A DNA stretch of 64,000 nucleotides from Octopus bimaculoides (GCF_001194135.2 NC_068997.1:31701924-31765923); one strand, 5' to 3'. Positions 1 through 64,000 are shown, numbered from the stretch's first letter. Program-made: numbers and translations. The notes: generated from the letters alone by a model not told the origin.

Positions 1-9
1 TATATATAT

Positions 10-73
<64 letters not shown>

Positions 74-301
74 AACTCAGTGCTTTGAGTAAAATAAACA
101 TGTCAGACTAATAATGATGCACTTTGTTAGATACTTATTGAGAGAGGGGGGTATGTAGATAGATAGATAAAGAGAGACAGACAGACAAATAAACAGACAA
201 ACACATACACACAAACAAACACACACACACACAGATATACATAAGAACATTAAGTGATGAAATAGAATTGAAAATATCAGTAATGTAAAAGATGTTATTA
301 C

Positions 302-410
302 CTGAACACAGTTTAAATCATCAATAAAACACAATTTCCTGTAAATGCCTTTAGCTTTTAATCCAGTGATGTTGTTTAACTTGTCTTTCAGAAACTGTGG
401 TGTGGTCAAC
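302..410 (-). CDS. DHC exon 20 (AAA3 Walker B FIDD)
   Basis: [36 protein letters not shown]; phase 2-0; CAG|GTAATA. Confidence 0.92.
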
Positions 411-3400
411 CTAGAAATAAAGTATGACCTTAACATTTTCTATTGCTTAAGTTAACAGGAATTCTATAAATATTTGATGGCACACGAGTCAATGTGAAAG
501 TCTCTGACCTGCTTGAAATAGCAAGAAATTCTGTCTCAAATCACACTCTACTGAGTTTAAAAAAGACAATGTATTGGATGAAGATGTAATATGTTTTTAA
601 AAAAATAGATGGGATGGTCTTGACTGGAAGATAGGCCTGCTCATTCAGAACTGATTTAAGGCCAAACAATGATGGTACATGAGCCACATAGTGTTTCAAT
701 CTAAGTACATTAGGAGGAAATGTCATGTTCACCACATACACTAACCAAGATAAAAAAATCATAGGTAACATATACCCAAAACAACAATCAACTGAGCAAT
801 AAATAATAATGCTATGGTTTCCCCTCACCTCCAGCAGGTAATTCTTTTGCCTTTAATTTTAGATCTTAGATTCATTAGGATAGGACTTATAGCAGTTTCT
901 GTGCTGTATAAACAACTGAAGCTGCAATAACCTTTTCTGAACAAGATGCAGTCCATTGCAACGTTAAACCCAACTGTTGCTGGTACTCATTTTTGGTACA
1001 AGAACACAATGTGCCATCTAGTCTGATAATTATTTATTACATTATATTGTATTGCATTATACTATATCATTATGTATTGTATAGTATTATATTATATTAC
1101 TCACATGTACATCTGATGAGCTTTCACTAAGTTTGCATTTGCCCAAGGCTTTGTTAAACACAAGTCTATGAAGCAGACATTTGAGTGAAGTTGTTTCACA
1201 GTAGACTTGCACTCAGGAACCATGTGAACCAGAAATGATTGCACAAAAATTAAAATTTTTATGCAATCATCACACAGGACGTATAGAGAAAGTGAGATAC
1301 TGGGGATAATAAAAAATATAAATCAAAATGATAAAAAGGACCATACTTGTTTGCATGAATCTGTAATGATTCCATCCCTGAAATCTCTATAGAGTCTCCA
1401 GTTTTGAGTAGCGCTTTAATAATTCTAGTTTTTCCAGATCCACTTGGTCCTGCCAGCAACACTGGATGATTATTCAAAGCAACAATGCTTGACAGGAAAA
1501 GTAATTGCTGAGAAATGAGAAGCAGAAAATGAAAGGATATTCTCAAGTGCTCTGCTCTGACATTATTGAGGTTACAGTTTAGTTGCATTTCAAAAACACT
1601 CCAGCTTTGATTGTTCTAGTTTTTTTGTGCCTTTTTTCTGGCATAGTCTATGTCTATATTATCTGGATATCTAGTGAGTGTGATTCTTAAGAGATTGTTC
1701 AACTCTGACAATTCTCGCAATATAATCTAATATCATAAGGAAAAAGTAGGGTGCCAGAGCATCTCTTTTGAGTACACCTGCAAAAATATCAAAAACCTCA
1801 GTGTCCGTAAATTTTAGTATGGCTTACAGACTCTGATATCTTTTTTCAAGACTGTTGGGTAAGATTAAAGGTAAATTTGGCTACTATTTCTAATAAGTTA
1901 AATGACCAAAGACAGAGCCCCTTCATTGGTTTGTAATATCACTCTTACTGTTATCAAATGTATTGTTTATATGTATTATACAGCACATATTTAAATACTA
2001 TGTTTAAATATACTATATAATACCATGGCTTATATGGGATCTTATATATGTGATAAAGGAAGCAGAAAAACTTCCATTGACCCCCATAACAACTAGGCTG
2101 CACTGACAGTAACCATCTCAGCCGAGATCAGCAATTAGTGCACAACAACGGTTTGGCATGTTTCTACATCAACCACTTTAAACCATAAACTGTTTATTTA
2201 TGTAAACTGTTATCACTGGGCAGAACGCTCCTGCAGTATTACTGTGGAAATAAGATCACTTGACAGTGTAAGTCAAACAAATAGCGTATATTGACTTAAC
2301 AAAACATCAAACATCAAAAATTAACTTTGTTATGGTAAATCTAATAACAGGGTGTAATACATAATGGAATATGACAGTCAGTGCATATATATCTTGTCTC
2401 CTTGCAGTGACTGTGTGCTGCACATATAGCACATAATTTTGGCATGTTCTTTTTCAGTTGGTGGAATTGAATTGGGGAAATGTCCAAGTCCTATGATGAT
2501 TCATCATGGTGAAGGACTGGTGTGTGGACGCCCTCAAGATCGGTATGGTGGAAAATCCAAAAGTTTTAGTATTTCTTTCACAAGCAACTCATAAAAAGTT
2601 AGCACACCTCCCACACCACCATCCATCTGCCATATCAAAAAAGAATTTACTAATGTCATGTGTATCATGTATAAGAAAATTTTCTTATACTATTTCATGA
2701 ATTTGTGCACTGATTTGTGCGTTGACACCAGTTGATTGGAACAATTGACATTGCCCATTGCCTGATTATATGCCAACACAACTGTTGGTTTCAATACTGG
2801 ATTTCCAGACCCATCTTGTATACTAGTGTCAGACATGCCAGCAGAATGCATGGTGAGCAGCAAACAAACATTTTCCTTGTCTCTCCACACCAATGTCATA
2901 ATTCCACTATCAGTGGAGCAGCACACTGTTTCACCTTTGTGAAGTCTCCCAGTGTGATGTTCAGGTAGCATGATATATCTGAAGAGACACACAGTCTCAC
3001 AGGTGTTTCTTTTCCTCACCTGAAGCTGATCAGGATTGGAAAACCAGTTGTCCATAAAAATGTTCTATCCTTTGTCCAACAATGCATCATTGAGCAACAA
3101 GACAGCATTCATGGATGCTGGAATGTTCGGTTTTCTTCTCCAATGTGCATCTTATAGTTCCAGATATAGCCATAGGCTGCACCATACAACTGACACACCT
3201 TATAAACTTTTATCCTGGAGTGAGCATGCCTGCTGGCATTGTACTGTTTAAATTTCAGCCACCCCTTGAATTTCCACAGACTTTCATCAGTGGAAATGTC
3301 TTGCGTGGGTATATAAACAGTTCTGAAATTTTATGCTATTTTGTCAATAATAGAAAAAATTCTGTGAAGCCTGCTCTCGTTCTTGTCGCTGGTGTTGAGA

Positions 3401-6400
3401 TTAAGGTTTTTCAGCAGTGCTAAAAACCAATCACGTGGCATCATCTCTGCAAGGAAAGACCCTGCAGCTTCAGGATCCCAGCTCTAATATGAAGCAAGAG
3501 TCAGTTTCTGCACAATACCCATAAAGATGAACAATGCAAGGAAAACTTTGTCACTTGCAGTTGAAAACCATCCAGAATCATATCTGGCCCTTGCATTCTG
3601 AGGATGATTGGCAGCATACTCATTTGTTTTGTCATGTTTGTATTCAAACATTTCTTCTTCATGAATTCATGGAAAACCTCCAATGGTGAACTGTGATTTT
3701 GAAGGCCTGCTTTTATATCAAAGGTACCAAAAAATTGGCCATCATTTGCCACACCACATTCTGTTGGCCATGGACTGCTGCCCTACTGCACCTTTGATGT
3801 AACGGATACTCGTTATTGCTACTGAAATCAGAATCACCTGATTTACTGAGAAAATAATCCCTTTCAGAGTCTGAATAATCTATTGAGGACTCATCATGTG
3901 ATGTTGAAGAGGTGGTGCTTGGTGTAGATGGACATGATGACAAATGCGACATGGTCCTTAAATTCAACAAAGTGGGCATACATGGACACAGTGAACCTGG
4001 TGTTGAAATTGGCATAGCTGGATGTGACGATGAACATGAAGCCGATGTAGCTGGATGTGAAGACCAATGCGAGGACCTTAAATTCAACAAAACTAGTGTA
4101 GTTGGATGCAACTGTAAATTCCATGAAGGACCAGAATAATTTGTTGAACATGTAGAATTTGATAGGAAGTTATAGTGGAAATGGTGGTGTAACTGCCAAA
4201 ACTGCTGCTTTTATACTATCATGGTGATGAAGTCTCGAACAGAGTTGGAAGTATTTACATGAAGAGTTTAGCAAACTTATCAGATTCCTTGAAATTTTCA
4301 CAGTGGCCTCAATTATCAATTCTGTGAGTGGTAGCGGATATGTATATCAACCAGTACACAAACAGGTACAAAACCACAGCAGATAGGGCTACATATATTT
4401 TCGTCATCTGATTCAAAGCAAGCACACAGCACATGTAAATTTATGTCAACCAATGCCATGGGGTTAATTGAGATTACCCAAGCAATGAAGAGACAAAAAC
4501 ATCCTCAAAAATATCTAAAATCTCAAAACAGCTTAGGAAATAACTTCAATAATATCAATTAATTGTAATTTTAAAAAATATAGTAAAGCAGTCCAAGAAT
4601 GGATTTGGTATCAAAGTCAACTGATGAAAACAATGAATATGTTTCACTTTTATTAGAACTCTTCAGCAAAGTGTATGCTACTTAGTATCGTATAAACACA
4701 AGCATGACTTTGTGGTTAAGAAGTTACTCTGTAAGCATGTTGTTCCAAGTTTGAGCCAACTGTGTGGCATTTGGGAAAGTTTCTTTAACAAGGTAGCATC
4801 AAGTTGGTCAATATCTTGCAAGTGCAACTTGATTAAGAAAACTGTGCAGAAGCCTATCCAATGTACACATATGAGCGCATGCATGTGTGTGAGTGCATGT
4901 GTTTATGTTTTTGTTTATAGTCTAAAAACTGATGTTATTTAAGCTATGTCTAATTATGTCCCATAACACAGAAATTTGATAAATATAGATCAATAATACA
5001 TGCATCAGACTTCAATAAGTATTGGGGGTACTGTGATCAGTTAAATACTTAAAAAGAGTGCCTCATCCAAAGACTGTAACCAATATACAGTAGCACTGCT
5101 GTCCACATGTTTTACATAATGCTGTTACTAGGAGTCGCAATTCAATATTCCAATACCAGTATGTAAGTTTTATTGGCACAGTCTACCTAACTGTAAATAG
5201 GTATCAGATAAACAACAAGACTATCACAAAATTATTATTATCATTAACACTGTTATGTTACCAGACACTAGGTTCTTGTATTTATATATGTAACATTCCT
5301 GGCAATAGTATTGCAAAAATGGTGAGCTGGCAGAATTGTTAGCACTCTGGACGAAATGTTCAGAGGTATTTCGCCTGTCACTACATTCTGAGTTCAAATT
5401 CTGCTGAGGTCGACTTTGCCTTTCACCCTTTCGGGGTTGATTAAGTAAGTACCAGTTACACACTGGGGTTGATGTAATTGACTTTATCCCTTTGTCTGTC
5501 CTTGTTTGGCCCCTCTATGTTTAGCCCTCAGTGGGCAATAAAGAAATAAATAATATTTATTAATTCTCCACAATATCTTCCATTAACTTCAGATATGAAC
5601 TCCTGTATGGTTATGCAAAATCCAGTGTCCCTACAAGTAATTGATATGTACTTGCAAGCTGCCATGAATGTGTTTAATATGTAAAATTGGTATACCCAAT
5701 AATGTTACACCACCATATTTAGTGGCTATTTAAGCAATAAGTTCATGGATTGTTAATGGGTTGGATGTTGTTCTGAAGAAGGAGCAAGAACTCCTGAAAT
5801 ATGCCCATTTTTTCATCTTTGATCACATTATCGTTTACATTAGACACATTCAGATATGAAGCATCATAACAAATCAGTGCTGACTATAATGTCTAAAGAA
5901 AATCAATAGAGATAACCTTAAAATGTAAATATATTCAATGCTGGAATAAGAAGATGTTACAAGTGAATGGTATTTAACTATTTTAAGATTTGTTCTATAA
6001 AAGGTTTTAAAAAATCTATGGCTGGTAAATACTAGCTTACAAGAATTATGGTCAGAATAAGTGATCACACCTTTGAAGAGAATGCTCCAGAAAGGCTGTG
6101 GTCAAATGATCAAATACTGTAAATGACTAAAATAAATATTTCTTCAGTTTGCTGCTTTGAATTTGTATCTTAAAATGTATCATAGATTGATAAGTGGTGA
6201 ATTGTGCCACCAATTTGATATGACACAGACACACTACAGGAAGATGAAGGTCCTAATAACCCTCAATGATATAATGGCTAATGGTAATGATTCCCAAGCT
6301 GTGCACCATGGAACACTGGTGCACCACAGAATATTGGTGTGCCACAGAGCACTGGGGTGACACAAGATGTATCCAGTTGCACCTTAAAGATAAAAGTACA

Positions 6401-9400
6401 TTTAAAAACTGTCAAAATTAAAACTCAAATTTTATTTTTCATTTTCTGTATGAATGTGTAACTACTTGTTAATTTCCTACAGTTTAGATTATTCATATTT
6501 TAGGCTAATATATATATAAATACATATTTTTAATAGACTATTTTATTATATACACAAACTATTCTTTTATTGGTCTCAGGTATCAGGTTGTGACCATTCT
6601 AGGGAATGCCAAATATTTTCATTTACTTTAAAGTCAGGAAGCCACTCACCATATATTGTTGGATATTAAATTCATGATAGTACATATTTTATGCTATTTA
6701 CCATTATCATATTTTAGCTACAATTTGTTGCAAATGTAGTTGCTGTTGTTTCTATTATCTTAGTTTAATGCTTATTCTTGTTTTTTATTATAAATATTTG
6801 CAATAATTTTTTTATTGTTTATTATTATTACAATTATTTTGTTTAAGAAGATTGAATTAAGTCTTAGAGATTCAGACCGTTGTTAGCAAAGAGAAAGGTC
6901 ATATTTGACTTTTAGCAATACTAATATATCGCTGTTGTTGTTGCCAGCAATGTTTAATATATTGAAGAAACTCAAGAGATAAACAGTTCAAAATGTAACA
7001 GTTACCAATGTTTTCTTGGAATAAGTGAAATCTGTTCTTTTCTTATTAGAGATGAGGGAATCAGCTTCGAGTTCTGTCCATTTTACAAAACTGTGATTTT
7101 TTACATCAAGACCATAATCAAATACCTAATAAAATAAATGGTTTAAATAATTTAAATGTCACATGACGAGTCAGAATGCATTACGCTACAAAATCATGTG
7201 ACATAACTCCTAATTAACGTTTGAATTGTTTCACATTCTAATTAGTGACTACAAGCTAACAAAGACAGCCTTGACCTACAGGAAACATCAATCAAATCTT
7301 TCTCAAATCATACACTACAGTCTTAAAAACAGTGGACCACATTGAATAAATGTAGTCATAGATTTACTGTCTGAAAAGATGAAATCATAACTGGAATGCA
7401 TAATAAAAAAATTGTGATTAAATAATAACAACTAATTAATCATCATAAAGATATAAATAGTTTTTCTTATAATAACCAATTGTAAATAGTTACTTCATTG
7501 AAAAAAAATCCACAAATAAGTTTCCATGTAAAATAAGGTGTTTTTATCTCAATTTGAAAGATCTTTCAACAAAATTAAGTTAAGTTGGTTAAAGAAGTTC
7601 AATGTGGTGATTAAGTCTGTTGAATAAGACAGTTAAATCTTCATCAGCCACATCAATCACTGTGTGCCTCCTTTTTCGAAGAGAGTAGGGTTTAATCTGA
7701 GGGAGATTTGTCCACAATTTCCAACTTGTTGACCAAATCCTCTGGAAAGTTTGTATGACTGAGTGGTAGGTAGATATCAAACAACCTTACTATGATTTAA
7801 AAATTCAAATCTATTCCTGGAACTCATTGTATTTCTGGTCAAAATATTTTACATTGTTTCAGTTCAGTTAGCTGTAATACCAGATGATCTGGAATTATTG
7901 ATCATTAAAACCAGATGCCATGAATTGTCCCAGTCTATCATAAGAGTAGAATCCATGATCTGGTTTTGATTACAAACTTGATGTGACATCACAGTCCATT
8001 CTGCCTAAAAATCATACCACAACCCCCACACATAGCTCTAACCACTAAATAGACACCTTCTTCACCTATGAGAGATTCCTCTCACTGCAGTTTAGTTCAA
8101 ACTGAGTTGATTCTGTGATTATTTCTATCAGTTTCTACAACAGTTGCAGACATTTACAGTTTGATCTTATTTTTAGTCTTCTGTTATAATTTCAATTACA
8201 TCTCAGATGCTTTAGAGCAGTGCTTCTCAACCAATTTTTTCTTTGATTCCTATTTTACTCAGATGTTGATTCTAACAATTGTGGGATGGTAGTGTTTTGT
8301 GTGATTATCTTATCTGGTGGAGCAAAATAGAGATAGGATGTTGTTATAGAGACAAATATGATAGCCATTCAATGTTTTAAAAATATGCAATTATGTGTAA
8401 TGTAGAAGTATAACCAATTTATTGTACATAATTTTTAACAACAAAATCTTATATTGACCCACAAGGGCCATATTGAACCCTGGTTGAGAACCACTGCTTC
8501 AGAGGAACACTAAATCAAACCCAGTATTTGACTGACCACTTTTTTGAGTTCAAAATGTAAGAAATAACAGACATTTTTTTTTTGTGCTCTAATGATTCTG
8601 CCAAATGAAATAAAGAGCATGAATGATACACAATCTCATTTCACCCCTACCCCCACCCTTCAAACCTAAGCCAGTGAGTCTTTATATGAAATCAACAATG
8701 TTGTAAGGCTGTCACTGAAGAATAAATGGAAGGATATACAAACTGTTTCATCCTGTGGAAATTGTAAATGATCAGGGAATGTGTCTCTCCACCACTGGTC
8801 AACAGCACTGTGATATTGTGGACATACAGTTCCTGAAAATGACCAAACTGCAGCCAGACAGAATATATTGTTGTAATCATCATAATTGACTGGTTCAGAA
8901 ACATTCTGTAGAGCCTGTTAATTAGGAAACACAATTTACATGTATGTTATTAATTAGGCTTTGATATTAATTCTAACAGAAGTAGTCGCATTAATCAGTC
9001 TCAGTATTTGGCTGTCGCTTCATTTTATCAGCCATGGAAGCCAAGAAGGGAAGATAACCTCAGCAACATTTGAATTCAAGATGTAATAGGAAATAATAAT
9101 GATTTCTAACATAGGCACAGGGCTTGTAATACATACACACACACACAAGTGTGTGTGTGTGTATGCACGCGCACGCATATGTGTGTGTGTGTGTGTGCAC
9201 GTATGTATTGGCTTCAAATTTTGGTACAAGGCCAGCAGTTTTGGGAGAAGGGTTAAAATCAATTAGACTGACTCCAGTGTTCAACTGGTACTTATTTTAT
9301 TGATCCCAAAAGGATGGAAGGCAAAGTCAACCTCAGTGGCATTTGAACTCAAAACATAAAAATGAATGAAATGCTGGTAAGCATTTTGCCCAATACGGTA

Positions 9401-11302
9401 ATAATTTTGCCACCTTAATTTCTGTCTACATCTTACAAGTGCTATTTAACCAATGATTTCACTGATATGATATCATTCTTTATAAATCTATAATATAGAC
9501 ACAAATAATAATTTCACAACAGATTTTACATTTCAAATCAGTAATTTGATGTGTGTGTGTGTGTAAGCATGTATTTATTTTATGTATACATATTTGTAAG
9601 CATTAACTAGCATGCGTGTAAATGTATGTGTGTTTAAATAGGGGCAGGCATGACTGTGTGGTTAAGAAGCTCACTTTGCAACCAAGCAGTCTCGGGTTCA
9701 GATGAGAAATATGAGAAATCAACAGTAACAGCAAATAAAACAGCAAGCCCTATTTCCAAAAGTGCCATAGATTCTAGAGATAGCAAATGAAATCAAATAT
9801 CTTTGTAGCCCAAGTGAAAGTTACATTTTATTTTTATTTTTTTTGTATCTCATCAAGCCCCTGTGGCTAATTGTTATAATGTGGATCCTTGTCCACTCGT
9901 ATGCTGTCGTCGGCATTATAATACTCTTGTTGCCCCTATTATGTTGTGACAGTATTCCATGTCTTATTGTTTTTGTCTCATCTATTATGCTATCGCTGAT
10001 AGCTCCACAAGGCAACAACTTTGTAAGGTCTATCTTGACAGTAACTCAAACTTGTATACATCACAGAACTGACACTGACTCCAACTGAGAACTCATACAA
10101 TGCTACTACTACTGATCTCCTACAACGACCTTATAGCAGCTGGTTCATACCACTTTGTCATGTGGAAAGGAATGTACCATTTTCACTCCAACACTAAGAA
10201 AAGAGTATTGTTATTATTGTTGCTATTGTCATTGTTTTCTTTCCTGCACGGTATATTTACATATTATTCTATTTTTGGTTTCACTTCGTTGTTTACAAAT
10301 ATTGGATCTTTATCTTTTTCTTCATCTTTTTACTCATTTCAGTCATTTGACTGTGGCCATGCTGAAGCACCAGCTTGAAGAAATTTTAGTCGAATGCATG
10401 AACCCCAGGACTTGTTTTTAAAGTCTGGTACTTATATGTATATAGACAGTGATTTTCAATGGCCGGATAACTGAAGAGATGTTGGCGTGGGCTCCCACCT
10501 TGGCATCCGAAACTTGGAATTTTATCATGGCTACCGAATAAGTGTCACATATTTTTACAGATAAATTCCTCTATTTATATAATATTGAGGTCGCTTTCTT
10601 TCTTTTGTTGTCCTTCCTATCAATATATCTATAACCAAATAAATAACAACAGCTCATTACAGCTGTTTCTTACACATTTTTTAATAGAAGAATAAGTAGG
10701 CTTAGAAAAGTGAGTAACAGATGAATTTTTTAAGGACATTACATAACCACTTTCTTATGTCTTAACCCACAGCAAAACAACCTCAGTCCCACCACCTCTT
10801 TCTTAAAAAAAACTGTAATCATCAAATGAAGCATAATTTCAAACAATAGGATATCCCAAGTACACAGAAACATGCCTGAAGCTTGCCAAAACTGACCATG
10901 AAATGGGAGAAAAACCAACAAAAACTGGCTGTTATAGGCATGGGGCAGGGGTGTAATATGATATCTATGGTCAGTGACTAGGGGTGGGGCAGTAGAAGAA
11001 GTAAATTGGAGTTAGCTATACTGGTTTATTTCAGAGACTGGAGAAGATGTGTAGGCAATTATAGTGTAATTAATTATAGTAGGCTTAGAAAAGTGGGTAG
11101 CAGGGAATGAATTGAAGAAAAGATAGGCGCAGGAGTGGTTGTGTGGCAAGAAGCTTGTTTACCAGCCACATGGTTCTGGGTTCAGTCCCACTGCGTGGCA
11201 CCGTAGGCAAGTGTTTCCTACTCTAGCCTAGGGCTGACCAAAGCCTTGTGAGTGAATTTGGTAGACGGAAACTGAAAGAAGCTCACTGTGTATGTATGCA
11301 TG

Positions 11303-11349
<47 letters not shown>

Positions 11350-13179
11350 NNNNNNNNNNCTTGACAACTGATGTTGGTGTGTTTACGTCCCCCGTAACTT
11401 AGCGGTTCAGCAAAAGAGACTGATAAAATAAGTACTAGAATTACAAAGAATAAGTCCTGGGGTCAATTTGTTTGATTAAAGGCAGTGCTCCAGCATGGCT
11501 GCAGTCAAATGAGTGAAACAAGGAAAAAAGAAATATGCATAAGTAAAACCAATTAAGTGTAGGGCAGGGGTGAAGCAAGCCCTTTCTAAAGATTAATGTT
11601 CAAAAATAGGAGGGTAGAGATACCTACAGAATTACAGTGGATAATGGTTGACTGTGGGGATGGTAGCAGGAGACTCAAACATTGATTCTAACAATTGTGG
11701 GATGGTAGTGTTTTGTGTGATTATTTTATCTGGTGGAGCAAAATAGAGATAGGATGTTGATATAGAGACAAATATGATAGATGGGATAGTGAAATGCACT
11801 TGTAATAAGAGGATGAGTGTACATGGAACGGAATTATTACTTTTGCATATGATGTGTAGGGAAATATCGGGCACCAGTAATAGTGTACTAGCTATCATTT
11901 CTATTATGGAGTTCAAGGAATAAAAGAGTTACCTAATAAATTACCTAATAATGAAGGTATACCAGATCGGATATCTAAGTAAGCCAGTAGACTGCAGTTG
12001 CCTATTTATTAACCAAATAGAATGTTATAAGTGGCATTAATATTATTTACTAAGATAGTATAACTCACTATTATAGAAATCAGGTAGTGTACCTTAAACT
12101 AATAGTCGTGGGTAAGAAGTTTGGATGATATGCACCTTCATTATCATGTGCCTCACAAATGACAGTAACTTGGTATGAGGATTATTTACTTAGTGGAATA
12201 GGAAAGAAACTCGCTAGGGAGTGTAGGCTGCTGTTTTATGGGATAGATACAGTCAAATCACAAATGTGTAATACTAGGTCTAACTATATAGGAGAATAGT
12301 TCCTTCAATATTGCATACCATTCAAAATCACATACTATTCAAATAATGTTATCAAGGTTTATAAGTAATAAGGTTTAGAAAGTATAGGAAAAGGAAAAAA
12401 AGTAAAAGATAACTCAGATGATTAAGTAGATCAATGCACTAAGGGTTTACATAAGAGAGAGGTGGTGGGACTGAGGCTGTTTTGCTGTGGGTTAAGACAT
12501 AGGAAAATGGTTATGTAATGTCCTGAAAAAATTCATCTGCTACTCACTTTTCTAAGCCTACTATAATAAATTACACTATAATTGCCTACACATCTTTTCC
12601 AATCTCTGAAATAAACCAGTCTAGCTAACTCCAATTTACTTCCTCTACTCCCCCACCCCCAATCACGTACCATAAATATCATATTACACCTCACTCCACC
12701 CCATAATGCTCATAACAACCAATTTTCGCTGGTTTTTCTCCCATTCCATGGTCAGCTTCGGCTAGCTTCAGGCATGTTCCCACTATGTTCTTGGGATATC
12801 CTACTGTTTTGAAATTGTTTCATCTGATGATTACGGTTTTTTGAAGTGATGTAATGTGCTCATTCTATTAAAAGATGTGTAAGAAACAGCTGTAATGAGC
12901 TGACATTTATCCATCGTCTGTTAGCATTCATTTGCTTGTAATACACCATAGGGATTCACAACACATTGGACACCCTGGAGTTTACCAAACAATGTGTGAT
13001 CAGCACAACATGTACTTTGGACTAGTCCTTAGGTGCTTAATACTCATAGGAGTGTTTTCTCTGTGTACACAACATGAATATTCTACTGGATATTTAATCA
13101 ACCATATATGGTGACCACAGGTTTATCAAACCCTACCTGGTGCATATTATTTCAAGTACCTGATTCTATCAAGAATCCT

Positions 13180-13217
<38 letters not shown>

Positions 13218-14265
13218 CAGGCTTCTTTCAGTTTTCATCTACCAAATCCATTCACAAGGCTTTGGTTGGCCCAAGGAGTGTGTGGTTGGAAAGCAACCTT
13301 CTTACCACACAGCCCTGCCTGCACCTGCTGATTATTATTATTGTTTCATACCATGTACAATTATTACAGAGAGGTAACATGTTTCCGTGAATTTTTTTCT
13401 GCTTTGTTTATACAAAAACAGAAAACATTTTTGAACAATTTTGTTTTAACTAATTTGGCTTCACCATATTTGAATATGGCTCTTAGTCTAAAAGCAGTGG
13501 GAAGTGATATTATCCACAAAAGTAGTAACTCAAACATAAACAAATATATCGATTTGACAATTAAAAAGTTCTGGATAAGAACAATACTCAACTGAAGAAA
13601 AAATATGGCAGTTGCGTGTTACAAAAGTGTGCATTTCCTTGCCTGAGAAATTTATCTAAGAATTAGCGAGGATAAAAGCAGGGCTTCAATGTGCTCTCAA
13701 AGAAGCAACTGAAGGAAACTTTAATTAATGTATACATCAATTTGTTGTCATTGACTGGAGTAAATCATCTGGAAGTATTTGCTGAGCATTGAAAACTGAG
13801 GGTAAGGCTAAATGACAAGCAGAAATTGTGTGATATAGATCTATCTATAGACTCATACCACAATACATGGATCAATGTAATATAAGTAATGCAATCAATG
13901 TAATACAATGTAATACAAGCCAGGGATATTGATAATGTGCTGGTGTATCTCAGGCAATATGGTTACAGTATAGTATAGAAAGACAACAGGATAATACCGT
14001 TGGTAGATGTTAGGAAGGTAACTTCTCTTAATTTATTCAGTTAGAGCAATTCATCCGCTTCCTTTACCACCCTAACCTCTCTTACTAACGACATTACCCT
14101 GTTGTCTTACTATACTGTCAGTGATACTGGTATTGACCTCTGGTTCATTGTTACCTTTGTAACTCTATAACTCTATGGGTAAGGTGTAACTGCAATGATC
14201 ATGAGAAACTAAATGTGATTGGAAGGGGTCAATATGGACTTATAAGTCCTCTGAGAACCAAAAGA

Positions 14266-14301
<36 letters not shown>

Positions 14302-29200: not shown

Positions 29201-31009
29201 GGCCTCGCCACACACAGATGTATACTGACTCTGCTTGTGTGTAATATTACATTAATGATATAAAGGTTTATAGAATACTTACACCATAATTCAAAAGAGG
29301 AAACTTTTGAGGCAGGTCTATGGATGCTAAGCCTGATTTCTATGAGCTGTAGTAGTCTTCCCATTTCATAAAGAACTTAAGAATAATAATTAAGGCTTCA
29401 TTGGAGTGGAATATTTTTAACTTTGTTCACCAACCTACACTTCATCGCTGTAACCACCAAGTAGAGTAAAGTTACCAATCTAGAAATGATAACTGTCAGA
29501 GTCATTTGTACACTTAAAAACAGTTTCAAATTTTGGTACAAGGCCAGAATTTTTGTAGGTGTGGGTAAGTTGATTACATTGATCTCAAAGCTCAACTGAT
29601 GCTTATTTTATCAACCCCAAAAGGATGAAAGGCAAAGCTGACCATAGTGGAATTTGAACTTAAAACATAGGGATGAACGAAATGCCACTAAGCATTTTGC
29701 CCAGAATGCAAACAATTCTGCCAACCTACTGCCTTATTTATTATATTTAATAATAGAGATCGTTTGAAATACTCCAACAGCGAACAGTGGGACAATAAGC
29801 AGTGGATATCTCTGAGGACTTTTAGGCAAACAAAATGACACCAGTACTATTTTTTTGAAGTGTGCCACTTATTCCATTGATCTCTTTTGCTGAGACACTA
29901 AGTTATAGGAATGTAAATAAGCCAACACCAGTCGTCAAGTGGTCTTGGGGAACAAACAAACAAACACACACATGCGCACACACACATATTTTATCTTTTA
30001 CTTTTTACTTGATTGTCATTTGACTGTGCCCATGCTGGGACACCATTTTGAAGGGTTTTAATCAAACAAATCAACTCCAAGACTTATTTTTTGTTCAAGC
30101 CTGGTTCTTATTCTATCAGTTCTTTTGCCAAACTGTTAAGTTATGGGGATGCATGCACACCAACACTGGTTGTCAAGCAGTAGAAGGGGCCAAAAGATTA
30201 AAGTTTTTGTTAAATAAAGTTTTTGTGTCAGTGAAGTAATCATCATCATCTGCTTTTCCATGCCTGCATGGATTGGACAGAGTTTATTGATGTAGACTTT
30301 CTAAAGCCAAATACCCTTTCTGTTGCCAACTCTTATCAGTATCCAAGCAAGGTAATACTTCACCCACAGCCAAACATATTTTTGCAGATTATTTGAAATG
30401 AAAGATATTGCATGTAGGACAATGACTCGACTACCACACAAGGTCAAGACACACACACACACACAATGGGCTTCTTTCAGCTTCCATCTACCAAATCTTC
30501 TCACAAGGATTTGGTCAGCCTGGGGCTATAGTAGAAAACATTGACAAATACGCCATGTTGTGGAATTGAACCCGAAATTATGTAGCTGGAAGCAAACTTC
30601 TTAACTACTCAGCCTCATATGAAATTCTCTTAAAACTATAAATACCTGATGTCTTACAAAGGTTCTCAGCCACAAACTTTTCTGCTGCTCCTTCCACCAC
30701 TGCACTTACTCCTTTCAGATTCCATCCAAGAAATTGATCATCACATGAGATTTCTGGCACATCTACAGGCAGAATAAAGACAAATTGTCTTGAGAGCTAA
30801 TTGGGTTTATTCAAATATTTCAAAACAAATTATGGTAATGAGAATTTGGATACCTAATTCAAATATGCAAAGCATAACGTAATCAAATTTTTGATATACT
30901 AGAGAATAGATTACTAATTGTGAAGTATTATCAAAAAAATATACATGTGCAGCCCTGATGTCTCTGATGGTGTTATTATTTAACTATTATATGTGTATGT
31001 GTTTGTGTG

Positions 31010-31049
<40 letters not shown>

Positions 31050-31904
31050 ATCATTGACTTTATGTCGTATCCAAGAAATGGGTTTCTTCTTTGCTGAATA
31101 CTTCTCTTATGGTGATAGCGTTGGTGACTCTGGAGACTAACTCCTGCATAGAAAAGTGAATGGCATTGACTGCATGGTAATGTTAGTGGAGGACGAGGCT
31201 GATTTTGTTTAGCCCTCTGTCCTGTGTTTGATTTCTTCCTTTTCTCTTCTGGTGGCTTTGAACATTTTCATTCTGTTGGTGATGGAACACTGCCACATGG
31301 TACAATCTCTGGCTTGGGCTTTCAAATAATTTAGGTTCAAGTCTTGTGGCTTTCAGTGTTGTTTTGAGTTGGTCCTTTTATCTTTGATTATAAATCATCA
31401 TTATCATTTAACATCTATTTTCCATGCTGGCATGGGGTGGACAGTTAGACTGAAAACTGGTAAGCTGGGGAGCTGTACCAGGTTCCAATCTGATTTGGCA
31501 GTGTTTCTACAGCTGGATGCATTTCCCAATGCCAACCACTCTAAGAGTGTAGTGGGTGCTTTTTACATACCACTGGCACAAGTGCCAGTTACAGAACAGA
31601 GGCATTGACCATAACTATGATCTCACTTGGCTTGACAGGTTTTCTCAAGCACAGTATATGCCAAAGGTCTAACATCCATGTTTCATGTTGACATGGGTTG
31701 GACAATTTGACAAGATTTGATGGGCTCAAGGACTGCATCATGCTCCAGTGTCTGCTTTGGCATGGTTTCTAAGACTGGATGCTCTTCTTTAGCCCAACCT
31801 CTTTACAGTATGTGTTGGGTGGTTCCTATAATGCTACCGACACTAGTGAGGTTGCCATGCAGATTGAAAGAGTATGAACCCTGACGGGAGGCACATGTGT
31901 GGGT

Positions 31905-31955
<51 letters not shown>

Positions 31956-34199
31956 NNNNNNNNNNNNNNNNNNNNNNNNNNNNNNNNNNNNNNNNNNNNN
32001 NNNNNNNNNNNNNNNNNNNNNNNNNNNNNNNNNNNNNNNNNNNNNNNNNNNNNNNNNNNNNNNNNNNNNNNNNNNNNNNNNNNNNNNNNNNNNNNNNNNN
32101 NNNNNNNNNNNNNNNNNNNNNNNNNNNNNNNNNNNNNNNNNNNNNNNNNNNNNNNNNNNNNNNNNNNNNNNNNNNNNNNNNNNNNNNNNNNNNNNNNNNN
32201 NNNNNNNNNNNNNNNNNNNNNNNNNNNNNNNNNNNNNNNNNNNNNNNNNNNNNNNNNNNNNNNNNNNNNNNNNNNNNNNNNNNNNNNNNNNNNNNNNNNN
32301 NNNNNNNNNNNNNNNNNNNNNNNNNNNNNNNNNNNNNNNNNNNNNNNNNNNNNNNNNNNNNNNNNNNNNNNNNNNNNNNNNNNNNNNNNNNNNNNNNNNN
32401 NNNNNNNNNNNNNNNNNNNNNNNNNNNNNNNNNNNNNNNNNNNNNNNNNNNNNNNNNNNNNNNNNNNNNNNNNNNNNNNNNNNNNNNNNNNNNNNNNNNN
32501 NNNNNNNNNNNNNNNNNNNNNNNNNNNNNNNNNNNNNNNNNNNNNNNNNNNNNNNNNNNNNNNNNNNNNNNNNNNNNNNNNNNNNNNNNNNNNNNNNNNN
32601 NNNNNNNNNNNNNNNNNNNNNNNNNNNNNNNNNNNNNNNNNNNNNNNNNNNNNNNNNNNNNNNNNNNNNNNNNNNNNNNNNNNNNNNNNNNNNNNNNNNN
32701 NNNNNNNNNNNNNNNNNNNNNNNNNNNNNNNNNNNNNNNNNATGGAATTAAGAATCGTGTTGTGTTTAAAAAAAGGCTGAGAGTTTATGTGTTAAACAGG
32801 AAGTGTGTGTAAGGGAAGACAATTCTGTGGGTTTTATACTCTTTAGTTGGAGTTCTGGACTCTTTGTCACAGGAAGTTTATGTCTGTTCTTAGAGAAACA
32901 AGAAGTAAGTTTATATGTATTTCATTGGGTAGGCGAGAGAAGGGAATATGGTCACCGAGGAGTTTGTATGTTAAGAAGCGTTTGGAATTTCTCTATAAAA
33001 AGATTCTCCTTGTTGATTCTTTCTTGTGTAGAGATTCTGTCTTTACATTAATAGAAAGGGAATATAAGGAAATTAGGGTTTTTATTTCTAGTGCAAGAGT
33101 TTATGTGGCCCCTGAGTGGAATTTGGCGGTGTTATGAAGTTAGTATAACAAACCATAAGATCATTTGCATTGCAGAACTCCAGCAGCCTGGTTCCCTCCT
33201 CGTTGTGGGAACCAAAACCCTAGCCTCCATGTACACCATGGAAGCTCCCTCCATGTTGTCCAACTGCCCATTGAAGTTGCAAGCCACAATGAGAAGGTCC
33301 CTGTCATTCATCGACGTGGTAGTCTGCAAGAGGGTGTCATAAAATCAGTCTTTCTGTTCATCAGGTAGCCCCGGCTGAGAGGCATAGGCTGAGATAATGG
33401 TTGCTAACCCATGTTGTAGCACTATTCTATCACAGACTCTGACTACCTCAATTACATTATCAACCCATTTCTCTGCAAGAAGTATACCCATGTCTCAGAC
33501 CCCGTCAGTGTTCCCTGCCCAGAAAATCTTATACCTATGTTCTTTGCCTGTGAGGAACCTAGAAGAACTTCCTCTCCACCTTACTTCTTGGATGCAGCAC
33601 AAATCTACACATCTTTGTTGAAGCATCTCAACAATCTCACTAGACCTACCTTTCAGTGTGCCAACCCTGAGGGTGTGGGAGATGTGGGCCTGCAAGACCC
33701 TGGGATGGGGGACAGCAGCATCATGTACCAGAAAAGAAAGCTCACATTTGGCAGAACTCATGAACATACAATAGCCTTCAACCAGCATACATAACACCAT
33801 CATTTTTATGCACAACATAATCACTATCAAACATAGGAGATAAACCCTAAGTAGGGATGGGGGAACATTAAGCCTTTAGAAGATTTCATAGGAGAGACAT
33901 CCAATAGAGGTCAGAGGATAGAGAATTCCAGTACAGGTGGCGGGCACACTGCGAAACAGCAAAAACTCAGGCTGCTGGTGTAAGAAAATATTATGATAAT
34001 AATGAGACAGAATTGGGAATTTGAAATTCTTAACTAGAACTATAACCAAGAGTTTTCAGTCAGCCCAACTGTGACAAAATTAGATAAATGAATGAATAAG
34101 TGACGATAATAAATGAGGGAGAAAGAGGGAGAGTTGGATCAAGCAAAGGGATCTTAAGTTTTTTGTGTGGGTGGGTGTGTAGGTGGATAGGTCGGTAGG

Positions 34200-34243
<44 letters not shown>

Positions 34244-34411
34244 CAGATAGATAGATAGATAACACAGACACATATATGTGATGGGCTTCTTTCGGTTTTC
34301 GTCAACCAAATCCACTCATGAGGCTTTCATTGACCTGAGGCTATAGTAGAACACATTTGCCCAATGTGGTATCATGTGGTTGGGAAGCAAGCATCTTACC
34401 ATACAGCCATG

Positions 34412-34444
<33 letters not shown>

Positions 34445-37400
34445 TATTGCTGTTTTCGTTGTGGTTAATCAGTACAATTTACAAAATGAAACAGAAGCTG
34501 AGAATTTCATGCATACCACAGTGTGTGTGTGAGAGTATAAGTATGTACATGCTATATATATAAATGAACACACTATAAAAAGTTACTCACCAGATGATGA
34601 AGACATGGTTTTATCACAAGCAGCTGACATTTTCGCAATATTTGAAAAGAATTGTTCAACTTTAATGGAGAGATTCCTAGTCTGACTAAATCCTGTAATG
34701 ATAAATTGCAAGTTCAAATATTTACACATGTTCTTATAGCAGTTGTTCAACACATCTCTGCAACACTGTTATTACATAGTATGGATTAGATTCATTTGAT
34801 AACAGAATAATTGGCAGTAACTACAGCAACAACACTACCAACTTAGAATGGTAGACCATTGTATACTGATCAAGTGACTTACTCAAAGTAACAGATAATT
34901 TTTGTTTCCTCAATGATATAATTAGTGTTAGCAAATTAATGAGACGTCTCTCATGGACACTAGAAATAGCAGCGAATTCTCCCTCATATATCATTCTGCC
35001 ATTTAAAAAAAGAATTAAAAAAACATATTGGAGCAGGCATAGCTGTGTGGTAAGAAGCTTGCTTCCCAACCACATGGTTCAGGATTCAGTCCCACTACAT
35101 GGCATATTGGGCAAGTATCTTCTACTAAAGCCTTGGGCTCACCAAAGCCTTGTGAGTGGATTTAGTTAACGAAAACTGAAAGAAGCCTGTTGTATATTAT
35201 ATGTATACATATGTTTATATCTGTGTGTGTCTCCCACACTTGATAACTTGACATCTCTGTACTCCATAACTTAGTGGTTCAGCAAAAGAGACTGACAGAA
35301 TAAGCATCAGGCTTTAAAGAAATAAGTATTGGGATTGAGACATTCAACAAAAAATTCAAGGCAATGCTGCAGCATGGTCACAGCCAAATGGCTGAAGTAA
35401 AATATAAAAGATAGATACAGCTCATATCAATTAATGTTGGCCCATCCACAGTGTGCCAGAATAAGATAGGGTGGTCATAGCTGGATTGTCTTTGATTATG
35501 GGTCAGCTCTATCAGGGCTGACTTGGCACTAAGCATCAATTAATGCTGGTACTATTGGTGTCCTAGAGACAGTATCATAGGATGGTTAAGCTAGAATGAT
35601 CTCTGTCGGAGTTCAGCAGTTATGTGTAAAAAATGTAAGCTAACTGGCAAAAGTCACAAATTTTTAACAAGCTAATTGGCCAATTGTGACACCAGTGCCT
35701 GTTTTGACACTGTCAATCTATATATTGTTGGTGAGGAGATGAATCATTGCTATCTCTAGCAGTCAAATATCTATCATTGACGAGACCAAACAAGGCTGAA
35801 ATCACGTGATCTGGTAGTCACGACGCTGGAGATGGCATGGATTTGTCTTTCCATTAGTGATATAAACAAGAGTGCATTTTGCACCAAAAGCCAATATGAG
35901 AGTTTCTCGCATGGTATCTATTGCAGTATAATTTGTTCTTACAGAACATCCACATTTAAGTGGAAATAATCATGACCACTTAGTATTAATATTACCTCTG
36001 TTCTAACACTGTTACTCTGCTCTGGCCTGTTCTGGCACTGTTATTGTACACATCACTAGTAGGGAGATGAATCACTGCTGTCTCTAGCAGTTGAGCATCT
36101 ATCATTGTCAAGACCAAGGAAGGTCGAAATCACATGATTTGGTGGTCTCAGTGCTGAAGGTGGCAGGGGTTTGTCTCCCCACTAGTGATATAAAACATGC
36201 ATGCATTTTGCACCAAAGTCGATATGAAAGTTACTTTCATGGTAACTAATGCAGTAAAGTTTGTTCTAACAGAACATCCATGCTTAAGTGGGGATAAATA
36301 TTTCCTCTAGTTATACACATGTGCACAAAAGGTAGATAATGGAAAACATGTCAGATATGTGATATTGTAGAGTAGGGAAAGAACTGTGGATGAAATATTG
36401 GTGCAGGCATGGTTGTGTGGTTTAGAATTTTATTGGACACAAATTCTGTGGAAGAGACAACGTGAAAGATTCTTGTTTGTTGCTTCTATACTTACAACAT
36501 TTCTATTAGCAACAGTAAGTTGAAGAGAGAGCCTTTATCTGCTCACCTGATCTGCTAGAAACAGCAGTGAAATCTCTTTTACATTAGACCTAACAATTTG
36601 AAATAAAGTAGGAAACATCAAAAGATGTAGTCTCCAATACATAAAATAACAAGATGGTCATGGCTGGAATGTTTAATCAGATCTGGTAAGTCAGTGCTGA
36701 CCTATGATCAAACAACAACAATCAGGATCCTTATCATCATAGCAGTAATGACCCCAGTGAAGCTACTAATGCTTACAATGATATTAAAACAAATATAGTA
36801 AACTGCTGCACCTAAAAAAAAATAAATGAAGTACTTTGAGTAGCATTTGAACATGTATTGAACAACAGAGAATTCCAGTATTTTATTCTCGTTGCCACCT
36901 TAACAACAAATATGTCATAATCTTTAATTTCCTTTATCAATATATGTCTTAATTGTTATAGAGTTAATTAATTGCATTCATTTCAATAATTATCTCTGAG
37001 ATATTGTGAGATGGTACATGATTAATTTGTTACACCTAATATTGTCCCAACATCAATAGATTATCAATATATTATTTCACAATATAATAATATTAATCAA
37101 CTGAAAAGTGATGCAACTAGTTTATCAGTGAATTACAATGAAGCTTTCATTTAGACTTCGATCTTTGCATATGAAATTACCAAATACAATGAGATCAGCT
37201 CATGGTCATTTTATAACCTTTACACTAAATCATGGGGACGGGGAGAAGTTATCAGTAATCTTGAACTGTTAATGACTTAAAAAGCCTTCATTATCTTATA
37301 GTATGAGAAGAAAAATTATCTTTGATATTCAGATATTATCTTAATATTCTCATCATCTCATAGATTAATAATGAATTATCTGTTAAGATTTTAATGTAAA

Positions 37401-40400
37401 TAATATTATATATTATAAGTATTAATTTGAGACAGAAAAGAGAAATAGGGCTACTGACAGCATTACAGACTGTGTTATTGAACGTTCTGTCAAGTAATTG
37501 GTTATATGTTCACCAGCAAGTAATAGATACATGGTTTGAGTCGTGCCAGTGTTTCTTTTCTGTCTCAAATTAAACCAACATACATCATCAACAACATTTA
37601 ATGTCTGTTTTTCATGCTGGCATGGGTTGGACGGCCTGACAGGAACTGGCAAGGCCAGGGGCCACACCAGGTTCTATATTCTGTTTCAGTTTGGTTTCTA
37701 CAACTGGATACCCATCCTAATTCCAACCACTCCATAGAATGTACTGGGAGCTTTTAATGTAGTACCAACACCTACACCAAAGCTTTTTAAGTTTTAAGAT
37801 CTCAATTCTGTTGTGGTGGGCAGGTCTTTGTTCAGTAGTTAATTGCATGGAGTGCAGTGACAATCTGGGCATGTTCCACTCTCACCGTGTCTAATCTATC
37901 TCTGTGTACTGTAGATTCTTGTAATAACTGCAAAATCAAACTAAGTAAACTTGGTCTAATGTGACAGTTACTTTACTGCACTTCTGCTTTTATCATTAGT
38001 AGTATGTAGCCCAACACAGTGTTTGAGTCTAAGGAAGTTCTTAATGTTGTAGCTATTTCTGTGTGTATGTGAGTTTTTTGTGTTTGTTTGGATTGAGTGG
38101 TAAAGATAGTTTTCTTAGGATGTTGTTGTCATAGTCTTCTGCAATACTATAGATGTACCTGCATATTTGAGGTTGACTTTTTTCTATGTAGTAGCAATGT
38201 CTATCATGGATGAAGCTTGCTGCAACCATGAACTGTGCCTGTTGCATAGCCATGTGGAGCATTGTTAGTATTTCTGTTTTGTTGTGTACAATAAAACAGA
38301 AATATTAACAATGAAAGAACAATGAGTCTGAGCAGTGTATATAACCTGTTATGATGTGAAGTACACAATTTTGTGTTTATATTTTATTACAGTTAGATAT
38401 GGATGCAGTATCATTGTTTTATCATTATAGTGTTGCATGCATTTTGCATGACAATATCATAGGATCTAATATGATGGTCATGTGAGGAAGACTACCTAAC
38501 ATAAGCACCTTCTCTGTGACGAGAAATTTTGCAAGCAACTGCAGTTTTATTTTGCTATTCAATTGATTAAGGCCAGAAGAAGTAAGAGATTTTGTGTGAC
38601 TACTATTTTACTTCAATAAAAACTTTGCTGTAGGCACATTAATGGACTTAAACAAGGTTCTCTGTCCATGATAATAAATACAATCTATTTGGCAATAATA
38701 ATTTCTGCCAATTGGTGATGCAACAATGGTGTCACTGGTAGGATATGGAAAATACTAATACCTGATCCTGATTTGACTGATGCCTCATTAAGATACATTT
38801 CAGCCATTGCTGAGGGTAGAAGCTCAAGGTATCTGCTGAGAGTAAAGAAATAATTGATCTTTTTATTTCATCTTTAAAGCTGGGGAAGAGAATATTAGAT
38901 AGTCTCCGATGATGTACCCTTGTGTTGAAAGAGATGCACTTCACAGGCATAAAAAAAGACTACAATATCCCCAATAAGAACAAAGAAGAAACTGGTTATT
39001 GCCAAATGGTTACACTTTCTGGTTCAGAAGCAAACACCATCAGAACCAATACATCAATATTATGAAAGTGAGGCAGCATGTTTTGGGGAATTTGATAAGG
39101 TGGGAACAGAAGGGCAATCTGCTGAAGTTGACCTAATACAAATGTAGCTAACTAATGGACTGATAAATTATGTACACTCTGAAAATATTAGAACATGCAG
39201 TTCCGTGAAATGCTTCGGTTAAGTTGTAATAACTATATTTGGCAGTTTGAAATGATAGCAAATTTTACTTGGTTCCTACAATGATGATAATTACATTAAA
39301 AGAATTGTCAGTGTTGTAGACAGAGACTGTCAGAAAGAAGTCAAATGCAAATTTTGTGGCTCTGCCCCACATGTAGAGAGGTATCCTACTTTTGGAAAGA
39401 TATGGAATATCTTAAGAAGAACTTTTCAGAAATCCAGCAATATCTTCCAAGCAGGTTGGCATAATTGATGACATAACAATGGGGATAGTTGAGGCCCAGG
39501 CAAGAATGGTGAGATACCTGATGGATCTAGTGTACTAGTAAAACATCATTGTTGTTGCTCCATTTCTGTTATCCAAATAGAGGAATTGTAAATCTCTAAG
39601 TGTGTTTTGCTTTCTTTACTATGCCTTCTGATTTGTGACTATTGTGGAAGTGTTGTACACAACTTATAGTATTTTAATCTCCTATGTGTGTGTAGTATGT
39701 CGATATTGTTTGGACCCAGGTTTCTAGGTGATCTATGTAGTTTTGGAGTAATAGAGACCTATGCCTGGGAAATAGTTGGAGGATGTGAGAGGGATATCAT
39801 CTGCTGTACATGTATGTTTTGAGAAGCTGAGGAAAATCAAAAGGGTATACTTGAAGAAGAATATGTGACTGAGTGGAACCTTGTTGTACCCAGTTTAAGA
39901 AATTTTTGTACATTACATAATCTGGATACTACAAGAGTTTACAAGGCAGCATTTTGTACTGTTTCTTGAGGAAGTGTTAAATAGCTAAATGACCTTCAGA
40001 TTTCACTCTGCCATCTTAACAACACATTTATATGAAATATGCAAATAACAGAAAAAGAATGACTAATTACAATTCATAATAAATATTTTACTCAAATTGT
40101 TTTCATTAAGATTAACAAATTGTTTCATTAGTTGACTGTAAAACATGTAAATAAGTATATTCATTGAAATTGCACATCTGCTCAATATTTAATGAGATGG
40201 TATCAAAAAATAAATAGAATTGTGGATATTTTATCTGATTCAGTTAAATCAGATGACAATTTAGGATAAGAGAGATACATTGTCTAGTCGATCTGAGAAT
40301 GTCATTTTTCCATTGCACTTGCTAATAAGTATATAATAATTGGCTTTATATTGAGTTCTATAAATTTTCAACATTATAAAAGAAATATATTCTCTCAATT

Positions 40401-43400
40401 CAAGAAACATATATGATATATTGTTGTTTAGAGGTGATAAAAAAAAATCCTAATCAAAATTTATAACAAGAGATGCAACTTTCATCCTTCCTGTTCTATA
40501 ACTGGCACTCCATCAGTTATGATGATGAAGGTTGCAGTTCATCCAGTCAATGGAACAGCCTGCTGGTGAAATTAACATGCAAATGGCTGAGTACACCACA
40601 GATACACGTACCCTTAACATAATTCTCAGGGAGATTCAACATGATATACTGAATGTGACAAGGCTGGCTCCTTGAACTGCAGGTACAATTCATTTTTGCC
40701 AGGTGAGTGGACTGGAGCAATGTGAAATAAAATGACTTGCTCAAGCAAACAACACACTGCCATGAATCAAACTAATGACTATGAGCTGAATACCCTAACC
40801 ACCCAAGCCATATACCTTCTAAAGCCATCAACTAACTGCATATGTTCCATCGTCTTCTTCCCTGTCAATACCTCTTTAAGCAGTTTTATCCATAAATCAC
40901 CATGTTCACTAGAAGGAAAGTATTGTGTTACATGACCAAATCAATTATTTTCTGCCTTCAAAAAACTAGCAGAAGATAACTTACCATTAACATAGAGTAA
41001 TGATTCCAATATACTTTGAAAAGAAGGTCGAAGACATGCCACTGGTCTAAAATGTTTAATGACCTCAGGAGGAAGAAAAGCTGTTACTGATGGGTAGACT
41101 GGTAGCTTAGTTGGGTCATATGGTTTATTCTCTTGGGTAGAACACAATGTAGCAATTATTGCTCCTCCAGGTATCAGTTTCATTTCATTATCTCCATGTG
41201 TCACCATTAATTGTCCACTTTTGTATGCATCCATTATCTTTGCAGTTTCTCTGACAAGTTGTGCCAACTGGGAAGGCAATAGACGGTTAATTTCTGTCAA
41301 ACATAACCAACACCCTAAAAAAAAAATGAATGTCAAGAAAATATTGTCTCAATGATAAATTCATTAAGTATTCTGTAATTAATTAGATTAAAAATATTAA
41401 ATCTTGATTTCAGATTTTGGCACAAGCCCTTCAAGTTCAGAGGAGGGAGTAAGTCAATTACATCAATCCCAAGGTTCAACTTGTACTTATTTTCTTGACC
41501 CCAGAAGGACAAAAGGTAAAGTTGACCCTGGCAGAATTTGAACTCAGAACATGAAGACAGACAAAATGTCACTAAGCATTTCGTCTAGCATGCTAATGCT
41601 TCTGCCATCTTAAACATTAAGATGGATATCTTTAAACCTTTTGATGCTAACTTGTCTGAGAATGTACCTGATTCTATGGTTAAAAACAAAAATTTTAATG
41701 TTTTGATCTAAATTAAAATATTTCTTCAAAGTTTTATGTAGGAACCTTTTGTTAAATTATGTTCTAAACACCAACTTATGAATAAACTTATAAATAAAGT
41801 GGTCAATTATTGGTGGGTTATAATAATGTTTGTATGTCGTTGTCACTGATAACCAGAACATCACATGGGAGAAGAAGATGGGTCATGGTGCGTCTGACTG
41901 TGGCCAATCAGTCTGATGCATACTCAGAAAGTTCTGTCACATGTCATGCACTGGTGGTCTGCTAGGGATGAAAACAAGGAGTTGGCTCTGGACTTGCACA
42001 GCTCACATTTTCTTTGTGCTATTGTGATCCCGTTCTGTTTGTAGGAAGTAGCACCTCTGTTGGTACGGCTACACCAGGCAGGGCAGTCCTGTGTTTACAT
42101 TTCCCAGATGTCAGAGTAGATCTAACAGAACTTCAGTGAGGCTTTGAATGTATCTTTCAAGTGCTTTTTCTGATCAGTTTGTGTGCACTTGCCCTCTGCC
42201 AATTCACTGCAAAACAGTCTTTTAGGTAGTCATGTGTCAGGCATTCAAACAAGGCAACCTGCCCACCTGACCTGCACTCGCCTCAGCAGTGTGTAAATGC
42301 TTGGCAGATCAGTTCAAAAGAGATAATAAGATGTCAAATGACATAAAATAATAGGTACATACAATGAGTATTCAGGTTAAATCAATACCTAAACTTTAAT
42401 ATTAAGTGCAGGAATGCAGGATCTACCTAAATAAGAACTAGCTACAGGCAATGTATTGGTAGAAATGGTGTAGGTATAACAGAACAAAAGCAGAGACAAG
42501 CAGTCACCCACAAAAATCTAAAAAGACAGTGTATTTCATCAGAAATATTATCTGATTAGTCTAATACTGAATACTGAGCTGCATCCAACTGGCTGTCGTT
42601 TTCATCGTCACGCATAAGTTCATATATTTTGTCGTGTTTACTTATGTATACCTGTATATACTTTTGTCAGAAAGTTTCCTAATAATATTTGCTTTGCCTA
42701 GAACAAAGCTCGCTCAAAAATTCGCCCTTTCAGAATGAATTTTCATATTGCAAAATTTTATCTCATAAATATTTTCATCTGTCTGGACAATAGACATGGA
42801 CAGTTCGGCTAAGAGTGCCAGTGCCTCAGCGCTACAGTTAGAGATGAACTTCCTACCATTACTTACACAAAACACATTGAACAAAAAAGAAAACATTGAT
42901 GTACTCACACATACACACACATTTGAACAACAATATGCATACTGATGCAAGCATTCCCTCTGAACAAGTGAGAAGCAGAAACAATGTAAACACTCGTAAA
43001 ACAATGAGCAGTGCAACCATGACTATCACTTCTCCTGTCACCACCACTATCACTTCTGCTACAGAAACTGCTACCATCAACAACATCACAGACAAACTAA
43101 ATGATTTTGCCTCTGTTTTAAAGTAAAAGAAATATTTTATGTTTGTCTTAAAGGAAGCACTTCTAGATTGTAGACAATTATTATACAAAGAAAACAGAAC
43201 TGTTAAACTGAACACCCCAGAAAGCATGTTGCAAGACATTTCCAAAAAGCAATTATTTACAAAACCCTGAACACAGAAAATAAAGATTAGAATAGGCCAC
43301 TCAAGAAACAGTTGAGAAATGTCTACAGCCCATGTGGGCTTTTAAAACACATATTGCAAGAGGCAAAATATTTGCCACGATCAAGATATGGTTTGATATG

Positions 43401-46400
43401 AAAGAATGCGCAAAGGAACACTCAATAAAATGCCTGGAATGCGGGGAACTTATAATGATTCTCACTTACCTCGGTTGTCAGGTGACAAAGGTAAAGTTTA
43501 AAGATGTGCTCCCAAAACAGAAATAAGATGGCTGGTGTCAGCCATCTGTTATGATTTTGCAGATGAAATCAACATCCTAGAAATTGCCACCCTGGGGCAG
43601 CAAAATCAGATTGGACTAGAGTTGGATCTATTGATTCAAGCAAATCTGGAAACAACAGAATATCTCCCAGATTTGATTCAAATTCCAGATGGCACAACTC
43701 TTCATGTGGCCGTTGAAGGCAGAAGGCCACATTGCTACCTTTGTGGTAGCAGACACCATCTTAAAAAAGACTGCCATCTAGCAAAAGAAGAAGAACAACA
43801 AAACCAAAAACCAAAAAGCAAACCAGCACTGCTATCCACACTGCCAGCAGCACAACTGATAAAGCAAATGGAAGAGTTCCACCAATCAAAAAGCCAGCCC
43901 ATCTAAACAACACCACCAAGTACAGAGACAACACCATCACCATCACCACCACCAGCAACAACAACACAAGCATCCAACCCAGAAGAAAGAAAGGAAAAAT
44001 TAAGCCCCATCCCCATCAACCCATACATCACATCTCAACAACCACCAACCAACAACCACCAACCAACAACATCAACAACAACACACAAATTGATCCCAAT
44101 ACCCTTCGCCTCCTTTCTTCTGATTCCTCCGACATGTCGTCAGACAAAGGCGATACAGAAGAATGGCAAATGGCCACAGGGAGGAGAAGAAGAAGGGGAA
44201 GGAAAAGAAAAGCCATGCAATCAATCAAATCAAGAAGAGTCACTACTCCCAAGAACACAACCTCCACACAAAACACATATATTACCACCAAACAATACAA
44301 ACACACAAACACCAAATGGCTTCACATTGTTGACAGCAATAAACACGAATAATTCAGACCTAATGCAATACATTAGGTTAAAGACCAACATAACAGAAGA
44401 CGATGTGAAAACCAACAATCACCCACACACAACACCACCACAACACATAAAAATCATACACGTGACACAAAACACATACAACACACTGAAATCTCTCTAC
44501 CCTGATGCAACTCTTCATGTGGCCGTTGAAGGCAGAGAGACTTCAAAAGTACTTATCAAAAAATATATACAAAAATCTTCTGAGAGAAAATTGTGAGGTG
44601 AAGAACAACCAACTTTCGAACAGTAAGTGACTCTCTCTCTCTCATTCTTTTCCTTTTCCTTTTGTGTGTAAAGCACAACTTTCAATAGGAACATGCTTAG
44701 AATAGGTTGTATAAATGTGCATGGCTTGGGGTTGCCTTGGAAACAAGGTTACCTGTTAAATGACATCAAGTCACAGAATGTGGATATCATAGCCATCAGT
44801 GAGACCAGACTCCACAACCTGCAGGCCCTCCAGCACATGTTTGGCAGACAATTCGACATTTATTTTTCTCCATGTCTGCTGAGAATGGGCAGAGGCAGTA
44901 CTGCAGTGCTTTTTCAGAAGAGTCTGGACCTCAAAGTAAAAGCAATATTCCTAGACCCAGTGGGTAGGCAGGTCGTCTTGGATATCAATGGCAGTAATGG
45001 GTGTGCTTTTCAACTGATAACAGTTTATGCACCATCCTTAACAGGTCAGCCAGATTTCTTTTGATGTCTAGAGGTTTTCCTGGGAATGTCTTGACCTTTA
45101 CTTTTAGTGGGAGATTGGAACGCTACCTTGGACACACATCTATACTATGTGGGTAGAGATAGGAATAAGAGGGGATGTAAATGTCTCAAAGACCTGCTCA
45201 GACATTTCCAACTGTCTGACAAGTACTGACTGGACCACTCGAATTTGTTAATGTGGACATGGAGCAACTGCATCGGGTCATCCAGATTGTATTTAGATAG
45301 AGTATTCTGTAGGACAGTGGATAGAGATAACATAGATTGTCCACAATTCCATATAGTCAGCTACACAGATCACAAATTTGTGACTTGTATGCTCGACTTA
45401 GAAAAGAATCATAGGCAGGGTCCCGGTTACTGGAAAATGAATGTGTTGTTCACAGCACATCAGGCTTACAGAGACTGGATTGGCAGATTAGTTAAGAGGG
45501 CATTGATGGGTGCCATCGTCAACGATAGATGGTGGTATGCCCTAAAGAAAGCAATTAAAGCAGAATTGGTTAGGTACAGTAAGGCCCTAGCATTAGACCG
45601 AAATAGAATAGAGAGAGACCTAGTTAAGAAATTAGAAGAGGCACTTAGAAGTGGCATCATGTCCAAAGTACTGGCGACAAGGTTGGCCCTCAACCAACAC
45701 TTCAACGCCAAACACAAAGGATGTATTGTCAGAACTAGGATGCATGCTCTGAGAAATGAAGGAACTGAAGCTGCTCAAGAGGCTCGAGTGGCGGAGGTGC
45801 AATGAGGCAACAAAGCCACTATTAGGTCTCTGACAGATGAACAGGGGCACGAATTACTTCAGCCTGAAAGGATGTGTGAGGCCTTTCAAAAGCACTTTGC
45901 CTGACTGTTCAGGACAACTGGTGGGTCAGAACGCAGGATGGACTTTAGTGCCTACCTGCATGGCCTGCCATGACTCTCAGCAAGAGAGGCGGAGTGTTGT
46001 GAAACACCCATCACAGCCGCAGATGTACGGGATGTGATGGCAGGCTGCACAGGAGACAAGTCACCAGGCTTGGATGGTCTGCCCTACGAGCTTTATTGTC
46101 ATATGCCAGACTTGTTCAGAGGCATCTTAGCAGCAGTCTACTACAACTGGTAGCAAAACAGGAGTATCCTCAGTTTTGTGAGCCAAGGAGCAGTGGCACT
46201 TCTAATGAAAGATCCAAACAAGAGGAACGTCATAGATAACTTCAGTGCAGATTTGAAGATTTTGGCCAAGGTGCTAGCCAAGAGGTTGGTGCTTGTCATT
46301 GAGAAACTGGTTGACAAGGCACAAACATGCACCATGCCGGACAGGAGTGTCCATGACAACCTCCATCTGATGTGCTACATCATTGACAGGGTAGTTAAGG

Positions 46401-49400
46401 AACCTGGCATGGGTGGGGTGCTGATCAATTTGGATCAATCAAAAGCTTTCAATACAATCGACCATCACTACTAGGAGGCTGTCCTTAGAGTGGCTGGTTT
46501 CAGTCCCATCTTCTGCAGCTGGGTCGCTGCCTTATACAGCAGCATCCGCTCAGTAGTTTGGGTAAATGGTCATCTATCCAGACCATTTAACATCACGTGT
46601 TTGGTCCGTCAATGATGCCCCCTTTCGTCGTTTCTGTACATATTGACTCTAGAGTCACTACTGCTGAGGGGCATCCTGCAAGAACTGGGATGTGGGAGGG
46701 GCATGTCTGCATATGTGGACGATGTCACTGTCATAGTGTTGAGCCAAAACATATTGACCTGGACAGCAAGACACTAAAAGAATATGAAGCAGTAACGGGA
46801 GAAAAAAAATTAACTTGGAAAAGTCAGTGGGTTTGTGGCTCAGCACCAGGAGAGGCAGGCCCATGCCATCCAACAGTGTCTCCATCGTGGGACACTGGAC
46901 CAACAGACTGTTTAAATTGCTTGGGGTCTGGTTCGGACCAGACCGCCAAATGGAGAAGAACTGGGATGAGATAGCAAGTAGGGCAGCCACTCTCACCCAG
47001 CAATGGGCCAAAAGAAAGCTATCCCTAAAAGGTCGGGCGGAGGTGGAAAACACGTACATCGCATCCGTCATGTCTTGTCCTGAGTCTACCATCACCAAAC
47101 CAGAATGCATACTCATCTGCTTTTTGCGGAAGGGAAGTGTTCTGGTGGTTAAGCGATCCATTTGCTATCAACACCTGCTAAATGGAGAGCTAGGCATGTC
47201 ATGGTTGATGATGTGCAGGCATGTGCTGAGACTGCTTCATCTACGCTTCATCAACGATGGTGAACAGGTGTGGTCACCGTTTATGAGGTGCACTTTCCTG
47301 CAGCTCGTCTCATTGGCTGAACTGCAGTGATGGATCAAACAGAGACCAAGGCTGGGTGAATGGCACCGTGAGTGCCGCCTTGCTCTCAAGCAACTTTACT
47401 GTATGGAACCAAACTTGTGTGATTTCAATTCCACGATGTCGTTTTATAGAGGATTAGTGGAGGTGAGGTGCGACGACGTTCCCAGGGAGAATCTTGGTTT
47501 GACAGGGAACACCTGACTCACCTGTTCAGGACAACTTTTGGGCTGGGTCCTATGGACAATCACCAGAGATCCCTGGCCTGGCAGTGCTGTTGGGAAGCAT
47601 TGCCCGTTTGGAATAAGCTCAACAGGCACAGATCGAGATACACCGGACAAACTTGCCAGAGATGTGGTCAGAGCACTGTAAACTATTCTGCACACACTTG
47701 TGCAGTGTTCAACCATTTCAGACCTGTGGGCTTATGTCGAATGGCTGCTGTCACATGTAGGACAAATTCAGTTATCTGCCAAATCTATTGTGAATATGCC
47801 CCACCACCTCCCTTTAACCGAGAAGGCAAGACAGTTTTCATTGTACTGGTGGCTATGGTCAAAAAATGTGTGCGGTGGACTTGTGCGAAAGGTTCAGAGA
47901 CAAACACTTTCCTCTCTGGCCAATCGCTCATCAACTTTTTCAAATACCACTTGAAAAAGAAGGTTAGAATAGAGAGGGAAGTTTTGTCTCATAAAAGTTT
48001 CAATAAAAGGTGGGTGAATGTAGCAAAGATAGTATGCGTGAATGACGAAATCACTCTAAGCATGATGAGAGAGAGAGAGTGCTTTGCTCTCATGTGTTTC
48101 TTTCTCTGCCTGAGGTTACCATGGTCTTTTGCGTAGGGTTGTCTTTCCAAGGATAAACATCTTTTCCATTTTTACCCTACCTTTTTTGCTGTTTACACGT
48201 CACAAACGCTTTCAATCCTTTTGATCGTTTTTTTTTCTCTTTCTTTCGAAAAGAAAAGTTCTACTTTGTATTGTCCTCTCTGTGTTCAGCCCTGCATGGC
48301 TAATAAACAAAAATGCCTCTTATTCAAGTATAGCTCCCATTTAAATCTTTTTTTTTTTTTCATCTTAGCATCTTTTGTTGGTAGGAGAGTTATTAGCCAT
48401 GCCCCACTGAGAGAACAGCAGTCAAATTACAAACAAAACAGTGGAGTTCTTTTTATCATGCTCATCCAATCACATAAACATACCAACATTAAGATTTAGA
48501 GAAAGGCAGGAGAGAGATATTACACTTGGAAACAACTGTGGTACTTCACATAAAAACTATGATCTTACTTCTGTGAGTTTTCCTGGAAAATATAGAAGTT
48601 TGGAAACTTTCTCTCTCATTGAATGTGTTCAATGAATGTTTGTCTCAAATTCTATTTTTCCTGTTCTTCCTTCTCTGCTTATTACCTTGAACAGATAATT
48701 ATATTTCATGAGACCATTCTACACTTCTTCCTCACCATTTATATGGATTTTTATTTGCACACAATCACAACACATCTTGATTGCTAAGCACATCTTATAT
48801 AAACTGAGATCTGAAAACCAACCAGCACTAATGACCCAACAATCTGTTCTTAAACATTATGCATCTCAAGGAAGAAAAACCTCATAACATGATTACTACT
48901 CATAAACAATTAACCCTTTAACATTCAGATTATTCTGTAAAACATAATGCATATTTATTCACATTGTTTTGAATTTATCATGCTTAACCTCATACTTTTG
49001 AGATTTCAAAGATGTCATTCATTATTCTAAGAATGACATTGTAGGGTAGGTGTGAAAGGCCAGATCCGGCCAGTTCGAACATAAAATAAGTAGAATATTC
49101 TGGCCAGATATGGTCAGTTTAAATGCTAAAAGGTTAAATCCTCATTCTGTTATCAATTAATGCTGGGCCTTAGAATATTTGATGATCTTTCGTTATCACA
49201 TATTCATATAGCAAGAATTTCCTCACAAAAGTTGGGTTTCTTCCTCTGAAACAAAAAAATACTTCTTTAGATATTTTAAACTTGATTTCGGTTTGAATTC
49301 CTACAGTTCATCTGAAGAGATTTTGTTACACTGCTGGAATCCAAAATGTAACTTTTCTCCAGTCAAGAATAACAACTGATAAGAAAATTTCACACTGGGA

Positions 49401-51132
49401 ACTGTATTACAAAAATGGTAAACAAACCTGTTAATATCGTTCCTTTCAAGACATCATGAAGAATATCAGTTGTAATATTTGAAGAGCAATTCACAAAATA
49501 CATAGCCTTTCCGAGACAGTAACTAAGATCTTTGGCAGTCTCTTTATTTTGACCATTCTTTATAGAGAACAAAAATATGGAAATAAAGATATTAAAAACA
49601 TGCATACATGCACACATCATGTGTGTGCATGTGTGTGTCTATCTGTATATCATTATCATTATTATCATTATTAAACGATGATGATGATGATATACACACA
49701 CATACTCACACACATAGATTTATATCATTATTATCATCATTTTGTTTGCTTTTCATTGCTTACATGGCTCAGACAAGAGTTTCTTGGGGCCATATGCTGT
49801 AATATTCACAATTTGCAGATGGATTACGCAAAAAAGTCATAGGTATGCAATCAGTAAACAGTTACATGGAGATATCACTATAAGTCTGGTTCCCCTCATT
49901 AAGAGAAATTTGCCAAAAGCAGTTAACTTAGTAGTGCTGGAGATTTAAAGGCTGAAGGGGGAGAGGAGGAAGAATAAGATCAAAAGGCAGAGAGAGGAAG
50001 GAGGATTACTATGACATAGAGGGAATGAAAAGAGGCAGAAGAGATGAAACAGAGAGAGGTAAAGTTAAGGTGAGCGTGGTGAAAGGGGGAGCCACTGGTG
50101 GCCAAGGGAATCTCACTAAGCAGACAATAAATTAGTTAGGAATGGCAACTGACCATATAGAGTGACAGGAAGAGGTAAGTAATGAATGAAAGGAGTAAGG
50201 ATGGGGGTAGCAGAGGAGGAAGATATGCTGAAATAGGGAGAAGGGTACAAGGAGAATAAAGAGAAAATGCTACTAGCATAGCTAAGTAATGTTGGCATTC
50301 CGTCGCTTACGATGTCGAGGGTTCCAGTTGATCCGATCAACAGAACAGCCTGCTCGTGAAATTAACGTGCAAGTGGCTGAGCACTCCACAGACACGTGTA
50401 CCCTTAACGTAGTTCTCGGGGATATTCAGCATGACACAGTGTAACAAGGCTGACCCTTTGAATTACAGGCACAACAAAAATTAAGAGTGAAAGAAAGTTG
50501 TGCTGGAAGAGTACAGCAGGGTTCGCCACTATCCCCTACTGGAGCCTCGTGGAGCTTTAGGTGTTTTCGCTCAATAAACACTCACAACGCCTGGTCTGGG
50601 AATCGAAACCGTGATCCTATGACTGTGAGTCTGCTGCCCTAACCACTGGGCCATTGCGCCTCCACAGCTAAGTAATAAGTAAGGTCTTAACCACAATTAA
50701 GAGAATCATAAATACTTTATGTATTCAACAAAAGTAGAATAAAATTTGTGCTTTACATAGAGAACCTATGGAATAACAAGGTATCATGAGGGAGAGTTAA
50801 GAAATTGTGTATTCTCTTCTTAGTATTCTGTATTTTTTATGTTTTGTGTGTGTGTGTGCGTACTTGCATGTGTGTGTGTGTGTGTGGGGAGAGTGCAGAC
50901 ACATAGCTTAGTGGTTAGGGTGTTGGATTCATGATCAAAAGATTGTGATTTTGATTCCTGAACCAGATAATACCTTGTTTTCTTGAGCAAAACACTTCAT
51001 TCTCCATTGGTCCAGTCCACTGACAAAAATGAGAATTTCCTGCAATAGACAGGCATCTCATCCAGGGTAGAAAATACATGCACCATGGAAACTGGGAAAC
51101 CAGCCCCATGACTTAGGAAAAATCATTATATT

Positions 51133-51201
<69 letters not shown>

Positions 51202-54200
51202 TGTATGTATGTATGTNNNNNNNNNNNNNNNNNNNNNNNNNNNNNNNNNNNNNNNNNNNNNNNNNNNNNNNNNNNNNNNNNNNNNNNNNNNNNNNNNNNN
51301 NNNNNNNNNNNNNNNNNNNNNNNNNNNNNNNNNNNNNNNNNNNNNNNNNNNNNNNNNNNNNNNNNNNNNNNNNNNNNNNNNNNNNNNNNNNNNNNNNNNN
51401 NNNNNNNNNNNNNNNNNNNNNNNNNNNNNNNNNNNNNNNNNNNNNNNNNNNNNNNNNNNNNNNNNNNNNNNNNNNNNNNNNNNNNNNNNNNNNNNNNNNN
51501 NNNNNNNNNNNNNNNNNNNNNNNNNNNNNNNNNNNNNNNNNNNNNNNNNNNNNNNNNNNNNNNNNNNNNNNNNNNNNNNNATATATACTTTTTACAGCTA
51601 CTTTTACCACATGGTTTTATGCTCATATCTTATATTTTGGACACAATGATGATATAAAGAATTTGTCGGATTTATTAAAGCAAACATAGAAAGATAATTT
51701 TGCACAGCCAACTTGACTTGGATGCATTGTTTTGAATGTCACAGGCTGCAATAATCATCCTGAGAAATCATTTTGTAGAGACATTAAGCGTTTTAAAAAG
51801 CACAGATTATTTCAAGGTGGTATCAAAAAATTCCCAGACTAGTTTTGTAGTTTGCCAACAGATGGCAACAAATGGTTGCGTAAACAATGAGAGTTTGCAG
51901 TGACCTTCACGAGGCAGCATGCTGAGTGACATCACCGTGTTTACTTCACAAGTTATGAAATTCGTGTTTTTGTAATCATGTGTATCCTGTAGTCTGCAAT
52001 TTTTGTCATGGACAGGAAGTTGGAACAAAGAGCCAATGTGAAGTTTTGCATTAAACTTGGGAAGTCTTCTACAGAGACACTGAACATACTTTGGGAAGCT
52101 TACAGCAATAGATTATATGCAATGTTTTGGGTAACACCGGCGCTTCAAAAGTGGAAGAACATCCCTGGAAAATGATGATTGAACTGGAAGACTTGCCACA
52201 AGCATCACCCCTGTAAATGAGGAGAAAATTCATCAGCTTGTGCATGAGGATCATCGGAGGACAATCAATGATGTCTTTAAACATTTGAGGGAGGACATTT
52301 GGTGAAAGTAACCGAATCTGTGGAGTGCAAAAAATTGGATTCTTCATGACAACAATGCACCCAGTCACCAAGCTCTCCTCACTTGTGAGTTTCTTGCCAA
52401 AAACAACATGGTCTCACTTCTGCACCCACCCTATTCACAAGATTTAGCACCTGCAGACCTCTATCTCTTCCTCAAAATGAAAACACAGCTCAAAGGTCAT
52501 CATTTTAACATTGTTGTCGAGATCAAGAGTGAAACACAGAAGGTCCTCAATTCACTTCCAGAAAAAGTGGAAAGGATACTGAGACCAGTACGTTGCTGTG
52601 CAAGATGACTATTTCGAAGGAAATGATGTTAAAACTTAGGTAAATAAGTTTTTTTTTATTAAACATAATTAGTCTGAGAACTTTTGATTCCACCTCATAT
52701 CAACCGAAAAATTTCATCAGCACTGATAGATGGTACTATCATATGTGATTTCAGCATAATTTATGCCTCATCAGCATCAGGCACCTCACTGCCAAATGCC
52801 ATACTGAAAATCTATCAAACCAATGTTAAGTTGGATGTGCAAATTACTATTCTTTACTGAGGCTACCTTGGTCTTTAATACCTAATTTATACACAGCCCA
52901 CTAGCTTTTTGCAACATCAGTTCCTGGATACTTGTGTGAAACTATGGTAAGGAAATATCTACAGCAATAAACATACATATCTAATTACATACAAATACAA
53001 CATGCATACATATATATTATATTCTAAAGAGCTTCTGTGAGTGTGTATAGAGGGCATATGAAAGCCTTTCTGTTTTACTTTACCACACACACAAATAAAA
53101 AACATCTAACCACCTTGTTTATACACACACATGTTTTATTTTTTTACTTGTTTCAGTCATTAGACTGTGACCATGCTGGGGCACAACGTTGAAAAATTTT
53201 CAATCAAACAAAGTGATGCCGGCACTTATTTTCAAGCCCGGTACTCATTCTATTGGCCTCTTTTGCTGAATTTCTAAGTTATGGGGATGTAAACAAACCA
53301 TCACAGGTTGTCAAGTGGCAGTGGAAGACAAACAACGACACAAAGACACACACACACAGATATATGTATATATATATGACGATGATGGGCTTCTTCCAGT
53401 TTCTGTCTACCAAATCCAGTCACAAGGTTTTGGTCGGCTTGAGACTATAGTAGAAGACACCTGCCCAACACAGCATGCAGTGAGAGTGAACCTGGAACTA
53501 TGCAGCTGGGAAGCTAACTTTTTACCACACGGCCACACTTGCATACATATACATACACACACACATTAACATTCACAGGAAAACACTGAAAGTTCATAAA
53601 ATAAAACTATTAAAAATGTTATTCTTACTTGGGAGCCAATGCAGAGGCCTGCATTAAATGATGTGATGATCCTCAATAAATGTACCAAACTCCTCTGTGT
53701 CACTGGGAATATCATCTCTCTGCCCATGACTCCTAAGTATTCAAAGCCGTACTTGAAACTTGAGTACATGTTCTGAAATTTATACATACACACACATTAC
53801 AATTGGTAAATTCCTATAATTATGCATTGGCAGAAAGTGACCTAGTGGTTAGGATGTTGCACTCACAATTGCAAAATTATGGTTTCAATTCCCAGACTGG
53901 TAGTTGCACTGTGTTCTTGAGCAAAACACTTCATTTCACATTGCTCCAGTTGAAAATGGAAAACCCTGTGACAAACTGATATCCCATTCAGGATGGTGGG
54001 GTGATGTTGGCCTGCCCACCCAGCCAGTGGGATAGCTACAACAATGTAAAGTGCATTGTGACCAGTGGTGTATAACAACATGCGATAGTTTCATTAGTAC
54101 AGTAATGTATTGATAGCACAATATCTTTCAGATATAAAATGGGAATATATATGACATTATTATACTACGACCTGCAGGCATAGCTGTGTGGTAAGAAACT

Positions 54201-54325
54201 TGATTCCCAACCATGGTTCTGGGTACAGTCCGACTACATGGTGACTTGGGCAAGTGTCTTTTGCTATAGCTGTGGACCGACGAAAGCCTTGTGAGTAGAT
54301 CTGGTAGACGGAAACTGAAAGAAGT

Positions 54326-54361
<36 letters not shown>

Positions 54362-57300
54362 TCTTTGTGTCTGTTTTCCTCCACTACCACTTGACAACCA
54401 ATGTTGGTGTGTTTACATTCCTGTAACTTAGTGGTTCGACAAAAAGCACTTCAAGGTGGTGCCCCAGCATGGTCACAGTCAAATGACTGAAACAAGTAAA
54501 AGATAAAAGATGAAAAGTTAAGGTGATGATATGGCAGAATTGTTAACATGCCAGGTAAGATGCTTAGTGGCGGTTCATGTCTTTACGCTCTGAGTTCAAA
54601 TTCTGCCAAAGTTGACTTTGTCTTTCATAATGCATCTCCTGATAAATTAAACAGTTTATTCTTTTATTCTTTAAGTTGTTTCAGTCATTTGACTGTGGCC
54701 ATGCTGGAGCACTGCCTTTAGTTGAACAAATTGACCCATGACTTATTTTTTGTAAGCCTAATACTTATCCTATCGGCTTCTTTTGCTGAACCACTAAGTT
54801 ACAAGGATGTAAACACACCAACATCGGTTGTCAAGAGACGGTGGGGGGGGGGGACAAACACAGACACACACATATAAATATATATATACTCAATGGGCTT
54901 CTTTCAGTTTCTGTCTACCAGATCCAATCACAAGGCTTTGGTCGGCCCAAGGCTATAGTAGAAGACACTTCCCCAAAGTGCCACGCAGTGGAACTAAACC
55001 CAGAACCATGTGGTTGGTAAGCAAGCTACTTACCACACAGCCATGCCTTGGGAATTTGTAATATAGTTCCATAGACCTACCTAGGGTAGGGTGAAATCGC
55101 TGGTTAATATTACATTTTTTGTGTTTAATTAAGATATTTAGAATAAGTACTTTTTGTCTGAACTCTAGATATGCACAACATGTGTTGTTGCAGTTGTTTA
55201 ACCTCACTCAACCTGATGGAACAGACTAAGGATGAAAAGTGTTCCAGTTGTGACTAAGGCAGCATTTTTATGTAATTAGAACTGTGTTCTTTTTTTATAA
55301 AGACAGTAAAGTATGATCTGAGAAAGTTAAACTGTTATTTCTAGCAGCTTGAATGTTATAGACCTGTTTGTTGGTTCACAACTTCATGTTCAATGTCATT
55401 CAACAACGATAAAACCATAGCATTTTATTCACTCACTTCACTGCATAACAAATTAGGCTTGTAACATCCTTCATCATATATGACTTTTCATTCATTCATT
55501 CATTCACACATACACACATACAAGGTTTAAAGGTCTTTTATCATATGCCAATGAGGAAACCTCTATGAGGTCATCCTGCTAGACATAGCAGCCATATTCA
55601 CCTCAAGCCCTCACCTTTCTCTCTTGAAAATGGAAGTACACATTGGACAATATCGTCTTGAATATACTCTCCAAGATAAGATGGGATTGTTATGGTTAAA
55701 ACTCTTCAATTGGTCACAGGCTTGCTTGATCAGAGACAATCTGAGTACTAAACAACTTAGTCCTTTGCTTGTCCTGTATATTACATGTGATTGATGCACA
55801 GGACATATTTCTCCAGTCTCTATGTATCATATAAGATACACAAACCCAGTTTTTTTCAACCACCAGAGTAACTTGGGACTTATGAAAGGAATGCTTTATA
55901 TTACTCAGAACGTATGAAACATGGGCTAAATAACAGTCTGAAAGCAAGCATGAACGTTTAGGATAAACTTATGAAAATGCTTTGGACAGGCAACAACGGC
56001 AAGACAACAATAGCATTTATTACAATTAGGAATCTCACTTTAATTTCAACTGATTTTCCTTCACTGTTTAAAATATAGTTAAGTTGGACTTTCCAATAGA
56101 AGTTTTGCTGTGGTTCCACCAAAGATTCCGACATCTGTACAAGAATATCTTTAAAATAGCACTGGCACAAAAGAAGACACCGAAGTTTTGTTATCTGTTG
56201 ACTGTAGATGTGAGGGTGCATTCCTTGAATTAATGACTGGCTAAAGACTTCTTTTGACTCAACAACTGATTCTGTTCCTGACAAAAATAACAAAAAAAAG
56301 TATGTTATTAAAAGGAAAGAACTGTTTCAGATTAATTATCCAAAGATCGAGTAGATTCAAGGAATTTGCATTCTTGGCATAGGTAGCAAGAAGGAGGAAG
56401 AGGAGGATAGAAAACAAGCCAACCTGATTTTCTACACATCACTTTCTCCTTTTCCAGAATTCTGAGCAGTTTGGACACTCGATCAATCATTGTATTTATT
56501 TCTGAAGCATAATTCTGTAAAAGACATCAAAATTGAAGTCTGGTTGAATTAACATAATCAACAGGATATTGAACAAAACTAATATGAAAGTGAATAGAAA
56601 TAATATTACAATGAACAGAAGAAATATTACGATGTTCAGAATATTCTGTTTCACAAACCACAACACATGACAGTCTTACGATGTTCTGCATCCTTTATTT
56701 CATCACATACTGTTGTACTATTATGGCCAATATACCCTGTTTCCCCATTCCCCAACGATAATGAAGATGATATTTATGTTATATTATATTCATAGTATAT
56801 TATGTAATATTGTAATATTATAATATAAATAAATTATTGGATTGTCAATAGTACCTCTCTATCTATTTAATTTATCTTTGTAATTGCATTATATCCATAT
56901 TCATATGGTATTCAACTGATGTACCAGTGAATTGGATGTTTAACCCACCCCTTTGAAGGAACTCTTTTCCTCAGTTTGATACTTTATACATGCATATATA
57001 TATATATATATGTTATATATATATATACGATGGGCTTCTTTCAGTTTCCGTCTACCAAATCCACTCACAAGGCTTTGGTTGGCCTGAGGATATAATAGAA
57101 GACATCTACCCAAGGTGCCACCCAGAACCATGTGATTGGGAAGCAAGCTTCTTACTACACAGTCACTCCTGTGCCTACATAGTTTAGAATATCAGAAAAA
57201 ATTGTTGATGTTATAGATACTTTGTCACAGCCTATATATTCTCATAGTGAAAAAAATGAGAATAAAATACCTAGGGACAGGAAAACCAATAGCAACATCA

Positions 57301-58106
57301 TTACTAGCACTATTTAGTATTGGGTACAACAAAATTTTAATCAGTTATAATTAATTATACTCTTAGTGAGAAGAAAGAATTGTTAACATAATTATCAATT
57401 CTGACCAAAAAGGCAGTGAAAACGATCCTGAAATCAAATTTGAAATAGAATGCTGTGATGAAACTTATAAAACTCTGCTAATTATTACCTTCAAAGCTTC
57501 TTGTGATGTTAAAGTATCTTTCAATATTCCATCCATCTGTTTATAAAAATTCAGTTTGGCAATGAGTGAAACCAGCTGAGGTGGCATCTTAATGATCCAA
57601 GAAAGCTCTTGATAAATTTCTGTCAAGTTTGTTACATCAGAACTGCACAAATAACCAGCTTTTGGGGGATTATAAACATCGTAATAGGCTGGTTCTTCCT
57701 CAATTTTTTGTGTGTCTGAAAATTTAAACATAACAAGAATAAATCATCATCATCCTCATCATTTAGCGTCTGCTTTCCATGCTGGCATGGATTAGACAAT
57801 TTGCCTGGAACTGGTAAGCCAGGGAACCACCAGGATCCATTCTGATTTGGTATGGTTTCTACAGTTAGATGCTCTTCCTAATGCCAACCAGTCTAAGAGT
57901 GCAGTGGGTGCTCTTTACATGCCACCAGCGCAGGTGGTTTTATGTGTCACTGACACGGGTGCCAGTTATGTGACACCAAGGCACAGGCATGGCTGTGTGG
58001 TTCAGTCCTACAATACAACACCTTGAACAAGTGTTGTCTACTGCAGCCTTAGGCTAACCAATGCCTTTTTGAGTAAATTTGATAAACAGAAAGTAAGAAG
58101 CCTGTC

Positions 58107-58202
<96 letters not shown>

Positions 58203-60008
58203 ACATTTGCATTGGTGCTTCCTACATGACAACCAGTGTTGATTTGTTTACATCCCCATGACTTAAACAGTTTGATAATAGAAACTGACAGAATAGGTAT
58301 CAGACTGAAATATAAGTACTGGGGTTGATTTATCGAAACCCTTCCAAGTGGTGTCCCAGCACGGCTACTGTCCAATGGCTGAAACAAGACAAAACAAGAC
58401 ATTTATGTAAATATAGAATAATGTAAAAGACAACACTTGGAAGAGTAAAATGGGAAGAAGATGCTACCATAGAAGGTTCTACTGTAGAGTTTCCATTCAT
58501 AGCAATAGATACATGTTTGAATTAAGATGTGAAATTTTTGTGCTTCTATGATTCATCATTTTCTTGAGCAGTACATTGTGTTCTTGAGCAAAACACTTCA
58601 TCTCGCATTGCTTTGTGATCACTTTGACATCTGATGTGTGCCACACCTTGCACCTGTACAGACAGGTAATGTCAATTTGATGGAGGGAGGGTACTAATGT
58701 GTAGCAATGAGTGAAGCTATAAACAAACCATCTGTGCAGGTTGTTCAGAAAAAAATTGTGGAACTGTCATTCTTGCACTCAAGAGACTATCATTAATTAA
58801 TATCCATCTTGCATTAGAATATTCCACAGCTGAGACTTGATAAAATGGTGACTATTTTATCGATTACAGGTAAATACACCACCATCAATTCACCACAGGG
58901 AAAGTTCACTGCCATCAATTCACCATGTGGAAAGTTCACCACAAAGAAAGTTTGCCAAGAAAATATATCCATAGTGTCTCACTATTAATAGTTAAAAACT
59001 ATTTTATTGAAAAAAAAATGGTGAACTTTTCCTGTGGTGAATTGATAACACTCAACTTACCAGACATGATTTTATCAGTGGAGAATTATGGTTAAAGGGA
59101 GGTGGGGGATAGTATTGGTAAACTAATAAACAAAGACCTTCTCATCATGGCTATCCAACTTTTATTTCAGATATTGTCTATCTAGGACTATATCATCTAG
59201 TGTATCATTCTTTTTATGCATTTTGATGGAGATTTGATTGTTATTTCTGGCAGGCTGGGTGACTGCATAAAGGGTCTCTTGTTTGCACTTGATATTAATA
59301 CTGATGTTGATGCTGGCAGTAGTGGTCTTGGTAACAGTAAGGTGGGGTTTGGGATGGAGGTTATTGTGATTATAATGACTGCATCAGGGTTGATAATGCA
59401 ACTAACAAACATATTATAGTGCTATTGGTATTGTTCTGACTTTTACCAATAACTGCTGAGCAGGAGTATATTGAGCCCAGAATCTGCACATTTCTGAGTG
59501 GTAAATGATAACTGTGAAGTAGAAACCCAATCATTGTGAATGAGATGATGAACAACTGATTAAAGTGTCAAAAGTTGAAAGCTTGACTAAACAACTGAAC
59601 AACGATGGCAGAAATGTTTTAAACATGATGGCATTAAGCCGTACTAATGTTTACTCCAATTAAAGGCAGTGAGCTGGCAGAAGCGTTACCACACCAAGAA
59701 AGTACTTAGCTGCATTTTGACCATCTTTCTGTTCTGAGTTTGAATTCCACTGAGGTCGACTTTGCCTTTCATCCTTTCAGAGTTGATAAAATAAGCTCTG
59801 GTTATGCACTGGAGTCGATGTAAATCAACTTACCCACCTCCCCAGAAATTTCTGGCCTTGTGCCAAAATTTGAAATCAATATTTGCTCCAATTCATCAGC
59901 AAATGTTGAAATTGGTAATACAATAATTGGTAAGTTTTAAAAATTATATTTACTTTTCCGTAGATTCCAGCAAGTGGGTTGTGATCATATGGGGCATTAC
60001 ATAGATTT

Positions 60009-60098
<90 letters not shown>

Positions 60099-62738
60099 AT
60101 GTGTGAAGAAAATGAGGTTAATCAAAGGGTAACAAGTAACAATAAAAAATAGGATCACTACTGAAAACTTAGATTTTGTGTAGGAATTTTCACTGAGAAA
60201 GATTTGATTTCAACATCAAACATTTGTTATTCATAATGTGAATTCAGTAATTAGGATAGGAACATGTACATCCACATGACACCTACTTACAGCCAGATAA
60301 ACTCTACTGTCTTAAAACCTTAAGCATTTAAACCAGCCATATCCAGCCAAAATTTTCCATTTGTTTTATGTTCAAACAGACCAGATTCAGGCTCTCACAC
60401 CTACCCCACAATGTTATTCTACATTAAACAATCACATCATCGAAATTTCAAGGATGTGAGATAATGCATAATTAATTCAAAACAATGTGAATAAATTAAC
60501 ATTACATTTGATAGAATAACCTGAACAGTAAAGGGCAAAAGTAACATTTATTTTTGATGGGCTCATTGCAGTATTAAGTGGAGTACAAGCTAATTCCTTC
60601 ATATTAACTCAGCCAACAGCAATTATCAAATTAGATATTAAAAAATCTTGTACAGTCGTTAAACCAAAGGAAAACTATTCTTTTCTTTCACTCATTTCAG
60701 TTGTTATTCTGTGGCCATGCTGGGGCACTGCCTTGAAGAATGTTTCGTTGACTGTATCAATCCCAGTACTTATTTTAAAATGTTTTGAAAGCCTGGTACT
60801 TATTCTATCAATCTCTTTTGCCAAACCACTAAGTTAGAGATATGTAAACACACCAGCACTGGTTGTCAAACAGTGATAGGGAGAGACAGACACACACACA
60901 AACACATACACATATACACAATGGGCTTCTTCCAGTTTCCATCTACCAGAAGGCTTTGGGCAGCCCAAGGATAAAGTAGAAGACACTTAGCCAAGATGCC
61001 ACACAGTAGGATTGAACTCTGAACCATGTGATTGGGAAGCAAGCTTCTTACCATACAACCACAGACATTATATTTGTTATATTACACAAAATACTATTTT
61101 TTTTTTACTCACCATATTGATTGCTGGGATTTGGTGTTTCACTAACGTTTTTGTGACTGACAGCTGTAGTTAAATGATGATACAAAGATTTCTCCAGTGA
61201 CATCAGCAAAAACTCTAACCATTGATATACAAACCCATCACATGCAACTGGCTGCAAAGACACAAGTTAGTCCTTTAGCATTAAAACTAGCCATATCAGG
61301 CCAAAATATTCTACCTGTTTTATGTTCAAACTGGCCAGATCTAGCCTCTCACACCTACTTACAACGTCATTGTAAAAATAAGCAACCATTTCATCAAATC
61401 TTGAAGCTATATGATAATGCAAAACTGTGAACAAAAAAGCATTACATTTAACAAGGTACTTTATTTCACATTGCTCCAGTTCACTCATCTGTAGAAATGA
61501 GTTGTGACATCACTGGTGCCAAGCTGTATCAGCCTTTGTCTTTTCCTTGCATAACATTGGTGGCATGGAGAGGGGAGCCTGGTGTGCATGGGCGATTGCT
61601 GGTCTTCCATAAACAACCTTGCATGGATTTGTGCCTCAAAGGGTAAGTTTCTAGGTGCAACCCCATGGTCATTCGTGTCTAAAGGAGGTTTTTACTTTTT
61701 CACCCTTTACATTTGACAAAATAATCTGAATGCTAAAGATTATTTTACTTAAAATAAGGCAGGGTATTCTTGTTATATTTCAGTAACTGTGAAAAGTTTT
61801 CTTAGTCCTGAAACACAACAAGTACTCATTCTTTAAAGGAATATGCTTTACAGATGTATCACTACCTTTTTGTTAATTCTAAACAAACTTAATTTCAAAT
61901 TCCTTAGTTCAGAACTGAATGATGAATATTTCTTATTAATTACTTAATAGTCCTTTATTAAGACTTCTATGAAGCAATGTCCAAAAAGAACAGGTCAAAA
62001 CTAGTTTCTTTAGATATTCAAGACCTTCTGAACAATCCATGCTCTATGTAATAGAACAGATTTGTGTATTAATCTTAAACAGCAAATATCATCAATTGAT
62101 ATTTCAAAACTTTTACATGGATATGGCTATCATCAAAGGAAAATAAATACTTTATGGCACTTTTTTTTCAATAATGACAGTAAATTTTATGGTGTGAGTG
62201 ACTAACAATCATTAAATTTTTTTTAACTTATTCAAAGTAAAAATAAATATAAAAATAAGAAAGATATTTTTTGCTTTTTTTTTCCCCTTTTAGCATACAC
62301 AATCATACAATCCTTTCTTGGTGTTTAAGGGTTTAATGCAATTATTATAATTACTCCAATTTCATTAAGGAAACTACCAAATCAGTTGGTAGTAGTACCT
62401 AACGAACTTATTACTACTGGGACTACTCATACAGAGACCATCTAATGTTTTCACATTTTCCTTACTAAGTCCAGGTATTTATCATCATCATCATCATTAT
62501 TATTATTATTATTGAGGATGCCAAGCTAGCAGAATTGTTAGCATGCTGGGCAAAATACTTAGTGACATTTCATCTGTCTGTACATTCTGAGTTCAACTTC
62601 TGCTGAGGTCAACTATGTCTTTCATCCTTTCTATGTTGATAAATTATGTAGCAGTGGAGTACTAGGGTTGATGTACGACTTTATCCCTCCACCAAAATTT
62701 AAAGCCTTCTATCCTTCTATCTATAGCAGAAAAGATTA

Positions 62739-62769
<31 letters not shown>

Positions 62770-63331
62770 GTTAGGTTTGACCTCGTAAATCCAGCAACCT
62801 TAAGATCTAACCATTGAAAAAAAAGGTGATAAAATAAAAATTGGCTTCTAAGGAAAGCCTGTATATAAACATAATCTGGTATTCTTATTCCACACATACA
62901 TTAATCTCTTGTCAATGCTAGAACAAAGCTTAAAGCATAAAATAATACAATGCAATACTTCCAACAAGGCTTTTATTGCCATTTCATATAATATACACTA
63001 ATGTTGGAAAATTCAATATGTGCCAGAGCAGGGTAGTTCTTGAATCATAGAGGCTGCTGGACTAAGAGAGGAATTGGACCATAGAAGTTGATAGACCTTA
63101 GGAGTCATTGGACAATGGGAGTTGCTAAAGCAGGAGAGATGCTGGATTATGGCATACTAAATTTAAAAGGCCCAATATGTGATAAAGAAGCGAGATAACT
63201 TCCAATGTGTGCTGTACCTTGTGAAGCTGCATGTAATCATAGTTTTCACTCAAAACTCCTCCAATGTAACAAGTCTTCTTTTCATCTTTTGCCTCTATAA
63301 ATTGAAGGTCTTCAATATTTGATAGAATCTT
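302..63331 (-). CDS. Divergent dynein heavy chain gene (partial: linker, AAA1, AAA2, start of AAA3); 20 exons; DNHD1-like or other atypical axonemal DHC
   Basis: 20 exons with canonical AG/GT ends and matching phases join into 1,063 codons with no stop. Dynein motifs: [64 protein letters not shown]. Gene continues beyond both window edges. Paralogue identity is not resolved without a search. Confidence 0.93.
1347..1507 (-). CDS. DHC exon 19 (AAA3 Walker A GPSGSGKT)
   Basis: [34 protein letters not shown]...; strong polypyrimidine acceptor; phase 0-2. Confidence 0.95.
2330..4467 (-). mobile_element. Degenerate piggyBac (PGBD4-like) DNA transposon
   Basis: Frameshifted transposase pieces: acidic Ser-rich N-terminus, [14 protein letters not shown]...[15 protein letters not shown], and a C-terminal Cys-rich domain CAIC...[19 protein letters not shown] (~2340-2450). 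TTAACCC end at 4461-4467; opposite TIR not confidently found. Confidence 0.88.
5321..5550 (+). mobile_element. SINE family B (GAGCTGGCAGAA head; GCCTTTCATCCTTTCGGGG core, Nin-like)
   Basis: tRNA-like B box GAGTTCAAATTC followed by the core. Confidence 0.85.
5560..5820 (+). mobile_element. Possible decayed Penelope 3' fragment ending in a hammerhead-like core
   Basis: Weak GIY-YIG-like translation ([14 protein letters not shown]) followed by CTGAAGA-AGGAG/CTCCT-GAAA. Confidence 0.4.
6282..6598. mobile_element. Possible decayed hAT MITE with 18-bp subterminal repeats
   Basis: Left end resembles CAGTGATTCCCAAACTGTG; four 18-mers of type GTGCACCAYRGAACACTG at 6301-6370; right TIR weak. Confidence 0.35.
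7006..7125 (-). CDS. DHC exon 18
   Basis: [40 protein letters not shown] (TVFDY...F..W); phase 0-0. Confidence 0.9.
8218..8496. mobile_element. hAT (Charlie-type) MITE
   Basis: 15-bp TIRs CAGTGCTTCTCAACC / GGTTGAGAACCACTG; 8-bp TSD CTTTAGAG / CTTCAGAG (7/8 match). Confidence 0.9.
8744..8914 (-). CDS. DHC exon 17 (AAA2 small subdomain)
   Basis: [57 protein letters not shown]; phase 0-0. Confidence 0.9.
9215..9415 (-). mobile_element. SINE family B
   Basis: Reverse complement of 5321-type copy. Confidence 0.8.
10460..10533 (+). ncRNA. Type I hammerhead ribozyme motif (one mutation from canonical in stem III, one extra C in stem II)
   Basis: Stem I TGGCCGGATAA / TTATC(A)TGGCTA; core CTGAAGA; long stem II GATGTTGG(C)GTGGG / CCCAC(C)TTGGCATC; CGAAA; stem III ACT-TGG-A(A)T where GTT is expected. 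Confidence 0.65.
10650..12905. mobile_element. Penelope-like or foldback composite with long inverted arms (10650-11105 vs 12455-12905)
   Basis: Arms are clear reverse complements by eye. A SINE has inserted at 11126 and a hammerhead lies just upstream. No convincing ORF. Confidence 0.6.
11126..11533 (+). mobile_element. SINE family A (tRNA-like head, internal TA/TG microsatellite)
   Basis: GGCGCAGGAGTGGTTGTGTGG...GGAAACTGAAAGAAGC-(TA)n-...GAAACAAG; 10-N gap inside. Confidence 0.9.
13216..13326 (-). mobile_element. SINE family A, partial
   Basis: Head and core only. Confidence 0.75.
14297..14490 (-). mobile_element. SINE family B just downstream of exon 16 donor
   Basis: Same core. Confidence 0.8.
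14540..14842 (-). CDS. DHC exon 16 (AAA2, arginine-finger position)
   Basis: [27 protein letters not shown]...MHTLCALLN matches DL..ASPATVSRCGM; phase 0-0; AAT|GTAAGT. Confidence 0.92.
15090..15260 (+). mobile_element. SINE family A, diverged 5' half
   Basis: Head and core followed by (CA)/(TA)n. Confidence 0.7.
15692..16388. other. Assembly gap (N); others at 11350-11359, 17971-17980, 19587-19834, 31956-32741 and 51217-51580
   Basis: Runs of N; ORF-track entries spanning them are artefacts. Confidence 1.
16389..16797 (+). mobile_element. SINE family A, young copy
   Basis: Nearly identical to 63518-63921. Confidence 0.92.
16975..17520 (-). mobile_element. Penelope-like retroelement 3' fragment (GIY-YIG endonuclease)
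   Basis: ORF 17144-17467 contains [18 protein letters not shown], resembling the LIY...C..C...YIG.T motif. Confidence 0.6.
17981..18325. repeat. Compound (TA)n/(CA)n/TATACTTACA microsatellite
   Basis: Direct inspection; similar simple repeats at 1-70, 15270-15385, 23190-23241, 34190-34260, 51137-51216, 58090-58195 and 60015-60097. Confidence 0.95.
19360..19586 (-). mobile_element. Family C retroposon 3' end ((GAT)n tail, GGAAGGGCATCCAGCTGTAGAAA motif)
   Basis: Young copy cut by an N-gap; RTE-like tail (inference). Confidence 0.85.
19891..20004 (-). CDS. DHC exon 15 (AAA2)
   Basis: [38 protein letters not shown] matches LDDNK.L.L.N.E.I.L....FE; phase 0-0. Confidence 0.92.
20480..20720. repeat. 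Unclassified dispersed repeat; second copy at ~55760-55990
   Basis: Shared blocks CAGAGTAACTTGGGACT, GTATGAAAC..GGCTAAATAA, TTTAGGA...TGAAAATGCTTT. Confidence 0.7.
21094..21223 (-). CDS. DHC exon 14 (AAA2 Walker B FDG)
   Basis: [43 protein letters not shown]; phase 2-0; ATG|GTAAGT. Confidence 0.92.
21697..22880 (-). mobile_element. Cluster of six head-to-tail SINE family B copies
   Basis: Copies at ~21697, 21902, 22108, 22248, 22449 and 22749, mostly separated by (AAT)n/(GAT)n. Confidence 0.88.
22880..23190 (-). mobile_element. Family C retroposon, truncating a family B copy
   Basis: Same motifs as 19360. Confidence 0.82.
23244..23401 (-). CDS. DHC exon 13 (AAA2 Walker A GPAGCGKS)
   Basis: [52 protein letters not shown]; phase 0-2; not in the ORF track in this frame. 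Confidence 0.95.
24290..25620 (+). mobile_element. R4/Dong-clade (REL endonuclease) LINE, 5'-truncated and decayed
   Basis: AVPVVTYSF...[25 protein letters not shown]; LKAESK..AVQDQ; C..C...DHLISGC; ILWDF..TDK; [10 protein letters not shown]. Confidence 0.85.
25812..26010 (-). mobile_element. SINE family B
   Basis: Same core. Confidence 0.82.
26058..26239 (-). CDS. DHC exon 12
   Basis: ...[33 protein letters not shown] (pre-AAA2 L.P...F..KV.QL); phase 1-0; ATG|GTAAGA. Confidence 0.9.
27276..27667 (-). mobile_element. SINE family A
   Basis: Full-length diverged copy. Confidence 0.85.
27855..28255. mobile_element. Foldback MITE with ~60-bp inverted arms
   Basis: 27858-27920 is the reverse complement of ~28190-28250 (GAATTYTCAGAAAATTTTT..GAAYTTGTGTTC...CACAGGAATT..TATGAT). 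Confidence 0.7.
28387..28557 (-). CDS. DHC exon 11
   Basis: [34 protein letters not shown] matches E..L.RAL.D...PKL...D...F..L..DLFP; phase 1-1. Confidence 0.9.
29283..29375 (-). CDS. DHC exon 10 (AAA1 sensor-II region)
   Basis: [31 protein letters not shown], aligns loosely with HYDFGLRALK; T|GTAAGT donor; phase 1-1. Confidence 0.7.
29520..29735 (-). mobile_element. SINE family B
   Basis: Same core. Confidence 0.8.
29995..30617 (-). mobile_element. SINE family A interrupted by a family C piece (30237-30430)
   Basis: 3' half 29995-30200 and 5' half 30460-30617 flank a (CAT)n-tailed insert. Confidence 0.7.
31395..31865 (-). mobile_element. Two adjacent family C copies
   Basis: Motifs TTTCCATGCTGGCATGGG and CTGGATG..CTT repeated at ~31410 and ~31680. 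Confidence 0.75.
32743..33135 (-). mobile_element. Penelope-like 3' fragment (GIY-YIG C-terminus plus tail), cut by an N-gap
   Basis: [45 protein letters not shown] matches the PLE H...C....F.IFPF...R..KE..FI..F.P.LN motif. Confidence 0.8.
33190..33800 (-). mobile_element. RTE-clade LINE 5' fragment (apurinic endonuclease)
   Basis: [32 protein letters not shown]...[12 protein letters not shown]; [11 protein letters not shown] (GDFNG motif). Confidence 0.85.
34275..34420 (-). mobile_element. SINE family A, 5' half with (GATA)n
   Basis: Core motif GGGCTTCTTTCGGTTTTCGTC.ACCAAATCCACTCA. Confidence 0.75.
34591..34692 (-). CDS. DHC exon 9
   Basis: [34 protein letters not shown] (canonical GF..A..L..K); TTACAG| and G|GTGAGT; phase 1-1; not in the ORF track. 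Confidence 0.85.
35030..35412 (+). mobile_element. SINE family A
   Basis: Full-length copy. Confidence 0.85.
35771..35817 (+). ncRNA. Type I hammerhead ribozyme, unit 1
   Basis: CTATCA-TTGACGA-GACC AAACAA GGCT-GAAA-TCACGTGA-TC-TGGTAG; stem I 6 bp, palindromic stem III, AUC triplet; C3 is U. Confidence 0.75.
36099..36145 (+). ncRNA. Type I hammerhead ribozyme, unit 2 (core decayed)
   Basis: CTATCA-TTGTCAA-GACC AAGGAA GGTC-GAAA-TCACATGA-TT-TGGTGG; perfect stem II, core mutated. Confidence 0.65.
36520..36722 (+). mobile_element. Family F retroposon tail (CTAGAAAYAGCAGC ... (CAA)n); others near 23850-24035 and 26930-27115
   Basis: Shared motifs GCTAGAAACAG, GATGGTCATGGCTGGAATG and a (CAA)n tail. 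Confidence 0.6.
37570..37780 (-). mobile_element. Family C retroposon
   Basis: Same motifs. Confidence 0.75.
39300..39450 (+). mobile_element. Possible Ty3/Gypsy gag zinc-knuckle relic
   Basis: [24 protein letters not shown] resembles C..CG..H....CPA.GK.C. Confidence 0.35.
39600..39960 (-). mobile_element. Decayed I/Jockey-type reverse transcriptase fragment
   Basis: GVQQGS...LL..Y.FDFP...ADDI with frameshifts (GVPQGS / YADD motifs). Confidence 0.5.
40545..40815 (-). mobile_element. SINE sharing the family D 3' tail but with a different core
   Basis: GGAACAGCCTGCT.GTGAAATTAAC...ACCCTTAAC shared with 50341-50460. Confidence 0.75.
40985..41314 (-). CDS. DHC exon 8 (AAA1 Walker B to small subdomain)
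   Basis: [12 protein letters not shown]...[24 protein letters not shown]; TTTTAG| and G|GTAAGT; phase 1-1. Confidence 0.95.
41410..41610 (-). mobile_element. SINE family B
   Basis: Same core. Confidence 0.8.
41860..42310 (-). mobile_element. RTE-BovB-like LINE 3' fragment
   Basis: [43 protein letters not shown]. Confidence 0.8.
42860..48315 (+). mobile_element. Near full-length Tx1/L1-like LINE, antisense in the DHC intron; ORF1 (CCHC knuckle) and ORF2 (APE-RT-ZnF), both disrupted
   Basis: ORF1 [19 protein letters not shown]; ORF2 from 44693 [12 protein letters not shown]...[38 protein letters not shown]-terminal CQRC; several stops and frameshifts; 5' boundary approximate. Confidence 0.92.
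49428..49557 (-). CDS. DHC exon 7 (AAA1 degenerate Walker A)
   Basis: [43 protein letters not shown] matches canonical TETTKDL..LG....FNCS; phase 0-1. Confidence 0.92.
50291..50665 (-). mobile_element. tRNA-derived SINE family D with an 11-bp TSD
   Basis: Head GTGGAGGCGCAATGGCCCAGTGG...GGTTTCGATTCCC (A and B boxes); TSD AGCTAAGTAAT at 50280-50290 and 50666-50676. Confidence 0.92.
50893..51120 (+). mobile_element. tRNA-derived SINE family E (CTTGAGCAAAACACTTCAT core); related pieces at 53828-53960, 58575-58610 and 61455-61690
   Basis: TAGTGGTTAGGGTGTTG head plus core. Confidence 0.75.
51811..52699 (+). mobile_element. Internally deleted mariner transposon
   Basis: ~29-bp TIRs TTCAAGGTGGTATCAAAAAATTCCCAGACT / AGTCTGAGAACTTTTGATTCCACCTCATA; [20 protein letters not shown]; LHDNNAP; [16 protein letters not shown]. 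Confidence 0.93.
52729..52787 (-). ncRNA. Type I hammerhead ribozyme motif with a 6-nt core duplication
   Basis: GAGGTGC-[CTGATG]-CTGATGA-GGCATA AAT TATGCT-GAAA-TCA CATA TGA-TA-GTACCATC. Confidence 0.65.
53145..53540 (-). mobile_element. SINE family A
   Basis: Full-length copy ending ~90 bp from exon 6 donor. Confidence 0.85.
53629..53772 (-). CDS. DHC exon 6 (start of AAA1)
   Basis: [48 protein letters not shown]; YGFEYLG hallmark; phase 0-0; CAA|GTAAGA. Confidence 0.95.
54174..54510 (+). mobile_element. SINE family A
   Basis: Copy with a 3' internal deletion. Confidence 0.85.
54672..55047 (-). mobile_element. SINE family A
   Basis: Full-length copy, inverted relative to 54174-54510. Confidence 0.88.
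55760..55990. repeat. Unclassified dispersed repeat; copy of 20480-20720
   Basis: Same blocks in the same order and orientation. Confidence 0.7.
56039..56277 (-). CDS. DHC exon 5
   Basis: ...[21 protein letters not shown]...[13 protein letters not shown]... (dynein F.W..QL.Y motif); phase 1-0; AAA|GTGAGA. Confidence 0.9.
56424..56514 (-). CDS. DHC exon 4
   Basis: [30 protein letters not shown]; TTTTACAG| and G|GTTGGC; phase 0-1 fills the phase gap exactly. Confidence 0.8.
57028..57177 (-). mobile_element. SINE family A, 5' half
   Basis: Core and head. Confidence 0.8.
57489..57715 (-). CDS. DHC exon 3 (linker)
   Basis: ...[25 protein letters not shown]..., resembles the linker P-x-Q-V/L motif; TTTCAG| and AAG|GTAATA; phase 1-0. 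Confidence 0.85.
57745..57975 (-). mobile_element. Family C retroposon just upstream of exon 3 acceptor
   Basis: Same motifs. Confidence 0.78.
57980..58400 (+). mobile_element. SINE family A, diverged, with a long (TG)n
   Basis: Head, core, ~85-bp TG run, 3' half. Confidence 0.75.
58867..59063. mobile_element. Unclassified ~200-bp MITE
   Basis: Inverted ATCAATTCACCACAGG(G/A)AAAGTTCAC at 58884-58909 and 59021-59046; an internal direct repeat of the same motif; GGTAA/TTACC termini. Confidence 0.75.
59663..59880 (+). mobile_element. SINE family B
   Basis: Same head and core. Confidence 0.82.
60695..61045 (-). mobile_element. SINE family A
   Basis: Full-length diverged copy. Confidence 0.82.
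61944..62043 (-). CDS. DHC exon 2 (linker)
   Basis: [33 protein letters not shown]; ACATAG| acceptor, A|GTAATT donor; phase 0-1 bridges the neighbouring exons; not in the ORF track. Confidence 0.65.
62515..62745 (+). mobile_element. SINE family B flanked on both sides by (ATT)n
   Basis: (CAT)n(ATT)n before and (ATT)n after. Confidence 0.82.
63218..63331 (-). CDS. DHC exon 1 in window (linker, DHC_N2)
   Basis: [38 protein letters not shown]; acceptor AAAG (NAGNAG alternative 3 nt downstream), donor AAG|GTACAG; phase 0-0. Confidence 0.8.
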
Positions 63332-63517
63332 CTTTAAATACATAGTTAAGACAGTGAGGTTGTTGGCTTTAAATAGAAAACAAAACAGAATAAATTATTA
63401 ATGCATGAAGACTCAAGAATGAAATGCCTAAGACTTGAGATTAATAACCTCATAATTTATGTACCTCTGTTAGTATTTCAAATAACATTCATTGATCATT
63501 TTTCTACAAGTTTTATA

Positions 63518-63921
63518 GGCAGAGGAGTGGCTGTGTGGTAAGTAGCTTGCTTACCAACCACATGGTTCCGGGTTCAGTCCCACTGCATGGCACCTTGGGC
63601 AAGTGTCTTCTACTATAGCCTCGGGCCGACCAAAGCCTTGTGAGTGGATTTGGTAGACGGAAACTGAAAGAAGCCTGTCGTATGTATATATATATATATA
63701 TGTATGTGTTTCTGAGTCTGTGTTTCCCCCCCCCCACCATCGCTTGACAACTGATGCTGGTGTGTTTACGTCCCGTAACTTAGCAGTTCGGCAAAAAGAG
63801 ACCGATAGAATAAGTACTAGGCTTACAAAGAATAAGTCCTGGGGTCGATTTTCTTGACTAAAGGCGGTGCTCCAGCATGGCCACAGTCAAATGGCTGAAA
63901 CAAGTAAAAGAGTAAAGAGTA
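63518..63921 (+). mobile_element. SINE family A, young copy
   Basis: CpG-rich and close to consensus. Confidence 0.92.
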
Positions 63922-64000
63922 TACAGATAGTTTCAATCAGGGATTGAGATCGTTTTTAACATAAAGCTCTTATCTGTTTATGCCATCGACCTGTAAGGGT

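What the first reader, a model, noticed from the sequence alone, without database searches (positions are those of the whole stretch)
40985..53772. Dynein heavy chain whose main ATPase site (AAA1) appears dead: a candidate pseudo-motor
Seen in sequence: exons 53629-53772 and 49428-49557 splice to AGLCIGSQ|[11 protein letters not shown], which aligns gap-free with canonical GGAPEGPAGTGKTETTKDL. The invariant Walker A G-K-T is therefore Q-N-K. In exon 40985-41314 Walker B FDEFNR is LTEINR (Asp to Thr), and the sensor-I TMNP is TLCS. Established: AAA1 is the essential hydrolysis site of all motile dyneins, and loss of its P-loop lysine abolishes motility. Inference: the frame is intact over 1,063 codons and 20 clean splice junctions, so this looks like a selected, non-motile structural or regulatory dynein (possibly DNHD1-related, e.g. 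in sperm flagella), not a pseudogene.
Basis: partly seen in the sequence, partly recalled or inferred. Interest (0 to 1): 0.82.

Follow-up and report, generated by a model that had tools for sequence, protein, structure and literature searches.

The report
Cephalopod dynein with dead motor site
This is an intact, evolutionarily maintained dynein heavy-chain gene whose main ATP-burning site (AAA1) has lost every catalytic residue; it belongs to a little-studied animal family of outer-arm-derived dyneins (most likely Kollmar's class 13) in which that site is degenerate in every member examined, so it is a real pseudo-motor but not a one-off.

Summary
On the minus strand, exons 53629-53772, 49428-49557 and 40985-41314 have canonical AG/GT sites. 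They splice to ...AGLCIGSQ|[11 protein letters not shown]...[11 protein letters not shown]...IIATLCS (Pfam AAA_6, E 5.6e-23). Walker A, Walker B and sensor I are degenerate as claimed. I also found sensor II changed R to N and the AAA2 arginine finger changed R to Q. The AAA2 and AAA3 P-loops are intact.

The assembly gap is intronic. Five orthologues align residue for residue across the 53629|49557 junction. The equivalent Argonauta hians intron is 506 nt, has no N and holds no P-loop exon.

My model has 20 exons and 1,061 codons with no stop. Against the Argonauta orthologue, pN is 0.25, pS 0.61 and dN/dS about 0.25, so this is not a pseudogene.

It is not DNHD1. Its relatives come from a hemichordate, an annelid, bichir, sturgeon, gar, lungfish and a salamander. 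All have a degenerate AAA1 and nearly all share an insertion after sensor I. They also have an outer-arm-beta-like tail, a longer AAA5 and a low-complexity C-terminal extension. These features match Kollmar's metazoan class 13.

Non-motile dyneins are already described (DNHD1, DNAHX). This is a new member of a known kind.

The parts
63218..63367 (-). Exon 1 of the fragment (linker region, ...[47 protein letters not shown]). The gene continues upstream beyond the window end.
   Evidence: Collinear with Argonauta P0173 residues 255-303. Donor 63218|gt, acceptor of next exon at 61251.
61113..61251 (-). Exon 2 (linker; [16 protein letters not shown]...)
   Evidence: tblastx/tblastn to Argonauta and P0003. 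AG/GT sites.
57489..57658 (-). Exon 3 (linker)
56424..56514 (-). Exon 4 (linker)
56039..56277 (-). Exon 5 (linker, up to the AAA1 boundary). The acceptor is uncertain: 56277 or 56194.
53629..53772 (-). Exon 6: start of the AAA1 large domain, strand beta1 and the first half of the degenerate Walker A (...AGLCIGSQ). The G-S-Q codons are 53637-53629.
   Evidence: Argonauta exon A ends with the identical AGLCIGSQ.
51217..51580 (.). Assembly gap (N), inside the intron between exons 6 and 7. Not coding.
49428..49557 (-). Exon 7: second half of Walker A (NGQNKET, 49557-49537; canonical G-K-T becomes Q-N-K), helix and strand beta2.
40985..41314 (-). Exon 8, which carries three features. Degenerate Walker B is LCLTEINR (41306-41283, Asp to Thr). 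Degenerate sensor I is ATLCS (41153-41139). The family-specific 17-residue insertion is [17 protein letters not shown] (41138-41088).
34591..34692 (-). Exon 9 (end of the AAA1 large domain and start of the small domain)
   Evidence: Argonauta P0002 starts inside the equivalent exon.
30658..30762 (-). Exon 10: AAA1 small domain with the sensor II position, GWNLKG (30727-30710), Arg to Asn.
28377..28557 (-). Exon 11 (AAA1 small domain)
26058..26190 (-). Exon 12 (AAA1/AAA2 junction)
23244..23401 (-). Exon 13: AAA2 with an intact Walker A, GPAGCGKS (23389-23366).
21094..21223 (-). Exon 14 (AAA2)
19891..20004 (-). Exon 15 (AAA2)
14540..14842 (-). Exon 16: AAA2 arginine-finger position that completes the AAA1 site, LTQVG (14809-14795), Arg to Gln.
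8744..8914 (-). Exon 17 (AAA2 lid)
7006..7125 (-). Exon 18
1347..1507 (-). Exon 19: AAA3 with an intact Walker A, GPSGSGKT (1450-1427).
299..410 (-). Exon 20: AAA3 Walker B, CFIDDLN (331-311). The gene continues beyond the window start.

Best explanation
What the window holds: the linker-to-AAA3 part (about 1,060 codons, 20 exons, minus strand) of a cephalopod dynein heavy-chain gene. The gene belongs to a divergent, outer-arm-beta-derived animal dynein family. That family is most likely Kollmar's metazoan class 13 (DHC13).

Shown:
- The AAA1 module keeps the AAA+ fold.
- Every element needed to hydrolyse ATP at AAA1, and probably to bind it, is gone. This covers the P-loop Gly-Lys-Thr, the Walker B Asp, the sensor I Asn, the sensor II Arg and the AAA2 arginine finger.
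- The AAA2 and AAA3 nucleotide motifs are kept.
- The gene is maintained by purifying selection in two cephalopods.
- AAA1 is degenerate in all family members seen, from annelid and hemichordate to salamander.

Inferred:
- The protein cannot run the AAA1-driven powerstroke cycle. It therefore acts as a non-motor subunit.
- It would assemble through its beta-type tail into a two-headed axonemal complex, with an outer-arm-like position or partner.
- It would use its stalk to tether or regulate rather than to slide microtubules.
- Any nucleotide sensitivity would come from AAA3.
For: Sequence and splice sites.

Domain identity:
- Pfam AAA_6, E 5.6e-23.
- PDB dynein AAA1 hits.
- AlphaFold model with mean pLDDT 73.9, residues 30-150 mostly above 85. 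Its best Foldseek matches are all dynein heavy-chain structures, TM about 0.7.

Motif table: five AAA1 elements are lost and AAA2/AAA3 Walker motifs are kept, in the window and across the family.

Second cephalopod: an independent Argonauta assembly carries the same exons with a differently degenerate site (NFTIQET, LYLMDLNN, ASLHS). The flanking residues are conserved.

Selection: 910 codons give pN 0.25, pS 0.61 and dN/dS 0.25 (CI 0.20-0.31). The AAA1 exons give 0.06-0.36.

Family membership:
- The best hits in 1.84 billion representatives are P0001, P0002, P0003, P0004, P0005 and P0006. Of these, P0001, P0003, P0004 and P0006 carry a readable AAA1 site and it is degenerate; P0002 starts after AAA1 and P0005 lacks the Walker motifs.
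- In a held-out profile test the window scores 166 bits with the family profile and 110 with the canonical one. Argonauta scores 102 and 59.
- The NJ tree recovers the clade.
- A 15-17-residue insertion after sensor I is shared.

Class-13 features in full-length orthologues:
- The tail is closest to OAD beta chains: 233/176/141 bits, against 70 for gamma.
- There is an insertion of about 90 aa at the start of AAA5 and a 554-aa C-terminal extension.
- The Argonauta orthologue has a Pfam MT stalk.
- These match the descriptions in PMC5100056.
Against: - No expression, proteomic or biochemical data exist. Non-motility is inferred from motifs.
- No reference class-13 sequence from Kollmar's set and no DNAHX sequence could be obtained. 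The class name therefore rests on matching published descriptions, not on a joint tree.
- Bootstrap support for the family clade on 193 AAA1 columns is only 0.59.
- Vertebrate members score only modestly above canonical dyneins with the window as query.
- Synonymous sites are near saturation (pS 0.61). The codon blocks were also chosen from conserved HSPs, which biases dN downward.
- The catalytic-Glu position of Walker B is still Glu in the window (TE), so a residual non-canonical activity cannot be formally excluded.
- The tail, AAA4-6 and C-terminus of this gene lie outside the window.
Confidence: 0.72

Rival explanations
1. It is the cephalopod orthologue of DNHD1 (Kollmar class 11).
For: DNHD1 is also reported to have a poorly conserved AAA1 that lacks the Walker B catalytic residues, and it is needed for sperm flagella. 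A teleost DNHD1 has Walker A GPSLSGKKST and AAA3 GETGCGKT, which resemble the vertebrate members of this family.
Against: - Named DNHD1 P0130 ranks 130th with 59 bits.
- It prefers the canonical profile over the family profile (108 against 89 bits), whereas the window prefers the family profile (166 against 110).
- It lacks the post-sensor-I insertion.
- Its best full-length matches are canonical dyneins with CLDEFNR Walker B, not P0003 or P0004.
- It joins the clade in only 13% of bootstraps.
Confidence: 0.05
2. It is an orthologue of DNAHX, the non-motile sea-urchin sperm dynein of Chai et al. 2025. DNAHX probably corresponds to Kollmar class 12.
For: The taxon pattern is similar: aquatic invertebrates up to amphibians, absent in amniotes. 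Orthologues are very long (5,400-5,900 aa) and have non-conserved AAA1 motifs.
Against: - DNAHX is DNAH8-like (OAD alpha in that paper's naming) and has a folded-back stalk without a normal MTBD.
- This family is closest to OAD beta (DNAH17/DNAH9 at 371/364 bits, against DNAH5 at 248) in both motor and tail.
- The Argonauta orthologue has a Pfam MT stalk.
- Published DNAHX residue numbers give the same sensor I to sensor II spacing as DNAH8 (71 residues). This family has 15-17 extra residues there.
- No protein with the reported Walker A Thr to Val change was among the 150 best hits.
Confidence: 0.08
3. It is still a force-producing motor. It would be driven by AAA3 (intact Walker A and B) or by non-canonical nucleotide handling at AAA1, so the loss of AAA1 motifs does not mean loss of motility.
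For: AAA2 and AAA3 Walker motifs are strictly conserved across the family. The Walker B glutamate position is E in the window. The orthologue keeps a stalk/MT domain.
Against: From established dynein biochemistry, AAA1 hydrolysis is the only site shown to drive the linker swing and microtubule release, and P-loop Lys mutants of AAA1 abolish motility. Here five AAA1 elements are gone, and they differ between two cephalopods, as expected for unconstrained positions. AAA4 Walker A is also degenerate in the Argonauta orthologue (sequence).
Confidence: 0.1
4. It is a decaying pseudogene, or an assembly or annotation artefact in which a hidden or alternative exon restores GxxxxGKT.
For: An assembly gap lies in the intron next to the P-loop exon. 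The Argonauta annotation breaks the gene exactly at AAA1. No close annotated protein covers AAA1.
Against: - The model has 1,061 codons without a stop, against 62 and 95 stops in the other frames. All 19 internal junctions are AG/GT.
- pN is far below pS in every one of 23 blocks.
- The junction is residue-contiguous with four orthologues, P0001, P0003, P0004 and P0006.
- The Argonauta intron is complete and holds no P-loop exon.
- Four other catalytic motifs on four other exons are degenerate too. A local error cannot explain that.
Confidence: 0.03

Closest known systems
Class-13 dynein heavy chains (DHC13) of Kollmar 2016, Mol Biol Evol 33:3249 (PMC5100056)
   Same: - The distribution is animal-only and includes molluscs.
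- Similarity to canonical dyneins is very low.
- The N-terminal tail is like outer-arm beta (class 4).
- AAA5 is longer.
- There is a low-complexity C-terminal extension.
The last three features were seen in the full-length orthologues P0003 and P0004.
   Different: Kollmar explicitly did not analyse the ATP sites. The family-wide loss of AAA1 catalytic motifs, and the complete loss in cephalopods, is not described there. No reference DHC13 sequence was available for a direct test. An ichthyosporean protein (P0129) is the closest outgroup, so the lineage may pre-date animals.
DNAHX / dynein-X (Chai et al. 2025, bioRxiv 10.1101/2025.01.18.633724)
   Same: It is a non-motile dynein heavy chain with non-conserved AAA1 motifs. 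It is found in aquatic animals up to amphibians, is very long, and is outer-arm derived.
   Different: DNAHX is DNAH8-like, has a disrupted stalk/MTBD and an AAA4S insertion, and still binds ATP at AAA1 (Walker A Thr to Val, Walker B present). This gene is beta-like and its orthologue has a normal stalk domain. In the window's AAA1 the P-loop Gly-Lys-Thr and the Walker B Asp are gone, although the catalytic-Glu position of Walker B is still E.
DNHD1 (class 11; human Q96M86)
   Same: It is an 'orphan' dynein with a poorly conserved AAA1 that lacks the Walker B catalytic residues. It was once called a ghost gene and is now known to be required for sperm flagella and nodal cilia.
   Different: It is a separate lineage by score, profile and full-length comparisons. 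It has no post-sensor-I insertion.
Canonical outer-arm beta heavy chains (DNAH9/11/17; Chlamydomonas ODA beta)
   Same: They are the closest canonical relatives in motor and tail. The domain order is the same: linker, then AAA1, AAA2, AAA3.
   Different: Canonical chains have invariant GPAGTGKT, DEFNR and ITMNP motifs, the sensor II Arg and the AAA2 Arg finger. All five are lost here.

Membership tests
Dynein heavy chain (motor region) | AAA1 module recognised by Pfam AAA_6 (PF12774) above its gathering score, followed by AAA2 and AAA3 modules in order | tested here: met
   AAA_6 scores 81.9 bits against a cut-off of 25.2. AAA2 and AAA3 P-loops lie downstream in order. The AlphaFold model's best Foldseek matches are all dynein heavy-chain structures, TM about 0.7.
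Motile (force-producing) dyneins | AAA1 Walker A GxxGxGK[ST] | tested here: not met
   The motif is GSQNGQNKET in the window and GSQNFTIQET in Argonauta.
Motile (force-producing) dyneins | AAA1 Walker B hhhhDE | tested here: not met
   The motif is LCLTE in the window (Asp to Thr) and LYLMD in Argonauta. No family member has DE.
Motile (force-producing) dyneins | AAA1 sensor I Asn, sensor II Arg and the AAA2 arginine finger | tested here: not met
   Sensor I is ATLCS against ITMNP. Sensor II is GWNLKG against GLRAIK (R to N). The arginine-finger position is LTQVG against VSRAG (R to Q).
Kollmar class 13 (DHC13) | N-terminal tail homologous to class 4 (outer-arm beta) | tested here: met
   Tested on orthologue P0003, because the tail lies outside the window. 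Chlamydomonas beta scores 233 bits, Tetrahymena beta 176, DNAH17 141 and DNAH9 134, against OAD gamma at 70.
Kollmar class 13 (DHC13) | Longer AAA5 domain and a unique low-complexity C-terminal extension | tested here: met
   Tested on orthologues only. P0003 and P0004 each have an insertion of about 85-90 aa at the start of AAA5. P0003 has 554 extra C-terminal residues and P0004 about 120. These regions of the window gene lie outside the window.
Kollmar class 13 (DHC13) | Groups with reference DHC13 sequences (for example Lottia gigantea) in a motor-domain phylogeny | not testable with these tools
   No CyMoBase reference sequences or supplements were available. Only the grouping with unnamed family members was tested: clade recovered with bootstrap 0.59, and the held-out profile favours the family by 56 bits.
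Kollmar class 13 (DHC13) | Restricted to Metazoa | tested here: inconclusive
   All clear members are animals. The nearest outgroup, P0129, is an ichthyosporean dynein that also has a degenerate AAA1.
DNHD1 (class 11) | Closest similarity to named DNHD1 proteins | tested here: not met
   Named DNHD1 P0130 is a distant hit (59 bits), and neither the profile test nor the full-length search links it to this family.
DNAHX (probable class 12) | DNAH8-like (class 3) affinity and a stalk without a normal microtubule-binding domain | tested here: not met
   Affinity is beta-like, not DNAH5/8-like. The Argonauta orthologue has Pfam MT (PF12777) at residues 1193-1426.
DNAHX (probable class 12) | Direct orthology to Lytechinus XP_041462850; AAA4S PS2i insertion | not testable with these tools
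   The sequence is not retrievable here, and no DNAHX-like chain appeared among the PDB sequence-search hits.

The most novel reading that the evidence does not exclude
This family (class 13) may be the unidentified second heavy chain of the sea-urchin 'dynein-X' complex. If so, dynein-X would be a heterodimer of two AAA1-dead heavy chains: class 12 (DNAHX) with a folded-back stalk, and class 13 with a normal stalk. It would function as an ATP-insensitive or AAA3-gated tether or transport adaptor rather than a motor.

What points this way:
- Kollmar predicted a class-12/class-13 heterodimer from the tails.
- Chai et al. saw a partner head with a canonical extended stalk and could not identify it.
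- The two families show a similar taxon pattern: aquatic animals up to amphibians, none in amniotes.

A related point: the family-wide death of AAA1 in class 13, alongside strictly conserved AAA2 and AAA3 P-loops, is not described in the papers I could search.
Probability: 0.2. Interest if true: 0.72.

Novelty: new member of a known kind. Interest (0 to 1): 0.45.

Why it matters
Dyneins are normally defined by AAA1-driven motility. Two 'dead-motor' heavy chains, DNHD1 and DNAHX, have recently gone from curiosities to proteins needed for, or found in, sperm flagella. This gene shows that a third outer-arm-derived lineage has also lost AAA1 catalysis, and that it is old: it occurs in annelid, mollusc, hemichordate and non-teleost vertebrates.

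The loss goes furthest in the cephalopods. The P-loop Gly-Lys-Thr, the Walker B Asp and both arginines are gone, and Argonauta has no lysine in the loop at all. AAA2, AAA3 and the overall fold stay under selection.

The family is therefore a natural experiment on what a dynein ring does without its engine. It also supplies a concrete candidate for the unidentified partner in dynein-X. In practice, the result explains why annotation pipelines break this gene at AAA1, as in Argonauta.

Tried and rejected
1. The word-indexed protein search was of little use, although the third search did return the upstream Argonauta model.
   - With the 201-aa AAA1 peptide it found nothing.
   - With the family alignment it returned only two short Capitella-like fragments and missed proteins known to be in the collection.
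   - With the 1,039-aa model it added only the upstream Argonauta model and one canonical fragment.
   - No Octopus, squid or other mollusc orthologue with AAA1 was recovered, so within-cephalopod conservation rests on one species.

2. I first took the family to be DNAHX, from its taxon pattern and length. I dropped that for three reasons: beta rather than DNAH8 affinity, a normal stalk domain, and the sensor I to sensor II spacing.

3. DNHD1 was rejected.

4. The first paper search, with 'Walker A', was swamped by unrelated hits. The search for DHC12/DHC13 returned mostly Chlamydomonas gene names.

5. The first bootstrap tree run timed out. I repeated it with 43 taxa.

6. The Kollmar supplements are not held.

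7. Structure prediction added only confirmation of the fold. It cannot decide nucleotide binding.

Full report
**Observation**

The gene lies on the minus strand. The third is read in phase 1.

All three exons have canonical AG...GT borders.

The spliced 201-aa peptide matches Pfam AAA_6, 'hydrolytic ATP binding site of dynein motor region', at E 5.6e-23. It also matches AAA1 of many solved dyneins. An AlphaFold model (mean pLDDT 73.9) has the AAA+ alpha/beta core, and its best Foldseek matches are all dynein heavy-chain structures, with TM about 0.7.

**The site itself**

| Element | Window | Canonical | Window coordinates (-) |
|---|---|---|---|
| Walker A | GSQ\|NGQNKET | GPAGTGKTET | 53637-53629 + 49557-49537 |
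| Walker B | LCLTEINR | GCFDEFNR | 41306-41283 |
| Sensor I | ATLCS | ITMNP | 41153-41139 |
| Sensor II | GWNLKG (R to N) | GLRAIK | 30727-30710 |
| AAA2 arginine finger | LTQVG (R to Q) | VSRAG | 14809-14795 |

HMMER against canonical dyneins prefers a one-residue deletion that aligns the K of NGQNK with the P-loop lysine. The loop is non-canonical either way.

In contrast, three other motifs are intact:
- AAA2 Walker A, GPAGCGKS
- AAA3 Walker A, GPSGSGKT
- AAA3 Walker B, CFIDDLN

**The assembly gap**

The N run at 51217-51580 sits in the intron between the two P-loop exons. It is flanked on its gene-3' side (window 51216 and below) by (ACAT)n/(AT)n.

- Orthologues P0001, P0003, P0004, P0006 and P0152 map collinearly to the three exons. 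For P0001, P0003, P0004 and P0006 the residues left unaligned at HSP ends equal exactly the codons left in the exon, so no residue is missing across the junction.
- In the Argonauta hians genome the equivalent intron is 506 nt, has no N, is low-complexity, and contains no P-loop-coding frame.
- No other G....GK[ST] exists in any readable frame of the window.
- The other five N runs also fall in introns of the model.

**Gene integrity and selection**

My model has 20 exons and 1,061 codons with no stop. The other two frames of the same concatenate have 62 and 95 stops. All 19 internal junctions are AG/GT. The gene runs off both ends of the window.

The representative search returned an Argonauta hians protein, P0002 (GAB1609466), that begins just after the AAA1 large domain. 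Fetching its locus (L001) showed the following:
- The upstream model P0173 (Ahia01_001232100) ends at ...[10 protein letters not shown], immediately after exon 6.
- The next two AAA1 exons are present but unannotated.
- The annotation therefore broke the gene at the degenerate site.

Twenty-four collinear coding HSPs link the window (64 kb) to 22.6 kb of Argonauta.

Nei-Gojobori counts over 910 codons give:
- pN 0.25 and pS 0.61
- dN 0.31 and dS 1.23
- dN/dS 0.25, with a bootstrap interval of 0.20-0.31
- pN below pS in all 23 blocks
- AAA1 exons at 0.06-0.36

Caveats: synonymous sites are near saturation, and the blocks were chosen from conserved HSPs.

The catalytic positions themselves differ between the two species:

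| Element | Window | Argonauta |
|---|---|---|
| Walker A | NGQNKET | NFTIQET (no lysine at all) |
| Walker B | TE | MD |
| Sensor I | LCS | LHS |

Their neighbours ([42 protein letters not shown]) are conserved. This is the pattern expected for a long-dead site in a maintained fold.

**What family**

In a HMMER scan of 1.84 billion representatives only three proteins scored below 1e-30. The best hits, with source names, were:

| Id | Source | Note |
|---|---|---|
| P0001 | Saccoglossus | 898 aa, partial |
| P0002 | Argonauta | starts after AAA1 |
| P0003 | Pleurodeles | 5,410 aa |
| P0004 | Protopterus | 5,930 aa |
| P0005 | Acipenser | |
| P0006 | Lepisosteus | |
| P0010 | Capitella | |
| P0011 | Erpetoichthys; cluster mate P0152 is Polypterus | |

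Every one of these that carries the AAA1 Walker motifs has a degenerate site; P0002 starts after AAA1 and P0005 lacks the Walker motifs:
- Walker A is GPxxxGK[KRQ][ST] in the vertebrate members, with the Thr after Lys lost.
- Walker A is GPNWSGRRE in Saccoglossus and SQIGTGKLE in Capitella.
- No member has Walker B DE.
- No member retains the sensor II Arg.
- The AAA2 arginine-finger position retains Arg only in Pleurodeles.
- AAA2 GPAGCGKS is almost invariant.

All but the gar model also share a 15-17-residue insertion after sensor I that canonical dyneins and DNHD1 lack.

With the cephalopods held out of the family profile, scores in bits were:

| Sequence | Family profile | Canonical profile |
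|---|---|---|
| Window | 166 | 110 |
| Argonauta | 102 | 59 |
| Capitella (held out) | 190 | 131 |
| Teleost DNHD1 (P0130) | 89 | 108 |

A neighbour-joining tree of 193 AAA1 columns recovers the family. Bootstrap is 0.59 for the family clade, 1.0 for the cephalopod pair, and 0.13 for the family plus DNHD1.

**Naming the family**

Kollmar (PMC5100056) defined three relevant classes:
- Class 11 is DNHD1.
- Class 12 is holozoan, has an aberrant stalk, and has a tail like class 3 (DNAH5/8).
- Class 13 is metazoan. Its tail is like class 4 (outer-arm beta), its AAA5 is longer, and it has a low-complexity C-terminal extension. A mollusc (Lottia) is used as an example.

Kollmar states that the ATP sites were not analysed.

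The full-length orthologues here fit class 13:
- The P0003 tail scores 233/176/141/134 bits with Chlamydomonas beta, Tetrahymena beta, DNAH17 and DNAH9, against 70 with OAD gamma.
- The P0001 motor is closest to DNAH17/DNAH9, at 371/364 bits, against 248 for DNAH5.
- P0003 and P0004 carry an insertion of about 85-90 aa at the start of AAA5. Their C-terminal extensions are 554 and about 120 aa.
- The Argonauta orthologue has a Pfam MT stalk.

DNAHX (Chai et al. 2025) is DNAH8-like with a folded-back stalk, so it matches class 12 rather than this family.

DNHD1 is a different lineage. Its best full-length matches are canonical dyneins, not P0003 or P0004.

I could not obtain reference DHC13 or DNAHX sequences. 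The class label therefore rests on matching published descriptions.

**Mechanism**

Shown: an intact AAA+ ring segment, a dead AAA1, conserved AAA2 and AAA3 nucleotide motifs, and purifying selection.

Established knowledge: AAA1 hydrolysis drives the linker swing and microtubule release, and P-loop lysine mutants abolish motility.

Inferred: the protein is a non-motor heavy chain. It would use a beta-type tail to join a two-headed axonemal complex, and its stalk to tether or regulate. Any nucleotide response would come from AAA3.

Kollmar predicted a class-12/class-13 heterodimer. Chai et al. found DNAHX paired with an unidentified heavy chain that has a normal stalk. This family is a concrete candidate for that partner. 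That is speculation, which I put at about 0.2.

**Novelty**

Non-motile dyneins and class 13 are both in the literature. A cephalopod member is a new member of a known kind.

Two points were not found in the papers I could search:
- The family-wide degeneracy of AAA1.
- Its more extensive erosion in cephalopods, alongside conserved AAA2 and AAA3.

Interest is moderate.

Noticed in passing
L001:5242-7147 (Argonauta hians BAAFZT010000080.1:20356963-20428886): The Argonauta annotation splits the orthologous gene in two exactly at AAA1. Ahia01_001232100 (P0173) ends ...[10 protein letters not shown], and Ahia01_001232200 (P0002) starts in the exon after the AAA1 large domain. Exons B (about 5895-6026) and C (6752-7147) are present but unannotated. 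P0002 also contains a run of GVVV low-complexity residues that looks like translated intron.
   Followed up: yes
window 1-64000 vs L001:1367-23969: The same 20 or so exons span 64 kb in the window but only about 22.6 kb in Argonauta. The intron between the P-loop exons is 4.1 kb here against 0.5 kb there, and the next is 8.1 kb against 0.7 kb. The introns in the window are therefore strongly expanded by repeats.
   Followed up: partly
window 44600-48200 (+), inside the 8-kb intron: This is a GC-rich block (0.43-0.48, against about 0.34 elsewhere) with several 120-220-aa ORFs on the plus strand. One has a weak Exo_endo_phos (APE-type endonuclease) match, E 3e-4, below Pfam's cut-off. It is probably a LINE-type retrotransposon inserted antisense to the dynein gene.
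   Followed up: partly
window 2300-4210 (-): Remnants of a piggyBac-type transposase (Pfam DDE_Tnp_1_7, E 2.9e-10 and 1e-6) are broken over several frames. They lie in the intron between exons 18 and 19.
   Followed up: partly
window 63540-63724, 54220-54330, 16409-16549, 11177-11289 (-); L001 35389-35448, 37992-38102, 46162-46302, 59688-59828, 64482-64595: A short interspersed repeat whose translation reads ...[20 protein letters not shown]... occurs at least four times in the window's introns. It occurs five or more times in the Argonauta locus at 60-90% translated identity. The repeat family is shared between the two cephalopods.
   Followed up: no
window 33100-33875 (-), next to N gap 31956-32741: ORFs reading ...[34 protein letters not shown]... 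look by eye like an RTE/L1-type endonuclease fragment. Pfam gave no hit at E <= 0.01.
   Followed up: partly
P0130 (Gouania DNHD1) vs P0003/P0004/P0006: Teleost DNHD1 has AAA1 Walker A GPSLSGKKST and AAA3 Walker A GETGCGKT. Both are strikingly like the vertebrate members of this family (GPE[GA][ST]GK[KR]ST; GE[AT]GCGK[ST]), yet overall similarity does not link the two families. This could be convergence or a deep common origin of the 'new' classes, a question Kollmar also raised.
   Followed up: partly
P0129 (Chromosphaera perkinsii, ichthyosporean, 4,745 aa): This is the closest full-length outgroup of the family (1,266 bits to P0003, above all canonical dyneins). It also has a degenerate AAA1 (GGSGIGKTQT; Walker B ICKEVGL). 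The dead-AAA1 lineage may therefore pre-date animals.
   Followed up: no
P0002 residues ~870-900 (Argonauta orthologue, outside the window): The AAA4 Walker A position reads VVIPEGVSSSFYG, against canonical LVGVGGSGKQS, so AAA4 also looks degenerate in the cephalopod protein. This was read by eye from the sequence and not aligned formally.
   Followed up: no
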